Shown here in pieces: positions 1 through 64,000 of a stretch of 64,000 nt of DNA. The position numbers and the translations under genes were made by a program. Source of the stretch: an uncultured Saprospirales bacterium (GTDB lineage: Bacteria; Bacteroidota; Bacteroidia; Chitinophagales; CAJXBJ01); NCBI GenBank assembly GCA_913050195.1, contig CAJXBJ010000001.1, forward strand, positions 2,916 through 66,915, written 5' to 3'. The notes beneath the pieces are model-generated. The model saw nothing but the letters and a program-made list of their open reading frames with translations, ran no database searches and was not told where the DNA came from. Every line of letters starts with the position of its first letter. Positions within the stretch are counted from its first letter, which is position 1.

Positions 1-1
1 T

Positions 2-1141
2 CGAACGGATAACCAAAATTTAAATAACCCTACGCAGGATGCAATAAGCCAGCTTGTATATAATGAGTATCAATTTCAAAAAGCATGGGAAATTATTGAA
101 GATGCTAGAATCAGCTTCACTTCTGGTGCAGTAAATACTTATTCAGTTATAACAAGTGCGTTATATGGTAATCATACTGGTAAATCTAATGCCTTTTATG
201 CACAAATCGATAATAAGATTAATAAGGTGAACTTTTCTTTTGGAGCTAGAATAGAAGGACACACAACAGACTCACTTAAGAGAGAATGGAATCCAGTATT
301 TAGGTCAGGTTTAAACGTTCAAGTAGGTGAAGCTACGTTTTTACGGAGCTCAATAGGACAAGGGTTTAGATACCCATCTGTTGCTGAACGTTATGTTCAA
401 ACTCAACTATCAGGAACAATGATAATGCCAAATCCTAATTTAAAATCAGAGCGTGGATGGTCCAGTGAGGTAGGCATTAAGCAAGGCTATCAGATTGGGG
501 AAATGATGGGTTATTTTGATATTGCTGCCTATATCTCACAGTATCAAGAAATGATTGAGTTCACTTTCATCCCTGCATTTCCACCGTCCTTTATGGCAAC
601 TAATGCTGAAAACTCTAGAGTATGGGGTACTGAAATAACTGCCACTGGCAGGACAAAGTTCAATAAGTTGGGCCTAGATTATATGATTGGTTATAATCTT
701 ATCAACCCTTTAAATCTAAACTATGATCCAGCAATTGATACTATCCTTCCTTATGATGATATATTTGTTGTAAATAATGATACTGTCGTATTAAGAAATC
801 CAAAGTATCTTAAATACAGAAATAAGCATACCGCTAAAGCAAATGTTCGTTTAAGTTATGGAAAGTTCAACTTAGGGTTTCAATTAAGATATAGATCCTT
901 CATGGAGAATTATGATTTATACTTAATGGGAGTTATAGTTGGAGCTAAAGAGTACCGTGCTAATAATCTTTATGAGAGCAGTGGAATCATTGAGTTTGAT
1001 GCCAATCTCACATATTCTATCACAGATAAAATTCAAATTGGGTTTTTTGGTAAAAACTTGACGAATAAAGAATTTTCTCAATTTTTAGGAAATATGGCAG
1101 CTCCGAGAAACTTCACTTTTAACATTAAGGCAGAGTTTTAG
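2..1141 (+). CDS. TonB-dependent receptor, C-terminal portion (5' end lies outside the window)
   Basis: Frame 2 has no stop from nt 2 to the TAG at 1139-1141, so the ORF-track GTG at 227 is probably not the true start. The sequence has beta-barrel-like alternating character and ends in an aromatic residue (NFTFNIKAEF), as in TonB-dependent outer-membrane receptors. Confidence 0.8.
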   Translation, partial: RTDNQNLNNPTQDAISQLVYNEYQFQKAWEIIEDARISFTSGAVNTYSVITSALYGNHTGKSNAFYAQIDNKINKVNFSFGARIEGHTTDSLKREWNPVFRSGLNVQVGEATFLRSSIGQGFRYPSVAERYVQTQLSGTMIMPNPNLKSERGWSSEVGIKQGYQIGEMMGYFDIAAYISQYQEMIEFTFIPAFPPSFMATNAENSRVWGTEITATGRTKFNKLGLDYMIGYNLINPLNLNYDPAIDTILPYDDIFVVNNDTVVLRNPKYLKYRNKHTAKANVRLSYGKFNLGFQLRYRSFMENYDLYLMGVIVGAKEYRANNLYESSGIIEFDANLTYSITDKIQIGFFGKNLTNKEFSQFLGNMAAPRNFTFNIKAEF

Positions 1142-1143
1142 TT

Positions 1144-2055
1144 TTAGTAGCTGTAATCATTTAAAATTGCCCATGCCAATCCCTCTTTAAGAGCAGTTTG
1201 AGCTAGGGCAATTTTTTTTATACCTAAACGATTCAATACTGTACGTATTTCTATACCAGCAACTGGCATTAAAGGTGCCCTGAATTCAGTCATCCCAGGC
1301 AATGTTAAGCGCTGACAATTATTCATTTCTGTTAAGCGCTTTACAAGCTCTAAAATTTTTGACTTTTCTAGATTTTTTAAAGACCAAAAGTCACCCTTAT
1401 CTAAACATATTAAATCAGAAAGCGTATCAAATGCCCCTGACGTCCCAACTAACATTTTAGGCTTTAGAATTTCAGCCTTAACCGCTAATGTTTCTAGAAA
1501 GCTATCCACATAAGCATCGAGAGCTATTATTTCATTTTCTTGCATTGGATCCTCAATATGAAATTTATTTTTCAACACAGTAGAGCCTAGAGGATAAGAT
1601 GCTTTCCATTTTACTCCATCTGAATCAGCTAGAATAAACTCTGTACTACCTCCGCCAATATCCATAATTAACACACATTCATTTATTCTAAGAAGCCTAA
1701 TTACACCAAGAGCTATTAATTCCGCTTCTAAGTCACCCGTAATGACCTGAATATTAATTTTAAAGCGCGACTTTACTTCACAAATAAAGGCCTCCCTATC
1801 TCCGGCTTTACGCAAGCTTTCTGTAGCTACAGCCTTTACGGATTTCACATCATATTTCTCTATAGTATGCTGAAAGCGTGTAAAAGCATCCATCGCCCTT
1901 AAATATGCTTCAGGCTTTATTTTTCCATAAGGAAATGAATCCTCTCCAAGTTTTACAGGAATGGTTTCCTTATATAAAAGCTCTATACTATTTCCTCTTT
2001 TGCAAGCAATAATCAGATGAAAGGTATTCGTGCCAATATCAATAACTGCAATCAT
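1144..2055 (-). CDS. ppx: Ppx/GppA-family exopolyphosphatase (ASKHA fold)
   Basis: The N-terminus MIAVIDIGTNTFHLII is the Ppx/GppA phosphate-1 motif. IMDIGGGSTEF and VGTSGAF are the further ASKHA motifs. The ~300 aa length fits the short Ppx form. Confidence 0.85.
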   Translation of the reverse strand: MIAVIDIGTNTFHLIIACKRGNSIELLYKETIPVKLGEDSFPYGKIKPEAYLRAMDAFTRFQHTIEKYDVKSVKAVATESLRKAGDREAFICEVKSRFKINIQVITGDLEAELIALGVIRLLRINECVLIMDIGGGSTEFILADSDGVKWKASYPLGSTVLKNKFHIEDPMQENEIIALDAYVDSFLETLAVKAEILKPKMLVGTSGAFDTLSDLICLDKGDFWSLKNLEKSKILELVKRLTEMNNCQRLTLPGMTEFRAPLMPVAGIEIRTVLNRLGIKKIALAQTALKEGLAWAILNDYSY

Positions 2056-2060
2056 TTATA

Positions 2061-3332
2061 CTAGGAAAAAAGAATTTGAAAAAAACGGCCTAATGTAACT
2101 TTTTGGCCATATAGCAATATACTCATTCGATACAACTTTGCACTCAGCTTTACCATTAAAATAACACCAAAAATCAATACTAAAAAGGATAGTAAAATTT
2201 GCCAAACTGGAACAAAGGGCCATATAGACAAAATCACAAATGGCGAAAAAAATGGAACCATACTACTCCAAAATGCCATTGTACTATTAGGATCTTCTGC
2301 AGCAGAAAAGCTTATCATATAGCCCAAAAATATAGGAACCATAATAATCATCATCATAGATTGCATTTCTGAATCATCATTCATCATAGCTCCGATAGCT
2401 GCATATATTGAAGAGTACAAGAAGTATCCAGCTAAAAAGAAGCTAAAGAAAACCATCAAAAAAGTACCCCATTCTATCTCCATCAATTCTTTCATGAGCT
2501 TTATACTAATTTGCAATTGCTCCGGCGTTTGGCCCATATTAGATGTTGACATAGGTTCTATAGCGCTTAAACCTATAACTGGCATTAAGAATAAATTAAT
2601 AATAAAAATTCCTAACACCCATACAATGAATTGAGTAAAACCAACTAAACTAATACCCAATATTTTACCCATCATTAAATCAAAAGGCTTCATACTGACT
2701 AATAAGACTTCTACTATACGATTCTTTTTTTCTTCCTGAACACCTTTCAATACCATGCTACCATATAATGTCATAAGCAGCATCATAAAAACAACTCCAA
2801 ACAGTGAAAACATTGTCATAAACTCTGCACTTGCCTCTGATTTTTTTGAAGATATTAATTCCTTTAACTGCAACTTTTCACGCACACCTTCATATAGTCC
2901 CCGATCTAAATCTATAGATGCTAAACGCAACTTCTCTAGTCGTTTTTGAAGAATTTTTTTTATTGATACCACATTCGACCTACCCAAAGATTCTTTAGAG
3001 TGAAGCTCTATTCGAAAGTCATTTAATGTATTCTGATTTGGAATTATAATTAAGGCATCTGAATTAAAGTCGCCGTAGTTATCTTCATTTATTTCGCTTT
3101 CTTGATATACAAAATATAAATTCCCTGAATCTGGATCTTTTAGTCGCTCAAAACCTCCGTTAATGTCTTTAATACTAACAATACGTTCTTTACCTCCAAA
3201 TGAAGTCAACAGTATTGGAAGTAGTATCAAAAGAACATAAGCAAGGGGGCCTAATAAGGTCAAAATCCAAAAGGTCCTATTCCGAACCTTTTCCAAATAT
3301 TCTCTTTGAATGACAAACCAAATATTTTTCAT
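2061..3332 (-). CDS. ABC-2 type transporter permease (NatB-like)
   Basis: It has one N-terminal TM helix, a long extracytoplasmic loop and a C-terminal bundle of hydrophobic helices. The start overlaps the upstream ATPase stop by 4 nt (ATGA). Confidence 0.8.
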   Translation of the reverse strand: MKNIWFVIQREYLEKVRNRTFWILTLLGPLAYVLLILLPILLTSFGGKERIVSIKDINGGFERLKDPDSGNLYFVYQESEINEDNYGDFNSDALIIIPNQNTLNDFRIELHSKESLGRSNVVSIKKILQKRLEKLRLASIDLDRGLYEGVREKLQLKELISSKKSEASAEFMTMFSLFGVVFMMLLMTLYGSMVLKGVQEEKKNRIVEVLLVSMKPFDLMMGKILGISLVGFTQFIVWVLGIFIINLFLMPVIGLSAIEPMSTSNMGQTPEQLQISIKLMKELMEIEWGTFLMVFFSFFLAGYFLYSSIYAAIGAMMNDDSEMQSMMMIIMVPIFLGYMISFSAAEDPNSTMAFWSSMVPFFSPFVILSIWPFVPVWQILLSFLVLIFGVILMVKLSAKLYRMSILLYGQKVTLGRFFQILFS

Positions 3333-4207
3333 ACTACTTCAATGAATATATCGTTTAGACTAGGCAAAATTTCTTCAAAATGCTGTATGCCACATCCTAA
3401 TGCTAATGCATGTTTTAAAATATCATTAATCTCATTAGGCTTACTTAATTTAAATATGTAAGATCCTGATGATTGCTTTAAACATTCAAAAGGCCAAGCA
3501 GAAACATCAATCTCTTTTTCTAAATTAAGCTTAAAGTGATTTTTTTTAAACTTATGCTTCAAACCTTCGACATCACCCTCTAGTTTGATTTCTCCATCAT
3601 TTATTATAACAATATCCGAACATAGAGCCTCCACTTGTTCCATACGATGTGTAGAAAATATAATAGTACAACCCTCGCTATTAAGCTTTAATATTTCTTT
3701 CTTTAGCAATTCCGTGTTTACAGGGTCTAATCCTGTAAATGGCTCATCTAAAATTAATAATTTGGGATTATTTATAACCGTTGAAATAAATTGAATTTTT
3801 TGCTGCATTCCTTTTGACAACTGGTCTACTTTTTTATCCCACCACCCTTCAATATCTAAACGTCTTAACCAATCTTTAGCTTGAACCTTCGCAGCATCCT
3901 TACTCATGCCTTTAATTCGAGCTAGGAACAATAGCTGATCACCAACCTTCATTTTCGGATATAAGCCCCGATCTTCTGGCATATAACCAATCTTTTGAAC
4001 AATTTTAGTATTAACTTTTTGACCATCTAGAAATATATTGCCTTCGTCTTGGTCTATGATTTGATTAATTAATCGAATCAAAGTTGTTTTACCAGCTCCG
4101 TTAGATCCTAATAATCCAAAAACACTTTGAGCCGGAACTTTTAAATTAATTCCCTTTAAAGCCTGAAAATCTTGATACGACTTTGATATATTCTGTACTT
4201 CTAGCAT
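3329..4207 (-). CDS. ABC transporter ATP-binding protein (NatA-like)
   Basis: Walker A GSNGAGKTT, ABC signature LSKGMQQK, Walker B LLILDEP and an H-loop STHRM are all present. A C-terminal extension typical of ABC-2 exporter ATPases follows. Confidence 0.9.
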   Translation of the reverse strand: MLEVQNISKSYQDFQALKGINLKVPAQSVFGLLGSNGAGKTTLIRLINQIIDQDEGNIFLDGQKVNTKIVQKIGYMPEDRGLYPKMKVGDQLLFLARIKGMSKDAAKVQAKDWLRRLDIEGWWDKKVDQLSKGMQQKIQFISTVINNPKLLILDEPFTGLDPVNTELLKKEILKLNSEGCTIIFSTHRMEQVEALCSDIVIINDGEIKLEGDVEGLKHKFKKNHFKLNLEKEIDVSAWPFECLKQSSGSYIFKLSKPNEINDILKHALALGCGIQHFEEILPSLNDIFIEVV

Positions 4208-4210
4208 TTT

Positions 4211-6364
4211 TTACAAGCCTAGAATTTCTTTGGCCTTAGCTAAGCTAATACGCTTATCATCTTGAAAAGCAACAATAAAGGCATCTGACAATAAGCTTTC
4301 TTTTACTTCCTTACATGCGGCTTGAGCTTCTGAAAAACTATACCATTTTCCAAAATAGTATTTATAAAACTTCCCTACACGTTCTTCCGTAACCGCTACT
4401 AAACGGACTTCTTTCTTAAAATAATCCTTTCTATCCTTGCTGAAAACGCCTAACTGTACTTTATAAAAAACATTTTTCTCCTTGGCCTTTGATTTTAAAG
4501 AGATTTCAGAGTCCGTATCTTTTTTTACATCTTTTTTATCTTTTTCTGCTATAGGTGTTATTTCTGTGCCTCTAGGTTTTTTAACCTCTTCATCCGCAAG
4601 ATCAACCAAAGTAATTGAAGAAGAGTTCTCTTCCTTATTATACTTTATATCTTTATTTGAGACTTTTTCAGATGGGTTTATCGTCTCGTTTAATTTAACC
4701 TCATTTATTAGAGTATCTTTTTTAACTATTAACATTCCAACCGGAATTTCTGTTAAGAATTCTTCTTCATTCAAAATAAAATAAAAGCTCATACTATCCT
4801 GCATAGATGTAAGTGACTTAAACTTTGGCTGTATCTGAAACTCAAAGGGTTTTTCATACCCCCCTACCTCAACACTTACTTTATACTTAGCGTCAATATC
4901 CAAAATAAATGTCGGACTAGTACTGTCGCTAACTTCTCCAACAGTATTAAATGTATCATCACATAAATAAAGCTTGTAGGACGCTATTTCCCAATTATAC
5001 TCGTCAATAACATCTTCAAACTTATCATTTAAGTTAAGCTTTACATACGATGTCCGTTGGCTAAAGTCTACTTCATAAATATTATCAAAGCTCGTATCAT
5101 ACATCTTATCCGTTCGGTTAGAACTAAATAATGCTTTATGCTCAGAAATAACATTATATGAAAAGTCATCAAAAGAAGTATTTATTGGATATCCCAGATT
5201 TTTTATTTTTGACCAATCTGCTCCTGGTCTACCTTGTATTTTATAGTTATCATATCCTCCTAGACCTGCTAAACCTTCAGATGAAAAATACAAACTATTT
5301 CTATCCCCATCATAAAACGGATATCGCTCATCAAACATGCTATTCATGTTTTCCGGCAGGTCTATCTCTGATCCTTTTTTTGAACCATTAAGCACACAGG
5401 CTGCTATATCATACCCTCCTTTATTTCCATTATTTTTATATGCATAATATAAGTGTACCTCTTTCCATTCTTTAACCAACTGGGGATCTTTATATTGAGT
5501 GTTTTTGTCATCTAGACCTTCAATTTTGACCCAATCTGACCATACTCCATCTTCATAATAGGTCTCATAAAAAACCTCCCAACCCTTAACTTTGAAGCCT
5601 GCAATAACTCTATTATCAAGCCTTGTTGGAAAAGAGGACAGTTCACCAGGAAACTCTAAATTCAAATCAATATAAGCTAACTCTTCCTCATCCAAAGAGT
5701 CTATTTTACTTTTAATAACACTTTCATAACGCAAGCTATCCATAGCTATTGGATCAATGAGCTTAGTTTTTGGTCTTTTATGATTAGGATCAACTTTGTC
5801 TAGGCTTATCTCTTTAAGATATAGACTTGCTCCCATTAATTTAAAGTCGCTAAAACCCATGTTTTTTTCTAACTTATTCCATCGCATAACTCGTGCACTT
5901 ACAGGGGAAGACTTTAGCAACATTGCTTTATTACAGTTTTGCAATTCTAAATCAGTACGCGCTCTATAACTGTCATTAAAGGGATAGCTCATTTCAAAGT
6001 CTTGAAATGCCCGCTTGGCTTCGACATAGCGACCCTTATTTTGCAACATTTTACCAATCCAAAAAAGACTCAAAGGATAAGGAACATCTGTGGTTAATGT
6101 GAGATTTAAATACCATTCTTCTGCCTGTGGGTATTTACGTAAGGTTCTGTAAGTCTCTGCAATACGTAAAATAACATCAGTGTCCTTAATATCATATATA
6201 TGCGCCTGCTGGTAATAAGCTAAAGCCATATCCCAGTGGTTCAAATTAGCATAGTAATCCCCTACTTTGAGACATTCTTGAATTTTCTTTTTTATTTTCT
6301 TGTCTTGAGCATCTACTGTGCCACAAATCATTAAAAGAAATAAGCTTATAAAAAGATGTTTCAT
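4211..6364 (-). CDS. Secreted TPR / PD40 (TolB-like) beta-propeller / C-terminal SPOR-domain protein, paralog 1
   Basis: Signal peptide MKHLFISLFLLMICGTVDAQ. N-terminal TPR-like helices. PD40-type segments (NSLYFSSEGLAGLGGYDNYK, ALFSSNRTDK). Lys/Glu-rich linker. The C-terminus YKVQLGVFSKDR...SDAFIVAF matches the SPOR pattern. Confidence 0.7.
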   Translation of the reverse strand: MKHLFISLFLLMICGTVDAQDKKIKKKIQECLKVGDYYANLNHWDMALAYYQQAHIYDIKDTDVILRIAETYRTLRKYPQAEEWYLNLTLTTDVPYPLSLFWIGKMLQNKGRYVEAKRAFQDFEMSYPFNDSYRARTDLELQNCNKAMLLKSSPVSARVMRWNKLEKNMGFSDFKLMGASLYLKEISLDKVDPNHKRPKTKLIDPIAMDSLRYESVIKSKIDSLDEEELAYIDLNLEFPGELSSFPTRLDNRVIAGFKVKGWEVFYETYYEDGVWSDWVKIEGLDDKNTQYKDPQLVKEWKEVHLYYAYKNNGNKGGYDIAACVLNGSKKGSEIDLPENMNSMFDERYPFYDGDRNSLYFSSEGLAGLGGYDNYKIQGRPGADWSKIKNLGYPINTSFDDFSYNVISEHKALFSSNRTDKMYDTSFDNIYEVDFSQRTSYVKLNLNDKFEDVIDEYNWEIASYKLYLCDDTFNTVGEVSDSTSPTFILDIDAKYKVSVEVGGYEKPFEFQIQPKFKSLTSMQDSMSFYFILNEEEFLTEIPVGMLIVKKDTLINEVKLNETINPSEKVSNKDIKYNKEENSSSITLVDLADEEVKKPRGTEITPIAEKDKKDVKKDTDSEISLKSKAKEKNVFYKVQLGVFSKDRKDYFKKEVRLVAVTEERVGKFYKYYFGKWYSFSEAQAACKEVKESLLSDAFIVAFQDDKRISLAKAKEILGL

Positions 6365-6378
6365 CTATACACTTTATT

Positions 6379-8547
6379 TTAGTTTGGAATCAATAACTCC
6401 AAAGAACGTTTTACAGTAATTCTCTTGTTTTTATAATAAGGGACAACAAAGGCATCAGATACCCCTTGATTAATCAAGTCTTGTCTAACATTATCAATTT
6501 CATAAGGGGTTGGCGCATTATATACCAAGTACTTATAAAGACCCTGAATATATTGTTCCAATATGCGATATCCCAAATTTAAATTTTCAAAATAGTTGAG
6601 TTTTCGTGTTCTAAATGCACCTATTTGAACCCTATATACTAATCCTTCTTTTTGCAAGTTACCGCAGTCCTCTAAAAGTCTTTCATATGCCTTTTCATCC
6701 TCATTAAGTTTATGCCTTAAATAAACATCATGAATAATACGTTGATTTGGCACCTTATCCATAGTAGAAACACGAAACTTATGCTCTTCATAATTCTCCT
6801 TTTGAATCATAAAAATAATTTCCTGCTGCCCCTTAATTAAATATTGTTTACCTGGGCCATTTTTCTGAATACTTTCATCATTTTGTGACTTTGTAAAAAT
6901 GACCACACCTCCACTCATTGGACGTTTGGTCAGCTTGTCAAACATTCTAATTTTAAGATAAAAGTTAGCATTTACATCTATACTATCTTCTTGAGAATCC
7001 ATTAAAAAATCTTGCAATTGATCACTAGCACTTTTATCACCTAAGTCTTCAGACGGAATAAATAACTCTTCTTCCGTTGTAGACTCTTTTACTAATTCTG
7101 ATGCATCCAAAACCTGTTTAGTTGGTTCAGAATCAGACTGTACAACTGCTTTTATCTCATCATTAACAATACTTACTTCTGATTCCTCTTCCTTTATTTT
7201 TTCTAAAGGACCTGATTCGCTAGACTTTATATTTACATTTTCAAAGCCAACAATAGCATTTGTCAAATGCTCTAAGCCCAAATTTCTATTTGTATTAATA
7301 ATTGGCTTAGTACTATCTTCTCCTATAAAACATGACCATTCATCTGCAAGTGAATTATATGGTATCTCAAGACCCTTCAAAGCTGAAAAGCCATCGAGTA
7401 AATCACCATAAGCTTTATAAATATCTAATGCTCCAAAGCCCTTTTTACCATTACTTGCAAAATATAATGTTCGATTTTCTTCTTTAACAAATGGCGATAT
7501 GTCATGACCACTAGAATTCACCTCTGAACCTAAATTATAGCTAATAGAAGCCTCAAACTCAGCATTTATACTGGAATAGTAAAGATCATAACCTCCATAA
7601 CCATCATCTCTATCACAAGCATAAAACAACGCTTTTTCACCATTTACACCTTCATACAAAAACGGAAAACGAACGTTTGATTTTCCATCATTTATAACTT
7701 TACTAAATTTGGTCAACTTTGACCACCGCCCTTTAGCATCTCTAAAAGAATAAAACATACTATATTGCCTACCCTTATCAATATCCATTTGATATAAGGT
7801 TACATAAACCTCATTGCCCTTATCATTAAATGCTGGCAAACCACAATAAAACCAATCAGATAAAGGTTCTGGTAAATCAATATAATTTTGACCATTCAAT
7901 AATAATATTTTTGGCTGTGATATAGAGTCCATTATAGCCTGTACTTTATCCGACTTTAGTTTCTTAGACAAGCCGATATCCCATGGCTTATACACTTTTT
8001 CATAAATGACTAGTGCCTTTTCACCCTTAAAATTAATTATACCTGAATATTGCTTTTTTTTATCATCAACATACAAGGTATTAGGCCTTAATGCATTTAC
8101 ATCTATTTGCTCAAACCCTTCCTTTACATCCTTATATTCTTCTGGAATTTCTTCTTGAGAAAGCAACAAGCTTAACGATTCCTTTTCTTGTTCCATCAAA
8201 AGAATCCTCGCATACTCCCATTTGGCATTTGGAAAATCAGAATTGGCTAACTTATATAGTTTAAAATACCATTTTTTGGCCTTTTCAAATTGACCATTAG
8301 ACTTATACGCTTCTGCTAGATAATATTTAGCTGCCAGATTTTTAGGCTCCTCTATAACAGCTTGAGACAAAAAACAAAGTGCTAGTTGGGCATGCACTTT
8401 ATTTTTTAAAAGCTTCACTCCTAGCTGAAAATAGGGCGATTCCTTTGGCTTGTCTTTAGATTCTTTAGCAGATATTAGTGGAGGTACGGCTGCTATCCAA
8501 AATAAGATAATGAGGATAGCTATATTTGAGGCCTTTCCGAAACGCAT
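6379..8547 (-). CDS. Secreted TPR / PD40 (TolB-like) beta-propeller / C-terminal SPOR-domain protein, paralog 2
   Basis: Same architecture as the downstream gene: N-terminal hydrophobic anchor/signal, TPR helices, PD40-type segments (GGYDLYYSS, RTLYFASNGKKGFGALDIYKA), an acidic linker and a C-terminal SPOR-like YRVQIGAFRTRK...SDAFVVPY. Confidence 0.7.
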   Translation of the reverse strand: MRFGKASNIAILIILFWIAAVPPLISAKESKDKPKESPYFQLGVKLLKNKVHAQLALCFLSQAVIEEPKNLAAKYYLAEAYKSNGQFEKAKKWYFKLYKLANSDFPNAKWEYARILLMEQEKESLSLLLSQEEIPEEYKDVKEGFEQIDVNALRPNTLYVDDKKKQYSGIINFKGEKALVIYEKVYKPWDIGLSKKLKSDKVQAIMDSISQPKILLLNGQNYIDLPEPLSDWFYCGLPAFNDKGNEVYVTLYQMDIDKGRQYSMFYSFRDAKGRWSKLTKFSKVINDGKSNVRFPFLYEGVNGEKALFYACDRDDGYGGYDLYYSSINAEFEASISYNLGSEVNSSGHDISPFVKEENRTLYFASNGKKGFGALDIYKAYGDLLDGFSALKGLEIPYNSLADEWSCFIGEDSTKPIINTNRNLGLEHLTNAIVGFENVNIKSSESGPLEKIKEEESEVSIVNDEIKAVVQSDSEPTKQVLDASELVKESTTEEELFIPSEDLGDKSASDQLQDFLMDSQEDSIDVNANFYLKIRMFDKLTKRPMSGGVVIFTKSQNDESIQKNGPGKQYLIKGQQEIIFMIQKENYEEHKFRVSTMDKVPNQRIIHDVYLRHKLNEDEKAYERLLEDCGNLQKEGLVYRVQIGAFRTRKLNYFENLNLGYRILEQYIQGLYKYLVYNAPTPYEIDNVRQDLINQGVSDAFVVPYYKNKRITVKRSLELLIPN

Positions 8548-8571
8548 TAGAAGAGTGAAAAATATGGAATT

Positions 8572-9732
8572 TTATCCAAAATATTCATTCATCTTCTGAA
8601 AAAAGCTTTTTCCTTTCTTTTCAGATTTTGGTTTAAAGTTATCAGAAGACTTTAGTTTTTCAAGCCATTTTTTTTCTTCCTTTGTTAGATCTTGAGGTGT
8701 CCAAACTTTTACATGAATCAATTGATCTCCTTGATATGTGCTCTCTAAACTTGGCATTCCTTTGCCCTTTAATCTAAATATCTTACCTGATTGTGTACCT
8801 TTCGGTATATTTATTTTTGCCTTTCCCGTAAGTGTAGGCACTTCAATTGACGTACCTAAAACAGCATCCGCAAAATTTAAATTCAGCTCGTAGAAAACAT
8901 TTAAACCATCACGTTCAATATAATCATGCTCTATTTCTTCAATGGCAATAAGTAGATCACCAGCAGGGCCACCTTTTTCGCCAGCATGACCTTTAGAGGT
9001 CATAGACAATTGCATTCCTTCACTTACTCCAGGAGGGATTTGAATTGAAATCGTTTCTTCGCCATCTACTCTACCAGATCCACCACAGGTCGAACAATTA
9101 TCTACAATTAATTTACCACTTCCTTGACAATAATGACATTCCTGCACAGTCTGCATATGTCCCAAAAATGTACTCTGGACCTTACGTACTCGACCTTGCC
9201 CATTACATTGATGACAGGTTTTAACTGAAGCGCTGTTTTTGGCACCACTTCCATTACAGTCCTTACAAGTTAATTTCTTTTTTAACTTAACCTTTTTTTC
9301 AATGCCTTGATGAATCTCTTCAAGAGTCATTTTCAACTTGATTCGCACATTAGCTCCTGGACGTCCCATACTACGTCTCCGTGATTGACGCTGGCCACCA
9401 CCAAAGAAGCTATCAAATCCCCCAAAACCACTACCTTCAAAAATATCTCCAAATTGAGAGAAAATATCATCCATTGACATTCCACCTCCATGAAATCCAC
9501 CACCTGCACCCATTCCAGCATGACCAAATTGATCATAACGCGCTTTTTTCTGAGCATCACTCAAAACCTCATATGCCTCCGCAGCCTCTTTGAACTTCTC
9601 TTCAGCCTCTTTATTATCCGGATTTCGATCAGGGTGATATTTTAAGGCAAGCTTTCTATAAGCTTTTTTAATTTCAGTAGCTGTCGCACCCTTACTAACT
9701 CCTAGTACTTCATAATAGTCTTGCTTACTCAT
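8572..9732 (-). CDS. dnaJ: Molecular chaperone DnaJ
   Basis: J domain with HPD (KYHPDRNP), a Gly/Phe-rich region and four CxxCxGxG zinc-finger repeats ([32 protein letters not shown]). Confidence 0.97.
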
Positions 9733-9741
9733 AACTTTCTT

Positions 9742-10305
9742 TTATTCTCCAACAACAACCTTGGCATGTCGAATGATAACTTCATTTAGATAATAGCCTT
9801 TTTCAATCTCATCAATGACTTTGCCTGCCTGATCCTTATCATTTGAAGGCACTTTACATAAGGCTTCATGTAAGTCTGCATCAAAAGCCTCACCAATGGC
9901 TGGCATAGCCTTTAACCCTTGATTTTGTAATATATCTCTAAACTTCTTAAATATAAGTTCTACCCCTTCTAAACTTCCCTCTTCTGAACCAGACTCTTCC
10001 TTAGCTTTTTTTGCTCTATCTATGTCATCAAGAACTCCAATTAAAGGAAGCACTAACTCTTTAGTAGCTGTTTTCGTTATCTCTTGCCTTTGTTTAATAG
10101 CATTGCGTTTAAAGTTTTCAAAATCTGCCATTAAGCGCAAATATTTATCACTACTTTCCTCTAAAGCTATTTTTGCTTCATCTAGCTCTGATTGAAGTTT
10201 TTTGGTTTTATCACTTCCTCCGCGCTTACCTCTTTTCGAGCTTGATTTTTTAGCCTTTTCTTGTTCTTCCTGAACCTCTTTTTCTAACTTTTCAGTTTTT
10301 GTCAT
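9742..10305 (-). CDS. grpE: Nucleotide exchange factor GrpE
   Basis: Charged N-terminus, then the coiled-coil motif YLRLMADFENFKRN, then a C-terminal beta domain (VIDEIEKGYYLNEVIIRHAKVVV). It lies 9 nt upstream of dnaJ. Confidence 0.93.
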   Translation of the reverse strand: MTKTEKLEKEVQEEQEKAKKSSSKRGKRGGSDKTKKLQSELDEAKIALEESSDKYLRLMADFENFKRNAIKQRQEITKTATKELVLPLIGVLDDIDRAKKAKEESGSEEGSLEGVELIFKKFRDILQNQGLKAMPAIGEAFDADLHEALCKVPSNDKDQAGKVIDEIEKGYYLNEVIIRHAKVVVGE

Positions 10306-10370
10306 TATTTAATGATTTTACGTTAAAAGGTGGTCAAAATGCTTGCCACTGCAAAAATAAAGACATTTTG

Positions 10371-10919
10371 TCACTTCCAAAGGGAAATAGCATGTCTTAA
10401 TGCATTCGTATTCGTTGTTTTAGCCAATATTACTCGATTTGTATCCAAAAGGTAAACACAAGGAAGTTCACGAATACCATAAAACCCCATATCCAAAGAG
10501 TCAGGCAGCAAATGACTTTCCCAATACAAGGAGTCTTTTTTAATAGCCGCTTTAGCCAATTCTTGATTAAAATCCATATTTACACTTAAAACTGTAAAAG
10601 GCAAAGAATCTTTTAAAACAGATCCAACTTCCTCACTTAAGGCAACAAGCTCCACATTATAAGACCTACATGAAGGATTAACTGAAGACCAAAAACTTAA
10701 CATTATTATGTGACCATTATAATTTGAAAGCTTACTTTCAAAACTATTCAAATCTCGCCCAATTATCTCTGGAAAAACTTCTCCTTTTACCCGCTTTATA
10801 AAATTAGCTCCACTGCGCATTTCACAGTATTTAAGAGAAAGTAAAGTCCCTATTAAAAAGCCTATACCATATATAGACAATCGATATAAAAAAGGATTTC
10901 TCCCTCGATCAAATATCAT
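10371..10919 (-). CDS. Membrane-anchored thioredoxin-fold protein, TlpA-like with a degenerate single-Cys site
   Basis: N-terminal TM helix. The redoxin-like core MLSFWSSVNPSCRSY aligns with the upstream paralog's FWASWCRPCR, but the first Cys is replaced (N..C). The start overlaps the upstream stop (ATGA). Confidence 0.6.
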   Translation of the reverse strand: MIFDRGRNPFLYRLSIYGIGFLIGTLLSLKYCEMRSGANFIKRVKGEVFPEIIGRDLNSFESKLSNYNGHIIMLSFWSSVNPSCRSYNVELVALSEEVGSVLKDSLPFTVLSVNMDFNQELAKAAIKKDSLYWESHLLPDSLDMGFYGIRELPCVYLLDTNRVILAKTTNTNALRHAISLWK

Positions 10920-12058
10920 TTTTCAAACACTTCCTTTAACTTTCTATCTAGACTTTCCCCTCTCAGGTCTCGAGCAATAATACGGCCTTTTTTATCCAAT
11001 AGATAGGTGGTTGGAATACCACGAATCTCATACTCTTTCGCAGCAGCACTTTGCCATCCCTTTAAATCACTAACATGGGTATCCCATACAAGACCATCTG
11101 CTTCAATAGCTTTAACCCATGAAGCTTTACGTTGATCCAATGAAACACTAAATATTGCAAATCCCTTCTTCTTATATTTCTCATAAAGTTTGACAATATG
11201 CGGATTAGCTGCCCTGCAAGGACGACACCATGACGCCCAAAAATCAATAAGAACATATTTGCCTTTTAAAGAAGATAGCTTAATGATTTTTTGATCTGGA
11301 CTATTTAACGCAATTTCTGGAGCCTCTGCGCCAACAAGAAGCTTGAGCTTGTGCTCAATAACATTCTCAAATTGCATAACATATTTTGAACCTTTAAATC
11401 GTTTTTTTAAGCTTTTAATAGCTTTTCTTAAATAAGTTGGAAATTGTTCAGCTGGTATACTTTCACCAGCAATAATAGCCGTTAAAGATTGAGAAGTGTC
11501 GACATATGATTTTAAAAAATCAAAATAAGATTCTGATAACATATTAACCCTATCCTTCATTCTCTGAGTTTTTTCGAAAAATGCATTTTTTTCTTCATTA
11601 CTCATTAAGGCTTGATTTCCTTGCTGTTTTACTGCAAAAAGCTTTTGCTTTGCCACTTGCATTTTTTGTAAATGAGTCCTTTGAGCCTTTAAAAAGCCAT
11701 AAAGAGTCTTTGTAGATGCAGAGCCTTTAACCTCTTGCTTATCTTTGCGAAATCTATTTAGATTTAATTCGACTGTATATTCCTTTTTCTCAAGAATCAC
11801 CCACCAAAAATGGGTCTTACTTAACCTTAGTCTAATAATAGCATCCTCGTCTACATTGCCTTCGATATAAAATTTACCATCGCTATCCAAACGAACCGTA
11901 TCTAATAAATGGAACTGCTGAGCAAACATGTTTTCTACATAAAGCAGTTGCTTTGATCCATTCTTTATTTGCCCTTTAATAACAAAAGGCTTGGCAGCAT
12001 TAGTAAATTTTGCCATTGAAAAAAGGACTAATAATATAAAAAGGCACTTTAAGTTCAT
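10916..12058 (-). CDS. TlpA-family thiol:disulfide oxidoreductase (AhpC/TSA-redoxin fold) with an N-terminal accessory domain
   Basis: The CxxC active site WASWCRPCR sits in a C-terminal thioredoxin fold. I prefer the ATG at 12058 (MNLKCLFILLVLFS signal peptide), which forms an ATGA overlap with the gatB stop. The ORF-track start at 12082 would run into gatB. Confidence 0.85.
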   Translation of the reverse strand: MNLKCLFILLVLFSMAKFTNAAKPFVIKGQIKNGSKQLLYVENMFAQQFHLLDTVRLDSDGKFYIEGNVDEDAIIRLRLSKTHFWWVILEKKEYTVELNLNRFRKDKQEVKGSASTKTLYGFLKAQRTHLQKMQVAKQKLFAVKQQGNQALMSNEEKNAFFEKTQRMKDRVNMLSESYFDFLKSYVDTSQSLTAIIAGESIPAEQFPTYLRKAIKSLKKRFKGSKYVMQFENVIEHKLKLLVGAEAPEIALNSPDQKIIKLSSLKGKYVLIDFWASWCRPCRAANPHIVKLYEKYKKKGFAIFSVSLDQRKASWVKAIEADGLVWDTHVSDLKGWQSAAAKEYEIRGIPTTYLLDKKGRIIARDLRGESLDRKLKEVFEK

Positions 12059-13506
12059 TCTTCTAACTTCATTCTTAACCATTGATTTGTTTTTTTTGGA
12101 TCTGCTTTGCCTTTAGAACGTTTCATTACCTCTCCCATAAAAAGTCCAAGAAGTCCTTTTTTACCATTTCGATAGGCTGCTACCTTGTCTGGATATTGTG
12201 CCAAAGCTTCATCTATGTATGTTCGAATATCATCCTCCTCAATATCCTGGAGTAAATTCATTTTATTTGCTAATTGTTCAGCATTGCTTTCCTGATCTTC
12301 GATTAAGGCTGGAAACAATTTTTGATTTGCTGTTGAATGGTTTATTTTTCCTTCTTGCACTAAACTAACCAACTCAGCTAATCGCCTTACCTTTAAAGGA
12401 AACTGTGACAATTCAATAGCATGCTCATTCAAATAAGCTTTTACTGGCCCCATAACCCAATTGGCAGCCAACTTATAATCACCACATATTCCAGCTAATT
12501 CTTCAAAATATTCTGCAATAGCCTTATCATCCGTCAATACTAAGGCATCGTATTTAGACAAACCAAATTCACTTGTGTATTTTTCAACCAATTGTCTTGG
12601 CAAGGCTGGCAATTTTTTACGCACCTCATCAATATATACTTCATCCAAGAGTAAGGGCGGGAGATCTGGCTCATTAAAATATCTATAATCATGTGCATCT
12701 TCCTTCAATCGCATTAAAAAAGTACTTCCTTTTACAGGATCAAACCCTCTTGTGCTTTGTTGTATTTCTTCACCATTTTCTAAGGCAATAATTTGACGTT
12801 TTACTTCATAATCTAACGCCCTCTTTACGTTGCGTATAGAGTTCATGTTTTTGACTTCAACCTTTTCACCAAACTCCTTAGCTCCCTTTAACATAACCGA
12901 TACATTAGCATCACAGCGCAAGCTACCCTCTTCCATATTACCATCGCAGACATCTAAATAACGTACTAATTTGCGAATCTCTGTTAAATATGCATAGGCT
13001 TCATCAGAGGATGACATTTCTGGCTCTGAAACAATCTCAACTAAAGGCACACCAGCCCTATTTAAATCTACTAGCGTAAAATAAGGATCTAAATCATGCG
13101 TACTTTTACCCGAATCCTCTTCCATATGAATACGTGTAATCCCTATATGCTTAACACCCTTATTTGTTTCTATTACTAGGCTACCTTCAAAACATATTGG
13201 AGTATCAAACTGAGTAATTTGATAACCCTTAGGCAAGTCTGGGTAAAAATAATTTTTACGAGAAAATTCGTTCCTCTTTCGAATTTGACAATTTAATGCA
13301 AGTCCAAGCCGAACAGCTAATTCTACTTGTTTTTTATTTAATACAGGCAATGTTCCAGGATGCCCCAATGAAATTGGATCAATTAATGTATTAGACGGCG
13401 CTCCATAATAAGCTCCATCTGAAGAAAATGCTTTTGATGCAGTCTTTAATTGCGCATGAACCTCCAAGCCTATAACCGTATCATATTTATCAAATGGTAT
13501 GTTCAT
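12055..13506 (-). CDS. gatB: Asp-tRNA(Asn)/Glu-tRNA(Gln) amidotransferase subunit B
   Basis: The N-terminus YDTVIGLEVHAQL, then NYFYPDLPKGYQITQ and a C-terminal GatB/YqeY domain, give a full-length GatB pattern. Confidence 0.96.
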   Translation of the reverse strand: MNIPFDKYDTVIGLEVHAQLKTASKAFSSDGAYYGAPSNTLIDPISLGHPGTLPVLNKKQVELAVRLGLALNCQIRKRNEFSRKNYFYPDLPKGYQITQFDTPICFEGSLVIETNKGVKHIGITRIHMEEDSGKSTHDLDPYFTLVDLNRAGVPLVEIVSEPEMSSSDEAYAYLTEIRKLVRYLDVCDGNMEEGSLRCDANVSVMLKGAKEFGEKVEVKNMNSIRNVKRALDYEVKRQIIALENGEEIQQSTRGFDPVKGSTFLMRLKEDAHDYRYFNEPDLPPLLLDEVYIDEVRKKLPALPRQLVEKYTSEFGLSKYDALVLTDDKAIAEYFEELAGICGDYKLAANWVMGPVKAYLNEHAIELSQFPLKVRRLAELVSLVQEGKINHSTANQKLFPALIEDQESNAEQLANKMNLLQDIEEDDIRTYIDEALAQYPDKVAAYRNGKKGLLGLFMGEVMKRSKGKADPKKTNQWLRMKLEE

Positions 13507-16133
13507 GATGCTAAAATCTTATTTTTGATATTCTCAATGGCCTCATCTAAACCATTAGGGTTCTTGCCTCCAGCAGTTGCATAAAAGGCTTGACCACCTC
13601 CTCCTCCTTGAATGGGGCTTGAACATTCTCGAATTATTTTCCCTGCATTTAAATTTTTCTCCTGAACAAGCTCATCAGATAAAGCGAGGGTTAAATTCAC
13701 CTTTGGCAATAACACATTACCAACAATCAAACATAACTTAGGATACTTTGCTTTAAGCTCAAAAGCCATATTTTTAATAAGATCATTATTATAACCGCTC
13801 ACATGTTCTATAGCCCATTGTACTCCTAAATCCTCTTTTATATTATTTTCAATTTTAGCTTTTAAAGCTTGAGCTTCTTTTAATTCAAATTCTTCTAGAC
13901 TTTCTTTAAGCTTGACATTTTCCTCTATTAGTTGACCAAGGGCTTGTTTAGGATTCTTTGCGTTGTTTAGCATACTTTTTAAATCATTCAAAAGCTGTGC
14001 CTGATCGTTTAGACTTTTCAAGGCTACTGAACTTGTAACAGCCTCTATTCGGCGAATCCCCGCCGCAACTGCAGATTCACTTTTAATTTTAAACAAGCCT
14101 ATTTCTGCAGTATTGTTAACATGTGTGCCTCCACAAAGCTCCACAGAATAATCATCACAAATCTGAATAACTCTAACCTCTTCTCCATATTTTTCTCCAA
14201 AAAGAGCTGTAGCCCCCATTGCTAAAGCCTTCTCTTTGGGGACTCTCCTATGCTCAGTAACGGAGTTTGCCTCCTGAATACGTTCATTAACAATATTCTC
14301 AATCTGAGCCAAATCACCCAATTCAACTTTTTGAAAATGAGTAAAATCAAATCTTAAATAGGCGTCATTTAAAAACGATCCTTTTTGCTGAACATGAGCC
14401 CCTAATACTTCAATTAATGCAGCCTGTAACAAATGAGTTGCAGAATGATTGCCCTTAATTAGATGTCTTCTTTGCCCTTCAACCATAGCTATTAATGGCT
14501 CATTAATTTCGCTCGGTAATTGGTTACAGTAATGTATAAATAAGTTTTGTTCCTTTTTACAATCAAATACTGTAATAACTTCATCTCCAAATCGCAATAC
14601 ACCTTTATCTCCTACCTGCCCCCCACTTTCAGCATAAAAAGGTGTTTGGTTTAATACAAGTTGAATTATTTCTTTACCACCTTTTTCTATACAACGGTAT
14701 TTTTGAACCTTAGCCTCACATTCTAGCATATCATAACCAACAAATTGATTTACATTTCCAGAGTGAACTTCTATCCAATCCGACGTCTTTTGTTCAGCTG
14801 CTGCTCGAGACCTTTCTTTTTGCTCTTTCATAAAAGCATGGAATCCTTTTTCATCAAGTTCCATACCTTTTTCATAAGCAATAAGTGCTGTTAGATCCAA
14901 AGGAAATCCATAAGTATCATACAAGTCGAAAGCTTGTTTGCCAGTTATTTCCTTAAGCTCAGCCTTTTTATTTTTAGACTCAATATCCTCTAAGAAATGC
15001 AAGCCTTTATTTAAAGTCCTCAAAAAGGATTTTTCTTCTTCTTCAATAACCTTTGCTATAAGCTGACTTTGATTGTCTATTTCTGGGAAAATCAGCTTAA
15101 ACTGTTTACATAACAATGGAGTTAATGTGTATATAACTGCCTCTTTAATATTTAAAAAACTGTAAGCATATCGAACAGCTCTTCTAAGAATACGTCTAAT
15201 TACGTAACCTGCCTTCACATTAGATGGAAGTTGTCCATCAGCTATAGAAAAAGCAATGGCACGAACATGATCTACAATAACTCTAAATGCTATATCTGTT
15301 TTTTCATCCAAACCATATTGCTTAGAAGATGCTTTTTCCAATGCTCCAATTAACCCTTGAAAAATATCTGAATCATAATTAGAGGTTTTTTGTTGTAAAA
15401 TCATTGCCAAACGCTCTAAACCCATTCCTGTATCTACATGCTTGTTTTTTAGTAGTTCCAAAGTACGGTCTGCTTTACGATTAAATTCCATAAAAACTAA
15501 ATTCCACACTTCAATAACTAAAGGGTTATCTTTATTCACCAATTCACTGCCATCTATTATGGCTCTCTCTTCATCACTTCGCAAATCCACATGAATTTCT
15601 GAACAAGGGCCACAAGGACCTATATCGCCCATCTCCCAAAAATTATCCTCTTTATTACACTTTAAAATCCGTTCTTCAGGGATAATTTTAGCCCATATAT
15701 CATAAGCCTCTTTATCAAAAGGCACTCCATCTTCTTCATCACCTTGAAATACAGTAGCATACAACCTAGACGCATCAACCTTATAAACATTTGTAAGCAA
15801 CTCCCAAGCCCAATTAATTGCTTCCTCCTTAAAATAATCTCCAAAAGACCAATTACCTAACATTTCAAACATTGTATGATGATAGGTATCTACTCCTACT
15901 TCCTCTAAGTCATTGTGCTTTCCTGAAACTCTCAAACACTTTTGCGTATTCGCAATGCGAACACTTTTTGGGACTTCATCGCCTAAAAAATAGGCCTTGA
16001 ACTGATTCATGCCCGCATTTGTAAACATCAAACTTGGGTCATTCTTGATAACAATAGGTGCTGATGCCTGTATATCATGTCCTTTTGATTTAAAAAAATC
16101 AAAAAAGCACTGACGTATTTCCTGACTAGTCAT
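13503..16133 (-). CDS. alaS: Alanine--tRNA ligase
   Basis: MTSQEIRQCFFDFFKSKGH is the canonical AlaS N-terminus. The class II core, the editing-domain HxxxH/CxxxH motifs (HSATHLL, CGGTHV) and a C-terminal DHHA1-like region are present. The ORF-track start at 16145 adds 4 residues (MRMC) and is also possible. Confidence 0.96.
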   Translation of the reverse strand: MTSQEIRQCFFDFFKSKGHDIQASAPIVIKNDPSLMFTNAGMNQFKAYFLGDEVPKSVRIANTQKCLRVSGKHNDLEEVGVDTYHHTMFEMLGNWSFGDYFKEEAINWAWELLTNVYKVDASRLYATVFQGDEEDGVPFDKEAYDIWAKIIPEERILKCNKEDNFWEMGDIGPCGPCSEIHVDLRSDEERAIIDGSELVNKDNPLVIEVWNLVFMEFNRKADRTLELLKNKHVDTGMGLERLAMILQQKTSNYDSDIFQGLIGALEKASSKQYGLDEKTDIAFRVIVDHVRAIAFSIADGQLPSNVKAGYVIRRILRRAVRYAYSFLNIKEAVIYTLTPLLCKQFKLIFPEIDNQSQLIAKVIEEEEKSFLRTLNKGLHFLEDIESKNKKAELKEITGKQAFDLYDTYGFPLDLTALIAYEKGMELDEKGFHAFMKEQKERSRAAAEQKTSDWIEVHSGNVNQFVGYDMLECEAKVQKYRCIEKGGKEIIQLVLNQTPFYAESGGQVGDKGVLRFGDEVITVFDCKKEQNLFIHYCNQLPSEINEPLIAMVEGQRRHLIKGNHSATHLLQAALIEVLGAHVQQKGSFLNDAYLRFDFTHFQKVELGDLAQIENIVNERIQEANSVTEHRRVPKEKALAMGATALFGEKYGEEVRVIQICDDYSVELCGGTHVNNTAEIGLFKIKSESAVAAGIRRIEAVTSSVALKSLNDQAQLLNDLKSMLNNAKNPKQALGQLIEENVKLKESLEEFELKEAQALKAKIENNIKEDLGVQWAIEHVSGYNNDLIKNMAFELKAKYPKLCLIVGNVLLPKVNLTLALSDELVQEKNLNAGKIIRECSSPIQGGGGGQAFYATAGGKNPNGLDEAIENIKNKILAS

Positions 16134-16220
16134 ACACATACGCATTGTTTTACTCTGAATTTTGTCTTATTTTTGTTCTGCAAAATTTGGGGGATAAATT
16201 TAACAATTAATTCTGAGTAA

Positions 16221-17195
16221 GTGGGGAAAATAATATACCATTATAACGAGAAAACGCTTAGTTATGAAAAACTAAAACCAAGCTTTAAAAGTCGAATATT
16301 TCGATTTTTTGGCTTTGTACTTGCTTCAATATTTACCGCTATTTTAATTATCATTATTGCATTTACCTACATTGACTCTCCAAAAGAAAAGCAGCTCAAA
16401 ACACAAATAAAGAGCCTAGAAGATCAATATCGATATTTAGAGAAAGAGCTTAATGTTGCACAATCAGTATTAAAAAATCTTCAAGATAGAGATGACAACA
16501 TTTATCGAGTCATCACTGAATCTGAACCAATTCCGCAAAGCATCCGTAGTGTTGGCATAGGTGGCCATGACCAATATGATGAATTTGAAAAGTTTGGCAA
16601 TCTTAGTGATTTAGTAATGCAGACAAGTAACCGTATAAAAAAACTGCAGAAGCAAGTGTACATACAAAGCAAATCCTATGATGACATTGCAAAACTTATT
16701 AAAAATAAGGAGAAATATTGGGCTTCTAGACCAGCTATTCAACCAGTATCAAATAAAGACTTAACTCGTTTAGCTTCTGGCTATGGATATCGGATTGACC
16801 CAATTTATAAAACAAGAAAGTTTCACCAAGGCATTGACTTTACGGCACCCACTGGGACCCCAATATATGCAACAGGAAATGGAGTTGTAGTCCGAACACA
16901 AAAGCTACGAACTGGTTATGGACAAAATGTAATTATTGATCATGGATATGGATATCGATCTTTATATGCGCACATGTCTAAAATACTCGTAAAACGAGGA
17001 CAAAAAGTAAAGAGAGGTGAAGTCATTGGCAAGGTAGGAAGCACTGGAAAATCTACGGCACCACATTTGCACTATGAGGTCATAAAAAATGGTCGCAAAC
17101 TTAATCCCATTGAATTCTTCTATTCAGATTTAAACCCTGAAGAATACGAAAAGATGATTATTTTTGCCTCCCAATCTAATCAATCATTTGATTAA
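16221..17195 (+). CDS. M23-family metallopeptidase (membrane-anchored)
   Basis: N-terminal TM helix, coiled-coil region, and C-terminal LytM/M23 motifs HQGIDF...GTPIYA and STGPHLHYEV-like (STAPHLHYEV). GTG start. Confidence 0.88.
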   Translation: MGKIIYHYNEKTLSYEKLKPSFKSRIFRFFGFVLASIFTAILIIIIAFTYIDSPKEKQLKTQIKSLEDQYRYLEKELNVAQSVLKNLQDRDDNIYRVITESEPIPQSIRSVGIGGHDQYDEFEKFGNLSDLVMQTSNRIKKLQKQVYIQSKSYDDIAKLIKNKEKYWASRPAIQPVSNKDLTRLASGYGYRIDPIYKTRKFHQGIDFTAPTGTPIYATGNGVVVRTQKLRTGYGQNVIIDHGYGYRSLYAHMSKILVKRGQKVKRGEVIGKVGSTGKSTAPHLHYEVIKNGRKLNPIEFFYSDLNPEEYEKMIIFASQSNQSFD

Positions 17196-17205
17196 AAAAA
17201 ACAAC

Positions 17206-18249
17206 ATGATAGCAAGAATACTAGTACTGAGCCTTATTTGTGTAGGGCTGTTCAATAATAGCTATACTCAAATTCGACTAAAAGCCGTTGGAGATATAAT
17301 GCTAGGGTCAGTAACACCAGATCCGATTATTCCATTGCATAATGGTCGGATTTTTGCCGATTCCATAGCTAGCTCACTAAAAGGGGCTGATATTACTATG
17401 GGAAATCTAGAAGGTGTTTTTATTAACTCTTCTTTTGAACCAAAAAAATGCAGTAAAGAATCTCGGGAAGCTGGACGGTGTTATGAGTTTGGAATGCCTC
17501 GAACAATTGCGCCAGTACTTAAGAAAATGAACTTCAATGTTATGGGAATGGACAACAACCATACTTGGGATTACGGTGCAGAAGGCTATGAATTAACCAA
17601 TAAAATCCTAAACGAGTATGGCATTGAAAGTGTAAATCATAAAAGCCATATAACATTAAACATTAAAAACAAGCAAGTTGCAATTGTAGCTTTTGGTTTT
17701 TCAGACCGATCTTATCATATTTCAGACATACCCACTGTAAAAAGGGTTATCTCTGAACTTGACAATGATCATCACATTGTTATTGTTACTTTTCATGGAG
17801 GTGCTGAGGGAAAAGACTTTAGAAGGCAGTACCACATGAAAGAAGAGTATTTTGGAGAAGACAGGGGAAACCTTATGGCTTTTTCACAAATTGCAGTAGA
17901 TGCTGGTGCTGATGTTGTAATTGGACATGGACCACATGTTTTAAGAGGCATTCAACTTTATAAAAACAAGCTAATCTGTTATTCTTTAGGGAACTTTATA
18001 ACCTATGGCAATATGAAAATATCTGGATATAATGGTTTAGGCGCTATAATGGATTTAGAGCTAGACGAAAACAATGGAAACTTCATTAAAGGGAAGATTA
18101 TTCCTACTAAGCAAAAACCACATGGAATTGCATTTAAAGATCGAACAAATCGCTCAATTCAAGTCATTCGAGAATTGACTGAACTAGACTTCCCTAATAC
18201 TCCACTAATCATCGAACGAGATGGCATTATTCGCAAAAAAAGCAGTTAA
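17206..18249 (+). CDS. CapA-family (PGA_cap) metallophosphatase-like protein
   Basis: The motifs VGDIMLG, GNLEGV, HGGAEG and GHGPHVL fit the CapA/poly-gamma-glutamate synthesis family. I prefer the ATG at 17206 (MIARILVLSLI signal) over the ORF-track TTG at 17164, which overlaps the M23 gene. Confidence 0.8.
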   Translation: MIARILVLSLICVGLFNNSYTQIRLKAVGDIMLGSVTPDPIIPLHNGRIFADSIASSLKGADITMGNLEGVFINSSFEPKKCSKESREAGRCYEFGMPRTIAPVLKKMNFNVMGMDNNHTWDYGAEGYELTNKILNEYGIESVNHKSHITLNIKNKQVAIVAFGFSDRSYHISDIPTVKRVISELDNDHHIVIVTFHGGAEGKDFRRQYHMKEEYFGEDRGNLMAFSQIAVDAGADVVIGHGPHVLRGIQLYKNKLICYSLGNFITYGNMKISGYNGLGAIMDLELDENNGNFIKGKIIPTKQKPHGIAFKDRTNRSIQVIRELTELDFPNTPLIIERDGIIRKKSS

Positions 18250-20607
18250 TTGGTTAAAAGGTTTTCTTTTAGTCTCGCAATACTAATACAGACCTGTCTT
18301 TTCACACAAAGTCTAGAAGGCTATGTCTTTAATGCCATAAATAAAGAAGCCTTGCCACATGCAAGTCTAAGTATTGAAAGCCTCAACCAACAAATCAATT
18401 CAGATATTAATGGCTATTTTAATTTCGATTCACTTCCAACTGGACTTTATAATTTAGAAATCAGATATACTGGCTTCAATACAAAAATATTGCACCAAAT
18501 AGAGATTAGCCGACACCGCGATGCTTATTTTGATATATATCTAGATGAAACTGCTTCTAACTTGAAAATGGTAGAAGTTTCTGCACCAGCTTTTAAAAAA
18601 ACAGCAGCTACCCCGCTCTCACTTATTAACTTACCAGCATCAGAAATTCAAAAATTTCCAGGTGCAGTTATGGATTTAACTAAAGTAATTAAAACCTATC
18701 CTGGCATTTCACCAAAAACTAGCTTTGGATACAACATTGTCTTCAGAGGAGGCGCATCAAATGAAAATAGCTTTTTCTTAGATGATATAGAGATACCCAT
18801 CATTAACCATTTTAGTGTTCAGGGTGCCAGCGGAGGTCCTGTAAGCCTAATCAATACTGATTTTATTGAAAGCATGGATATTTATACTGGTGCCTTCCCT
18901 TCGGAAAAAGGAAATACACTTAGTGGCATACTAGACATTAAACAAAGGGATGCACATAAAGAAAAACTAGGTGCAACCTTTACTTTAGGCTCAACAGATG
19001 TATGGCTAACCTTAGAAAGCCCAACAGGTGATAATGGCAATTTAATTGTTTCAGGAAGAAAATCCTTCTCTGAATATTTATTTAAGGGAATTGGCTTACC
19101 TGTATTGCCAAACTATACTGACTTTCAGTATCGCCACAAATATCGATGGGGAAAACACGAACTCCTTTTACTTGCTCTTGGGGCAATGGATAAATCCCGC
19201 CTAAATTGGACAGATGACCCTACTGAAAGTTTATTATACAACACTGGATTTATACCTGAAGGAGATCAGAATATATGGGTAACAGGGATGAGTTATAAGC
19301 ACTATCTAGACAGTGGGTACTACCAACTGGTATTAAGTCGCAATTATTTTGAAAATATAGCCAATAAGGCATCTATTTTCAATCAAAACACTTTATTGGA
19401 TTATAAATCTATAGAAGCTGAGACCAAGGGACGATTTGAACAACTTATATATCATCGATCTTTTCGAATCAAATATGGGTTAAGTGGGGAGCTTCACAAT
19501 TTCAACTTGAACAATTACAGTTTATTAGCCAATCGATTTGGAATTGACAGCATTGATATTGAAGGCAAAATTGCGTTTGAGTCTTATGGCCTATTTGCTT
19601 CCGTGGCTAAAGATTTTTTTAAAGAAAAGATTCAAGCTTCTTTGGGTGCGAGAATGGATGGAAGCAATTTAAACTTGCAAACTAAAAGACTATGGAGTCA
19701 ATTCTCTCCTAGATTGAGCTTAAGTTATAATATAAGCAAGCACCTTAGCTTAAATTCTTCATACGGAATCTATTATCAATTACCTCCATATACAGTAATA
19801 GGACACATACAGGATAATTCATTTGTCAATAAAGACAAACTAGGTTATATAGAGTGTGAGCAAAAGGCAATAGGGCTTGCATATTCTAACAAGAAAAATT
19901 ATAAAATTAGCCTAGAAGTTTTTGACAAAAAATATCGCAACTACCCGTTCCTTTTAGAGGACTCTATATCCTTAGCTAATTTAGCTGCTGATTATGTTTC
20001 CTTAGGTTATCAAGCTGCCAATTCAACTGGATTAGGAAGAGCACAGGGATTAGAAATAATGATTCAAAAAAAACTACACAAATCTTATTTCTGGATGGCT
20101 TCTTATAGTTATATAATTTCAGAGTTTCAAGATAAGTACGGAAACTGGACAGCTTCTTCATGGGATAATCGACAATTCGCAAATATTGTATTTGGAAAAA
20201 CTTTTAAACGAAACATGCAGCTTGGACTAAAATGGAGATATTCTGGTGGAACACCATACTCGCCCTATGATATTCATAACTCCTCAAAGATTGAGCAATG
20301 GCAGATTAGCAATAGAGGCATTTTCAACTATGATGCTTTAAACAGCCTCCGTTTGCCGTCATTTCACCAAATGGATATTAGAATTGACAAACATTACTAT
20401 TTTAAAAAGTATAACCTAAACTTATTTTTGGACATCCAAAACCTGTATAGATCACCAATAGCCTTTTTACCATATCTTACTGTGGAACGAGATGCGCAAA
20501 TGCTTCCAATTGAAGACCCTTCAAAGCCAGGACACTATTTGACCAAGGTCATTGATAGTGATAGTGGCCGTATGCTTCCAACCTTGGGCTTAATATTGAA
20601 ATTCTAG
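18250..20607 (+). CDS. TonB-dependent receptor with N-terminal carboxypeptidase-regulatory-like domain
   Basis: N-terminal GYVFNAINKEALPHASLSI...TGFN (CarboxypepD_reg-like), a plug region, a long beta-barrel and a terminal ...LGLILKF. TTG start directly after the capA-like stop. Confidence 0.85.
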   Translation: MVKRFSFSLAILIQTCLFTQSLEGYVFNAINKEALPHASLSIESLNQQINSDINGYFNFDSLPTGLYNLEIRYTGFNTKILHQIEISRHRDAYFDIYLDETASNLKMVEVSAPAFKKTAATPLSLINLPASEIQKFPGAVMDLTKVIKTYPGISPKTSFGYNIVFRGGASNENSFFLDDIEIPIINHFSVQGASGGPVSLINTDFIESMDIYTGAFPSEKGNTLSGILDIKQRDAHKEKLGATFTLGSTDVWLTLESPTGDNGNLIVSGRKSFSEYLFKGIGLPVLPNYTDFQYRHKYRWGKHELLLLALGAMDKSRLNWTDDPTESLLYNTGFIPEGDQNIWVTGMSYKHYLDSGYYQLVLSRNYFENIANKASIFNQNTLLDYKSIEAETKGRFEQLIYHRSFRIKYGLSGELHNFNLNNYSLLANRFGIDSIDIEGKIAFESYGLFASVAKDFFKEKIQASLGARMDGSNLNLQTKRLWSQFSPRLSLSYNISKHLSLNSSYGIYYQLPPYTVIGHIQDNSFVNKDKLGYIECEQKAIGLAYSNKKNYKISLEVFDKKYRNYPFLLEDSISLANLAADYVSLGYQAANSTGLGRAQGLEIMIQKKLHKSYFWMASYSYIISEFQDKYGNWTASSWDNRQFANIVFGKTFKRNMQLGLKWRYSGGTPYSPYDIHNSSKIEQWQISNRGIFNYDALNSLRLPSFHQMDIRIDKHYYFKKYNLNLFLDIQNLYRSPIAFLPYLTVERDAQMLPIEDPSKPGHYLTKVIDSDSGRMLPTLGLILKF

Positions 20608-20622
20608 AACTTAATTAATGGC

Positions 20623-21525
20623 TTATAATGGCATTACTTTTTCAGTAATTGCCATGCCTGATAAAATACCATAACCATTTTCAAAGTTTGAATAAACCTG
20701 AACTGGTTCTGCAAAAGGATTATTTGCCACATTTAAATGCGTTGCATAAGAAACTTTGTATAGATAAGCTGCTTCATTAAAGGATATACATTCAAAATAA
20801 ATATTGACTCCAGGCCTGTAATCATAATAATAAGTATTTGCCTTAACCTTAACTGTCTGTCCATTGAATATGGCATCTTTAAGAAGCAACAAATTCCAGC
20901 TTGAACTTTCTTCAAATATTGGATCATCAAATTCAAGACTCAAATATTGTTTATAAACTTCTAATTGTGTGCTATCAATATCTAGATAAAAAGTATCTAA
21001 TCGGTAAGCCCGTATTCCATAAAAGTTTTCAATATTAGGATTATCTTCAATAGTAAAAGTAAACTCCACATCCATATATCCGTAAGAGTATCCCCAATCA
21101 TCAGTTTGATAAAATGAATCAATTACTGTCGACTCTACATCCTTTAAATAAGCTTTTTCAGGCAAACGCCCTTCAGCATAAATAGAATCAAAGCCTGTAA
21201 CTCCATCAACACTTATTCTATAAAGCTTATCTGACTTGGGCTTAGATTGACCAAAATATAAGCCTTCACTTCCTGCTGACTGTAAAACCTCTAATAATTG
21301 GCCATCTTCATAGACTTTCACTTTTGCCGTATCAATCTTTTTAATCTCAGCATTATCTAAAACAGAAAGGCTCTTAGATAATTGCAACATCCAAACACTG
21401 TCTTCATTCATTTCACAGTTAGCCACTAATTTTGAGGGCACCATTGGAAAGTCAACAATGGACTCCACCTTTTCACAAGCAAGAAATAAATACATGGATA
21501 ATATTAAAGCAATATACTTTTTCAT
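20623..21525 (-). CDS. DUF4249-like lipoprotein (partner of the upstream TonB-dependent receptor)
   Basis: Lipoprotein signal MKKYIALILSMYLFLAC. Size (~300 aa) and position 2 nt downstream of a CarboxypepD_reg-type receptor match the usual DUF4249 pairing. The family name comes from recall and context only. Confidence 0.55.
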   Translation of the reverse strand: MKKYIALILSMYLFLACEKVESIVDFPMVPSKLVANCEMNEDSVWMLQLSKSLSVLDNAEIKKIDTAKVKVYEDGQLLEVLQSAGSEGLYFGQSKPKSDKLYRISVDGVTGFDSIYAEGRLPEKAYLKDVESTVIDSFYQTDDWGYSYGYMDVEFTFTIEDNPNIENFYGIRAYRLDTFYLDIDSTQLEVYKQYLSLEFDDPIFEESSSWNLLLLKDAIFNGQTVKVKANTYYYDYRPGVNIYFECISFNEAAYLYKVSYATHLNVANNPFAEPVQVYSNFENGYGILSGMAITEKVMPL

Positions 21526-21527
21526 AC

Positions 21528-23891
21528 TTAAAATTTAAAACCCCAGCTAACAGACGGCAAAAATGGAAATAAGCTCACTCTTTTTAAGGCTCTATTATTA
21601 TTCCTATCATAGCCAAAATAGTAGTAAAATGGATTCTGTCGATTATAGGCATTATATACACCAAATGACCACGTTCGCTCTCCCCATTTTGTCTTTTTAG
21701 CATTTTTAAATCCTACATCTAAACGATGATATGAGGCCATTCGAAAACTATTTTTTTCATCATAATGCTCTATCTCCGTTGGATAAATATAGCCATAACC
21801 ATCATTGTTCGGCAATCCTAAATACCTTTCTATCGGCAAGGTTAAAGCATTGCCAGTGCCATATACCCATGTCATTGAAAAATCCCAAAGCGAATCTATC
21901 TTTTGCGTAAAAACAAAAGACAAATCATGCCGACGATCATACTTATATGGAAAAGATTTACCAAAATTCAAATTGTCAAAGTGGCGGTCTGTAAATGACA
22001 ATGTATAGCCAACCCATCCTTGAGTTCTTCCCGTTTTTTTATGAACAAATATTTCGACACCATAGGACGTCCCCTTTCCACTTTCAACTTTATCGTACCA
22101 TTTAGTTTCAGAACCTAGAAAACTTGCGCCATCCTTATATTCAATAAGCCCATCCATCCATTTGTAATATCCTTCTATAGAAAATAAGTACCTATTATTG
22201 AGTGTTTTTGCAATACCAAGCGCTATTTGATCAGACTTTTGAGGCTTTATATTCTGAGTGACTGGAACCCATAAATCAGTTGGCAAACCAACACCGCCAT
22301 TTGTCAATAAATGAATGTATTGCTGCATATTAGCATAGGAGCCTTTTAATGCCCAGTCACCCCACATCAAATAACGCAATGAAATTCGAGGCTGTGGCAT
22401 TGCATAAAATGTATTTTCAACTTGAAAGCCTGAAAGATGAAGTCCGATATTTGCTTTAAATCTATCTGATAATTTCCAGTCATCTTCAACATACAAAGCC
22501 ATTTCGTGTGCATGAACATTATCTGCGCCAGATGTACTGTCTATATTTGTAACACCCGTTACTTCTAATTGATAAGAGGTAGCACCCGGCTTAAAGGTGT
22601 GGTATGTATAATGCGCCCCAAACTTAACATAGTGATTAGGACTGGGCAAATAGTCAAAATCAAGCTTAACTGCCCAATCATCAATACCTGATAAGTATTC
22701 AACACCCATTATATTTCTAAGCACGCCGGTATCCGATGTTTGGATAGTTTCCTGATAATTACGCACATTAAAATCATAATGACTATAGGTTGCAGTAAGA
22801 TTACTGAAAAGCTTATTACTAAATTGATGATTCCAACGAAAAGCACTCGTTATGTTACCCCACGCTAAATGAGCATCATTTTTTTCTTCATATAGCACCC
22901 CATCATATAAATAAGAATATGGACGCATTTTATAATAGAACTTATCATCTCCCATGTAAGCACTCAAATAAATTCGATCTCTATCTGAGAACTTATAATT
23001 CAGCTTAGCATTTAAATCATAGAAATAATAGCCGGTACTAACATCTTCTCCACCTGAGGAGGCTGCCCTTATTAAGGGCTGAGCTAAAATATCAATATAG
23101 GTTCTTCTTGCTGATACTATAAACGAACTTTTATCTTTTATAATTGGACCTTCCAAGGTTAATTTGGATGCAATAGCTCCTATAGAGCCTTCCCCTCTAA
23201 TCTTTTTCATATTGCCTTCCTTCATATTTATCTCCATAACGGAAGAAAGCCTTCCTCCATAACGTGCTGGGAAGCCACCTTTTATAAGTTTTATATTATT
23301 TATAGCATCGGCATTAAACACGGAAAAGAAACCAAACAAGTGAGAAACATTGTAAACTGGCGTACCATCCAAAAGAATTAGATTTTGATCCGGGCCTCCA
23401 CCTCTAACATAGATACCACTTCCTCCTTCCGTACCTGACTGGACCCCAGGGAGCATTTGTACAGCCTTTAAAACATCAACCTCACCCAATAAAGCAGGCA
23501 AAGCTTTAATTTGCTCTACGGGCATATTAACAATACTCATTTGAGACTCCTGCTCAATACGCTCAATACGTTCTGCACTAACCTCAACTTCTTTAAGATT
23601 TAGAGCTTCCTCCATTTCAATATTTATGGCTGTATCTTTAGCATTTTCAAAGACAAAGAGCTTCGACTCATAGCCTACATAAGAAAATCTCAGATTAACC
23701 CTTCCCTTTGGAATAGTTAAACTAAAAAAACCATAGGTATTACTAACTGTACCTAATTTAGACTGTTCATCAAAAACTGAAGCACCAATAAGCTTTTCTC
23801 CAGACTCTTTTGATGATAAATACCCGCTAATAGTAAATTGCTGAGCATTTAAAATAGAAGCTAAAAAACTAAGTATAACAAGTATTCTCAT
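21528..23891 (-). CDS. TonB-dependent receptor with N-terminal carboxypeptidase-regulatory-like domain
   Basis: Signal peptide, then ISGYLSSKESGEKLIGASVF...YVGYE (CarboxypepD_reg-like), plug motifs (LPGVQSGTEGGSGIYVRGGGPDQNLILLDG) and a barrel ending SWGFKF. Confidence 0.9.
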   Translation of the reverse strand: MRILVILSFLASILNAQQFTISGYLSSKESGEKLIGASVFDEQSKLGTVSNTYGFFSLTIPKGRVNLRFSYVGYESKLFVFENAKDTAINIEMEEALNLKEVEVSAERIERIEQESQMSIVNMPVEQIKALPALLGEVDVLKAVQMLPGVQSGTEGGSGIYVRGGGPDQNLILLDGTPVYNVSHLFGFFSVFNADAINNIKLIKGGFPARYGGRLSSVMEINMKEGNMKKIRGEGSIGAIASKLTLEGPIIKDKSSFIVSARRTYIDILAQPLIRAASSGGEDVSTGYYFYDLNAKLNYKFSDRDRIYLSAYMGDDKFYYKMRPYSYLYDGVLYEEKNDAHLAWGNITSAFRWNHQFSNKLFSNLTATYSHYDFNVRNYQETIQTSDTGVLRNIMGVEYLSGIDDWAVKLDFDYLPSPNHYVKFGAHYTYHTFKPGATSYQLEVTGVTNIDSTSGADNVHAHEMALYVEDDWKLSDRFKANIGLHLSGFQVENTFYAMPQPRISLRYLMWGDWALKGSYANMQQYIHLLTNGGVGLPTDLWVPVTQNIKPQKSDQIALGIAKTLNNRYLFSIEGYYKWMDGLIEYKDGASFLGSETKWYDKVESGKGTSYGVEIFVHKKTGRTQGWVGYTLSFTDRHFDNLNFGKSFPYKYDRRHDLSFVFTQKIDSLWDFSMTWVYGTGNALTLPIERYLGLPNNDGYGYIYPTEIEHYDEKNSFRMASYHRLDVGFKNAKKTKWGERTWSFGVYNAYNRQNPFYYYFGYDRNNNRALKRVSLFPFLPSVSWGFKF

Positions 23892-24088
23892 AGACTAAAA
23901 GAGCCCAAATATAGGAATAATTTCAGCTTGAAAATCAACTATTTAATCATAAACACAAGTGATAAACTAAGGATTACAGACACCGATTTTACTACCTTGA
24001 TTTAACGCTTTAGATTAGGTATTAACTGAATCACAAAGGCCAACTCTTCAGAGACAACAATTTCAGTGTAGTAATACTAGAATAAAGA

Positions 24089-24406
24089 TTACTCAGAAAC
24101 TACTGAATAGATTATAAAGACCATTAAGGCAATAATTGACCCCCAATACATTCTAATAAAAATATTCAAGGTCATAATTAATCTTTTAAGCTCTTTATGA
24201 CGGGTCCTAACATTAATTGCTGAAGGCACAAGCAGAAAGGATAGTTTTTCCATTTCTGTCTTTTTCACATCTGTCCGATTTCTTGTTTTAGCTACCTTTT
24301 GCTTTAAATATATGTACTCATTATAAACCTTATACATGCAAAATACAAGTATTGCCAAATATGTAAAAAAGGCCAAAAAAAGAATATGTATCCAAGCTAA
24401 ATTCAC
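24089..24406 (-). CDS. Small two-TM membrane protein, unknown function
   Basis: 105-aa ORF with a GTG start. Hydrophobic helices sit at both ends around a basic loop. It lies 95 nt downstream of, and co-directional with, the MORN/TPR gene. No recognisable motif. Confidence 0.4.
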   Translation of the reverse strand: MNLAWIHILFLAFFTYLAILVFCMYKVYNEYIYLKQKVAKTRNRTDVKKTEMEKLSFLLVPSAINVRTRHKELKRLIMTLNIFIRMYWGSIIALMVFIIYSVVSE

Positions 24407-24501
24407 CTCAAAAACTTCCTAAAGTTCTTAAACTTGAGTGAAAAATATAATCACTGCGAACAAAAAAATAAGTATTCTAAAAAACTTCATTATTTAATTT
24501 T

Positions 24502-26685
24502 TTAATCTCTGCAATACCGATATAAAGAATTCTTAACTTCTTTTACGCCCATTTTGTAAGCATGTTTCCAATCATCACATGCACCTTCATAATCTTTGAT
24601 AAGCGCTTTACTCACTCCTCGAAGATGAAAGGCAGATTCATGATATGGATTTAACTGAATGGCTTTATCATAATCCCTTATTGACGCTTCAAAGTCTTTA
24701 AGCTTACCTTTAGCATAGCCTCTTAAATAATACATTTGCGCATCATTAGGATTAATTGAAATAGCTTTATTATAATCACTAATTGCCCCATTAAAATCTT
24801 CATTTGCAAATTTAATATCTCCTCTACGTAAATAAATAACTCCCTTGTCAATTTGTGAATTATAATGCACCATCGAGTCAATATCCATCTCTAAAATCTT
24901 ATTAAAATCAGATAATGCTGATACCTCATTTTTAACAAAGTAGAGTTTAATTAATGCTCTATCATAAATAGCCTTAGCATCATATGGTTTTAATCGAATA
25001 GCTTTATTGTAATCTTTTATAGCCTCCAAATGATTATTAAACACATAAGACTGAGCATGGCCTCTGAATTTATATACTATCGGATCCTGGGGATCAAGCA
25101 TTATCGCCTTATTGTAATCTTCCATCCCTAGACTATATTGCTTCAAAAAAATCCAATTCAACCCTCTAAACTTATAGGCTTCCGCACTTTCTTTGTTATA
25201 AACTAAAACTGAGTCATAATCATCAATAGCTCCTTTATAATCATACATTTTTGTTTTTGAGTGCCCCCTGAATAAATAAGCATTTGTATACATGGGGTTA
25301 AGCACTAAAACAGAGTCAAAGTCTACTAAGGCCTCTTCATAGCACTCACCTTGAAAACGAGCTTTACCCCGATTAAAAAAGAAATAAACATCGCCAGGAT
25401 CCAGAGAAATCGCCTTTGTAAAATATTCCAACGCTCTTCCCAAGTCGCCATTTTCTAAACTATCTTCTCCTTGAGCAAAATAATCAAAGGGCTCTAATTC
25501 AGCACCATCAATAAATTCTCTCCAACCCTTTTGAATTTCACCCTCTTCATACACTCTAAAAAGTTGCAAGTTAGACAAGGAGTCATATAGACGACATGTA
25601 TCTATTTCACGACCATTTTTATAATTACACTCTCGTTTAAGCAAGCCATCTTCATACCACCATTGCCATCTACTATTATGACGACCCTCCTGATATATCC
25701 CTTCTTTTTGTAGCTGTCCATTTTCATAATAAGCCTTAAACATCCCTTGACGTTCACCTCTAACAATTGTACCTTCTTCTTGAAGTTGTCCATTCTCATA
25801 CCAAATAGAGTATGGACCTTGAGGAATATCTTCCTTAAAATATTCTTTTCGACTTTGAGTTCCATCTTCAAACCAATAAAGCCACTCCCCTTCTTTCTTA
25901 TTATTTAGATAATCTCCAAATTTCATCTTTTGCCCATCAGAATACCAATATGTCCATGAGCCATGCTTTACTCCATTAACAAAAGGACCTTCTTTTTGAA
26001 TTTCACCAGATGAATTATAGTACACCCAAATACTGTCTTTTCTATCCTCTACAAAGTTACCTTCTTCCAAAACACCTCCCCCTTCATCATAGTATATCCA
26101 ATGACCTGTCTTATAACCCATTTCAAATTGGCCCAACTCTTTTTTATTGCCATTTGGATGCCATGATTCCCATTTACCAGTTCCTTCAACAATGCTAGCC
26201 CCACCTATAAAAACCCCAAGAGAGTCATAAACATTTACATCACCAAAATAACGATTAGCCTTAAAACTCGCCTCCATCTTTAGTTGCTTATTAGGGTGCC
26301 ACCATTTCCAATTGCCCTCTCTCTTAGATGCCTTATACACCCCTTGAGACGCCTTTACACCATTTAAATGATATTCAAATTGCTTGCCCTCTAAAAAATT
26401 GGCTTTGTAGATATATTTTGCCTTAGCCCGTCCATTATCATACCAATGTCTTTCTAGACCAGACTTAAGACCTTCTTTAAAGCTATATTGAATAGACATC
26501 TGACCATTATCAAAATAAGTTGTAGCTATTCCACTAAATGGCACAGAACTATAATACTGTTTACCATTAACTTCTTTTAGCTCATAAAAAGAAACCTCTT
26601 TTTGACCAAAAATGGCATCTATAAAGAAGTTAAAAAAACAAAAAAAGATAACAAGCCTAAAATGCATGCACCTTCTTCTACGCAT
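24502..26685 (-). CDS. MORN-repeat-variant (YwqK-like) + TPR repeat protein, secreted
   Basis: The N-terminal half carries more than 10 repeats of the W(Y/W)xNGQxxxEGxY type (e.g. WYENGQLQEEG, YYENGQLQKEG). The C-terminal half carries about 8 TPR units (AIxDYNKAIxLxP). The start may instead be the ATG at 26667 (MHFRLVIFFCFF signal). Confidence 0.8.
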   Translation of the reverse strand: MRRRRCMHFRLVIFFCFFNFFIDAIFGQKEVSFYELKEVNGKQYYSSVPFSGIATTYFDNGQMSIQYSFKEGLKSGLERHWYDNGRAKAKYIYKANFLEGKQFEYHLNGVKASQGVYKASKREGNWKWWHPNKQLKMEASFKANRYFGDVNVYDSLGVFIGGASIVEGTGKWESWHPNGNKKELGQFEMGYKTGHWIYYDEGGGVLEEGNFVEDRKDSIWVYYNSSGEIQKEGPFVNGVKHGSWTYWYSDGQKMKFGDYLNNKKEGEWLYWFEDGTQSRKEYFKEDIPQGPYSIWYENGQLQEEGTIVRGERQGMFKAYYENGQLQKEGIYQEGRHNSRWQWWYEDGLLKRECNYKNGREIDTCRLYDSLSNLQLFRVYEEGEIQKGWREFIDGAELEPFDYFAQGEDSLENGDLGRALEYFTKAISLDPGDVYFFFNRGKARFQGECYEEALVDFDSVLVLNPMYTNAYLFRGHSKTKMYDYKGAIDDYDSVLVYNKESAEAYKFRGLNWIFLKQYSLGMEDYNKAIMLDPQDPIVYKFRGHAQSYVFNNHLEAIKDYNKAIRLKPYDAKAIYDRALIKLYFVKNEVSALSDFNKILEMDIDSMVHYNSQIDKGVIYLRRGDIKFANEDFNGAISDYNKAISINPNDAQMYYLRGYAKGKLKDFEASIRDYDKAIQLNPYHESAFHLRGVSKALIKDYEGACDDWKHAYKMGVKEVKNSLYRYCRD

Positions 26686-26810
26686 CTATCTAGTGTAGGT
26701 TTCAAATTAACAATTATTCAAATAAGTCTTGTTTTCATTAAAAAGTATTCAAATATAGACTTGTTTCACGCCCTATATTTCATTATATTTGAAAGAGACG
26801 TGATTATTTT

Positions 26811-27572
26811 ATGAATCTAGGACTTAAAAATATAGCCCTAATATTAGTTCTGCTTTGTACAGGTGTAGCTATTGCAGCGGATCCACCAACAGAAACAGAT
26901 AAACCTAAAAAGGAAAGTCGTTCTGTAAGTGCTATGGATCATTTTGAATCACATGTAAAGAGCCTTTTTTATGATTGTGGATTATTAAATCAGATGAGCT
27001 ACCGACTATTTAAAAAGGCGGTTATAGGTTATTATAATATGAAGCGTGAAAATCTATTATCTGGTCATTTATTGACGGTTATAGATTTTAGACAAGCATC
27101 TAACCAAGAAAGACTATACATTATAGATATGGAAGAAAGAAAGCTTATCAGACGTAGTTTAGTGGCCCATGGCAAAAACAGTGGCGGGAAATATCCAGTT
27201 AGCTTTTCTAACACTCCTGAATCAAATAAAAGTAGTATTGGCTTTTATGTTACGGCCGAAACCTATTATGGCGAAAATGGACTTTCTTTAAAGATCGACG
27301 GCAAAGACTTTCCGTTTAATACTAATGTCCGTAAACGCCACATTGTAATTCATGGCAGTGACTATGTAAGTCAAGAAGAAATAGAGAAACAAGGTTTCAT
27401 CGGTCAAAGCGAAGGATGTCCGGCCTTACCCTGGAATAACTATAAAGAAATAATAAACACCATTAAAGGAGGGCACTGCTTATTTATTTATTCAAGCGAC
27501 CCACTGTATCAAAACTATTCTGCCTTTATGAACTTTAAAGGTGCTCTAAGCTATTACATTAGCTCTCTTTAA
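26811..27572 (+). CDS. L,D-transpeptidase catalytic-domain-like (YkuD_2-type) protein
   Basis: Signal peptide. The C-terminal motif IVIHGSDYV...GQSEGCPALP resembles the His...Cys active site of L,D-transpeptidase-like proteins. Confidence 0.7.
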   Translation: MNLGLKNIALILVLLCTGVAIAADPPTETDKPKKESRSVSAMDHFESHVKSLFYDCGLLNQMSYRLFKKAVIGYYNMKRENLLSGHLLTVIDFRQASNQERLYIIDMEERKLIRRSLVAHGKNSGGKYPVSFSNTPESNKSSIGFYVTAETYYGENGLSLKIDGKDFPFNTNVRKRHIVIHGSDYVSQEEIEKQGFIGQSEGCPALPWNNYKEIINTIKGGHCLFIYSSDPLYQNYSAFMNFKGALSYYISSL

Positions 27573-30346
27573 TTTTGCAAATCATAGGTCCAACTCACAT
27601 AAAAGAGTCGACCGACACGTGGACCACCATAGGCTTCAATATGTATATTATTTAACAAGTTTGAGGCCCCTATCTTTAAAGCCGAGTTCCATTCTGGCAT
27701 TGAATATCTTACTTGGGCATCCAAAAGGGCATAAGAGGGCACAAAACCATCTGCAAATGGACTTTCCCATATGAATCCTTGACACCATTTGTAATTAAAA
27801 CCAAAACCCCATTGCTCATATATATCTTTAGCTTCAACACCAAAATTCAATTTATGCTTTGGTGTATTAAATCCTGGTATAATTGGATCTTCAAGCGCGG
27901 CTGTATCCATTTCGCTGTAAGTAAAATTAGCCTTTGCACTCCAATGACGGTTAAAATAATAAGCTAATCCAACAGTTGCACCATAGGAAAGCACATTCTC
28001 TCTTGCATTAACAGGGAACTGATATAATTGATAGTTTATCTGATCATCTGAATGGGTTAAAATAGCATCCATACCACTTTCTTCGCCAGCAACAGCATCA
28101 CCCAATAACTTGTAACCTCTTACATCTCCAATAAAATTCTTGTAAATATTATAGTATGCAGTCAAATCCAAATAAAATCCATCATCTAAAATACCCCTGT
28201 AACCAAGCTCAAATGATTGTACTTGCTCTGGCTTTACTGGGTCAATAGTTAGTGTCTCCAACAAACCACCATCAATAGAATAGTTTTCATCATAATTGGA
28301 CCTAAACTCCTGTACAGAAGCGTAGGAATACATATTACCAACACCATTCAGGTTTCCCGATAATATAATGGGACCTATATCTAGCATTAAGTATTGATTC
28401 TGCAAAGTTGGACTTCTAAATGCCTGTTGCAGTGATGCACGAAAATTATGCTCATTATGCGTTAAAACCAAAGACATTCTTGGAGAATATTGCCAATCAT
28501 AATTTTTACTTTTATCAGCTCGCATTGAAACAATAAGCTTGAGTTTATCATTAAAAAATTGATTAGTCAGCTGTACATATCCTCCTGCCTCATAAGTAGA
28601 AATATCAAAAAAGGGTGCAGAAGGATTCGGTTGACCATCACTCAAAGTGTCCGCGGAACTTAATAAGGTATCAGAGAAAATAGTCCCAAAGGAACGCGGC
28701 CTATATAATCTATAAGCTCCACCAATAATCAAATCACCTAATGACAAACTTGTATTATATTGTCCTTCAAGGTGATGCAAAGCTGATTTGTCCAAAAACT
28801 TAGAGCCTGATTGAAGATCTGGATCATTAATAATTGTATTATAGGCTGAATCATACACGGCTGTTCCTTTTTGGTACCAAGCCTGCTCTGCTGCAATAGC
28901 AGCCATTTTATGTGCACTATCAACTGCCCAAATCTGAGGTGATGAACCAAACTCATTTGTTAAATCACTCAGGGTTGAAAAATATTCTCCCATATATTCG
29001 GAGACATAATTATTAGCCGCTCCTTTGCTTAAATTAATACCAGTAAAAACAAGATCATAGGAGTCTCCAGCATTTTCTAGTGTCGAATAAGCCTTTACAT
29101 TTAACTTTTTGCTTTGCAATTCAATCTTATGCTGAAGTGCTGTTATATTTTTTATAGCATATCGATTAGAGCCTTGATAAACAGCACTCCCCTGTCCAGC
29201 CTTGGTCATGTATGAGAGCTGTAATGAATCAGAAAACTTATAATACATAGCCGCAGATGCTTTTATACTTTCCACTCTATTATTTCCTAGCTCAGACTCC
29301 ATATAACCTGGAGCATTTACTTGGATTTCACCCGGTTGAGCCAAAGGATAAAACCACATATAAGTATTAAGAGACGCATATTTATCTCGGTCTTCAGCAC
29401 TTAAACTCTGGTCATGCTGTAATTGACTTGTAATCTCCGTTAAATTTACGTCAATAGCTAAGTCACCATATCTATTTAAACTAGTATCATCTGCTATCCA
29501 ATCTGTTGCTGACATATAGCCTGCTGTAATTTTATAAGCAAAGCGATTATTTTCTCCTATTTTTTTTGCGAATCTAAATTGTGCTTCACTAAGCGAATTA
29601 GAGCCACCTTTAACTAAAGCACTTAATCCAGGGTAACGAAATGGATCTTTTGTCGTCATATTTACAACGCCCTGAAAGGCATTAGCTCCGTATAACGCCG
29701 AAGCCGCTCCAGAAATAACTTCTATGCTTTGTAAATCCATCTCCATTGCGCCAATTAAATTACCTATCGGGAAGTTTAATCCAGGAGCCTGATTATCCAT
29801 ACCATCTATAAATTGAACTGAACGCACAGGAGATGTAGAATTAAACCCCCTTGTATTAAAGGATTTAAAGCCCATACTAGAGGTAACGATATCCACACCA
29901 CTTAGATTAGAAAGGCTTTGATAAAAATCTCCTGATGATGAATTTTGAATCTCCAATGCACTTACTTTTTGAATGGCTACTGGAGCCTGCATTAAACTTT
30001 CACTTTTTCTTGATGCTGAGACAACCACTTCTTTTGCATACACGCCAAGAGCTTCCAAATAGAAGTCATAATTTTTAACTCCCTTAGATATCGCTACCTT
30101 TTGCACATTGTATCCAACATAAGAAACACTAAGTGTAATACTTGCCTTTGCTCCAAAATCCAAGCTGATATTATATTTTCCATTGATATCCGCACTAACG
30201 CCTTTCTGGGTACCTTCAATTATGATCGTTGCAAATGCTAAGGCTTCTTTAGTTTTTGCATCAAATATTTGACCTTCTATTGCATCCGTCTGTGCCATAC
30301 ATATAAATGATGAAAGCAGACCTATTGATAAAATTAAAAACCTCAT
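27569..30346 (-). CDS. TonB-dependent receptor (last gene of the metalloregulator/T9SS unit)
   Basis: Signal peptide, then IEGQIFDAKTKEALAFATIII...YVGYN (CarboxypepD_reg-like), a plug (FNTRGFNSTSPVRSVQFIDGMD) and a barrel ending FYVSWTYDLQN. It starts 9 nt after the upstream gene. Confidence 0.88.
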   Translation of the reverse strand: MRFLILSIGLLSSFICMAQTDAIEGQIFDAKTKEALAFATIIIEGTQKGVSADINGKYNISLDFGAKASITLSVSYVGYNVQKVAISKGVKNYDFYLEALGVYAKEVVVSASRKSESLMQAPVAIQKVSALEIQNSSSGDFYQSLSNLSGVDIVTSSMGFKSFNTRGFNSTSPVRSVQFIDGMDNQAPGLNFPIGNLIGAMEMDLQSIEVISGAASALYGANAFQGVVNMTTKDPFRYPGLSALVKGGSNSLSEAQFRFAKKIGENNRFAYKITAGYMSATDWIADDTSLNRYGDLAIDVNLTEITSQLQHDQSLSAEDRDKYASLNTYMWFYPLAQPGEIQVNAPGYMESELGNNRVESIKASAAMYYKFSDSLQLSYMTKAGQGSAVYQGSNRYAIKNITALQHKIELQSKKLNVKAYSTLENAGDSYDLVFTGINLSKGAANNYVSEYMGEYFSTLSDLTNEFGSSPQIWAVDSAHKMAAIAAEQAWYQKGTAVYDSAYNTIINDPDLQSGSKFLDKSALHHLEGQYNTSLSLGDLIIGGAYRLYRPRSFGTIFSDTLLSSADTLSDGQPNPSAPFFDISTYEAGGYVQLTNQFFNDKLKLIVSMRADKSKNYDWQYSPRMSLVLTHNEHNFRASLQQAFRSPTLQNQYLMLDIGPIILSGNLNGVGNMYSYASVQEFRSNYDENYSIDGGLLETLTIDPVKPEQVQSFELGYRGILDDGFYLDLTAYYNIYKNFIGDVRGYKLLGDAVAGEESGMDAILTHSDDQINYQLYQFPVNARENVLSYGATVGLAYYFNRHWSAKANFTYSEMDTAALEDPIIPGFNTPKHKLNFGVEAKDIYEQWGFGFNYKWCQGFIWESPFADGFVPSYALLDAQVRYSMPEWNSALKIGASNLLNNIHIEAYGGPRVGRLFYVSWTYDLQN

Positions 30347-30355
30347 ACCTAACCT

Positions 30356-33199
30356 TTATTGCTTTAATATTTTGTCTCTTAAAACACTACCATCGTCCTT
30401 AGAAATTAGCTCAAGGAAATACACCCCCCGCTCTAAACCTTCAAATGTTATTTGATATTCTCTTTGAATATTTTTTTCCAATAATACCTTACCTGACATT
30501 TCATACATTCGAAGCTGGTATATGTCTGGTTTTTCAAGATATATTGAAATCATATCTGAAGTAGGATTTGGGAACACCAAAAGCTTATCATTTGATATAA
30601 TTGATGCCTCTTCAAGCTTTGTAAAACCTTCCTGATAAATAGGCAATTCTAAATGTGTTGGATGTGTTGTAGAAAAGGCAATACGCTGAACTGCTTTTCG
30701 AGCGGCAAACATCTGCCCATTATAGTTTAAATATTGACCATCCATGGGCTCTCTCAAATAATAAGTCCCGTCATCTATAGGCAAGTTAGCATTAACTTGA
30801 TACCTTGGATGATTACTACTGCTTATTAGGATCTTAATTTTATGCCCTTTACCCCAAGTATATGCGATGGGCATTAACTTAAAATAATATTCATAAAGTT
30901 CACCTGAATTTATATTTGAAAAGACTGCATTATCATCTTCATTATCTACTGCTAATGAATGAGCATATTCACGAGCCCTGGCATTAAGAGCTCCCTCAAC
31001 TACAAAAAACTCTCTGCCGTCAGGGTATACATCCAATATACGTACAAAAAAATCTGTATCTGTTGTACCGTCAATATCTGGAGAAGGGCTAGACTTAGCA
31101 TACAGTTTCATTCTTGGAAAGCCAATGAGACATAAAGAATCTACTATAACTGAACTTTCAAATTGAAGGACACCTGGTCGGTCCATTCCATGATATCTAT
31201 AATTTTCATCTGCAAGGTTTATTTGACCCTGACTTTTTTTATTACTACCTGGAACATTGGGAATCATATTTGCTCCTCCCAACGTTCGAACTGGATCATC
31301 GGGATCATGCACGTAAACTGCATAGCCCTCATCACTTTGTGGAGCTTGTCTATCAAACCCACCATTTTGATGTAAGTACCATTTTTCCCAATGCAAGTTA
31401 TCTACTATTGGAAAAGTATCTGAAGCAAACCAATAGTTAGACAGTTCTGCATTTTCAGCCACACCATCATTAACCGGACCTACTACATAAAAACGTATGT
31501 TTGGAATCTCATTAGCAAAATCTGGCAATGATGCTTCCTCAACGGCACCTGGTGTGAGTCCTTCAATTAAGGGAACTCCAAATGATGGGATACTAAAGGT
31601 AAAGCTTATTGAATCTCCTGGAATAGGCGCAGGTGGACTAAAACGAACCTCTCCTTTCAGCCCATGTAATGGCTGAGAGCCACTTAAAAAGTTAAACATA
31701 TCAGCAAAGCTCATGTTATAATCCTCAGCAGGAATACGTACACTAAAGTATCCTCCTAAATCATCCCAATCTGTATTTTCTGGGAAAATGTAAGAAGCAT
31801 CTCCTACTGACTTATAATCATTATAATTAAGTGTATATCTATACCACTGAATCAGTTCTGACTTTAAAATACTTCCAAAATCCGCATCTGCTATTTGCTC
31901 TAAATTGAATCGGGTAATATTGAGGGCATTGTCTTTATAATTTATATCTCCTGTAGATAAAGAGCTGACAGTTTGATGCGCCCATGGCCCAATAACTAAT
32001 TTTTGAAGCTTTGCTAAAGAATCCTCTATGTGAGAAACCATTTGTTTATGTGTCTCAATTTGCCCATCGATAAAAATGTCCCACCATCCAGTTACATGAT
32101 AAGCTGCCACTTGCATATTTTCATAACGAGAATGATTTCCCTGAGGGTCTGCTTCTCCTTGCGCATTGACAGGTGCTCTACTAGCATCCATATCCGATCT
32201 TGCAGGACAGTTAGGATAATAATTAGGCAAATTCCCATTTGAGCTTATTGTTGTGAAATACTCGATAGCTTTATCTGCAACCTCCATTTTAGTATTTAAA
32301 TCAAAATCTGAAGGCGTATGAATAGCGTTCTGATACAAGGTATCCAATGTATCCGAGTTTTCGATCAAATCTAATAATTGCCCTTTAAGCCAACCTTTTA
32401 CTATACCTTCTCTAAAAACTCCATTTTGAAAACCTGTGACATTATGATGTTCGTTGGTTGCAACTATTGGTATTAAACCTTTCAATCCAGCTTTACTTGG
32501 GTCTATACGATGTGCCGCTGCTGCTTGATATTGAGTATTGCCTAAAGCTGAAGCTCCAAACATACCAATAATGCCATTATGGAGCATAGAATCTGTGTGA
32601 GGGAGATCTCCATAATCTCTTGTTAGGCTATCCAAAATAAACTCAATACTATTATATCCATCTTCATGCTTATTTGAATTAAGCGGATCATTAAGGCTTG
32701 TGACATCTAAAACATGTGCATAGTCAGGATGATACGCCGTCTTTTCCCAAGAATCACTTAACATTGGATAATAGATACCCTCTGAACGGTATCTACCCCG
32801 CATATCCTGTATTCCATAAGTATAACCTAATAAAGACATAACACCACCAGCCATATCATTTCCCTCTTTACCATAAGGCGTTCTAGTGAAAATAAACGGT
32901 AACTGGTACGGATTATTATTAAGACTGCCATTTAAGGAATCATATTTAACAATCTGAGCCCCTTTCTTAATAATCTGCACATTTACATTCCCAGCTAATG
33001 GAATATCAATATTTACCCTTAAGCTGTCTCTAACTATTGGCAAATAAACATTCGTCATCAACTTAACCCCATCCGGCATTGTAAAAGGGACTTCAACAGG
33101 AGTACAAAATTCTTCTATTTGATCTAGAATACCATTATTATTTTGAGATGATGCAAAGAATGCGAGACTCATGGTCAAGCCAGTCAAGAATTTTTTCAT
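30356..33199 (-). CDS. CocE/NonD-family (S15 X-Pro dipeptidyl-peptidase-like) serine hydrolase with T9SS type A C-terminal sorting domain
   Basis: Signal peptide. DGVKLMTNVYLP and FTRTPYGK are CocE/NonD hallmarks, and GMFGASALGNTQ is a nucleophile-elbow-like site. The C-terminal ~80 aa (LLVFPNPTSDMISIYL...GVYFLELI) match the T9SS type A CTD pattern. Confidence 0.8.
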   Translation of the reverse strand: MKKFLTGLTMSLAFFASSQNNNGILDQIEEFCTPVEVPFTMPDGVKLMTNVYLPIVRDSLRVNIDIPLAGNVNVQIIKKGAQIVKYDSLNGSLNNNPYQLPFIFTRTPYGKEGNDMAGGVMSLLGYTYGIQDMRGRYRSEGIYYPMLSDSWEKTAYHPDYAHVLDVTSLNDPLNSNKHEDGYNSIEFILDSLTRDYGDLPHTDSMLHNGIIGMFGASALGNTQYQAAAAHRIDPSKAGLKGLIPIVATNEHHNVTGFQNGVFREGIVKGWLKGQLLDLIENSDTLDTLYQNAIHTPSDFDLNTKMEVADKAIEYFTTISSNGNLPNYYPNCPARSDMDASRAPVNAQGEADPQGNHSRYENMQVAAYHVTGWWDIFIDGQIETHKQMVSHIEDSLAKLQKLVIGPWAHQTVSSLSTGDINYKDNALNITRFNLEQIADADFGSILKSELIQWYRYTLNYNDYKSVGDASYIFPENTDWDDLGGYFSVRIPAEDYNMSFADMFNFLSGSQPLHGLKGEVRFSPPAPIPGDSISFTFSIPSFGVPLIEGLTPGAVEEASLPDFANEIPNIRFYVVGPVNDGVAENAELSNYWFASDTFPIVDNLHWEKWYLHQNGGFDRQAPQSDEGYAVYVHDPDDPVRTLGGANMIPNVPGSNKKSQGQINLADENYRYHGMDRPGVLQFESSVIVDSLCLIGFPRMKLYAKSSPSPDIDGTTDTDFFVRILDVYPDGREFFVVEGALNARAREYAHSLAVDNEDDNAVFSNINSGELYEYYFKLMPIAYTWGKGHKIKILISSSNHPRYQVNANLPIDDGTYYLREPMDGQYLNYNGQMFAARKAVQRIAFSTTHPTHLELPIYQEGFTKLEEASIISNDKLLVFPNPTSDMISIYLEKPDIYQLRMYEMSGKVLLEKNIQREYQITFEGLERGVYFLELISKDDGSVLRDKILKQ

Positions 33200-33202
33200 C
33201 GC

Positions 33203-34918
33203 TTATATTTTTACAATCTTTTTAATATGTTTTGATCTATCAGTTGTTAGACGCAACAAATAATTGCCAGGGTCTAGTTTTTTCAAAGCAGGACTAAGAT
33301 TTATATTAACACGACTGTTTAGTTTAACAGAACTGTACAAATTTGAAATGAATTTTCCTTTAATATCTAGCAATGAAAGCTTTACATTTCTAGCATTTTC
33401 TAATTTCAATGCGACATTACATACATCGTTAAAGGGATTAGGATAAACCCCCCAATATGTCTCCTTATTCATCAACAAGTGTGACGAACTATTTTGTATT
33501 GAATCCTTGAGTATGGTAAAGTGGTCTAACTCCTCATTATGCGCTGTTATAAATCGTCCATCTAAACGCCCTCCCTCTATATCCAAAACAAGAGAACCCG
33601 CACAAGTATCACAGCCATAGCCATAATACATTGCAGGATAATTTAAACCTGGATTTGATTTAACACTTGCCGAATTACCACAAACGATATACATAGTCCC
33701 TTCATCCCCATTAGCCTGATTTAAATCTTTTAAATAAGCCTGCCCCAAACTATCATAACCACTATTTCCATTAACAATCATCGTAGATGCATTGAATGTA
33801 TTTGGATCATCATAATGTCCTTTAATCAAATATGACCGCTCATAAACATGAGAATGTCCAGCCATCACCAAATCAACATTATATTGCTCTAATATGGGCA
33901 AAATATTTTCACGCATAGCCTTCATAAATACTTCCCAAAATGCTTCGGAATCATGGGAACCATCAGTAAATGGAGGCTGATGAAAATATACAATAGTCCA
34001 TGTCTTATCATTTTGTTGCAAATCATTATGAATCCAATCAGTCATTGGACTAGAAACAAAAGAAGAGGCAGATGTATTAAAATAAGGCAATGTACCAATC
34101 CAGTCATGAGATGAATTAAGTAGGTTTATTGATCCTAGCTCAGAATTAATACTTAAGAAATGTACATTACCGTAATCAAAAGAATAATAAAGCTCAGTGC
34201 CTGATGGATAGCCACCTCCTTCTCCATTTGTTGGCACATCTACAATATCATAATAAGGACCACTATGAGACCATGGATTAATACTACTAATTGGACTCGG
34301 CGGAGACACACTCATATAATCATGGTTACCAGGGCAAGGCATAAACGGCATATAAGGCATAATCTGTCCATATGCATTAACTGAATCAAAAACCTTCGTT
34401 TGATATTCATTATCAGTACCACTCTGATATGCATTATCACCCAACCAAAGCCAAACATCTGTATGATTTGTGTCTGTCCAATTTAAATAGGCATCACGAA
34501 CTTTTTTTTGCATAGTATTGCCTTTCCCAAAGTCCCCAATTGTCCAAATTCTTATTGGCTGTTCCGAATATGGAGGAGGTGCTGTTCTAAAGCGAAAACC
34601 CTCCGTACCACCGGCCAACAATTGACCACCATTTTCAATTTGGTAATAATAGGTCGTGTTTGGATTCAAATTTGAAATTTTCAACTGATGATCATACAAC
34701 TGACTAAAATCACTAACTGAAAAACTCTGCCCGCCTAAATTTTGATCATAATGGACTTTAGCGTCTGTAACAACATCCGTACGCCAACAAACAACTACAG
34801 AAGTATCGGTTAGCTCCTGAAGATAAGGCCCACGACTTATATTTATCTGTCCAATAGCAAGGCTATAAGAGAATAACAGTAGTTGAGTGATTAATATTCG
34901 TTGCATCTTGTATCCCAT
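33203..34918 (-). CDS. Purple-acid-phosphatase-like metallophosphoesterase with T9SS type A C-terminal sorting domain
   Basis: N-terminal PAP-type beta domain (RGPYLQELTDTSVVVCWRT). Metallophosphatase motifs GDFG, GDNAY, GNHDY and GHSHVYER. C-terminal VYPNPFNDVCNVAL...GNYLLRL matches a T9SS CTD. The start could be the ATG at 34906. Confidence 0.85.
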   Translation of the reverse strand: MGYKMQRILITQLLLFSYSLAIGQINISRGPYLQELTDTSVVVCWRTDVVTDAKVHYDQNLGGQSFSVSDFSQLYDHQLKISNLNPNTTYYYQIENGGQLLAGGTEGFRFRTAPPPYSEQPIRIWTIGDFGKGNTMQKKVRDAYLNWTDTNHTDVWLWLGDNAYQSGTDNEYQTKVFDSVNAYGQIMPYMPFMPCPGNHDYMSVSPPSPISSINPWSHSGPYYDIVDVPTNGEGGGYPSGTELYYSFDYGNVHFLSINSELGSINLLNSSHDWIGTLPYFNTSASSFVSSPMTDWIHNDLQQNDKTWTIVYFHQPPFTDGSHDSEAFWEVFMKAMRENILPILEQYNVDLVMAGHSHVYERSYLIKGHYDDPNTFNASTMIVNGNSGYDSLGQAYLKDLNQANGDEGTMYIVCGNSASVKSNPGLNYPAMYYGYGCDTCAGSLVLDIEGGRLDGRFITAHNEELDHFTILKDSIQNSSSHLLMNKETYWGVYPNPFNDVCNVALKLENARNVKLSLLDIKGKFISNLYSSVKLNSRVNINLSPALKKLDPGNYLLRLTTDRSKHIKKIVKI

Positions 34919-36856
34919 TTAATTAACTATATTCATAACTGCTTCCCTAAATAAAACTTTATAGTCTGATCTAACTTGAATAAAACAAGCCTGATTTTCA
35001 GGAAACCTAATTAAATCATTCTGCAATTGATTTACTTTGCCTGCTCTATAGTAAATGAGCTGTCCATTAAGATTATACACCTCTAAATACAGATTATCTT
35101 CTTTAGGAAATTCTTTCAAATCAAAGTATAATTGTATTCCTTCAGTTAAATAATGCAGAGCGACACCTGTAATAGCACCAACGTTTATAATTTTATAAAT
35201 CACTTCTTGAACACATCCTGCATTATTTGTCTCTGTCAAACCAATTAATCCTTGCCCTGAATTAAGCCACTGAACATTTAGATTTGGTGAAAACTGACCA
35301 CTCAGCAATAGGCCGCCAGAGACCGTCCATTCAAATATAGATCCTGGCGATGGCCTTACACTGTATGTGGAAGTATCTGATTGATTAACATTTAAAGGTC
35401 CTGTAACCTCACGAACATAATAATTGTCATAAACAGCATTTTGAAAACCTGGGGTTCCTCCCAAAGTACTTGTGGATGCCATCCATGAATTTGTTCCTGG
35501 ACAGGTGTCCATTGGTTGTATAAGCTCTAAGGACCAACCACCAGCATCTTTTGATTCATCACCATACCAATTTTCAGTGTAGTGTATAGAGTCAATTAAT
35601 TGCATAGATGAGTCATATAAAATAATAGAGTCTCCACCATTGTTTAAGCTAGGCCAAGGACTTAACCCCATCTTAGATTGAACGGAGCTAAAATGAATGG
35701 TATCGGATTTTTTGCACAGCAATAAATACCCATTGGGAAATAAATAAAAATGATCTAAATCTGTTATCGTGCTGCCATCTGTAATGGACCAATCTTTCAA
35801 GTTAATGAGCTTATTTGAACGATTATAAAGCTCTATATATTCCTTTTGAGGAAGGCCTTGTGATGGATTTGGGTCTGGCATCAATTCATTAATGCGCACA
35901 TCATTATACACTATGAATTCAGGAGCATATTTTAAAAAATTAATACTATCATTCATTGAATTACCTGAAGTATCTGAAATATTATTCGCATACAAGGTAT
36001 AAAGCTTATTCTCATGTACGGTATCGGGAAAAAAAAGCATGTACTTACCAGTAGATTGAATAAATACAACTGAATCTGGCTGCCCTAAATTAGGAAAGAG
36101 CATATAATTTGAATTTATTAAAGCGGAGGAATCAATCATCTCATTAAAACTAATACTCAAACTAGAATCACTTTCTATGTTACCATCAATAATATAAGGT
36201 GGCGTTTTATCCGAAATAACTTGGCCATCAACTACAAGACTATCAAAATAAAATTTATCCGACCTAGAAGCAGTATACCTACAGTAAAAACCAGTATAGG
36301 CAGCCTGCAAATATGTGGAATCTGCTATACTTCCAAGAAATGAAAAAACATGGCCACCGCTTAAATCTGCAAAGATTCGCCATTTTGCCAAACTATCTCG
36401 CGTTACTCGCAAACGAATGTTAACTGTTGAAGTATCTATTAAACCATCCATTCCATCAATGATTTCTATATGCTGATTACCTTCTTGACGATAAAGGGAA
36501 ATCTCATCCTCACTACCACCTATTTTCAAATAATAACCGTAAAGTGCTCCCTCAACATTTTTAACGTCTGAGCTAAGATAGAAACGCGCATAATTGTTTG
36601 ATGAGGGATTAAATTTAAGCTTTAGCCAAAACTCCCATTGTGCATTATACAGTACTGACGAAGGAGTTACTATATATGCTGTATCGCTTACACTAGGTGC
36701 ATTCAAATGTAATTTATCGGAGTTTAGCTGAAAAAAAGCAGTATCTCCATACCATGCATTTGTTTGCCCCAAAACACTATCTGAAAAATACTCCGTTATT
36801 TGAGCACTTAGAAAGAACGTCAATAAAGAAGATAAACTCAGAATTATGCGTAGCAT
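34919..36856 (-). CDS. Lamin-tail-domain (LTD) protein, secreted, with probable T9SS type A C-terminal domain
   Basis: Signal peptide. The central VRINELMPDPNP...EYIELYNRSNKLINLKDWSITDG is the LTD signature. The C-terminal LYLEVYNLNGQLIYY... resembles a T9SS CTD but is weaker than in its neighbours. Confidence 0.7.
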   Translation of the reverse strand: MLRIILSLSSLLTFFLSAQITEYFSDSVLGQTNAWYGDTAFFQLNSDKLHLNAPSVSDTAYIVTPSSVLYNAQWEFWLKLKFNPSSNNYARFYLSSDVKNVEGALYGYYLKIGGSEDEISLYRQEGNQHIEIIDGMDGLIDTSTVNIRLRVTRDSLAKWRIFADLSGGHVFSFLGSIADSTYLQAAYTGFYCRYTASRSDKFYFDSLVVDGQVISDKTPPYIIDGNIESDSSLSISFNEMIDSSALINSNYMLFPNLGQPDSVVFIQSTGKYMLFFPDTVHENKLYTLYANNISDTSGNSMNDSINFLKYAPEFIVYNDVRINELMPDPNPSQGLPQKEYIELYNRSNKLINLKDWSITDGSTITDLDHFYLFPNGYLLLCKKSDTIHFSSVQSKMGLSPWPSLNNGGDSIILYDSSMQLIDSIHYTENWYGDESKDAGGWSLELIQPMDTCPGTNSWMASTSTLGGTPGFQNAVYDNYYVREVTGPLNVNQSDTSTYSVRPSPGSIFEWTVSGGLLLSGQFSPNLNVQWLNSGQGLIGLTETNNAGCVQEVIYKIINVGAITGVALHYLTEGIQLYFDLKEFPKEDNLYLEVYNLNGQLIYYRAGKVNQLQNDLIRFPENQACFIQVRSDYKVLFREAVMNIVN

Positions 36857-36870
36857 TTACTTAAAAGAAT

Positions 36871-39792
36871 TTAGCGTATCAAACTCAAATTACCCTGCTT
36901 AACATAGGGCTTGCCATATAATGTCCCAGTAACTAAATACACATAAGTCCCAACAGGCTGCTCATGGCCGTTAAATGTTCCATCCCATCCATATGCCATA
37001 TCAGTACTTTCAAACACAAGACTACCCCATCTATTGTAGATCTTTAAATTGAAATCACCGACAAACATACCCTCTGCAAACACTATATCATTTTCACCAT
37101 CCATATTTGGAGTAAATGCAGAAGGAAGATTCACTACAGACTCCAAAACCTGCACCTCTACAGTATCTATAGTCTGACAACCAACACTATCCGTCGTCGT
37201 AACATAATAGGTGGTTGTAAGGGTTGGTGATGCTATAGGGTCGGGACAATCATCACAGGACAAACCTGTACTTGGAGACCACGAAACTTGAGCACTAGCA
37301 TTTGTTTGAAGTTGGACATAACCCCCAATTTCAATCTGCACATTGTCACCAGCATCAATAGTTGGAAGCTCTTGAACTATAACCAATATTGAGTCCCTAC
37401 CAGTACAAAAATTATCACTAACAGCTAACAAGAAATTGGTGGTTGTATCTGGTGTTGCTGATGTATTTAAGGAGTAAGGGTCATTAACCGCCAATGGTGG
37501 ATACCATGCCACACCATTACCAACGCCACTGCCATATAGATCAATACTCTCTCCAAAGCAAATTATTGTATCGTTGTCTAAAACTACATCTGGTGCATCT
37601 CGGACATTAATATTTTTGCTCCCAGAGGCTGAACCACACATATTGAGCGCATAGATTAATAACTGTTGCTGCCCAGGAGTATCAATTTTAACGGTAATCT
37701 CATTATTTCCAGTATCTATAACTGCTCCGTGAGGCAGCGTCCATTCATAATATGTATTCTGGTAAAATGGCACAGTATAAGTGACTGTATCACCCTCACA
37801 AATTAAAGGGTCTCCTGTTATGTAGGTCTGCGGAGGCGGAATAACATCTATCATTATCGGAGGAGACATCTCCCCTAAGCAACCAAAATTAGTTTCTTGA
37901 GCTGTAAACTCTAACAACCCTATACTATTAAATTGCACCCAAAGCGGATTTTTAGGATCATTTGGAGGAAAAGCATTACCATTCAAATACCATTGATATT
38001 TGGAATCGGAATTTGCAAACAAGACCATTACATAACTAATATCACTATAGCAAAGCAGTGAATCTGGTGTGTACAATTCAAGTGGAATAATCGCAGGGGC
38101 TCCTATAGTCAAGCGAATAATAGTACTCCACTTTTGATCACTTAAAGACGGGTGCGTTGCAACCAGTCTTATATACCAGAGCTTAGGCATAATCCCAACA
38201 CTTCCTAAATTTGGCACAGAAGGAATGTTTATATCAATTGAAGTTGAAGTTGTAGAAGCCTTTATACCAATGCCTCCAAGATTCACTTGAGCCATTGTTT
38301 TAGCATCTAATATTTCTACCATAAAATTATTAGAAACACCATACGTCACCATGGTATTGTAGGTATTAATATCAACAGGCACATTAACGGTCACACCATG
38401 TGTATCTGAAACACAAACACTAATATCTTCCTTCTGATTAAACTCCACATCACATTCTCGAATACAAAATGGCCCCCAGGGCGCGCCTGAAACAGCTGGG
38501 TTCGTTGAATTAACCCTTACGTAATAGCCACAACCTTCAGGCACTGTGGGAACAATACCACCAACCTGTCCAGGGTTCATAACCATTCCTGGCTCATAAG
38601 TCTTTACATCTGGATTCGAGTTAATAATCGTTGAGTTCACAAAACTACCATTGGTATCTGATAATTCTGCAACGTATTCATTTCCACTTAAAAAAACTCC
38701 ATAAGACCAAAAGGGAACATCAATTGCACTACCAATACAAACTGCATTAGTATCCATTGTTACAGAAGGCTGTTCTGTCACAATACTGTTAGCACATGAA
38801 TCTATAATAAAGCAAATACTCTCAGTGCCTACTATAGTTGGTAAAGGAAATAATCTTTTAACCCTTAGCTTGTAACAATTAGACGGCACCGCACTGCCGG
38901 GTATTTGAATAGCAGTTGTTAGACTTACGTTTGGATAACTTAAACCAGTAACCCAAGCTCCTATGCTATTACCAAAGTTCCCATTGTGGTCTGAGACTTC
39001 AATCTCATAAGTCGCATCACATAATGTATCTGACAATTCGTATGAAAAAGACAAAATTTTGCCTTGACAAACCGCAGAGTCAATAGCTGTTATAGTAATA
39101 TCAACTGGATCGTTAACCTCATCATAAGTTCCAACTATCATAACATCATCAACACCAATTGACGTTGAGTCTGCTCCACTTGTCGATGTATTATACCATC
39201 TGAAGCCTAGACGTAAATCCTTTAAATCATTAAATGCAGGATCCGTGATAACCTCAAACTTCCACATACTTTTGCCATTATACTTTAAGGCTCCCGTTTT
39301 TGTCCAAGAACCACTGTTTGCACTGTAATATACTTCCATGTATGCATCCGGGTTGCCTTGACCACTGTAGAAAAAACTAAATTGCACATCTGTCATCCCA
39401 AAGGTGCAAACTCCATCTAACATTGCTACAAATTCATCTGATGCCGCTGATCTGTCAAAATTTGCATTCAAGGCCGACGAAGTAGAATCTTGAATATGCA
39501 GATAGTTTGATTGAGGAGCACCACCTATTGTACCAGAATAAGTATTATTTTGATCTAAATTATCAGGATAGATGCCCTGACCTGAATATTCAGCATTAAC
39601 AACCCATCTATTTTGATCTCTATCATTATCAAATACTGAGTCTTCTATAGCAAAAGTATGATTAGGGCTATTAAAATCTTCTACATAAACCTGAATAGTC
39701 TGCTGAGCATATACCCCCTCAAACATTATGCATAAAACCGCAATAAATGGCCATTTAAAGAACTCTACTATTTCAGTTAATCTAAACATCAT
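36871..39792 (-). CDS. Large secreted multi-domain protein with T9SS type B (gliding-motility-associated) C-terminal sorting domain
   Basis: The C-terminus AFTPNMDGENDIVF...IYNRWGSLVFES...WDGTFNG...GTYVYLV is the TIGR04131-type pattern. The N-terminal jelly-roll-like module ends in ...IGVDDVMIVG. Cys-rich Ig-like repeats lie between. The start forms an ATGA overlap with the regulator stop. Confidence 0.8.
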   Translation of the reverse strand: MMFRLTEIVEFFKWPFIAVLCIMFEGVYAQQTIQVYVEDFNSPNHTFAIEDSVFDNDRDQNRWVVNAEYSGQGIYPDNLDQNNTYSGTIGGAPQSNYLHIQDSTSSALNANFDRSAASDEFVAMLDGVCTFGMTDVQFSFFYSGQGNPDAYMEVYYSANSGSWTKTGALKYNGKSMWKFEVITDPAFNDLKDLRLGFRWYNTSTSGADSTSIGVDDVMIVGTYDEVNDPVDITITAIDSAVCQGKILSFSYELSDTLCDATYEIEVSDHNGNFGNSIGAWVTGLSYPNVSLTTAIQIPGSAVPSNCYKLRVKRLFPLPTIVGTESICFIIDSCANSIVTEQPSVTMDTNAVCIGSAIDVPFWSYGVFLSGNEYVAELSDTNGSFVNSTIINSNPDVKTYEPGMVMNPGQVGGIVPTVPEGCGYYVRVNSTNPAVSGAPWGPFCIRECDVEFNQKEDISVCVSDTHGVTVNVPVDINTYNTMVTYGVSNNFMVEILDAKTMAQVNLGGIGIKASTTSTSIDINIPSVPNLGSVGIMPKLWYIRLVATHPSLSDQKWSTIIRLTIGAPAIIPLELYTPDSLLCYSDISYVMVLFANSDSKYQWYLNGNAFPPNDPKNPLWVQFNSIGLLEFTAQETNFGCLGEMSPPIMIDVIPPPQTYITGDPLICEGDTVTYTVPFYQNTYYEWTLPHGAVIDTGNNEITVKIDTPGQQQLLIYALNMCGSASGSKNINVRDAPDVVLDNDTIICFGESIDLYGSGVGNGVAWYPPLAVNDPYSLNTSATPDTTTNFLLAVSDNFCTGRDSILVIVQELPTIDAGDNVQIEIGGYVQLQTNASAQVSWSPSTGLSCDDCPDPIASPTLTTTYYVTTTDSVGCQTIDTVEVQVLESVVNLPSAFTPNMDGENDIVFAEGMFVGDFNLKIYNRWGSLVFESTDMAYGWDGTFNGHEQPVGTYVYLVTGTLYGKPYVKQGNLSLIR

Positions 39793-40451
39793 GACGCTCT
39801 TTGGACAAATAAGTTTTTGGCCACCTTGTGGCTTAAGCTTTTTTCTTCTTTACCAACCTTAATACGCATAGAACCATCATAGGGAAATATATCTAAAACC
39901 GTTAGCTTAACCCCCAAAACTAAAGCATGCTCATCAAGAAATCTCAAGAAGTGATCATTGGAATCATTGACTCCTACAACAATTCCACGTTCTGCCTTTT
40001 GCAAATTATCTAAAGAGATACTTTGTGCATGTTCTACAAGATTGCCATCTATATCTGGAATTGGATCTCCATGAGGGTCAAACTTTGGAAAATCTAAAAA
40101 TGCATCTAGCCGATCAGTTAAATCCTTGGATTGAATATGCTCTAGCTGCTCAGCTATTTCATGTACTTCATCCCATTTAAAATCTAACTTTTCTACTAAA
40201 AAAACTTCCCATAATCGGTGTTTCCTTATAATCCCTAAGGCAATTTTTTTCCCATTTACCGTTAACCTAACCCCCTGATACTTTTTATAGTCTACGAAGC
40301 CTTTTTCTGCCAACTTCTGAACCATATCTGTTATGGACGAAGCTTTCGTTTTTAGACGTTCTGCCAAAGCGGTGGTTGAAGCCCAATTCTCAACTTGATA
40401 AGTCAGATAAAATATAGCTTTTAAATAATTTTCTTCTGTTTGAGAATTCAT
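39789..40451 (-). CDS. DtxR/MntR-family metal-dependent transcriptional regulator with C-terminal FeoA/SH3-like domain
   Basis: The N-terminal winged helix (EENYLKAIFYL...TTALAERLKTKASSITDMVQKLAEKGF), the dimerisation/metal-site region (RKHRLWEVFLVEKL...EVHEIAEQLEH) and a C-terminal SH3-like domain fit DtxR/MntR/IdeR architecture. Confidence 0.88.
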   Translation of the reverse strand: MNSQTEENYLKAIFYLTYQVENWASTTALAERLKTKASSITDMVQKLAEKGFVDYKKYQGVRLTVNGKKIALGIIRKHRLWEVFLVEKLDFKWDEVHEIAEQLEHIQSKDLTDRLDAFLDFPKFDPHGDPIPDIDGNLVEHAQSISLDNLQKAERGIVVGVNDSNDHFLRFLDEHALVLGVKLTVLDIFPYDGSMRIKVGKEEKSLSHKVAKNLFVQRAS

Positions 40452-40508
40452 GGCATTTCAATCTAGTGCAAAGTAAGAAAAAATAGCGTAAATTTGTAAT
40501 AAGTCACA

Positions 40509-40527
40509 CTAGGTAACTTATTCCTAG
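40509..40527. promoter_or_regulatory. Candidate DtxR-family operator: imperfect 19-bp palindrome CTAGGTAACTTATTCCTAG
   Basis: The outer five positions pair perfectly (CTAGG/CCTAG) and 6 of 9 pairs match overall. The TAGGT...CCTA arms resemble the DtxR/IdeR consensus TTAGGTTAGCCTAACCTAA. It lies in the 96-bp divergent gap, 20 nt before the WD40 ATG and about 58 nt upstream of the regulator ATG. Confidence 0.3.
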
Positions 40528-40547
40528 AAAAGTCGTATCACAAAAGC

Positions 40548-42485
40548 ATGCGGTCAATAATTGCCATATTAAGCCTTTGTTCTTGCCTTTTTGTTTTCTC
40601 TCAGGAAGAAGCTGAATTTAGATACATTCAAACATATGGCGATCACAAAACACCCATTGAAAGAGTGGTCTTTTCACCAGACAACAAACACATCATTAGT
40701 GGAGACTTTGATGGAATGTTGTTCTTCTGGTCTAAAAACAAGAATAAGCCAAAACACGAACATCGCGCTCATAATAATCGAATCAACAATATCAGCTTCA
40801 GCGAAGATGGTCGGTTTATGGCTACAGCGAGTAGTGACAAGACTGCTAAAGTGTGGACTTACCCTGATATGAAGCTGGTCAAAACATATAACTCAGATCA
40901 TAACATTTCCTTTATTTTATTTCACCCAGACAGCAGGCAAGTATATTTTGGCGGACAAGATGGAAGCATTTACAAACACTCATTTCTGTCAAAAAGCAAT
41001 CCATACCCTATTTATCACAATCCTTACTTTATAACTTCTGCTACCTACTCACCTGATGAGAAACATTTAGTATTTAGCTCAGGATTTTCAATTAAGTTTT
41101 TAAATCTAAGCACTAGTCGAGTAGAAAAAGAAATCGGTTCTTGCTCAGACTATGTCAACCAAATTGTATTTACTCCCAAAGGAAACCTTATTAGTTGGTG
41201 CGAAGATGGCACCCTTAATTATTGGGACTACCGCTTCGGATTTTATGGCCTTCTTTACAGCAAAAAAGCAGGTAAAACAGGATATAGTAATCTAGTAGCA
41301 TCCAATGACAACAAATATTTACTTACAGGTAATTCAGACAACAATGCTCGAATATGGGACCTACAAACTAAAAGTTTAGTTGGAGAACTGAAGGGACATA
41401 TGGATGTTGTGCGCTCCTTCGCATTTAGCAAAGGCAACCATTACATTGCTACATGTAGTTATGATGGCAACATTATACTTTGGGGAACACCCTACAGATA
41501 TCAGCAAGAGCAGAAAAAAATCATGGCTCAAAAAGCTGCAGCTGATGAATTGGTTCGCTCTGAACTTGCTGATGTAAATCCTATGATAAATAAGGCAGGC
41601 AACAACAAGACTGTTAACCCGATTTCTGAGCTCGACAACATACTGAATAAAAGCAATTTAGAAAGCCTTAAGGAAATTAAAAAAGAAGCAATAAGAAAGC
41701 CTAAAGCACCCATTAAAAAAGAAATTAAAATCAAATCCCAAGAGCTCGCTCAATTAGAAGTAGCTGATATAACAAGCGACATAAGCCAACTTAAAGAGCC
41801 AAAAGCCAAGGTAAACAAGCTAGAATTAAAGCCTGAGCAAAAACCGCATTTTAGTATGGATGTTCAAAAGATTCCACCTTTAAAACAAATGAAAGACCCA
41901 TTAGCGAACCATCAACCCAAACTCAATAAAGAAACATACAAACATAAAAGCCTAAATTTTGAAGCCATTGAAAAACGGGCAATGGAAGATGAGTTTGAAG
42001 CTTATTCTGTAAGCAGTGCTAGACTTGAAGCTCATGAGGAAGAAGATGTCAATTCTATAATGAAAAATATTATTGTTGCATACGAACAAAAAAATGTCCC
42101 ATCTGCAATTGATAATAGAAAAGTGATTACATCAAAAACTGTGGCTGTCAGCCAGAGTAACATTGAAGTCTTTATTTGGGATAACATGAAAGTAGATGGA
42201 GACCAAATTTCTATGATGATGAATGGAAAGTGGGTCTTACATAAACACACTTTATCTCAACACAAATTCAAGCTTGACTTAAAAATAGATCCACACTCGA
42301 ATAATTTTCTAGTTTTATATGCACACAATTTAGGTACCCAACCCCCTAATACGGCCGCTATTCGATTTTATGATGGTGAACGAACAAGAGAATTGCTACT
42401 AAAATCTGACCTTGGTGAGTGTGGTGCAATCAACTTTGTATACCAGTCTAATGCTGGATTAACGGGATATCAACCATCCAAATAG
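40548..42485 (+). CDS. Secreted 7-bladed WD40 beta-propeller protein with Lys/Glu-rich linker and an unassigned C-terminal domain
   Basis: Signal peptide MRSIIAILSLCSCLFVFSQ. Seven WD40-like blades (e.g. SGDFDGMLFFW, ASSDKTAKVW, GNSDNNARIW, CSYDGNIILW). Residues ~320-480 are low-complexity K/E/Q-rich. The last ~130 aa (IEVFIWDNMKVDGDQISMMMNG...NTAAIRFYDG...INFVY) are not recognised. Confidence 0.75.
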   Translation: MRSIIAILSLCSCLFVFSQEEAEFRYIQTYGDHKTPIERVVFSPDNKHIISGDFDGMLFFWSKNKNKPKHEHRAHNNRINNISFSEDGRFMATASSDKTAKVWTYPDMKLVKTYNSDHNISFILFHPDSRQVYFGGQDGSIYKHSFLSKSNPYPIYHNPYFITSATYSPDEKHLVFSSGFSIKFLNLSTSRVEKEIGSCSDYVNQIVFTPKGNLISWCEDGTLNYWDYRFGFYGLLYSKKAGKTGYSNLVASNDNKYLLTGNSDNNARIWDLQTKSLVGELKGHMDVVRSFAFSKGNHYIATCSYDGNIILWGTPYRYQQEQKKIMAQKAAADELVRSELADVNPMINKAGNNKTVNPISELDNILNKSNLESLKEIKKEAIRKPKAPIKKEIKIKSQELAQLEVADITSDISQLKEPKAKVNKLELKPEQKPHFSMDVQKIPPLKQMKDPLANHQPKLNKETYKHKSLNFEAIEKRAMEDEFEAYSVSSARLEAHEEEDVNSIMKNIIVAYEQKNVPSAIDNRKVITSKTVAVSQSNIEVFIWDNMKVDGDQISMMMNGKWVLHKHTLSQHKFKLDLKIDPHSNNFLVLYAHNLGTQPPNTAAIRFYDGERTRELLLKSDLGECGAINFVYQSNAGLTGYQPSK

Positions 42486-42544
42486 ATAATTTTTCGCTTA
42501 GTTTTATTAACTTCCTTCTTTCTTTTTAGAGTAGAAGTAGAATT

Positions 42545-43510
42545 ATGGGAGCAGGAAATACTTTAAGCAAAGAAGAGCTTAATGAATATTTTGACCTTAT
42601 TGCAAGCAAAATTGGAGTAAAGCCTTATCATCGACATTTTGAAAGTGCAGAAATCATATCTGATGGATTAAAAATACATTTGGATATTTTTGAACACCAT
42701 CCAAAAGCTCCAAATATATTATTTATTCCAGGCACGGCTTTATATGCAATGTGCTACGCTGAAATCATGTACAAGCTTGGCATGCAAGGATTTAATGTCA
42801 TTGGCATAGACCCAAGAGGACATGGTAGAAGCGAAGGCAATCGGGGTGATTATACATTAATGGAAGTAATGAAGGATGTTGAGAACACTATTGAATACAT
42901 TAGAAACCGATATAATGACCAAGTAAGCTTAATTGGAAGCAGTCAAGGAGGCATCCTTGCCTTCTACCTAGCAGCTAAAGATGCAAAGATACAAAGCGCT
43001 GTTTGCCAAAATTTTGCAGACCTCACAGACCCTGAAACCCTCAACCTAACAAGAAGCCCTAGTATTACCTCTTTTTTAAAACCCATCATGCTCACTATGA
43101 GCGGAGTCATAGGGGAACAATCCATACCTATCTCTACTTACTTAGATTTAGAAAGCATAAAGGTTCGCCACTGGGGTAATGCCAAAAACTTTATAGAATC
43201 AGACCCGCTTGCACTGCAAAGTATTACATTAAGAGCGTTGCGCTCATTAGCTACGACACATCTAAGCAGACCAATAGATCAAATTAAGATTCCAGTTATG
43301 GTATTCCAAGGAAATAAGGATAGCATATTCCCGGTTCATTACACAGAAAAAATATTTAATCAGCTCAATTGCAAAAAGAGAATTCAAATCTTTGATGGCT
43401 TAAACCACGCGTTGATTACAGAAGATGTAGATGTTGTACTGCCATCAATTGTGAAGTGGCTCAAAGAAATATACTCAGAAGTCAAACTCGAAGAGGACAC
43501 CCCTCTTTAG
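42545..43510 (+). CDS. Alpha/beta-fold hydrolase (lysophospholipase/monoacylglycerol-lipase-like)
   Basis: HG oxyanion region (DPRGHGRSEG), nucleophile elbow GSSQGG (GxSxG) and a C-terminal ...GLNHAL providing the His. Confidence 0.8.
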   Translation: MGAGNTLSKEELNEYFDLIASKIGVKPYHRHFESAEIISDGLKIHLDIFEHHPKAPNILFIPGTALYAMCYAEIMYKLGMQGFNVIGIDPRGHGRSEGNRGDYTLMEVMKDVENTIEYIRNRYNDQVSLIGSSQGGILAFYLAAKDAKIQSAVCQNFADLTDPETLNLTRSPSITSFLKPIMLTMSGVIGEQSIPISTYLDLESIKVRHWGNAKNFIESDPLALQSITLRALRSLATTHLSRPIDQIKIPVMVFQGNKDSIFPVHYTEKIFNQLNCKKRIQIFDGLNHALITEDVDVVLPSIVKWLKEIYSEVKLEEDTPL

Positions 43511-43598
43511 GACAAGACTTACAAAAACGGCCTTTCTTCTTATACTTTTTACAGCACTTTTTCTTTAGCTTCTTCGTTGTTGTTATCCCCTTTTTCAT
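43482..43598 (-). CDS. Possible 38-aa Lys/Cys-rich micro-protein (MKKGITTTKKLKKKCCKKYKKKGRFCKSCPKEGCPLRV)
   Basis: Hand-translated and not in the ORF track (<60 aa). ATG at 43598, TGA at 43482-43484. Five Cys arranged CC-x9-CxxC-x4-C. It lies 80 nt downstream of, and co-directional with, ydeP. Its 3' end overlaps the convergent hydrolase gene by 29 nt. It could be a chance ORF in A-rich sequence. Confidence 0.25.
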   Translation of the reverse strand: MKKGITTTKKLKKKCCKKYKKKGRFCKSCPKEGCPLRV

Positions 43599-43678
43599 TG
43601 CTTCTATTAGAAGTCGGGGACTAAATTAATTCTTATTTAGATTAATTCCAAATAAGAGATTTCAACACATCCAATATA

Positions 43679-45979
43679 CTACACCTTATCAAGGCTCACC
43701 TTTATATACTTTGAAGCTGGGGTATCACTTTTATACGCTTTTAAATCTAAAGGAATAAGCACATTAGTTTCCGGAAAATAGGACGCTATGCATCCTCTAG
43801 ATATTTTGTATGGCACAACTACAAAGTTATTAGCAAGTCTTGTTACTCCATCATAATTACTCTTCAGATGAATTTTATCTCCTTTTGACAAACCTTCTTG
43901 ACTCATATCATCTGGATGCATTAGAACTACTCTACGCTCATTATATACGCCACGATATCTATCATCCATTCCATAAATAGTCGTATTAAATTGATCATGA
44001 CTTCTTATCGTCATGAGAACATACTGCCCATCAGATAAACTATGTTCGGGCAATGCACAAATAGAAAACTTCGCTTTTTTAATATCTGTATCAAAATCCT
44101 GATTTCGTGCACAATTCGGTAAATAAAACCCTCCACTCTGCCTTACTCTAGCATTATAGCTATCAAATCCGGGTATACATTTCTCAATATTGTCACGTAT
44201 CAAGTCATAATCCTTTGACATTTCTGACCACTTTATACCGCTACTTGAAGTAGCATGCTCGTATGCCTGTGCTAAACCAGAGACAATAGCTACTTCGCTC
44301 TTCAAATATCTTGAAGATGGAAACTTTCGGCCCATACTTTTGTGAACTACGCCCATTGAATTCTCCACACTAACAAACTGATTAATCCCTTCTTGGTCAT
44401 CCTTTTCAGAACGCCCCAAGCAAGGCAAAATAATGGCAGTCTTTGCGGTCACTAAATGTGATCGATTTAGTTTTGTAGACACCTGCACACTTAAGTCACA
44501 GTTCATCATTGCTTCTCCGCTAAATTGACTGTCCGGTGTTGCCGAAATAAAGTTACCGCCCATTGCCATAAATAGCTTGACCTTAGAAGCATGCATAGCT
44601 TCAATAGCTTCCACTACATTATAACCATGCTCTCTTGGAGAATCAATACCAAAACAGGCGTCGAGATTTTTTAAAAATAATTCCGTAGGCCTTTCAATTA
44701 TACCTACAGTTCTATCTCCTTGAACGTTACTGTGCCCCCGAACTGGACAGCTTCCCGCACCATCTTTACCAATACTACCCTTGAGTAATAATAAATTTAC
44801 GACCTCTTTGATATTTTCTACACCATTGAGGTGCTGGGTTAAACCCATAGCCCAACAGATAATAATTCGCTTCTTTTTAGCCAAAAGATCAATGACCTTC
44901 GTTAAAACATTTGGATCTACTTGACTGTCCCTTACCAAACTTTCATATTCGTAGTTCTCTAAATCAGCAATAAGCTCATTATAACCCTTTGTTTTTTCCT
45001 TAATAAAGTTCAAGTCAAAGACTGAACCAGGACTCTCCTTTTCTTTAATCAACAAGCCCTTCATAATAGCTTTAAGCAAAGCTACATCTCCATTAATTCT
45101 AACTTGTAAAAAGTAATCATTAAGCTGAGTACCTCCCTTAACTATCTCCCATGGATCTTTAGGATCTACAAAGGCAATATTACCCGATTCTAAAATTGGG
45201 TTAATCGTAATTATCTTTCCTCCCCTATCCTTACATTTCTTAAGAGCCGACATCATACGGGGATGATTCGTACCCGGATTCTGACCAACAACAATTACTA
45301 CCTCCGCTTTATCAAAATCCTCAAGAGTTACTGATCCCTTTCCTATACCCAATGTTTCAGATAGACCAACCCCACTAGACTCGTGACACATATTTGAACA
45401 ATCTGGCAAATTATTGGTCCCTAAACGCCTAGCAAAAAGCTGATACAAAAATGCTGCTTCATTACTTGTTCGACCTGAAGTGTAAAACACTGCTTCATTA
45501 GGATCTTTCAGGTCAGCCAAATGAGAAGCTATTAAATTAAAAGCCTCCTCCCACTCAATGGGTTCATAATGCACACTTCCTTCTCGAAGTATCATTGGGC
45601 GTGTCAATCTACCCTGTATACCTAGCCAATAATCACTCTTTCTGCTTAAGGCTTCAACAGAATAATTAGCCATAAATTTTCTTCCTATACGCTTAGACGT
45701 GGCTTCATCAGCAAGCGCTTTAGCTCCATTTTCACAATATTCAGCTACGGAAGAACGCGCGCCATCTGGATCTGGCCAAGCACAAGACGGACAATCAAAG
45801 CCATCCTTTTGATTCATGCGCTGAAGAAGTAACATTCCCTCAAGCACTCCTAGCTCATCACGCACCTTATCTACGGCCTTCTGAACACCCTTTACACCCG
45901 CTGCTTTACGTGCTGGCAATCCAATTCTTAGCTTCTCACTAGTCTCTTCAGGTGGTATGATACGTATATCTCGCTTCAA
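43679..45979 (-). CDS. ydeP: FdhF/YdeP-family molybdopterin oxidoreductase
   Basis: The N-terminus ...PARKAAGVKGV...NQKDGFDCPSCAWPDP is the YdeP-family signature, followed by molybdopterin-oxidoreductase and C-terminal MopB-binding domains. The only in-frame start giving the full N-terminus is a TTG at 45979. Confidence 0.88.
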   Translation of the reverse strand: MKRDIRIIPPEETSEKLRIGLPARKAAGVKGVQKAVDKVRDELGVLEGMLLLQRMNQKDGFDCPSCAWPDPDGARSSVAEYCENGAKALADEATSKRIGRKFMANYSVEALSRKSDYWLGIQGRLTRPMILREGSVHYEPIEWEEAFNLIASHLADLKDPNEAVFYTSGRTSNEAAFLYQLFARRLGTNNLPDCSNMCHESSGVGLSETLGIGKGSVTLEDFDKAEVVIVVGQNPGTNHPRMMSALKKCKDRGGKIITINPILESGNIAFVDPKDPWEIVKGGTQLNDYFLQVRINGDVALLKAIMKGLLIKEKESPGSVFDLNFIKEKTKGYNELIADLENYEYESLVRDSQVDPNVLTKVIDLLAKKKRIIICWAMGLTQHLNGVENIKEVVNLLLLKGSIGKDGAGSCPVRGHSNVQGDRTVGIIERPTELFLKNLDACFGIDSPREHGYNVVEAIEAMHASKVKLFMAMGGNFISATPDSQFSGEAMMNCDLSVQVSTKLNRSHLVTAKTAIILPCLGRSEKDDQEGINQFVSVENSMGVVHKSMGRKFPSSRYLKSEVAIVSGLAQAYEHATSSSGIKWSEMSKDYDLIRDNIEKCIPGFDSYNARVRQSGGFYLPNCARNQDFDTDIKKAKFSICALPEHSLSDGQYVLMTIRSHDQFNTTIYGMDDRYRGVYNERRVVLMHPDDMSQEGLSKGDKIHLKSNYDGVTRLANNFVVVPYKISRGCIASYFPETNVLIPLDLKAYKSDTPASKYIKVSLDKV

Positions 45980-45984
45980 CTACA

Positions 45985-47298
45985 TTATTCTTTATAAAAT
46001 GGAATTAATGCTTGTATTTTATACTTTTCATCCTCTGTTAATTCATTATCTGTAAAAAACAGATGGTTTTTGTCGTCTTGACCTAAAAAAGCTTTGACAA
46101 GTATTTTTTCTAAATCCTTTTGCTCAACCTTTAACACATGTTTTCCGATAGACAGTTTACTTATATCAAGCAAAATCAAAATCCCTCTCTCTTTATTTTC
46201 AGGATGTTTCGTGAGGTATGCCTCATAATCAACATAAATTGAATCATCTATATAAATTTGTTTCTGATCACGCAGCAATGAAAGTAATTTTGAAGCATCT
46301 AAATCATTGTGGATTTCATTCCAATTACCAAGAAGCCCACTAGCTCCAATAAAAACCTCCAGATAATTTTTATTAATCATTAGAGAAGGAATTGTAATCT
46401 TTTTAAGTCGGGCTTTCCCATTCACATCCTCATAGTGATTAGCATTTATAAAATAGGTGTTTTTATTATCAGATTTAAATATAGAGTCTTTGGGAGTTAA
46501 CAGAATCGGAAGGAAAATTAAGCCTAAAATATAGGCCATAAAAATCAGACTTAAAAAACGCTTCTTCAATCTTGAAATGAATGTATAATATAAGGTTTCA
46601 TATATAAATGACAAGCTTATCTTTCTAAAGAATCGATTGAAAACATTAAAATAGAAAACACCAAATCTTCCCTTTTTTAAAAATCCTGCACTTATAAAAT
46701 CAACAAAGGTCAATAACAGACCAATTACAAAATAAATTAACCATAGATTGAAAATTATATTAACTAATATATTTTCATAAATCTCCAGTTGAAAGATTAC
46801 AAAAATGGGAAACACAGTAACTACAATGACACTAATCATTCCTAGACATAAACATAAAATCAAAAAAGTAAAAGAAAAGTTAATGCTTATAAAATCATCG
46901 ATCTTCAATATGAGCTCCTTAAGCTGAGGCACACGCTTCTTAATTTTATCTTTTATCTTAGAATTATAGTCTAAACTGTCAATGTTATATCCATCTGGAT
47001 ATACTGAACTAAGACCAATTAAACCAATCCAAAACCCTCTAGATAAAATATGAAGTGACAAGTGAAAAATTAAAACAAAAGAAACTAACTTAAAGGAATA
47101 AAAAAGAGCAGCAAAAAAGAATACTCTGAATGTTGTAAGACTTAAACTAAACGATAATTTAAAATCAAGCCACAAACTAGTTATTTGGGCTGGTAGCTGT
47201 AGAAGTAAAATCAACACAAAACCAGAAATCAATAACTCGAGTTCCCAGCTTTCTCGCTGTAGCCTCTCTAACCAATTTTTTTTCTCACTTTGACTCAT
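45985..47298 (-). CDS. Multi-pass membrane protein with C-terminal soluble domain, unknown function
   Basis: 437 aa with about 7 hydrophobic helices in the first ~270 aa, then a ~165-aa hydrophilic domain. No catalytic motif recognised. It lies 10 nt after fdhD and 5 nt before ydeP. Confidence 0.6.
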   Translation of the reverse strand: MSQSEKKNWLERLQRESWELELLISGFVLILLLQLPAQITSLWLDFKLSFSLSLTTFRVFFFAALFYSFKLVSFVLIFHLSLHILSRGFWIGLIGLSSVYPDGYNIDSLDYNSKIKDKIKKRVPQLKELILKIDDFISINFSFTFLILCLCLGMISVIVVTVFPIFVIFQLEIYENILVNIIFNLWLIYFVIGLLLTFVDFISAGFLKKGRFGVFYFNVFNRFFRKISLSFIYETLYYTFISRLKKRFLSLIFMAYILGLIFLPILLTPKDSIFKSDNKNTYFINANHYEDVNGKARLKKITIPSLMINKNYLEVFIGASGLLGNWNEIHNDLDASKLLSLLRDQKQIYIDDSIYVDYEAYLTKHPENKERGILILLDISKLSIGKHVLKVEQKDLEKILVKAFLGQDDKNHLFFTDNELTEDEKYKIQALIPFYKE

Positions 47299-47308
47299 CG
47301 AACACCTA

Positions 47309-48133
47309 TTATTTTACTCGCTTCGCATTTGTGTATATGTTAAATCGATCTTCTTTGGCAAAACCAATTAAGGTCATTCCACTTTCTCTTGCTAAATCCA
47401 CTGCCAAGCTTGATGGCGCACCCACAGACACCAGCATAGGAAGATTTGCATTTGCTGCCTTTTGAACCATTTCAAAGCCTGCACGGCCACTCAACCATAA
47501 TAGATGCTCTGAGACCTCTAGATTATTAATAAGCATATAACCAATCAGCTTATCAAGGGCATTGTGCCGTCCAATATCTTCAAATATTTTTATCAATTTG
47601 GCATCCTTATCAAAGAGCGCTGCTGCATGCAGACCACCAGTATGCCGAAAAATAAGCTGTTCATTATCGAGTTTACTTTGGAGCTTAAACAAATCGTGCT
47701 TATTTAGGTTCCACTGATGCTTACTTGTCTCAAAATCACACTTCAATGCATCAATCGTTGATTTACCACATACACCACAAGCTGAATTCATATAAGCAAA
47801 TCGCCCTAAACGTGCATGATCAACTTGAACGTCTGGTGATAATGAAACTCTAATAACATTGCCCTCTTCTTCGGGCTTAACTTTTATACAATGCTTTGCA
47901 GAAATGACATCTTCTCCACTAGATATAACCCCTTCTGATTTTAAAAGACCAATAGCTAAATAGTCATCCTCACCTGGTGTCCGCATTGTCACTAAGAGAT
48001 TCTTGCGATACCTACAGTTCTCCAAACCAAATTCAATCTGTATCTGTAAGGGTTCTTCTACAACAATTAGATCATCTTGCTCAGACTTACTTTCCAATTG
48101 GTGTTTTTCTATGGATAGTGCATTAACTTTCAT
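47309..48133 (-). CDS. fdhD: Formate dehydrogenase accessory sulfurtransferase FdhD
   Basis: The conserved Cys loop NSACGVCGKSTIDAL and the C-terminal GGLHAAALF...GRHNALDKLIG...SGRAGFEMVQKA pattern are present. I prefer the ATG at 48133; the ORF-track TTG at 48139 adds 2 residues. Confidence 0.9.
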   Translation of the reverse strand: MKVNALSIEKHQLESKSEQDDLIVVEEPLQIQIEFGLENCRYRKNLLVTMRTPGEDDYLAIGLLKSEGVISSGEDVISAKHCIKVKPEEEGNVIRVSLSPDVQVDHARLGRFAYMNSACGVCGKSTIDALKCDFETSKHQWNLNKHDLFKLQSKLDNEQLIFRHTGGLHAAALFDKDAKLIKIFEDIGRHNALDKLIGYMLINNLEVSEHLLWLSGRAGFEMVQKAANANLPMLVSVGAPSSLAVDLARESGMTLIGFAKEDRFNIYTNAKRVK

Positions 48134-48244
48134 CAGCAATTTAATATTTGCATTATAAAATAAATCTGTAATACGTTTTTTTAATGGGTTAGTTATATTT
48201 TATTTTGTGTACCACTTTTGTAATTATCATACCAATATAGAGCT

Positions 48245-48766
48245 ATGAACACATTCCTCAAATTTCTTTCATATTCCAGTTACTTTTTTTATATACTATC
48301 TTGCTATTGCATATTAATGAGTTTGTACGTAGGCTATACAGCAGAAGACCCCATGCTTGTTGAGCCTAATTTTTTGGACTATGGCGGATATGGCATCTTT
48401 TGCCTAGGTCTATATATTGCCCTTAAGGGAATGTCTGATGATATTACTGTTTTCTCTGAAAAAGAACTAAGCCTGTTAACGAACGATAAAAAATTAAAAC
48501 GAAAAATCTATAGCTACAAATTCGTTGCAATTACATTTACAATATTTTGTTTTGTATTCATACCCATAAGGTGGCTTGACTGGGATTGGGGATCCTATGG
48601 AGAGGAGGCTTCTAATTTTGCTATAAATTTCATCCCACTAATCATTGCATCTATTTTTGAAATAAAACAACTGAATGACAGAAAGGAATACTACAACCTT
48701 CTACAGAAACATCAAAAGGCAATAAACACATCTGATATTGAGCCTGAGGAGGCATTAGAAGGCTAA
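48245..48766 (+). CDS. Small membrane protein, unknown function
   Basis: 173 aa with about 4 hydrophobic helices and an acidic tail. Divergent from fdhD. No motif recognised. Confidence 0.45.
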   Translation: MNTFLKFLSYSSYFFYILSCYCILMSLYVGYTAEDPMLVEPNFLDYGGYGIFCLGLYIALKGMSDDITVFSEKELSLLTNDKKLKRKIYSYKFVAITFTIFCFVFIPIRWLDWDWGSYGEEASNFAINFIPLIIASIFEIKQLNDRKEYYNLLQKHQKAINTSDIEPEEALEG

Positions 48767-49158
48767 AGCTTCTGCCACTTATGATTACTCATAAGCTTGA
48801 ACTTGCCCACCAGCTCAAAATTATATTTACGCCCCCACTCTTCTGGTGAAAGCATACTCAAGAAGTATTCCTCTTCTCGACTATATAGATAATAGATCTT
48901 TCCAATGACAGGCTTAAACTTCATCTCTGCAGAATAGACCATATTATTCCACTTCACCTCATCCATCAAGTCAATGTATCGACTTTTAAGCTCATCAAAC
49001 TCTTGCTTGAATATATCGCTTAGCTCATTGGAAACATTTGCCAAATACAAGTCCATTTTTTCAGGAGCAAAAGAAGGTGCACCTAGATTAGTTGGATACT
49101 CCATTGCATGTGGTTTATCCACTACCATATCTGGCTTGTCTTTTTTCTTTTTTGACAT
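48763..49158 (-). CDS. Conserved hypothetical protein (DUF2452-like)
   Basis: The pattern ...MVYSAEMKFKPVIGKIYYLY...FLSMLSPEEWGRK...KLMSNHKWQKL resembles, from memory, the Bacteroidota DUF2452 family. Function unknown. Confidence 0.5.
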   Translation of the reverse strand: MSKKKKDKPDMVVDKPHAMEYPTNLGAPSFAPEKMDLYLANVSNELSDIFKQEFDELKSRYIDLMDEVKWNNMVYSAEMKFKPVIGKIYYLYSREEEYFLSMLSPEEWGRKYNFELVGKFKLMSNHKWQKL

Positions 49159-49197
49159 GATTCAAAGATAGATATTTTAAAGTATATTTGGTATTGC

Positions 49198-50184
49198 ATG
49201 AGCGCCCTTATTGACACTTTTAATCGAAGCCATAACTATCTTAGAATATCCCTGACAGATCGATGTAATCTTAGGTGTCAATATTGTATGCCAGAAAATC
49301 CAAACTTCATGCATAAGAATACGCTTATGACAGCCAATGAAGTGGCTACTCTTGCAGAGCTATTTGTTGCTAAATATGGGATTAAAAAAATTCGGCTCAC
49401 AGGAGGAGAGCCATTAGCAAGAGTAGACTTTGATGCTATTTTGAATTCCCTTTCTATGCTCAATATTGAGCTAAGCTTAACAACCAATGGCATACTATTG
49501 AACAAACACTTTGGTGCTTTAAAAGAGGCAGGCATTAAAAGCATAAATATTAGCCTTGATACACTTGACGGTGATCGCTTTAAATTACTTACAAGACGAG
49601 ATAACTTTCAACAAGTATGGGATAACATTATTAAGGCTACTGAGAACTTTATATACATAAAGCTCAATGTTGTGGTCATGAAGGGCATCAATGAAGATGA
49701 AATTATTGATTTTGTAAGACTTAGCAAGCAGCTACCTATACATGTGCGCTTTATTGAGTTTATGCCCTTTTCGGGGAATAAATGGGAAAGGGCTAAGGTC
49801 ATAACTCAGCAAGAGATACTTGATATTATCGCTAGACAAGAAAGTTTTGAAAAGGTGATAGATCACAAACATAGCACAGCGAGAGCTTATCGTTTAAAAG
49901 ATGCAATGGGTACATTCGCTATTATCAGCACAATTTCAAATGGCTTTTGCTCAAACTGTAATCGAATAAGACTTACAGCGGATGGAAAGATTCGAAATTG
50001 TTTATTTGACACTGGAGAAATCGACTTGCTAAAGCCGCTTAGAAATGGAGATGATGTTTGCACAAGTATTGAGCAAAGCATACAAAATAAAAAAGCGAAA
50101 TTTGGAGGCCTTCCACACTTTGAAAAGGAAGCAGAAGTACGCAAACAACTGGACTCACGCAGTATGTTAAAGATTGGAGGCTAA
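49198..50184 (+). CDS. moaA: GTP 3',8-cyclase MoaA (radical SAM)
   Basis: CNLRCQYC is the radical-SAM cluster. RLTGGEPL and the C-terminal CSNCNRIRLTADGKIRNC second cluster follow, and the protein ends in GG. Confidence 0.95.
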   Translation: MSALIDTFNRSHNYLRISLTDRCNLRCQYCMPENPNFMHKNTLMTANEVATLAELFVAKYGIKKIRLTGGEPLARVDFDAILNSLSMLNIELSLTTNGILLNKHFGALKEAGIKSINISLDTLDGDRFKLLTRRDNFQQVWDNIIKATENFIYIKLNVVVMKGINEDEIIDFVRLSKQLPIHVRFIEFMPFSGNKWERAKVITQQEILDIIARQESFEKVIDHKHSTARAYRLKDAMGTFAIISTISNGFCSNCNRIRLTADGKIRNCLFDTGEIDLLKPLRNGDDVCTSIEQSIQNKKAKFGGLPHFEKEAEVRKQLDSRSMLKIGG

Positions 50185-51102
50185 TTACTGGCCATGTCTA
50201 AAGCTTTCTTCCTGAACTTTAAAGATGTGCAACACAAAAGGAAAGAGCGCATCCATACTCTCCTTAGCACCACCACTTGAACCTGGCATAGTGATAATTA
50301 AACTACGACCAACCATTCCTGCTACTCCTCTAGAAAGCATGGCGTAAGGCATCCTATTTTGACCGTAATTTCTAGCTACTTCCATTATACCCGGCACCTC
50401 CATATCTAAAAGTGGCTTAATGGCGTCGGGTGTATAATCTTTGGGCGACAATCCTGTCCCTCCTGTTAGGATAATGAGCCGATTCTCTGCACTCAGTAAA
50501 TCTTGAACCTTTAATTGAATTTTATCAATATCATCAGGAATTATTGCATAGGTCTGTACATCCACATCATAAGAGACTAGCTTTTCTTTAATAATGAGAC
50601 CAGCCTTGTCTTCTTTTTCTCCTTTTGAGACAGAATCTGAAACCACTATAACTGCTGCTTTAACCTTTTCATGGAAGCTTTCCTTGTATGAGGACTTACC
50701 TCCTTTCTTTTTCTCTAATTGAATATTTTCTATACTTACTCCTTTGTCTATTGGCTTAAGCATATCATACATCGTTAATGCCGCAATAGAAGCTCCATGC
50801 ATAGCCTCTACCTCTACGCCTGTTTTATATACTGTGGCCACTTCAACTTTAATATCAATGTATATATCTCCTAGCTCATAATCAACGCTTGTCTTTTCTA
50901 CTGGCATTGGATGACAGTCAGGGATTAATTCAGCCGTTTTTTTTACGCCAAACAAAGCTGCAATACGCGCGGCCTCCAATACATTACCCTTTGGCACTTG
51001 ATTGTTTTTTATTGCTTGAATAGTTTCCATGCTACTGGCCTTAACTCTCGCACTCGCGATCGCCTGACGATAGGTTGATGATTTATGTGTGATATCAATC
51101 AT
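50185..51102 (-). CDS. moaC: Bifunctional MoaC (cyclic pyranopterin monophosphate synthase) / MoaB-MogA-like fusion protein
   Basis: The N-terminal half has LIPDCHPMP and GVEVEAMHGASIAALTMYDM (MoaC). The C-terminal half has VIVVSDS...LTGGTGLSPKDYTPDA (MogA/MoaB fold). Confidence 0.9.
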   Translation of the reverse strand: MIDITHKSSTYRQAIASARVKASSMETIQAIKNNQVPKGNVLEAARIAALFGVKKTAELIPDCHPMPVEKTSVDYELGDIYIDIKVEVATVYKTGVEVEAMHGASIAALTMYDMLKPIDKGVSIENIQLEKKKGGKSSYKESFHEKVKAAVIVVSDSVSKGEKEDKAGLIIKEKLVSYDVDVQTYAIIPDDIDKIQLKVQDLLSAENRLIILTGGTGLSPKDYTPDAIKPLLDMEVPGIMEVARNYGQNRMPYAMLSRGVAGMVGRSLIITMPGSSGGAKESMDALFPFVLHIFKVQEESFRHGQ

Positions 51103-51554
51103 ATCGTTGTGTTTTCCTTCACAATATAGCTTCCGTCATCAAGAAGCTCTTTGCCAAACACTGGCGCCTTTTCTTTTATTTCTTCTACTAGAAAAGCCAT
51201 TGCATCTCTAGAGGCTTTTCTATGCGGAGAAGAAACAAATACAAACAAAGAAATCTCTCCTACCTTCACTTCTCCTAGACTGTGATAAATGTGCATGCAT
51301 GTTATATCAAATTTATCAAAGGCATTTTCCCTAATCTCATGAAACACTTGATTTGCCATGGGCTCATAGGCCGAATATTCTATTAACACAGCCTTCTTTC
51401 CTTCATGGGAATCTTCCCGCACCTGTCCTAAAAATATTTCGTGTGCACCTATTTGTGTTTTTGACTGGTGTTTCGCTATTGAATCAGCAATAAAATCAGG
51501 TGCTATAGGCCCCTGCTTCCAAACTGTTTTTATCTTTTTATCTGACATACTCAT
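51099..51554 (-). CDS. moaE: Molybdopterin synthase catalytic subunit MoaE
   Basis: IGAHEIFLGQVRED..., HSLGEVKVGEISLFVFVSSPHRKAS... and the PVFGKE tail fit the MoaE pattern. ATGA overlap with moaC/B. Confidence 0.88.
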   Translation of the reverse strand: MSMSDKKIKTVWKQGPIAPDFIADSIAKHQSKTQIGAHEIFLGQVREDSHEGKKAVLIEYSAYEPMANQVFHEIRENAFDKFDITCMHIYHSLGEVKVGEISLFVFVSSPHRKASRDAMAFLVEEIKEKAPVFGKELLDDGSYIVKENTTI

Positions 51555-51559
51555 TGATT

Positions 51560-51802
51560 CTATCCTCCTGCAAAGGGTGGCAATAAAGCTATTTCATCCT
51601 CTGCTTCCAATACACTTTCTAAATTTGATTCTATTTTATGATTTCTAGCAATACAATATTTTTTACCCTTGATAAAGGGATAACTATCCTCTATTTTCTC
51701 CTTTAAGGTCGAGAGATTACCCACATCATTCACTTCAATCTCAGCACCTAATTCATCTGCAAAATGCCCCATTAGCTTAACTTTCATTGAAAATACTTTC
51801 AT
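51560..51802 (-). CDS. moaD: Molybdopterin synthase sulfur-carrier subunit MoaD
   Basis: About 80 aa with a ubiquitin-like profile and the obligatory C-terminal Gly-Gly (PPFAGG). It lies 5 nt upstream of moaE. The start may be the internal ATG at 51787. Confidence 0.85.
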   Translation of the reverse strand: MKVFSMKVKLMGHFADELGAEIEVNDVGNLSTLKEKIEDSYPFIKGKKYCIARNHKIESNLESVLEAEDEIALLPPFAGG

Positions 51803-52325
51803 AGTCTTCTTTTGTATTCATATTAAGCAACAAATGCTCTGAATAAAAATGCTGTTTTTTATCAAGCCTTACAAGCTTAACTCGGGCTTTTTTTAACATA
51901 TCTCCCAGTTTATATTCTTTCTTGGCTATTTGTTGTTCAATAATGACTACTGCGCTTGGACTATAAATACCACAAAGACTTTGAACATGGCCTTTCCATA
52001 CTGGGAGAACAGCATCAAAAGATGGCTCATATTGTGCTTTCATGTATTCAATGAAGGACGTATTGATTCCAGGATAATCACAGGCGCTTACAAAGCAAGC
52101 CTTTTGAGCAGATTTTTTAAGTGCTGAATGGAGTCCTCCTAAAACCCCTATACCCTGATATATATCATCGTCTGCTCCAACAATAGCTACAGAAGCAAAT
52201 GAGTTATTTAAAAGGGTGAAAAGCCTATCAATAATAGCCTCCCCATTGAATTGAAGCATAGCTTTATCCTCACCCATTCGTCGACTTTTCCCTCCATTAA
52301 GTATAGCTGCATTCATATAATCCAT
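51777..52325 (-). CDS. mobA: Molybdenum cofactor guanylyltransferase MobA
   Basis: N-terminus [16 protein letters not shown] (the LAGGxxxRMG motif). About 180 aa. I prefer the start at 52325 (MDYMNAAIL); the ORF-track start at 52355 adds 10 residues. Confidence 0.85.
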
Positions 52326-52363
52326 TAAAAATATTTCTAATTTTACGCAAAACAAAGCCAGGC

Positions 52364-52789
52364 ATGAAAAAGCTAAATCCCTTCCATGTTGCCATACCAG
52401 TTAGAAATGTAGAGGAAGCTCGAAAATTCTATACTGAGATCCTTGAGTGTGAGGAAGGCAGAAGTGATGACCTATGGATAGACTTTGACTTATATGGGCA
52501 TCAATTTGTAGTGCATTATCAAGCACCTAAAGAAGATAATGTAAAACATCACAATCCTGTTGATGGACATGATGTTCCTATTCCACATTATGGTGTTGTA
52601 CTTGATTACGATGAATGGCATAGGCTTGCTGAGCGACTTAAAAGATTCAATATAGACTTTGTGATCGAGCCATACATCCGATTTGAAGGTCAGCCTGGCG
52701 AACAAGCAACCATGTTCTTTTTAGACCCGTCAGGTAATGCCCTTGAGTTCAAAGCCTTTAAGAATATTGAGCAGCTATTTGCCAAATAA
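52364..52789 (+). CDS. VOC-family (glyoxalase/bleomycin-resistance/dioxygenase fold) protein
   Basis: [24 protein letters not shown]... and a C-terminal ...[15 protein letters not shown] form the typical paired beta-alpha-beta-beta-beta VOC modules. Confidence 0.8.
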
Positions 52790-52907
52790 TCTTCATCACA
52801 AAAATTTATCACTTCATCATTTAGGAAAAAGCATTGGTCATTATTTAATAGCATTTATCTAACTTAATTGAGAATTTAGGGTTATTAATCGACAAACCAA
52901 CACAGTC

Positions 52908-54071
52908 ATGAAAGCATTAAAAATAACAGGAATAATTATTGGTATCCTAATCTTATTAGGCATTGGTGTTATAGGCTATGGTGCATATAACATGAAGAAA
53001 GATGCGAACCCAGAAATAAACACAAGAGACCTTGAAGCAAAAATCGATGAAAGGTTCAATAAAGTTTTGAAATTAAACTTACGCACAGGCATTACCATAG
53101 CCTTATATAAAAACGACACTATACTGATAAAGAATTATGGTTTAAAGGATAAAGAAAGTGGCGAAGCTGTAGACACCAGCACCATCTTTGAAATTGGCAG
53201 TATAACTAAAGTATTTACAACCTCTTTATTACAAATGACAGCTGATGCTGGACTGGTTAAGCTAGATGATGACTTCAGACAATATTTACCAGATACTATA
53301 GAATATGGATTTGAGTATCCAATAAGTCTTGAGCAACTTGCCACACACACCTCGGGTTTCCCTAAGCTACCTTCAAGATGGTTTGATGATAGTTTGGTCG
53401 TTAATGAATGCAATCCATATACCCACCTTAATTTTGACACTATAGTCGCCTACCTGGAAAATCCTAGCGAGTTAAGCAAGCCAGGCAATGTCGCCTATTC
53501 TAATCTTGGCAATGGCTTAATTGGACATGTTCTAGAGCGGGTGCATAACAAAAGCCTTAATGAGCTGCTTGACAGTATGATATTCACACCACTTAATATG
53601 CCACATTCAGGTATAGAAACTGACTCTAGCTTAAAGCATTTACTTGCAACAGGTTATGATGCAGAAGGCAAAGCTACATGTAACTGGCAATGGCCTATTC
53701 TTGCCGCTTGTGGAGCCATAGAATCTAATATTCCAGATATGTTACAATTTTTAAAGGCTAATTTGAATGAAGACAATCCACTATATGCTTCTTTTTCAAA
53801 ATGTCACCAAGCTAGCCTAAAAGCCCCCAATGGGAGTCAAGGCTTGGGTTGGCAGCTTGAATTAGATATTTTTAGCTCATTTTTATTTGAGCATCATAAG
53901 GATTTCATTTGGCATGATGGGGGTACTGGTGGTTTCAATTCAGGCATTGTTTTAGATAAAAAAACAAATACTGGAATTATAATATTGAGCAGTGGAAGTC
54001 CATTTACAGCACAAATGTCTATGGAGGGTTTTGGTATTTTAAACGATGCTAGAACTGTTTCTATTAATTAG
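52908..54071 (+). CDS. Membrane-anchored serine hydrolase, class C beta-lactamase / esterase (EstB-like) family
   Basis: N-terminal TM helix, SxxK (GSITKVF), the YxN motif (AYSNLG) and a C-terminal HDGGTGGF box. Confidence 0.85.
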   Translation: MKALKITGIIIGILILLGIGVIGYGAYNMKKDANPEINTRDLEAKIDERFNKVLKLNLRTGITIALYKNDTILIKNYGLKDKESGEAVDTSTIFEIGSITKVFTTSLLQMTADAGLVKLDDDFRQYLPDTIEYGFEYPISLEQLATHTSGFPKLPSRWFDDSLVVNECNPYTHLNFDTIVAYLENPSELSKPGNVAYSNLGNGLIGHVLERVHNKSLNELLDSMIFTPLNMPHSGIETDSSLKHLLATGYDAEGKATCNWQWPILAACGAIESNIPDMLQFLKANLNEDNPLYASFSKCHQASLKAPNGSQGLGWQLELDIFSSFLFEHHKDFIWHDGGTGGFNSGIVLDKKTNTGIIILSSGSPFTAQMSMEGFGILNDARTVSIN

Positions 54072-54092
54072 AATTATATCAATTCATTAAAT

Positions 54093-54124
54093 AAAAAAGG
54101 GCTAGCGAATGCTAGCCCTTTTTC
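54093..54124. terminator. Bidirectional rho-independent terminator (AAAAAAGGGCTAGC-GAAT-GCTAGCCCTTTTT)
   Basis: A perfect 8-bp GC-rich stem GGGCTAGC/GCTAGCCC (54099-54106 and 54111-54118) with a 4-nt loop, flanked by an A-run and a T-run. It lies between convergent genes ending at 54071 (+) and 54144 (-). Confidence 0.8.
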
Positions 54125-54143
54125 AAACAAAAATCAGTCTTAA

Positions 54144-54953
54144 CTACATAATGTCATTCCACATTGCTGTGCTGTATCTGTTAATAGCCATTGTCATTAA
54201 TAGGCCTTGTTTCGTGTGATTCGATAACTTTTTATTGGCAACTATCATATTTTCCATTTTAACTGAAAAGTGTTGAAGTGCTGCCACACTTTTTGTGCGA
54301 AAGCAATTATCAAAATAGAAATTCAAAATCCATTTATTTGCCGGTGACAAGTTCGACTTACCAATCTCTTTTAAAATAGCTTCGTTTGATTTTGCATTCA
54401 CAATCCCAGAAACCGTTGAAACAAGCTCCTTCTCACTAATCACTCTACTTGGATCTACATTTGTTGCTAATACAGCACCATCATATACTGAAAGTTGATT
54501 ATCTACTGAAGCAATAGTTCCGTTAATTACAAGCTGATTGTGATCATAACCCATAAAATCAAAACTATTATTTGGATTAGGTAGTGTAGATTCTTTGTAC
54601 TGACCTCTGTTTATATTTTTATACCAGTCAAAACCATTTCCTCCATTGACATCCATTGCGCAAAGCACTGAAGTTACAGCAGCCCCTAAGACACAGTCTA
54701 CAAGATCACCGCCTTGATAATACGTCCATGCGCCACCCAAAGCATCTTTTGCTGCAAGGACCCACCATACTCTATTACATTGTTGATCAGTTATAAACTC
54801 TTGAGACATCTGCTCTGCCTCTATTTTGAATTGTTCAGTTAAGACATCTGTGTCAGATACAGGACTGACAATTTCATTCTGCTTAGTACAGCTTGTTAAC
54901 ATTAATAATACTGAAAGAAGTACGCTTGTTATTGATAAAGTTAAAGTTTTCAT
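54144..54953 (-). CDS. Lipoprotein of unknown function, cassette copy 1
   Basis: MKTLTLSITSVLLSVLLMLTSC is a signal peptide with a lipobox Cys. It is a paralog of the gene at 55310-56209. The ORF-track start at 55028 lies upstream of the predicted -7 box and only reads through the A/C-rich leader. Confidence 0.7.
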   Translation of the reverse strand: MKTLTLSITSVLLSVLLMLTSCTKQNEIVSPVSDTDVLTEQFKIEAEQMSQEFITDQQCNRVWWVLAAKDALGGAWTYYQGGDLVDCVLGAAVTSVLCAMDVNGGNGFDWYKNINRGQYKESTLPNPNNSFDFMGYDHNQLVINGTIASVDNQLSVYDGAVLATNVDPSRVISEKELVSTVSGIVNAKSNEAILKEIGKSNLSPANKWILNFYFDNCFRTKSVAALQHFSVKMENMIVANKKLSNHTKQGLLMTMAINRYSTAMWNDIM

Positions 54954-54996
54954 AGTTATTGTTTTTGTAAGTTGATTTAATTGTTGTTTTGTGTTT

Positions 54997-55004
54997 ACAA
55001 ATCT
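54997..55004 (-). promoter_or_regulatory. Bacteroidota-type -7 box candidate (GAGATTTG on the minus strand) for lipoprotein copy 1
   Basis: It matches TAnnTTTG at 6 of the 8 positions (5 of the 6 specified bases), with a TTG about 20 nt upstream. A 43-nt A/C-rich leader follows before the ATG. The same GAGATTTGT word precedes copy 2. Confidence 0.35.
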
Positions 55005-55255
55005 CCAATACTTACACACAGAATTCAATCCAATTATATTTTAGGATTATATTTCTAACTACTACTTATCGCATAACTTGTTCTTTTTGTGTGTATTAAT
55101 TCTACTATATTAATTTATTAAGCCTTGCCAAAAAGGCTATACAATAGAATCCATAACAATAACTCAATGAATTAGTGAGACATAAAAGAAAATAATATAC
55201 TAGTGAAAGTATTAGTCATAAAAGGTAGTTAGTCTATATAATTACAGCTATAAAC

Positions 55256-55286
55256 AAAAAAAAGGGCTAGCAAATGCTAGCCCTTT
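55256..55286 (-). terminator. Rho-independent terminator of lipoprotein copy 2 (GGGCTAGC-ATTT-GCTAGCCC + T8 on the minus strand)
   Basis: A perfect 8-bp stem at 55264-55271 and 55276-55283, followed on the minus strand by a run of eight T (55256-55263). The stem sequence is identical to the terminator at 54099-54118. Confidence 0.8.
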
Positions 55287-55309
55287 CACAAACAAAAGTC
55301 AACCTCAAA

Positions 55310-56209
55310 TTACAAAACTGAGTTCCATAAGTTAGCACTGTGCTTTGCGACAGACATCGTCAATAATAGACCGTCTTTAGTTTCTTTCTTAAGTCCTTTA
55401 TGAGCAACTACCATGTTCTCAACATTCACTGAGTAATTTTGAAAGGCAGCTATGCTTTTTGCATTAAACATTACTGTAATGTAATTACTTAGAATAAGTT
55501 TAGTGGCTTTGGGGAAAGTAGAGTTATTGATGAATTTTATAAAGTCTTGTTCACCTTTACATTTAGAGAATGAATAAGCAGTACTGTTAAAGTCTTTCTT
55601 AGAAATTAAATCTTTAGAGTTCGATTCTACACACATTGCATTGTAGAGACCTTTATTATCTTTCGCCCATGTTAATAGTATTTCTGGGACATAATCATTA
55701 TGTAACATTCCAATCTTTTCCATATAATTTTTTGAATTAGGGTTTGTAAGCTCCACATATTTGCTAATATCATTAAACCAAGGAATTGAACAAATCGGTA
55801 AACTATCTGAAGTTACTGATACTTTAGCCGCACCACACACATAACTAAGAGAAAAACCAGCTGCCCCCCATCCTATATCTTCCCAACTTGAGTTATTATC
55901 ACTCATATATGTAAACAAACCACCTATTGCATCACAAGCCACAACCCGACCAACAATTGGCCAAATTCTCTGACCTTGATCAGTGGTATACTCATAAGAC
56001 ATATTCTCTAAGTCTGTTAAAAATTCCTGGCTAAGCACATCGTTGGGCTGTGTAGGATTAATCATTTCTTGATTTTTGCTACAGCTTGTAAAGATCATTA
56101 GTACTGAAAGAAATAAGCTGGTCATTGTTAAGGTTAAAGTTTTCATAGTTGTAGTTTTTGTTGTTAATGTTTGTTTATTGTTGTTTAAGTTTTGAATTGA
56201 AGTTTTCAT
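55310..56209 (-). CDS. Lipoprotein of unknown function, cassette copy 2
   Basis: It contains MKTLTLTMTSLFLSVLMIFTSC (signal plus lipobox) beginning at the internal ATG 56146. The first ATG after the promoter box is 56209, which adds 21 polar residues (MKTSIQNLNNNKQTLTTKTTT). The true start is one of these two. Confidence 0.7.
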   Translation of the reverse strand: MKTSIQNLNNNKQTLTTKTTTMKTLTLTMTSLFLSVLMIFTSCSKNQEMINPTQPNDVLSQEFLTDLENMSYEYTTDQGQRIWPIVGRVVACDAIGGLFTYMSDNNSSWEDIGWGAAGFSLSYVCGAAKVSVTSDSLPICSIPWFNDISKYVELTNPNSKNYMEKIGMLHNDYVPEILLTWAKDNKGLYNAMCVESNSKDLISKKDFNSTAYSFSKCKGEQDFIKFINNSTFPKATKLILSNYITVMFNAKSIAAFQNYSVNVENMVVAHKGLKKETKDGLLLTMSVAKHSANLWNSVL

Positions 56210-56255
56210 AATTGTTTTTTTAAGTTGTTTGTAATTGACTTGTTTTTGTTGATGA

Positions 56256-56263
56256 CAAATCTC
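56256..56263 (-). promoter_or_regulatory. Bacteroidota-type -7 box candidate (GAGATTTG on the minus strand) for lipoprotein copy 2
   Basis: The same GAGATTTGT word as upstream of copy 1. The leader to ATG 56209 (about 46 nt) aligns with the copy-1 leader (…CAACTTA[C/A]AAAAACAAT…ATG). Confidence 0.35.
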
Positions 56264-56372
56264 TTACTCTTTGGCCACGCTTACAATCCAAATAGCGGCC
56301 TTTTATATGTTTTTTACATTATTTATTTTTATATTTATATACTGATTTTCAGTATTTTATAATATTTTTTCT

Positions 56373-57899
56373 ATGCCTGATAAAAGTGAACTATTTAAGC
56401 TCATAAAAAGCCTAACAAAGTCTGAAAAAAGACACTTTAAGCTTCAGGCAAAGGGTTTTTCGGGACAACAAACAGCACACTATGAAATTCTTTTTAATGC
56501 GCTTGACAAACAAAAAGAATACAGTAGAAGTAAGACATTGATTGCTCTCAGAAAAGCTGGAGCCAAAGTTGAACTTCCAGTATTAAAACAATATCTATTT
56601 GACTATCTCCTTAAAAGCCTCGCATCTTTTAACAGCAAGAAAGATATTGATAATCAACTTTCAAGCATGATTAATAGCACAAAAGTACTTTTGAATAAAA
56701 AGCTATTTAAGTCTGCCGAAAAAGCCTTAGCAAAAGCTCGTCGCATCGCCCAAAAACATGAACGCTTCATTCGTCTACTAGAGATTAACAGAATAGAACA
56801 ATTAGTACTTCAACAAAAAGGAGATTTTAAAGCCTTAGAAAAAAGATTTGAATCTTATCATGAAGAAGAACTTACCCTTATTGAAAAAGAAAAAAATATT
56901 CGGCAGTTTAGGTCATTAGCCATTGAGAACTTTATCAACTACTATAAAACACCAGCAATTAGGAATAAAAAAGAGCAGAATAAACACCTCAAAGCAATGA
57001 ACAATCCTCTTATTAAAGACCGACAAGACATCACAAGCTACTCTAGCTATGTTCTACACAATATTTCAGGCCAATATTATGAAGGATCTATGGACTACAA
57101 CAGCCTATACAAACACACTAAAGCTTGTATTTTAATCTTTGAGGATAATATTGTTTTTAAAAACTCAGAACAAAAATTCTATGTATCAGCAGCCTCAAAT
57201 CATATCCTTGCATGTATAAAGCTTAGAAAAAAGACGGAAGCAGAAAACACAATAGCAGTTCTTAATAGCTATGCTGAAATTAAGCTTAAAAATAGTAGCC
57301 CTCTCTTTTACAGCAACACCTTTCAAAACACCATACTACTGAAACTGCTCTTGAAGTTTTGGACGTTTGAATTCAAAGAAGCATGCAGTTATTATTTGGA
57401 GAATATAGACCACATAACATCAGCACCCAAAGCCTATGTCAAAGAGAATGAGTTCTTATTACTTGGTGCCTTATCCTTCTTTTATTTGGGCAAGCATAAT
57501 AAAGCCTTGGATGCTTGTATTACAATCATAAACAAGCCTTCAGGAATTGGTGATTATATACAAAGTGTTGTTAGATTCTTAAACTTAATCATCCATTATG
57601 AGCTAGAAAACTACAACTTGCTTGATTATCTAATTACTTCAAGCTATAGATTTCTTTTAAAAAGAAAAAATCAATTTAAAACAGAAAAGGTAGTTATGAA
57701 TCTAATAAAAAGCCTTGCTGCAAGTGTAGATAAAGCTAAAACTGAAAAACTACTGACTAATGCATTAAGTGAATTAAGAGGTCTAAAAAATAATCCTTTT
57801 GAAAAAAAGGCCTTTGAATATCTCGATTATGAAGTTTGGGTTAGGTGTAAGCTTAAGAAAATACCAATCACACAAGTATTAAAGCCAGACAACCTCTAG
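56373..57899 (+). CDS. All-helical (TPR-like) cytoplasmic protein, unknown function
   Basis: 508 aa with no signal peptide or TM segment. Composition is helical and Lys/Leu-rich throughout. The N-terminus ELFKLIKSLTKSEKRHFKL is not assignable to a family I can name. Its 3' end overlaps convergent moeA by 21 nt. Confidence 0.6.
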   Translation: MPDKSELFKLIKSLTKSEKRHFKLQAKGFSGQQTAHYEILFNALDKQKEYSRSKTLIALRKAGAKVELPVLKQYLFDYLLKSLASFNSKKDIDNQLSSMINSTKVLLNKKLFKSAEKALAKARRIAQKHERFIRLLEINRIEQLVLQQKGDFKALEKRFESYHEEELTLIEKEKNIRQFRSLAIENFINYYKTPAIRNKKEQNKHLKAMNNPLIKDRQDITSYSSYVLHNISGQYYEGSMDYNSLYKHTKACILIFEDNIVFKNSEQKFYVSAASNHILACIKLRKKTEAENTIAVLNSYAEIKLKNSSPLFYSNTFQNTILLKLLLKFWTFEFKEACSYYLENIDHITSAPKAYVKENEFLLLGALSFFYLGKHNKALDACITIINKPSGIGDYIQSVVRFLNLIIHYELENYNLLDYLITSSYRFLLKRKNQFKTEKVVMNLIKSLAASVDKAKTEKLLTNALSELRGLKNNPFEKKAFEYLDYEVWVRCKLKKIPITQVLKPDNL

Positions 57900-59039
57900 C
57901 ATATCCCCGGTATTAAAAGAGTGGATATTGGATGGTAAACAGACTAATACATCTGAAGTAGCAAGAGACTGAAGCATATGAGATGCTTGACCCTTTTGTA
58001 GATGAATTTCATACTCAATTACTTTCGCAGAAACAAAATGAGTCTTTCCATCATTCTTCTTGCTGTGATCATGCCCAAGTGGTAAGTGAATAATTCTATA
58101 CTCAGTTGAAGAAAGCAATGAGCGGACGTATACATAAAAACAACTCATTACTGATCTGGGGTTACCTGGCAAGCCAAAGGCTAACTGACCTTTATTTTCA
58201 GCAAACAAAAGAGGCTTTCCTGGCTTTTGAGCTATTTTATGAAAGCATTTTTTAAACCCGAGCCTTTCTAGGGCAGGTAAAGTAAAGTCATAATCTCCTA
58301 CAGAAACACCACCGGTAATCAATATAAGCTCATTTTCATCGCTAGCAAGCTGAATGGAATCCAACATTTCTTCCATGGTATCTCGAGCTCTATACAGCTT
58401 GCTCTTCAGGCCTAGGCTTTCTATAGCCGCAGATAACATAGGACCATTCGACTCATATATAAGCCCTTCTCTTATGTCATCAGGACCATCAGCAAACTCA
58501 TTGCCTGTTACTACAATGCCTACGCTTAACTCCTCAACCATAACTTCTTCAATACCTAAAGAACAAAGCAAGCCTATGCTTGATGCATTTAAACGGTGCC
58601 CTGCCTCAAGCACCTTGTCCCCAGACTTAAGCTGTTCTCCTTTTTTTCTGATATTCGAACCTATTTTGAAGTTATGTTCTTCTATACTGAGCTCATCGCC
58701 TGTTACCTGTGTATATTCCTGCATAACTACAGTATCTGCATCTGAATACACAGGAGCACCAGTCAGGATCCTAATAGCCTCGCCCTTTGCTAAACCTTTA
58801 TAACTTTCACTGCCTGCAGCTGTTTCTCCAACAAGCTTTAAGCTCGACTTGTGACTCCAATCATTTAATCTAAAGGCGTACCCATCAACAGCGGACTGAT
58901 CAAAAAGAGGGTGATCAATCGGTGAATATATTGGCTCTGCAAGCACACAACCTAGCGAGTTTGCTATTGTAACACTTGACTTTGAAAAGCGAAGATTATG
59001 CTTTGATATAATCTGCTTTGCTTCTTCTACACTTATCAT
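57879..59039 (-). CDS. moeA: Molybdopterin molybdenumtransferase MoeA
   Basis: SPIDHPLFDQSAVDGYAF, ITGGVSVGDYDF and GLPGNPRS are MoeA hallmarks. ATGA overlap with the hpt stop. Confidence 0.92.
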   Translation of the reverse strand: MISVEEAKQIISKHNLRFSKSSVTIANSLGCVLAEPIYSPIDHPLFDQSAVDGYAFRLNDWSHKSSLKLVGETAAGSESYKGLAKGEAIRILTGAPVYSDADTVVMQEYTQVTGDELSIEEHNFKIGSNIRKKGEQLKSGDKVLEAGHRLNASSIGLLCSLGIEEVMVEELSVGIVVTGNEFADGPDDIREGLIYESNGPMLSAAIESLGLKSKLYRARDTMEEMLDSIQLASDENELILITGGVSVGDYDFTLPALERLGFKKCFHKIAQKPGKPLLFAENKGQLAFGLPGNPRSVMSCFYVYVRSLLSSTEYRIIHLPLGHDHSKKNDGKTHFVSAKVIEYEIHLQKGQASHMLQSLATSDVLVCLPSNIHSFNTGDMLEVVWL

Positions 59040-59587
59040 TTGAGCTGATAGATACCTTTAAAGTTTCGACCTTTATAGTCATAATCCAAGCCGTAACCAA
59101 TAACAAACTTATTGTCAATCTTAAAGCCCAGATAATCAATAGTAATGCTGTGCTGCAAAGCCTCTGGCTTATTCAGCAAGGAAGCAATTTTAATCTCTTT
59201 TGCTCCTCTACTCTTTAAATCCTTCAAGTAATGATGCAAGGTATTACCTGTATCTACGATATCCTCAACTACAATAACCGTTCTATCTTTTACATCAATA
59301 TCTATGGCTGCCACTTCTCGAACGACACCAGTAGATTTCTGCCCTTGATAAGAGGCTAGCTTTGTAAAAGTTACCTGACAATCAATAGGTACTTCTTTAA
59401 TTAAGTCTGAAGCAAACATGAAGGCTCCATTTAAAACTACGATAAACAATGGTTGTTTATCACCACAATCTCTAACAATAGCCGCCCCTAACTCCTTTAC
59501 TCGCTTATCTATTTCTTCTGGCGAGATATAAGGAACGAAAGTCTTATCGTGTACTACAACTTCATCTTGTCCTACCTGATCTATCAT
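59036..59587 (-). CDS. hpt: Hypoxanthine phosphoribosyltransferase
   Basis: The PRPP-binding motif VIVVEDIVDTGNTL, the ~180 aa length and the C-terminal VIGYGLDYDYKGRNF typical of Hpt. Confidence 0.93.
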   Translation of the reverse strand: MIDQVGQDEVVVHDKTFVPYISPEEIDKRVKELGAAIVRDCGDKQPLFIVVLNGAFMFASDLIKEVPIDCQVTFTKLASYQGQKSTGVVREVAAIDIDVKDRTVIVVEDIVDTGNTLHHYLKDLKSRGAKEIKIASLLNKPEALQHSITIDYLGFKIDNKFVIGYGLDYDYKGRNFKGIYQLK

Positions 59588-59635
59588 TAAAATGACTTTT
59601 AACTAAGATATGATTTCATTTTCGAAAAATAAAGT

Positions 59636-61066
59636 CTATTTACCTCTTCTACCTTCTAATATCTTATAAAAAGATCTACTTCTTATCTCATCCAAAGTAA
59701 GGCTGGTCTTTAAAGCATCCTCTTCCGATATAGCCCCACAGTTAAGTGCACTTAAGAAATAGTTAAGCAAACCTTGCCCTGTAGCTGCATCATCAAAAAC
59801 ATCTCCAGAAAGTGTTGCTTGTGCTGCTTTTGAAACAAAGTTTCTCAGTCTTAAGGTTGCCTCTTCATAGCTTTCTAAAAAATATGAGTAAACAGCCATG
59901 TATCTTATAGGCAATTGCGCTGGATGAAGATCCCAACCTTGATACATTCCTTTCCATAAGGTATGTCTATTATGATCATAAGCAAGCTTCCAAGCCTTAT
60001 GAACTACTTCAGTATTTTCCTTTTCTTGAGCTTTGCTTAGACCATCCCCTCTGTGTGGGCCCACTGGCATTACATTAGTCGCTCCATCACTGAGAAATAT
60101 TCCAGTCCCTCCAAGGGCTACTTTCATCATATGGTGGGCAAAGTCACATACCTGATGATTCATCACTTGATACTCTGCTGTAATACTACATGAGGCTGTA
60201 TAATCATAGGTACCGAAATGAGCACCAGTAATCCGCCCTTTAGAGGCTTTAATCAAACCCATAAGTGGATTTTTTCCCTTCGCATTTACGACTGATTGAG
60301 TTGTTTCAACCATAATCTCCATTTTAAGACTCCCCTCCTCAAGACCTGTATTCTCTTCTATTAACTCAAACAACTCTACCAAGGCTGTAACTTGTTCTGG
60401 TATTGTAACCTTAGGCAAGGTAACCACAAAGTTATCTGGAAGCTTGTTCGATGTTAATGGCAATAATGTACTTAGAAAAATATCTAGTGTGCGAACTCCT
60501 CGCATCTTTAAATCTTCTGTAAAAGGCTTAATTCGAATACCAATGAAAGGCGATATCGTTCCTGCTTGCATGCCCTTAGCCAGTTCTTGAGCTGCATTAA
60601 CCGCTGTAGCGTCTTCTTCATCATCAGGTCTATTGCCAAAGCCATCTTCAAAATCAATACGAAAATCCTCAATAGCCTCTCTAGAGAGCTTTTCTTTCAT
60701 TTTGTTGTAGACCGTATATGCCAACCAAGCTTCATGGGACTGACGATCATCCTCAGACATTGCATCTAGCTCACTAACCAAAGCATCTATATCTGACTTA
60801 TTATCAGGCATATTTTCATGGCCTCGAATCTCGAGTGCCTTAGCCATGACCACAAAATTTGGTGCATAAGCATCTAAATTACCTTGAGCTACTTTACCCA
60901 TTTTAACTGTCCTGTCAGACTTAAATAGGTTTGCCCCACCATAAACAGTATGTACTGGTTGACGATCCGTAGAATCTCCCTTATATACTTTTTGAAATTT
61001 GGCATTAGCCTTGCCTAACTTGTTTAGAATTTTGGACTTTTTATCCTCTGGCAAAATTGAATTCAT
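59636..61066 (-). CDS. Malate-synthase / CitE (HpcH-HpaI)-superfamily TIM-barrel protein, function unassigned
   Basis: Superfamily-like motifs read from the translation: IDFEDGFG (compare DFED of malate synthase and DLED of CitE), MEIMVETTQSV (IET strand), GAHFGTYDYTAS (compare GRWDY) and GWDLHPAQL (HPxQ). It is embedded between uraH and hpt. Confidence 0.5.
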   Translation of the reverse strand: MNSILPEDKKSKILNKLGKANAKFQKVYKGDSTDRQPVHTVYGGANLFKSDRTVKMGKVAQGNLDAYAPNFVVMAKALEIRGHENMPDNKSDIDALVSELDAMSEDDRQSHEAWLAYTVYNKMKEKLSREAIEDFRIDFEDGFGNRPDDEEDATAVNAAQELAKGMQAGTISPFIGIRIKPFTEDLKMRGVRTLDIFLSTLLPLTSNKLPDNFVVTLPKVTIPEQVTALVELFELIEENTGLEEGSLKMEIMVETTQSVVNAKGKNPLMGLIKASKGRITGAHFGTYDYTASCSITAEYQVMNHQVCDFAHHMMKVALGGTGIFLSDGATNVMPVGPHRGDGLSKAQEKENTEVVHKAWKLAYDHNRHTLWKGMYQGWDLHPAQLPIRYMAVYSYFLESYEEATLRLRNFVSKAAQATLSGDVFDDAATGQGLLNYFLSALNCGAISEEDALKTSLTLDEIRSRSFYKILEGRRGK

Positions 61067-61076
61067 AATAATTTAT

Positions 61077-61415
61077 TTAGCTCCCTCTATATGTTGAATA
61101 CCCAAATGGGTTTAGTAATAATGGCACATGATAATGCGATTGATCAAAGGTTTCGAACACTATTGTAACATATGGATAAAACCCCTTAATTGATTGACCG
61201 TAAAAATAAGCGCCTGTGTCAAAATACATTCTATATGTTCCTGGATCAAGCAATTCTCCTTCTGATAATAAATCCGGCACTCGACCATCCGAATTAGTCT
61301 CACCCTGTCCTATGGTTTGCCAACTATCTCCCTCTGGCTTTTGAAGCATACACAGCACACCTTCTGCAGGCTTACCTGTCGAGGTATCCAATATATGCGT
61401 CGTTATCTGACTCAT
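61077..61415 (-). CDS. uraH: 5-hydroxyisourate hydrolase (transthyretin-like)
   Basis: ITTHILDTSTGKPAEGV at the N-terminus and the diagnostic C-terminal YSTYRGS tetrapeptide region. About 112 aa. Confidence 0.93.
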   Translation of the reverse strand: MSQITTHILDTSTGKPAEGVLCMLQKPEGDSWQTIGQGETNSDGRVPDLLSEGELLDPGTYRMYFDTGAYFYGQSIKGFYPYVTIVFETFDQSHYHVPLLLNPFGYSTYRGS

Positions 61416-61915
61416 GACAATAGCTTATTTATTCTTAAATGGGTGATTTTCCTTTGCTCTTCTGCGGCTTGCAAGATTTCCATTTCCGTAGAATTTGGAA
61501 GACGCCCTTCAAGAATTTCTAACATTTCACCTGCTGTTTTTCCTGTGGCGCAGACGATAAAAATAAAGCCATGCTTGGCATAATAGTCTTCGTTTAATAA
61601 AGCCAACTTCTTAATTATATCCTCGGTTGCTACTGCAACACCCGACTGCTCTCCTTCTGACCAGGATGCTGTAGATGCAAACTTTTCTTTAAGGCTGTTC
61701 ACATCTCCAATTTTAGGATGGTGCGTGAATGCTTCCAAAAAATCGTTATTATTACAATTATCCCAGCACTCATCCGCTTTTTCATGCAGCTCTACCATGT
61801 TTGCATAAGGTGCTTTAAGGATCATGCTCTGCACCCATTTTGACGAACCGTTACATCTTGTAAGCTCCTCTTTCATACTTGCCTCTTCTAAGGCATTTAA
61901 TTCTGTTAATTTCAT
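61412..61915 (-). CDS. uraD: 2-oxo-4-hydroxy-4-carboxy-5-ureidoimidazoline (OHCU) decarboxylase
   Basis: The AFTHHPKIG motif, ...SWSEGEQSG..., about 165 aa, and ATGA overlaps with allantoicase upstream and uraH downstream. Confidence 0.88.
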   Translation of the reverse strand: MKLTELNALEEASMKEELTRCNGSSKWVQSMILKAPYANMVELHEKADECWDNCNNNDFLEAFTHHPKIGDVNSLKEKFASTASWSEGEQSGVAVATEDIIKKLALLNEDYYAKHGFIFIVCATGKTAGEMLEILEGRLPNSTEMEILQAAEEQRKITHLRINKLLS

Positions 61916-62937
61916 GTTGTTATTTTGGTTCCAAATGCTCTTAAGCGGCTTATCCCACCATCTGGAAAGATATTTAATCGTAAATGCGTAAATGGCCCAC
62001 GTGCCATTAAATCTTTAAAATAGTGCTCATGATCTGCTTGAAGCTTAGCTTTATCAAGAACTGTTGTCCAATTTATATCATCTGAATCTAAGTCTATACT
62101 CTCAGTATTACATGCTTCAATGGAACAACTATCTGGATAATTTCCTTTAAAATGACATGTATCAACTAATAGTTCTTCCAAATTAGACTGATGGCCTAAT
62201 TTCAAGATCACCCAGTCTCTATTATTAGGCGTACGGTTTCTTTTTGTCTCCCAGCCATCGCCCATATTTATACCACGTCCTGGCATGGTTAAATTATCCA
62301 TGTGCGAAAAAAACATATCGTTACACAAAACGGCTTTACCACCATTTAATGCCGAAGCCATATCTAATTGCTCATTAGAATCTACTAAATCCCAGTTTTT
62401 AAATACTTCACCATATACTTTCAGCCTTGCTACTCCTCCATCTGGATATATTTGCAACCTCAGATGTGTCCAAACTTCGTCGCTATTTATTTCATAGAAA
62501 TTATGATTACCCTGCTCTAATGGGCTCCTAGATAGAATAGTCGTCCACTCTACCTTATCATTCTCTAAATCCTCTAAAGAAACATCTTCATGCAGACAAC
62601 ATGCCTCCAAAGCCGCATGTGGTGGATGATTCCCCAAGAAATGGTTAGTATCTATATCAACACCTATGATTTTACCTGGGGCCCCTAATTTTAAGATCGC
62701 CCAATCATTACCCTCTGTCCGTTTCCTTCGAGACTCCCATCCATCCATCCATTTACCTCTTTCAGTAAACTTATCTTCAATAAAAATACCTCGTCCTGGC
62801 TTAATTAAATTATGCACGGAGGCAAAAAAGTCATCACTACAAGACAAGACTTTACCACCCAAGCGTTCTTGAGCCAAGTCCATATTTTTTACAAATTGTG
62901 GCGATGATTTCTCAACTATTACTACTTCTGACCGCAT
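61912..62937 (-). CDS. alc: Allantoicase
   Basis: Two allantoicase repeats, each with the DGWE(S/T)(R/K)R motif (MDGWESRRKR, GDGWETKRNR) and ...IFPDGG(V/I)(A/S)RL... The start at 62937 overlaps the allB 3' end by 26 nt. An alternative ATG at 62883 (MDLAQERLGG) avoids the overlap. Confidence 0.9.
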   Translation of the reverse strand: MRSEVVIVEKSSPQFVKNMDLAQERLGGKVLSCSDDFFASVHNLIKPGRGIFIEDKFTERGKWMDGWESRRKRTEGNDWAILKLGAPGKIIGVDIDTNHFLGNHPPHAALEACCLHEDVSLEDLENDKVEWTTILSRSPLEQGNHNFYEINSDEVWTHLRLQIYPDGGVARLKVYGEVFKNWDLVDSNEQLDMASALNGGKAVLCNDMFFSHMDNLTMPGRGINMGDGWETKRNRTPNNRDWVILKLGHQSNLEELLVDTCHFKGNYPDSCSIEACNTESIDLDSDDINWTTVLDKAKLQADHEHYFKDLMARGPFTHLRLNIFPDGGISRLRAFGTKITT

Positions 62938-64000
62938 TCAAGATTTTTTTTCCTTCGCCCAAAGATACGAAACTTCCTTGGTCAAAAACCAACTGTCCAT
63001 TTACGATTGTTCGCTTGATTTTTCCATAAAGTTTTTGCCCATCATAAGGTGTGATTTTATGCCTAAAATGCATTTCTTTTTGATCTACTGTAAAAGAATC
63101 TTCTGGAGCCCAAACCATTAAATCTGCGCATGCACCTTCTTTAATTTCTCCCTTACTACTAAGATTACAAAAATCAGCAATATTAGCACTCATCAATTTC
63201 GCCATATCTTCTATGGCAAACCCTTTATCCCTTGCCTTCGTCCAAACAATCGGCAGACTCAACTCCAAACATGAAATACCACCCCAAGCTTTAGCTATAT
63301 TACCAGTTTCTATTTCCTTTATATTTGGTGGTGCAGGCGAATGATCTGTAACTATCATTGATATAAGACCAGATTTAATTGCATTCCATAATTGTTCATT
63401 ATTTACTGCCTCTCTTATAGGCGGAGCACATTTAAATCTTGTATCTCCGTCTGGTATATCTTCAGCACAAAAAAACAAGTATTGAGGACAGCACTCTACA
63501 CTCATAGGCAAACCTTCCTGAATAGCCTCTTTTAGAAGTGGGATACCCTCATCTGATGATAAATGCACAATATGTGTTCTACAGCCCGTCTCACGACACA
63601 AATCAATCATCATTTTGATTGCATTATTCTCCCATGCCTTAGGCCTTGAAGCCAACCAAGCCTGATAAGAAAATGGGTTTTCCTTTAACAAAGATTGATT
63701 GGCATGTGAACTATCAAGCTCTGCATGAACCAATAAGGGCAAACCATATTTAGCAATTATAGGCATCCCTTCCAACAAATCATAAGCAGTCACATTTGGA
63801 AACTCATCAATTCCTGAGTGGGTAGTAAAGGCTTTAATACCTAACACCCCTCCTTCTATCAAAGCTGTTAGATCACTGTTATTTCCAGGTATTATTCCAC
63901 CCCAAAAACCCACATTCACATGAATCTTGCCTTCAGCTGCACGTAATTTTTTATTTAAGGCATCAATATTCGTCGTGACTGGAGACGAATTTAATGGCAT
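62912..64000 (-). CDS. allB: Allantoinase (cyclic amidohydrolase), C-terminal ~362 aa; 5' end outside the window
   Basis: The frame is open to the window edge. Amidohydrolase motifs VHAELD, IVHLSS and IVTDHSP are present, but the N-terminal HxH metal site is not in view. Context (alc, uraD, uraH immediately downstream) favours allantoinase over dihydroorotase or hydantoinase. Confidence 0.8.
   Translation of the reverse strand: MPLNSSPVTTNIDALNKKLRAAEGKIHVNVGFWGGIIPGNNSDLTALIEGGVLGIKAFTTHSGIDEFPNVTAYDLLEGMPIIAKYGLPLLVHAELDSSHANQSLLKENPFSYQAWLASRPKAWENNAIKMMIDLCRETGCRTHIVHLSSDEGIPLLKEAIQEGLPMSVECCPQYLFFCAEDIPDGDTRFKCAPPIREAVNNEQLWNAIKSGLISMIVTDHSPAPPNIKEIETGNIAKAWGGISCLELSLPIVWTKARDKGFAIEDMAKLMSANIADFCNLSSKGEIKEGACADLMVWAPEDSFTVDQKEMHFRHKITPYDGQKLYGKIKRTIVNGQLVFDQGSFVSLGEGKKILNAVRSSNS

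Follow-up and report, generated by a model that had tools for sequence, protein, structure and literature searches.

The locus raises the question of whether a metalloregulator gene and the five genes for exported proteins that follow it form one metal-responsive system, as an initial annotation of this DNA had proposed, or whether separate modules have come to lie behind a regulator with another history. The window, meaning the whole 64-kb stretch of DNA that was analysed, comes from a lineage of uncultured marine Bacteroidota. The cluster consists of six ORFs, all on the minus strand, listed here from the regulator onwards:

39789..40451, minus strand: DtxR-family regulator of the MntR/TroR type, 220 aa, with winged HTH, metal-binding/dimerisation and FeoA/SH3-like domains
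36871..39792, minus strand: 973-aa surface protein with a signal peptide, N-terminal jelly-roll, Ig-like/PKD-like chain and T9SS type B (CHU_C) domain
34919..36856, minus strand: lamin-tail-domain (LTD) protein, 645 aa, with a signal peptide, N-terminal domain (about 1-211), Big_5-like Ig domain, LTD (318-427) and C-terminal beta region
33203..34918, minus strand: purple-acid-phosphatase-like (PAP-like) binuclear metallophosphoesterase, 571 aa (567 aa from Met5), with a T9SS type A sorting domain
30356..33199, minus strand: CocE/NonD (peptidase S15) serine hydrolase, 947 aa, with a T9SS type A domain, the first half of a pair
27569..30346, minus strand: TonB-dependent receptor, 925 aa, with a carboxypeptidase-regulatory-like domain, plug and barrel; it completes the pair

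On the ORF calls, the six genes and the junctions first described between them (-4 (ATGA), 14, 0, 3 and 9 nt, in order) are real, although the PAP may start 12 nt into the called ORF, at the Met5 chosen in public gene calls, with an upstream gap of 12 nt instead of 0. The family assignments of all six proteins likewise held in Pfam and NCBIfam HMM searches, and each of the five exported proteins begins with a signal-peptide-like sequence followed by Q, as judged by eye. The 3' end of the receptor gene overlaps a convergent YkuD_2 gene by 4 nt. The genome is compact, at about 95% coding; junctions of at most 14 nt are found in 17 of the 27 same-strand pairs outside the cluster (median 5 nt), and the tight spacing inside the cluster is thus unexceptional. 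Terminator-like sites in the region are not above expectation (14 found versus 10.4 expected from shuffles), and none falls in the five short junctions. From spacing alone, the six genes are predicted to be co-transcribed.

The regulator matched Fe_dep_repress (PF01325), Fe_dep_repr_C (PF02742) and FeoA (PF04023), all above cutoff. Its best NCBIfam match was to the Thermus-type MntR (174 bits, under the cutoff of 350), and no named MntR or DtxR model scored it above the equivalog cutoff. Every family-invariant residue is retained (alignment A1), and identity to the 119 closest relatives among the matches listed, which by source names are Flavobacteriales and other Bacteroidota, is 55-64%. Judged by its sequence, the regulator is a member of a large Bacteroidota MntR/TroR-like family. 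The gene downstream of these relatives encodes a metal importer in 39 of 53 cases (Zip 17, Nramp 12, ZnuA 10) and T9SS cargo in none, while a TonB-dependent receptor gene is divergent from the regulator in 14 of 47. Among relatives whose contigs are long, the three closest all have a divergent TonB receptor followed by regulator-ZnuA/ZIP and then smpB. The 64-kb window contains no ZIP, Nramp or ZnuA homologue. The gap between regulator and next gene is at most 5 nt in 48 of 57 relatives and exactly -4 in 14, and the ATGA by which the start of the 973-aa gene overlaps the regulator stop is therefore a habit of the family.

A family operator, TTTTTAGACTAGTCTAAAAA, is conserved 28-102 nt upstream at 68 loci of regulator relatives, two of which carry a second, more distal copy. 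The region upstream of the window regulator has the following features:

40452..40547, minus strand: divergent intergenic region of 96 nt, probably the operon promoter
40469-40476, minus strand: Bacteroidota -7-like box TTACTTTG, 17 nt before the regulator ATG
40498-40522: inverted repeat with 10-nt arms (9/10 complementary) and a 5-nt spacer

The family operator is absent both from the 96-nt region (best PWM score -10.7 versus a training median of 24.2) and from the 64-kb window as a whole (best score 7.9 versus the same median, with a mean shuffle maximum of 11.0). If the regulator still acts on its own promoter, it would therefore need a new binding site. The inverted repeat, a 25-bp palindrome that overlaps the promoter -33 region, is borderline, since equally good repeats occur in 3.9% of shuffled regions. 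It is not conserved in a sister lineage at about 63% identity (GCA_012959255.1), in which the left arm differs; a block GTGACT..TAC..ATTTTTT of the intergenic region is conserved there. Within the regulator's subclade, two positions of the HTH region that are conserved elsewhere in the family are substituted (N27 to T/S and I29 to L), and the operator could accordingly have changed rather than been lost. Nevertheless, the recognition helix TKASS(V/I)TDM is the same as the family consensus, which speaks against a change of DNA specificity.

In the same sister lineage the regulator gene lies immediately upstream of the homologue of the 973-aa protein, and the two regulators group together in a neighbour-joining tree. 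On whether regulator and cargo adjoin in this genome only, a question attached to the initial annotation, the answer is no: the adjacency to the 973-aa gene recurs in the sister lineage and is thus more than a one-off accident. T9SS cargo follows none of the 53 relatives. The linkage of regulator and 973-aa gene could be under selection.

The 973-aa protein has a CHU_C match and scored 49.4 bits on the type B model TIGR04131 (cutoff 35). An AlphaFold2 model built on a 40-sequence alignment is all-beta (pLDDT 84); its best Foldseek PDB matches are the GhpA grappling hook, DSCAM and titin, and fragments of GhpA are the top matches by both structure and sequence. The protein is adhesin-like. Its N-terminal jelly-roll is conserved and has no family assignment. 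The family comprises about 100 clusters at 30-43% identity, with one partial match at 62%, and in the three contexts sampled the next gene normally encodes another CHU_C (type-B cargo) protein.

The LTD of the next protein is well supported (67.3 bits versus a cutoff of 34.3). Its conserved N-terminal domain shares 42% identity with an ORF of 326 aa that adjoins an Exo_endo_phos/SprB protein at another locus (L095), and the module of residues 1-480 is repeated within giant proteins of 1,100-3,900 aa, with 11,810 matching representatives. T9SS sorting domains had been claimed for all four middle proteins; HMM matches bear this out for the 973-aa protein, the PAP-like enzyme and the hydrolase. 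The type A-like signal claimed for the LTD protein found no such backing: relaxing the threshold to E<=1 still brought up no T9SS model from Pfam or NCBIfam for its C-terminus, BLASTP against the window's two type-A CTDs was not significant, and hhalign against a profile of 12 type-A CTDs gave a probability of 67%. The C-terminal beta region is possibly a type-A sorting domain that has diverged.

The PAP-like enzyme matched Pur_ac_phosph_N, Metallophos and TIGR04183 (39.4 versus a cutoff of 23), and its five PAP motifs (GDFG, GDNAY, GNHD, FH and GHSH), with seven metal ligands, are all intact. Orthologues in Chitinophagales MAGs (46% identity; Por_Secre_tail detected in one of two) lie amid unrelated T9SS cargo, namely GH28, GSDH, PCMD and DUF4397 proteins (L001 and L002).

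The hydrolase scored 153.9 on TIGR00976 (CocE_NonD; cutoff 66.3) and 40.3 on TIGR04183 (cutoff 23), and the residues of the cocaine-esterase catalytic triad have aligned counterparts in its Ser (GASALG), Asp (GWWDIF) and His (GPWAHQ). The receptor matched CarbopepD_reg_2 and Plug, and its family of about 920-950 aa extends across Bacteroidota at 46-56% identity (one partial match at 68%), and in nearly every case the alignment covers 98% of the length or more. Orthologues of the two are adjacent in all three Bacteroidota contexts sampled (L092, L093 and L094; hydrolases 48-52% identical), and none of these contexts has a regulator, LTD, PAP or CHU_C gene nearby. Hydrolase and receptor form a conserved two-gene pair. 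The initial annotation was right that this is no classical PUL: there is no SusD neighbour, and on TIGR04056 the receptor scored 78 bits where 368 are required. It also fell under the siderophore and haem receptor cutoffs (TIGR01783, 100.6 versus 223.5; TIGR01785, 80.3 versus 316.9). The name 'iron complex outer membrane receptor', which some sources give to its homologues, is a generic orthology label.

The 973-aa, PAP and hydrolase/receptor modules are thus each found elsewhere apart from the regulator and from each other, on a sample of three contexts per cargo family. The reading that we favour, at somewhat better than an even chance, is a lineage-specific composite operon of a genome-streamlined clade of uncultured marine Bacteroidota. 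Ancestrally, the regulator would have been the first gene of a tightly coupled operon for the import of divalent metals through ZIP, Nramp or ZnuABC, under the palindromic operator. This clade would have kept the leader position and the stop/start overlap, lost importer and operator, and placed the regulator at the head of unrelated modules joined head to tail: the type B Ig-chain adhesin, the LTD protein in a binding role, the PAP-type phosphoesterase, and the conserved unit of hydrolase and dedicated receptor. A single promoter upstream of the regulator would serve all six genes by read-through; the products of the five that follow the regulator would cross the inner membrane via Sec, and the cargo proteins would leave through the T9SS, with a sorting signal that is only putative for the LTD protein. 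Outside, the adhesin and LTD protein may attach the cell to particles or polymers, the phosphoesterase may free phosphate from organic esters, and the S15 hydrolase may yield small peptide or ester products for import by the receptor. The proposal of extracellular hydrolysis coupled to receptor uptake thus suits the last two genes and does not extend to a coherent six-gene system. The importers downstream of most relatives, the missing operator and the separate occurrence of the modules speak against the metal-responsive version of that system; metal-responsive control is possible, yet unsupported.

A Mn/Fe sensor rewired from an importer to its own operon of T9SS cargo and receptor is a doubtful alternative, under which metal supply would set the output of a metal-dependent phosphoesterase, other exoenzymes and an uptake channel. 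The intact regulator, its retained leader position and overlap, the adjacency and clade shared with the sister lineage, and the complete binuclear metal site in the PAP all agree with it, the HTH-region changes and the missing canonical operator would be consistent with a move to another binding site, and a palindrome overlaps the promoter. However, that palindrome is near chance and its left arm is not conserved, the recognition helix is unchanged, T9SS cargo follows no relative, and elsewhere the cargo modules are found with no such regulator. DtxR-family proteins usually repress at plentiful metal, a logic that suits importers better than a metalloenzyme that requires metal.

That the adjacency means nothing, with the regulator acting in trans on importers elsewhere, the cargo using its own promoter(s) inside the upstream CDS and the spacing reflecting streamlining, is unlikely. 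Tight junctions are indeed the rule here, unrelated genes included, unrelated T9SS cargo genes cluster in Chitinophagales loci too, and a -7-type motif, TAGTTTTG, lies at 39915-39922 within the regulator gene and 123 nt ahead of where the 973-aa gene starts. By composition, though, such motifs are expected about once per 1.6 kb (40 occur on the minus strand in 64 kb), and the site is thus no evidence of a promoter. The stop/start overlap leaves no space for termination, no junction has a terminator-like site, and the regulator-973 order survives in a lineage at about 63% protein identity. Very improbable is a receptor that imports a metal or metallophore and replaced ZIP, Nramp or ZnuABC as the regulator's target, with the cargo genes inserted between later. 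Receptors divergent from the regulator in relatives are in keeping with it, as is the generic 'iron complex' label, and among three full-length window receptors compared this one is the best match, over the N-terminal 240 residues, to regulator-associated receptors; that similarity is 24-33% and limited to the generic N-terminal/plug region. Its true orthologues (50-56%, full length) adjoin an S15 hydrolase, not a regulator, in all three contexts sampled, and its TIGR01783 and TIGR01785 scores are below cutoff.

Compared with known systems, the regulator has the three-domain architecture and conserved metal-binding positions of MntR, TroR, ScaR, SloR and IdeR. These lead or flank importer operons, and the regulator's relatives likewise stand as first gene behind a palindromic operator, with ZIP, Nramp or ZnuABC; unlike them, the window locus has no importer and no canonical operator, and T9SS cargo and a TonB-dependent receptor lie downstream. 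The S15 hydrolase/receptor pair resembles SusC/SusD and RagA/RagB loci in setting the gene for a surface or secreted hydrolase beside that for a TonB-dependent importer. It differs in having no SusD/RagB partner and a receptor that is not SusC-type, in a cluster with no ECF sigma/anti-sigma pair or hybrid two-component regulator, and in an enzyme with a predicted T9SS export signal rather than a lipoprotein. As in other Bacteroidota T9SS cargo clusters, including those around the PAP orthologues, type A and B sorting domains occur on unrelated neighbours, and Riemerella anatipestifer is reported to secrete a metallophosphoesterase through the T9SS (PMC12398890); unlike those clusters, this one is headed and overlapped by a metal-sensor gene and includes an LTD protein without a recognisable sorting domain. 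Finally, the 973-aa protein shares with GhpA of Aureispira and SprB-like proteins an Ig-like chain ending in CHU_C, but is far shorter than GhpA (973 versus 5,898 aa) and has a conserved N-terminal jelly-roll of its own.

All six minus-strand ORFs that the initial annotation had read at 27569-40451 (regulator, 973-aa protein, LTD protein, purple acid phosphatase (PAP), S15 hydrolase, and TonB-dependent receptor, in that order) were found as consecutive genes at the positions it gave, with junctions of -4, 14, 0, 3, and 9 nt and an ATGA in which the TGA of the regulator overlaps the ATG of the next gene. The junction before the PAP gene is 0 nt with the start it used, and would become 12 nt with the start at Met5 that public gene calls give on identical contigs. 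Read by eye, the N-termini of the four cargo proteins and of the receptor are hydrophobic, with small residues and then a Gln, so the signal peptides proposed for the cargo have their counterparts in all four and likewise in the receptor. The residues at the predicted cleavage sites of these five exported proteins are VYA/QQ, LSA/Q, AIG/Q, ASS/Q, and CMA/Q (cleavage at the slash), and all five fit the preference reported in Bacteroidota for Gln at +1 after signal-peptide cleavage. The tight packing of the cluster is nothing distinctive for this genome, as about 95% of the window is coding and same-strand junctions outside the cluster measure 14 nt or less in 17 of 27 cases (median 5 nt).

The 220-aa regulator matches three profiles above their cutoffs (Fe_dep_repress, PF01325, 58.5 against 26; Fe_dep_repr_C, PF02742, 109.2 against 27; FeoA, PF04023, 45.3 against 23), which upholds its assignment to the DtxR/MntR family. 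H78, E82, H97, E101, E104, and H105 are invariant in a 32-sequence alignment that includes it, and we take these positions to be the equivalents of the DtxR ligands H79/E83/H98/C102/E105/H106. Its N8 and E101, replacing Met10 and Cys102 of DtxR, suggest a selectivity for Mn over Fe. The recognition helix, TKASS(V/I)TDM, and every family-invariant residue are kept.

Among the matches listed, the closest relatives of the regulator are 55-64% identical to it and carry the source labels Flavobacteriales and other Bacteroidota. The three closest on long contigs are arranged as a divergent TonB-dependent receptor, the regulator, a ZnuA-type ABC importer or ZIP, and then smpB; a fourth (61% identity) has the same layout except that its upstream gene encodes a DHOR protein. 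A metagenome scan with the regulator-family alignment yielded 80 further loci. Importers account for 39 of 53 downstream neighbors (ZIP 17, Nramp 12, ZnuA 10), with Phenol_MetA_deg in four others and a second DtxR-like paralogue in five, while CHU_C, Por_Secre_tail, LTD, Metallophos, and S15 were found in none of the 53. Divergent upstream neighbors are TonB-dependent receptors in 14 of 47 cases. The layout usual for the family is thus a divergent TonB receptor, the regulator with ZIP, Nramp, or ZnuABC behind it, and then smpB. Relatives typically have the regulator at the head of an operon and close against the following gene (48 of 57 gaps do not exceed 5 nt, and 14 are exactly -4), so the window has its ATGA overlap from the family. 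No ZIP, Nramp, or ZnuA homologue is present within the 64-kb window.

Several of these loci hold further genes of interest. The second DtxR-like paralogue, about 340 aa with Fe_dep_repr_C and FeoA domains, directly follows the regulator in five loci; Usp matches occur in 11 downstream neighbors and Nramp matches in 12, and neighbors of about 620 aa look like Nramp-Usp fusions.

Genes in regulator-homologue loci
L019 6571-7593: second DtxR-like paralogue
L031 2852-3874: second DtxR-like paralogue
L060 2107-3129: second DtxR-like paralogue
L061 5261-6292: second DtxR-like paralogue
L075 10671-11687: second DtxR-like paralogue
L020 10719-12602: Nramp-Usp fusion-like neighbor (example)
L047 10657-12543: Nramp-Usp fusion-like neighbor (example)
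L009 12421-13722: ABC-3 permease with a fused Fe_dep_repr_C domain

A sharply conserved 20-bp palindrome, T[TA]AG-N6-CT[AT]A with consensus TTTTTAGACTAGTCTAAAAA, precedes the regulator ATG by 28-102 nt in 68 of the regulator-homologue loci (within L009-L091 and L099), two of which have a second, more distal copy. We regard it as the family operator.

Examples of the operator upstream of regulator homologues
L010 9927-9942
L099 1642-1661

With a weight matrix made from those sites (training median 24.2), the 96 nt upstream of the window's regulator scored -10.7 at best and the whole 64 kb no higher than 7.9, below the mean shuffle maximum of 11.0; weak matches at 34958-34977 and 39769-39788 were rejected as operators because they too fall below that maximum. 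As the window has neither a canonical operator nor an importer, both hallmarks of the family's local regulon have been lost. Upstream of the regulator there is nonetheless an inverted repeat, its arms 10 nt long, that overlaps the -33 region of what is plausibly a promoter of the Bacteroidota type.

Features between and beside the divergent genes
40469-40476: -7-like box of the plausible promoter, TTACTTTG
40498-40522: inverted repeat with 10-nt arms
40548-43510, plus strand: 645-aa bacterial WD40-repeat protein, then 321-aa alpha/beta hydrolase (Hydrolase_4)

A repeat of this kind was reached by only 3.9% of shuffles, but the window as a whole averages 0.09 such repeats per 96 nt, and the left arm is not kept in the sister lineage; as an alternative operator the palindrome is a borderline candidate. 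The shorter CTAGG-N9-CCTAG contained within it was rejected as an operator, since arms of 5 nt are expected by chance and its spacing is 5 nt off that of the family site. An Rfam scan of the window returned no match, including none to a Mn riboswitch. The WD40/Hydrolase_4 pair, divergent from the regulator, flanks it in all same-species contigs.

That sister lineage, assembly GCA_012959255.1, encodes, on a 2.4-kb contig (locus L098), the homologue closest to the 973-aa protein (partial, 62% identity), 17 nt downstream of a regulator 63.6% identical to that of the window. In a neighbor-joining tree of 121 regulators, built without bootstrap, the two regulators and close variants form a five-member clade in which three otherwise conserved residues are substituted, two of them in the HTH region (N27 by T/S, I29 by L) and the third being S165. 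No canonical operator is present in the upstream sequence available for L098 (70 nt), and a block, GTGACT..TAC..ATTTTTT, is common to this sequence and the window. A receptor orthologue (HIF14744.1, 68% identity) is on a 3.2-kb contig separate from that of the regulator and 973-aa homologue. The initial annotation had named adjacency in this genome alone as evidence against its reading; L098 instead has the regulator beside a 973-aa homologue, and the regulator-cargo link is thus of some age, being common to lineages at about 63% protein identity.

The cargo and receptor genes fall into separate modules. The 973-aa protein contains PKD_6 and CHU_C domains, and TIGR04131 exceeds its cutoff (49.4 bits against 35), as expected for the type B sorting domain assigned to it. 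Identity to the roughly 100 clusters of its family is 30-43% (62% for a single partial member), and in the three contexts sampled a second CHU_C protein follows the homologue and no regulator precedes it. The structure model (pLDDT 84) consists of beta structure throughout, with a jelly-roll at the N-terminus and a chain of Ig-like domains, and structural comparison places GhpA, DSCAM, and titin closest to it; so modeled, the protein is adhesin-like rather than an enzyme. The 645-aa LTD protein has LTD as the sole domain found. A sorting domain had been proposed for all four cargo proteins, and three have one above cutoff (973-aa protein, PAP, hydrolase), whereas the C-terminus of the LTD protein has no Pfam or NCBIfam T9SS match even at E<=1, is not significantly similar by BLASTP to the type A C-terminal domains within the window, and gives 67% probability by hhalign against 12 type A domains, over 49 columns with the PNP motif missing. 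A single-sequence AlphaFold2 model of the LTD protein (pLDDT 37) was too poor to use, and a PDB sequence search with it returned nothing significant. Residues 1-480 form a module repeated in giant proteins and matched by 11,810 representatives. The N-terminal domain is 42% identical to a 326-aa ORF in L095, a 973-aa-family context, where the ORF follows an Exo_endo_phos and SprB-repeat protein about 4 kb from the 973-aa-family homologue.

L095 17100-20350, minus strand: 326-aa ORF and Exo_endo_phos/SprB-repeat protein

This hints that the LTD N-terminal domain may travel with extracellular phosphoester hydrolases; no LTD/PAP system is described in the literature searched.

The 571-aa PAP was recognized as purple-acid-phosphatase-like from the sequence, and the profile matches agree (Pur_ac_phosph_N, PF16656, 40.3 against 30; Metallophos, PF00149, 62.3 against 21.5; type A sorting domain, TIGR04183, 39.4 against 23). 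Its five motifs, GDFG, GDNAY, GNHD, FH, and GHSH, with seven metal ligands including the Tyr, are complete, and it aligns to plant PAP structures. T9SS-secreted metallophosphoesterases are already known (PMC12398890). A genome-collection scan with the PAP found four loci, of which two have full-length relatives (46% identity), neither of them syntenic. In their two contexts, from Chitinophagales MAGs, these orthologues sit among unrelated T9SS cargo.

Cargo runs around the PAP orthologues
L001 343-10069
L002 1727-6775

The genes of these runs are functionally unrelated and all encode a Por_Secre_tail (GH28, glucose/sorbosone dehydrogenase (GSDH), PCMD/cadherin, DUF4397). Mixed T9SS cargo islands of this kind seem to be common.

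The 947-aa hydrolase is a Peptidase_S15/PepX_C protein, and both parts of its earlier description, a CocE/NonD hydrolase and a type A sorting domain, score above cutoff (TIGR00976, 153.9 against 66.3; TIGR04183, 40.3 against 23). Its Ser (GASALG), Asp (GWWDIF), and His (GPWAHQ) align with the cocaine-esterase positions and presumably form a catalytic triad with the residue roles of CocE. The 925-aa receptor has CarbopepD_reg_2 and Plug domains. Members of its family, about 920-950 aa long, are conserved at 46-56% identity (a single partial match reaches 68%), with alignments that span 98% or more of the length in nearly all cases, and carry the source labels Flavobacteriales, Chitinophagales, and Bacteroidia. 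Orthologues of the hydrolase and receptor genes adjoin in all three contexts sampled, in tandem in L092 and L093, where 110 and 20 nt separate the genes, and divergently in L094, at 48-52% identity for the hydrolase and 50-56% for the receptor, with a like rank order across the three loci.

S15 hydrolase/receptor pairs
Window 27569-33199
L092 6891-12838
L093 666-6340
L094 7019-12826

No regulator, LTD, PAP, or CHU_C gene lies near the pair in these three loci. From its recurrence, we regard a T9SS-exported hydrolase of about 950-1,000 aa with a SusD-less receptor of about 930 aa, on contigs from several metagenomes and MAGs, as a conserved two-gene unit on sequence grounds; the literature searched nowhere describes it. 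The receptor scores below the SusC cutoffs (TIGR04056, 78.1 bits against 368.25; SusC signature, 24.6 against 46.2) and has the S15 hydrolase gene on one side and YkuD_2, convergent to it, on the other, with no SusD partner, in keeping with the original exclusion of a SusC/D polysaccharide utilization locus.

26811-27572, plus strand: YkuD_2 L,D-transpeptidase, its 3' end overlapping that of the receptor gene by 4 nt (27569-27572)

Marine metagenomes gave contigs identical or nearly identical to the window's, with unchanged gene order, among them a Tara Oceans scaffold and one from JGI 3300020430; ERZ2782933 is a further record whose samples carry the contig. Elsewhere the window has the content of an ordinary chromosome, with genes for alanyl-tRNA synthetase, GatB, DnaJ/GrpE, molybdenum-cofactor biosynthesis, and purine catabolism, and with no T9SS machinery genes in the 64 kb. 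A mobile-element origin was rejected: there is no tRNA gene, annotated ORFs of at least 150 aa give no integrase-type match, and the GC content of 0.36-0.38 equals that of the surroundings.

Other features of the window
227-1141: first ORF, near the 5' end of the window, matching the C-terminal part of the TonB beta-barrel model alone; possibly a receptor tail cut by the window edge
18250-20607: TonB-dependent receptor gene
20623-23891: TonB-dependent receptor gene region, in which a DUF4249 protein accompanies the receptor gene at 21528-23891
43679-52355 and 57879-59039: molybdenum-cofactor cluster (MoaA, MoaC/MogA-like fusion, MoaE, MobA, MoeA, FdhD) and 766-aa molybdopterin oxidoreductase
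45985-47298: 437-aa ORF within that cluster, no Pfam match
54144-57899: three adjoining ORFs, no Pfam match
59636-64000: purine/ureide catabolism (DUF6986, malate-synthase-like; OHCU decarboxylase; allantoicase; amidohydrolase)

As the window has several receptor genes, a chance co-occurrence of regulator and receptor would be unremarkable.

The most economical reading, to which we lean without great confidence, is a clade-specific composite operon for which metal control is possible, the argument for such control of the six genes being their linkage. The regulator would have parted from its importer and operator and would now head a string of unrelated modules, namely an adhesin, the LTD protein, a phosphoesterase, and a pre-existing hydrolase/receptor unit. 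A plausible physiology would be particle attachment, extracellular release of phosphate and of small peptide or ester products, and receptor-mediated uptake. The coherent six-gene system first envisaged is supported at one joint, by the regulator/973-aa adjacency in L098, and is not supported at others, the cargo modules being separate in relatives. A true metal-responsive regulon, which would draw on the retained family-invariant residues and would have to accommodate the lost operator and importer and an unchanged recognition helix, is a contender that we judge unlikely. We also entertain, as a speculative and doubtful proposal, that an MntR-like subclade of uncultured marine lineages was rewired from importer repression to an operon of T9SS adhesin, phosphoesterase, hydrolase, and receptor by way of a new, putative operator, so that the availability of Mn or Fe would gate attachment to surfaces and the scavenging of nutrients outside the cell.

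We consider independent transcription of the cargo genes improbable. Co-transcription of the six genes is likely because their junctions are too short for terminators or promoters. Terminator-like sites occur at chance level (14 found, 10.4 in shuffles), and a sigma-70 promoter scan, with a model ill-suited to Bacteroidota promoters, found 59 sites against 69 in shuffles. One internal promoter candidate inside the regulator gene, a -7 motif TAnnTTTG 123 nt before the 973-aa start, was rejected as being at background frequency. Least probable by far is that the receptor is itself a metal importer, an idea that recalls the receptors usually divergent from the regulator in its relatives. Orthology to those receptors was rejected, as the similarity is confined to the N-terminal region; siderophore/haem receptor models remain below cutoff (TIGR01783, 100.6 against 223.5; TIGR01785, 80.3 against 316.85), and window ORFs of at least 150 aa include no siderophore or haem biosynthesis or binding-protein gene, as the initial annotation had anticipated in setting aside a siderophore locus.

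If the rewiring were true, trace-metal status would bear directly, through regulation, on the acquisition of organic phosphorus or peptides in the ocean. If the regulator governs the operon, it would be a rare DtxR-family sensor over secreted enzymes and adhesion, not metal transport, and marine Bacteroidota would offer a testable genetic link from trace-metal limitation to limitation by phosphorus or organic matter. Should it not govern the operon, the likelier case in our view, streamlining would have fused unrelated modules into operon-like strings, and tight spacing alone would therefore be no proof of functional coupling. Two by-products may outweigh the original finding: a defined operator and regulon architecture for a Bacteroidota MntR-like family, which the literature searched nowhere describes, and the widely conserved, apparently uncharacterized unit, with no SusD, in which an S15 hydrolase exported by the T9SS accompanies a receptor of about 930 aa.

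Every part of the cluster belongs to a known family. The combination was not found in the literature searched, in line with the initial annotation, to which no described system of such composition was known. What appears to be new is the combination, in which an MntR-type operon leader heads cargo that is not a transporter.

Follow-up and report, generated by a model that had tools for sequence, protein, structure and literature searches.

Tandem paralogous lipoprotein genes in a marine member of the Bacteroidota appear to stem from an old cassette duplication, with a central module of one copy that varies between strains

Bacteroidota lipoproteins are unusually numerous, and a role is known for only a minority of them. 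Several described systems come close to the lipoproteins reported here, including the two-helix glycine-zipper lipoproteins (SlyB/PCP, YiaD, and the Rickettsia 17-kDa antigen; Pfam Gly-zipper_Omp and Gly-zipper_YMGG). Borrelia OspC is a surface-exposed helical lipoprotein that faces host immunity and exists as discrete recombining alleles. Class II microcins, for example microcin V, are glycine-zipper toxins, pore-forming colicins are ten-helix bundles that bury a hydrophobic hairpin and are encoded beside an immunity gene, and orphan immunity arrays provide an analog for diversified protective copies. Glycine-zipper killing proteins are documented (PMC5380434).

This paper describes two adjacent lipoprotein genes, A and B, in a 64-kb stretch of DNA (the window) from a free-living marine bacterium. 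Gene A (54144-54953, minus strand) encodes a precursor of 269 aa from MKTLTL, and its paralog B (55310-56146, minus strand) encodes a precursor of 278 aa, with an alternative in-frame ATG at 56209, upstream of the B start, that would give a 299-aa product; they match the family HMM with 234 and 238 bits, respectively. The initial annotation had recognised two tandem minus-strand lipoprotein genes at this position, which proved real and had their signal peptides and lipoboxes correctly quoted. The products are paralogs over their full length (34% identity, E 2e-49 in BLASTP), with region-wise protein identities of 68% (signal peptide), 39% (residues 23-65), 24% (66-205), and 44% (206-278). At the nucleotide level only the two ends are similar, the leader, signal peptide, and N-terminus over 186 nt (70% identity) and the terminator over 51 nt (86%), and identity in the core is 33-57%. 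The alignment thus agrees with the earlier view that the protein core has been preserved less well than the expression signals and the gene ends. The ends, of which the signal peptides and lipoboxes had been called near-identical, are indeed similar, but at ~70-86% identity, and signal peptide plus lipobox (MKTLTLSITSVLLSVLLMLTSC versus MKTLTLTMTSLFLSVLMIFTSC) are identical at 15 of 22 positions; likewise, the core that had been described as barely alignable is poorly conserved, but the alignment holds from end to end and the NPN..G..HN motif is retained in it. The duplication appears old, because dS between A and B is saturated (Nei-Gojobori). Between A and its ortholog in the sister strain L001, protein identity is 95% and dS is 0.145.

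Both genes are preceded by the words TTGGATTG and GAGATTTGT, spaced 20 nt apart and located at 56255-56291 for B and, with the same words and spacing, at 54997-55033 for A (both minus strand). The combination TTGGATTG-N20-GAGATTTGT occurs exactly twice in 64 kb, and the GAGATTTGT word that had been noted for each cassette is therefore part of a longer shared element; the right-hand end drawn earlier for the region, 56263, is too short, since the element of B reaches 56291. The B element is conserved in L001, L128, and L126, and L003 and L001/L128, too, have the A element in front of their A-type gene. Bacteroidota sigma-A promoters have TTTG at -33 and TAnnTTTG at -7, and in F. johnsoniae promoters T-12, A-11, T-8, T-7, T-6, and G-5 are near-invariant and G at -10/-9 is almost absent (PMC6847099). 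The A and B elements resemble such promoters in having a TTG-containing word ~20 nt upstream of an nAnnTTTG box (PMC6847099, PMC9723704), and their -7-like box GAGATTTG matches five of the six near-invariant positions of the F. johnsoniae consensus, but it starts with G instead of the near-invariant T at -12 and has G at -10. The GAnnTTTGT variant box recurs in five family members. On the basis of this resemblance, the TTGGATTG/GAGATTTGT pairs are regarded as putative promoters; a sigma-70 promoter scan yielded 14 sites versus 12.5 expected, which is uninformative for this phylum.

The leader of A (54954-54996, minus strand; 43 nt) contains no G and has a folding energy of 0 kcal/mol. The leader of B (56147-56254, minus strand; ~108 nt) is G-poor and unstructured (-0.5 kcal/mol), and the start region is locally duplicated in it over 63 nt (repeat family D3); the duplication contains the ATG at 56209, and this dual-start layout is also encountered at the distant homolog locus L124. 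Both B start codons are preceded by A at -3, -6, and -12, and the leader of gene A has A at -3, -6, -12, and -13, positions at which A is a reported positive determinant (PMC6847099). Being A-rich and unstructured, the leaders resemble Bacteroidota initiation regions that lack a Shine-Dalgarno sequence (PMC6847099, PMC9723704). A riboswitch or leader RNA was discarded as a candidate because both leaders are unstructured. Rfam gave no match over the whole window at the gathering threshold, a permissive Rfam scan of the locus detected sub-threshold matches to terminator hairpins only, and a tRNA search found none.

Both genes are followed by a stable hairpin and a U run after the stop codon, as expected of intrinsic (Rho-independent) terminators. 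The hairpin of A (54094-54123, no strand assigned) has perfect 13-bp arms (I10; -23.1 kcal/mol, z -7.3), and that of B (55260-55287, minus strand) has a 12-bp stem (-20.0 kcal/mol, z -5.5) followed by the U run. The sequence GGGCTAGC-N4-GCTAGCCC occurs exactly twice in the window, with none expected (100 shuffles), and each cassette does carry its own terminator with the identical GGGCTAGC/GCTAGCCC stem, as the initial annotation had it. In the L002/L126 ortholog the B hairpin is kept via a compensatory A-T to G-C change. Because an A run and a T run flank the two sides of its hairpin, and the stop codon of a convergent beta-lactamase-like gene (52908-54071) is 23 nt away, the A terminator probably works in both directions. 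The paired words, the terminators, and the similarity of the ends bear out the duplication of a whole promoter-gene-terminator unit, and the alignments show A and B to be two predicted free-standing transcription units that arose from an old tandem duplication of a promoter-leader-gene-terminator cassette.

Comparison with related strains revealed a hypervariable allelic block in B (55533-55949, minus strand; codons ~66-205, ~420 bp), which spans the hydrophobic hairpin and the first half of the helical domain. In sliding comparisons with L001 and L128, the block has 43-73% nucleotide identity and its flanks have 95-100% (p = 3e-34 in a Fisher test of flanks versus middle). In L002/L126 a third allele has 31% protein identity in the block. 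Among these three alleles, sampled from two independent genomic contexts and including the error-prone long-read contig of L001, three classes are distinguished that have ends of 90-100% identity and middles as distant as the A/B paralogs, and that sit in genomes 84-99.6% identical elsewhere. Block divergence amounts to 27-57% with indels and is not confined to one base type, while the signal-peptide codons have a pS of 0 among B alleles, their synonymous sites being almost frozen. The block dS of 1.50 is approximately tenfold that of the flanks (0.14-0.20; Nei-Gojobori), because of which the block is best read as old and moved by recombination and not as fast-evolving. Ongoing hypermutation is argued against by L001, in which the B cassette appears to have been duplicated once more in tandem, and recently, the two copies differing at only 2 positions in the block. 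Moreover, the L128 contig follows the window left of B (99-100% identity) and L001 from B codon ~22 rightwards (97.6-99.6%), and judged by this profile it is a natural recombinant with a crossover within the conserved 5' end of B. The window's B allele is present, identical, in a TARA sample; two metagenome scans for the family returned no match and no further B alleles. Divergent blocks were also detected in the spacer between the cassettes (55054-55173, minus strand; 60-72% identity to L001 and 69-80% to L128, with neighbours at 92-97%) and in the 3' end of the beta-lactamase-like gene. Gene A, a member of the same family next door, has no such block. A conserved disulfide pattern was dropped from consideration because Cys positions differ between B alleles. 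Conserved ends around a diverged core are thus seen among B alleles in nature as well as between the paralogs, in line with a variable lipoprotein locus.

The family to which A and B belong is uncurated and spread over the Bacteroidota, with at least 150 cluster representatives at E <= 1e-3. A scan of GTDB genomes with a hand-made degenerate motif (a close-family alignment scan gave no match) yielded 119 loci, 111 of which match the family HMM, nearly all labelled Bacteroidota. Tandem pairs recur, as 7 of the 111 loci have two full-length matches and 4 more have paired fragments. In isolate genomes, every homolog carries the name hypothetical protein or lipoprotein, and a word-index protein search with the family profile added nothing. 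Distant relatives are located on conjugative elements, beside TraM, TraN, and a serine recombinase. In family members, a signal peptide is combined with a helical glycine-zipper hairpin led by Trp/Asp and with an all-helical domain, in which the motifs NPxNxYDxxGxxHN and K..LL..S.ARYS..W and invariant Asn, His, Glu, and Lys residues are found; D72, N140, H149, E243, and L261 are invariant in the family. Hairpin and helical domain occur in either order, the hairpin HMM matching the C-terminal tails of 15 helical-first proteins versus 0 reversed controls. The hairpin of typical relatives is a long Gly/Ala zipper, e.g., ADALGALAGGASGATIGGNIGAIGAVGG, and in A and B the zipper is degenerate and the hairpin, with Kyte-Doolittle values of 1.4-1.9, is borderline hydrophobic; the hairpin may sit in or against the membrane. 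The AlphaFold2 model of B (pLDDT 85.7, pTM 0.81) has 11 helices after the signal peptide, and its pTM suggests a single compact fold. Searches of A, B, and typical relatives against Pfam, NCBIfam, PADLOC, and PHROGs gave nothing above threshold, a sequence-profile search of the PDB gave no match, and Foldseek comparison of two models with the PDB gave TM-scores below 0.2 throughout. 

Both products have the features of bacterial lipoproteins (signal peptidase II substrates), namely a short basic n-region, a hydrophobic core, and a lipobox, when their sequences are read by eye, with MKTLTL...LLMLTSC in A and MKTLTL...LMIFTSC in B; A fits the classical lipobox [LVI][ASTVI][GAS]C, B has F at -3, and Cys22 is kept in >90% of 41 relatives. 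Surface export of Bacteroidota lipoproteins has been related to a C-x-K-(D/E)2 or Q-A-(D/E)2 signal directly after the lipidated Cys, with SDDDD in B. fragilis and SDDFE in F. johnsoniae as variants (PMC5080379). By this rule, which was established in few species only, the export signal is absent after the Cys of A (CTKQNE) and B (CSKNQE), each of which has a single acidic residue at +6; the canonical signal is present in ~7 of 35 hairpin-first relatives. We infer that the A and B products are lipid-anchored in the outer membrane and more likely face the periplasm than the surface. Of the variable surface lipoproteins suggested by the initial annotation, the variable lipoprotein locus stands by virtue of the B alleles, but surface exposure finds no support, as neither A nor B has C-x-K-(D/E)2.

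Divergently transcribed from B, a gene at 56373-57899 (plus strand) encodes a 508-aa protein that is a conserved neighbour of B-type genes. RusR (BT2802) is a candidate activator of the Bacteroides thetaiotaomicron ribose utilisation locus, with a predicted DNA-binding role (bioRxiv 10.1101/574913). By profile alignment, the 56373-57899 product is distantly homologous to the BT2802/RusR family, whose members are candidate transcription activators (NCBIfam NF058569, E 3.8e-35, 3-503 of 502), and it has no Pfam match. It aligns over the full family model and, like rusR, flanks genes that it would control, but its score of 121.8 bits is far below the cutoff of 550, and the flanked genes encode lipoproteins and not kinases or SusC/D. 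L128 and L001 also have the RusR-like gene beside a B-type gene, as does L126, where the neighbourhood is different. A link to molybdenum-cofactor genes was dropped because of that different neighbourhood in L126. The RusR-like protein may control the A and B promoters.

We consider the locus best explained by an old cassette duplication combined with recombining discrete B alleles and regulated lipid-anchored envelope proteins, a reading with about an even chance of being correct. In terms of function, A and B would be envelope lipoproteins under regulation, with a set of discrete old alleles kept at B. The ends stay similar in part because the expression signals, the signal peptide, and the C-terminal helices under the strongest constraint lie in them, and in part because they double as handles for homologous recombination. 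Crossovers in the conserved B ends shuttle the ~420-bp central module between the old allele classes B, B', and B'', because of which strains that are otherwise 95-99.6% identical differ by 30-55% in the module. The discrete old alleles lead us to infer balancing selection on B, in which frequency-dependent selection from an external party, for instance a phage, a competitor's toxin, or a predator, may keep the classes. If a divergent segment were imported neutrally by way of the conserved ends, the outcome would resemble that of balancing selection. An unlikely alternative, that of ordinary paralogs with a loosely constrained middle and a mosaic due to incidental recombination with a divergent lineage, without selection for diversity, is supported by dN/dS values below 1 everywhere, by conserved ends that permit import of foreign segments without selection, and by the divergent blocks in the spacer and the 3' end of the beta-lactamase-like gene, according to which the whole region recombines. 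It accounts poorly, however, for three discrete B classes with 90-100% identical ends and middles at the A/B-paralog distance in genomes 84-99.6% identical elsewhere, for the adjacent same-family gene A without such a block, and for a signal-peptide pS of 0 among B alleles. Also improbable, and somewhat more so, is that the genes encode surface-exposed variable lipoproteins with a core driven apart by positive selection on amino-acid changes, although conservation is lowest in the core, whether paralogs or alleles are compared, and the dN/dS of the core in B alleles (0.25-0.47) is higher than that of the ends (0.05-0.25; Nei-Gojobori). Since no region reaches a dN/dS of 1 in any pair compared, diversifying selection as gauged by this ratio, which had been proposed initially, was not borne out. 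The profile is below 1 throughout but not flat, so that half of what would have counted against the initial proposal is seen. Moreover, the core is saturated at synonymous sites and the flanks are not, which indicates an old and not a fast-evolving core, and the recent L001 duplicates differ at only 2 block positions. The canonical export signal in ~7 of 35 hairpin-first relatives favours surface exposure, but CTKQNE in A and CSKNQE in B do not conform to C-x-K-(D/E)2.

The alleles might also reflect a small array of diversified, periplasm-facing lipoproteins that give immunity-type protection against membrane- or envelope-targeting competitor toxins, which we regard as quite doubtful. The lipoprotein nature without export signal, the discrete alleles and tandem copies with a separate promoter-like element each, the recurrence of tandem pairs (7 of 111 loci, and 4 more with paired fragments), and the distant relatives on conjugative elements near TraM, TraN, and a serine recombinase are all consistent with it. 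Nevertheless, A, B, and their relatives match no PADLOC entry or known immunity family, the sole related match being that of one relative to BSAP-5i (E 0.007, not significant); we know of no cognate toxin for A or B, which weighs against such a role, and the invariant Asn/His/Glu/Lys set suggests a site for binding or catalysis more than a simple plug. The toxin/immunity-like pair proposed at the outset gave way to two full-length paralogs of the same architecture, with no small partner ORF, no ORF between or after them, and no toxin or immunity match, and the polymorphic toxin/immunity assignment was rejected accordingly. Very unlikely are membrane-active effectors, in which the glycine-zipper hairpin would be pore-forming or membrane-disrupting and the helical domain its carrier: the long Gly/Ala zipper of typical relatives and an all-helical bundle around a hydrophobic hairpin, recalling pore-forming colicins, fit this idea, but no immunity gene, exporter, or double-glycine leader is found nearby, Foldseek finds no colicin-like or other fold (TM-scores < 0.2), the A/B zipper is degenerate, and the lipid anchor argues for a resident envelope protein. 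A pore-forming colicin-type bundle was likewise rejected as an assignment. Programmed variation by a diversity-generating retroelement (DGR), an invertible promoter, or gene conversion from silent cassettes is extremely improbable, even though conserved ends around a variable core are the layout such systems use. No second block copy or partial cassette occurs in the 64 kb, which removed silent cassettes from the list; no inverted repeats bracket the promoter-like elements and no recombinase occurs in the flanking genes, which removed an invertible promoter. Differences that reach 57% and are not of one base type, together with almost identical recent duplicates, speak against programmed change, and a divergence of 27-57% with indels and no template copy in the window do not fit a DGR target. 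Among the 22 window ORFs scanned (~25 further ORFs of >=120 aa lie outside the scan), Pfam and NCBIfam revealed no reverse transcriptase or recombinase.

Beyond recombining alleles of a regulated envelope lipoprotein, a bolder possibility, to which we assign a small probability, is that the family is a new class of regulated Bacteroidota envelope proteins, whose permutable glycine-zipper hairpin and novel helical domain form a specificity module, and that its discrete, recombining alleles would decide susceptibility or resistance to phage, contact-dependent toxins, or conjugative elements. Entry exclusion would then be one example of how the alleles act, and the RusR-like gene with the B and A cassettes would represent a compact, exchangeable self/non-self locus of marine flavobacteria. 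If the B alleles are under frequency-dependent selection, they would provide a compact marker of strain-level interactions (phage, competitor, or conjugation specificity) in ocean flavobacteria, and a natural case of modular exchange via conserved gene ends. Furthermore, the conserved RusR-like pairing could give that poorly understood regulator type a second, non-sugar context. If none of this holds, the locus is a well-described pair of hypothetical lipoprotein paralogs. The family defined here is widespread and has neither a Pfam or NCBIfam model nor a PDB fold match; it is tractable through its either-order domains, which constrain how hairpin and helical domain pack, and through the allelic module of B, with recombination breakpoints mapped in wild marine populations.

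In comparison with known systems, typical family members share a long GxxxG-type zipper with glycine-zipper toxins (Caulobacter CdzC/D and class II microcins), but these are small, secreted, and served by dedicated exporters and immunity genes, whereas A and B carry a Sec/lipoprotein signal and a helical domain of 170 aa, with no immunity gene nearby. With SlyB/PCP, YiaD, and the Rickettsia 17-kDa antigen the family shares the succession of a lipobox, a Gly/Ala-rich helical hairpin, and, in that order, a globular domain. Relatives of A and B weakly match the YiaD glycine-zipper/OmpA model (three, best E 2e-4) and Gly-zipper_YMGG (one, E 0.046), but no match reaches a curated cutoff and A and B have none at all in Pfam or NCBIfam. 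Unlike in SlyB/YiaD-type lipoproteins, the globular domain is all-helical without PDB match and not beta or OmpA-like, ~40 residues separate lipobox and hairpin, the hairpin is sometimes C-terminal and has an invariant Asp, and the A/B zipper is degenerate; membership in these families was rejected, and the resemblance is at the family level only. Finally, A and B have no known sequence or fold relation to Borrelia OspC, lack a surface-export signal, and belong to a free-living marine bacterium, but like OspC, B is a helical lipoprotein with conserved 5' and 3' ends, a variable middle, and allele classes that are shuffled among close strains.

Gene A (54144-54953, minus strand; 269 aa from MKTLTL) and gene B (55310-56146, minus strand; 278 aa, or 299 aa if the in-frame upstream ATG at 56209 is used) encode lipoproteins that align over their whole length (BLASTP, 34% identity, E 2e-49), with regional identities of 68% in the signal peptide, 39% in residues 23-65, 24% in residues 66-205, and 44% in residues 206-278. 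At the DNA level, likeness is restricted to the ends of the two cassettes, comprising 186 nt at 70% identity over leader, signal peptide, and N-terminus, and 51 nt at 86% identity at the terminator, with 33-57% identity in the core. These alignments bear out the initial annotation of two tandem minus-strand lipoprotein genes with conserved ends and a diverged core, except that the ends are 70-86% identical and not near-identical. Moreover, the pattern TTGGATTG-N20-GAGATTTGT upstream of both genes and the pattern GGGCTAGC-N4-GCTAGCCC downstream of both each occur exactly twice in the 64 kb, the latter never in 100 shuffles, confirming that each copy carries its own promoter-like word and its own terminator. 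The pair derives from an old duplication of the whole promoter-gene-terminator unit, as had been proposed. The locus is thus real, clearly bounded, and moderately interesting, with a promoter-like element that runs to 56291, past the annotated right-hand end.

Bacteroidota lack Shine-Dalgarno sequences; their promoters contain a -33 TTTG and a -7 TAnnTTTG element, and their initiation regions are A-rich and unstructured, with A at -3, -6, -12, and -13 (PMC6847099, PMC9723704). The TTGGATTG-N20-GAGATTTGT elements are, judged by their sequence, probable promoters, perhaps of a special class: the -7-like box GAGATTTG agrees with five of the six near-invariant positions of the F. johnsoniae consensus, G replacing T-12, and has a G at -10 that is almost never seen in F. 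johnsoniae. The GAnnTTTGT variant, followed by an A/C-rich leader, also precedes family members at two homolog loci (L003, L125) and the second gene of L126, a contig carrying a third B allele. The leaders of A and B are practically unstructured (folding energy 0 and -0.5 kcal/mol), and adenine is present at -3, -6, -12, and -13 before both main start codons and at three of these four positions before the upstream ATG of B. The B leader exceeds that of A because it holds a second, local copy of the start region at a distance of 63 nt (repeat D3). Through this duplication gene B has two in-frame ATGAAAACTT starts (56134-56221, minus strand), both in A-rich context, the upstream of which would add a 21-aa N/T/K/Q-rich extension ahead of the signal peptide. 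Since an equivalent layout, 60 nt apart, is found in a 28%-identical homolog (P0011 in L124, 1737-1830), the paired starts may be conserved and no accident.

Hairpins of -23.1 and -20.0 kcal/mol (z -7.3 and -5.5), followed by U runs, are well supported as terminators of both cassettes. The hairpin is kept in the L002/L126 ortholog with an A-T to G-C compensatory change and a G-U wobble; the stem sequence differs at another homolog locus (L004). A distance of 23 nt separates the A hairpin from the stop codon of the beta-lactamase-like gene that converges on it. Bordered by an A run and, opposite, by a T run, this hairpin probably terminates transcription in both directions.

The central module of B has been exchanged by recombination between discrete, old alleles. 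Between the window and L001, a syntenic contig of a sister marine strain (~95% overall identity), dS is 0.145 in gene A and 0.14-0.20 in the ends of gene B, and codons 66-205 of B (55533-55949) display a dS of 1.50, a dN of 0.38, and a dN/dS of 0.25; differing sites number 152 of 414 in this block versus 17 of 414 in its flanks (Fisher p = 3e-34). The allele from L002/L126 is 90-95% identical to B at the nucleotide level over the first 55 codons and 92% over the last 40, with a middle of 31-58% identity, equal to the A-B distance. The most informative strain comparison is provided by L128, a clean TARA contig, which is 99-100% identical to the window across the 6 kb left of B; to the right of about codon 22 of B, its identity is 97.6-99.6% with L001 and just 80-95.6% with the window. 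This switch therefore marks a natural crossover in the conserved 5' end of B. As the two copies of the L001 allele (B') differ at only 2 block positions, and the window allele was found identically in another TARA sample, the alleles are discrete and stable and not hypermutating.

In L001 the B' cassette stands in tandem (8584-9697 and 9842-10953, 96% identical), the first copy being frameshifted and the 140-nt junction holding a degenerate remnant of the 5' end of the RusR-like gene that diverges from B. L128, in which this allele is cleanly assembled, has a single copy, so the tandem reflects either a copy number that varies between strains or an artefact of long-read assembly. In the spacer between the B terminator and the A promoter, a stretch of ~120 nt (55054-55173) is 60-80% identical between strains, with neighbouring sequence at 92-97%, and forms a second, small block of replacement. 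In the beta-lactamase-like gene, the 3' end (L128 8151-8394 versus window 53813-54056) is unalignable, with both sides 91-94% identical, and looks like a further recombination patch beside the locus; L001 and the window are 92-100% identical across the overlapping stretch 53906-54094.

Neither A nor B matched any entry in Pfam, NCBIfam, PADLOC, PHROGs, or the PDB sequence profile, and their close relatives were encountered in marine metagenomes only. An exhaustive profile search, taken to E <= 1e-3, yielded 150 or more cluster representatives, the majority 250-300 aa long, 41 of which constitute the family alignment. Its features are a lipoprotein signal peptide, a glycine-zipper stretch (W..(A)D..GA..G...G), the motif N.NN.[FY]D..G..HN, and the C-terminal motif F..YS...EN....L....K..LL..MA.ARYS..W, with D72, N140, H149, E243, and L261 (B numbering) invariant. 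Scanning GTDB species genomes for the HN motif with a degenerate DNA pattern gave 119 loci, 111 of them with an ORF matching the family HMM and nearly all of these labelled Bacteroidota (Flavobacterium, Saprospiraceae, Chitinophagaceae, Sphingobacteriales, and Lentimicrobiaceae); where the genome is that of an isolate, the member bears the name hypothetical protein or lipoprotein. In most genomic members the order is reversed: the helical domain comes first, and the hydrophobic Gly-rich stretch is C-terminal. An HMM of this stretch (the hairpin), built from the hairpin-first group, matched the C-terminal tails of 15 helical-first proteins and 0 reversed-sequence controls; across the family the hairpin is found on either side of the helical domain. 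A and B are members of a new, widespread, and permutable family. The AlphaFold2 model from the 41-sequence alignment is all-helical (pLDDT 85.7, pTM 0.81, 11 helices after the signal peptide), all five models being mutually consistent, and its high pTM suggests a single compact fold, in which the hairpin may pack against the helical bundle; Foldseek retrieved no similar structure from the PDB, every TM-score being below 0.2.

Six family-bearing loci (L010, L013, L041, L047, L054, and L087) are labelled non-Bacteroidota, namely MAGs of Acinetobacter, Citrobacter, Acidobacteriota, and Hyphomicrobiales, and one Nitrosomonas strain, which could reflect MAG contamination or horizontal transfer. Tandem family pairs recur in unrelated Bacteroidota (L018, L021, L057, L089, L100, L113, L118; L002 1171-1857; L126 7026-7778), some consisting of a hairpin-first and a helical-first copy (L126/L002); in L113 the helical-first copy next to the hairpin-first one has a different hydrophobic C-terminal tail. 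Distant helical-first members (L056, L044, and ~17 other loci in Chitinophagaceae, Sphingobacteriales, and others) lie beside conjugative-transposon genes (TraN at 17 loci, TraM at 11, serine recombinase at 12; for example, TraN 2808-3749, family gene 5080-5820, and serine recombinase 6329-7981 in L056), and some of the family is therefore carried by integrative conjugative elements. In Flavobacterium (L106 1173-2942, L052 3342-4277, ~25-29 loci, in related and hence not independent species) the family gene is usually found beside an AraC-type regulator or a TPR-transmembrane-AraC-HTH protein.

The locus itself resides in ordinary chromosome (GC content 35.7%), with moaA, moaC-mog, moaE, and mobA on one side and moeA and purine-catabolism genes on the other; in keeping with Bacteroidota, other parts of the window encode T9SS cargo proteins and TonB receptors of the CarboxypepD_reg type. 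It splits a block of molybdenum-cofactor genes (43679-51554 and 57879-64000) that also encodes a molybdopterin oxidoreductase, allantoicase, DUF6986, and a phosphoribosyltransferase (purine/ureide catabolism); this tie is probably positional only, because the B-type gene of L126 has a different neighbourhood. A is adjoined by a glyoxalase-fold gene and by the beta-lactamase-like gene (52908-54071; 387 aa, N-terminal membrane helix), which converges on A, probably with a common terminator, and has class C beta-lactamase/AmpH-like similarity (E 4e-37, far below family cutoffs). Divergent from B, a plus-strand gene (56373-57899) encodes a distant, full-length homolog of BT2802/RusR (E 3.8e-35, 121.8 bits against a family cutoff of 550). 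RusR is a candidate positive regulator required to induce the ribose locus of B. thetaiotaomicron (bioRxiv 10.1101/574913). The divergent pair is kept in L126 (84% identical), where a distant helical-first family member follows the B-type gene in place of A; as it persists there despite entirely different flanking genes, the RusR-like protein is plausibly a regulator dedicated to the promoters of the cassettes. A RusR-like neighbour was present at 0 of the 111 distant loci.

In the preferred reading, the RusR-like protein would control A and B, and the B allele classes would be maintained by frequency-dependent selection. Neutral import of divergent segments is an unlikely, if credible, alternative. 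The B core is old, moved by recombination, and under weaker purifying selection than the ends. Within those ends, the 22 signal-peptide codons (54953-54888 and 56146-56081) have a pS of 0 among three B alleles, of 0.24 between A and B versus 0.55-0.80 elsewhere, and of 0.07-0.32 among A-type genes, which are saturated elsewhere; such near-frozen synonymous sites suggest repeated homogenisation, or constraint on the nucleotide sequence with which the mRNA begins. That the proteins are surface antigens under positive selection is somewhat less probable than neutral import. The initial annotation erred in proposing diversifying selection: Nei-Gojobori estimates by region exceeded a dN/dS of 1 nowhere, and no evidence of positive selection emerged. 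The lipobox in A and B predicts a lipid anchor, and the surface-export signal of Bacteroidota is C-x-K-(D/E)2 (PMC5080379). This signal is present in ~7 of 35 relatives and in neither A (CTKQNE) nor B (CSKNQE), which speaks against the suggested surface lipoproteins; we infer that both products are located in the outer membrane, probably facing the periplasm.

A role as immunity-type protective lipoproteins is doubtful, slightly more so than the antigen reading, and A and B did not class with the toxin-immunity pairs that had been suggested. That the proteins act as membrane-active effectors is improbable. The hairpin has borderline hydrophobicity (19-residue Kyte-Doolittle maxima of 1.4-1.9) and contains an invariant Asp. 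Finally, a programmed variation system is very improbable: neither a silent cassette in the window nor inverted repeats around the promoter-like elements were found, and no reverse transcriptase or recombinase was seen among 22 ORFs of the window compared with Pfam or NCBIfam, a set that excludes ~25 ORFs of at least 120 aa.

Among known systems, the locus fell outside retroelement targets, invertible promoters, and colicin-type bundles. Part of the A/B protein resembles the two-helix glycine-zipper lipoproteins of the SlyB and YiaD type; this resemblance, which might include entry of the hairpin into the membrane, is partial and does not extend to membership of that family. The locus behaves as do polymorphic lipoprotein genes whose ends are conserved and whose middles recombine, Borrelia ospC being an example. 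The type of phenomenon is already known; the protein family, its permuted architecture, and its pairing with a RusR-like gene are absent from the libraries searched.
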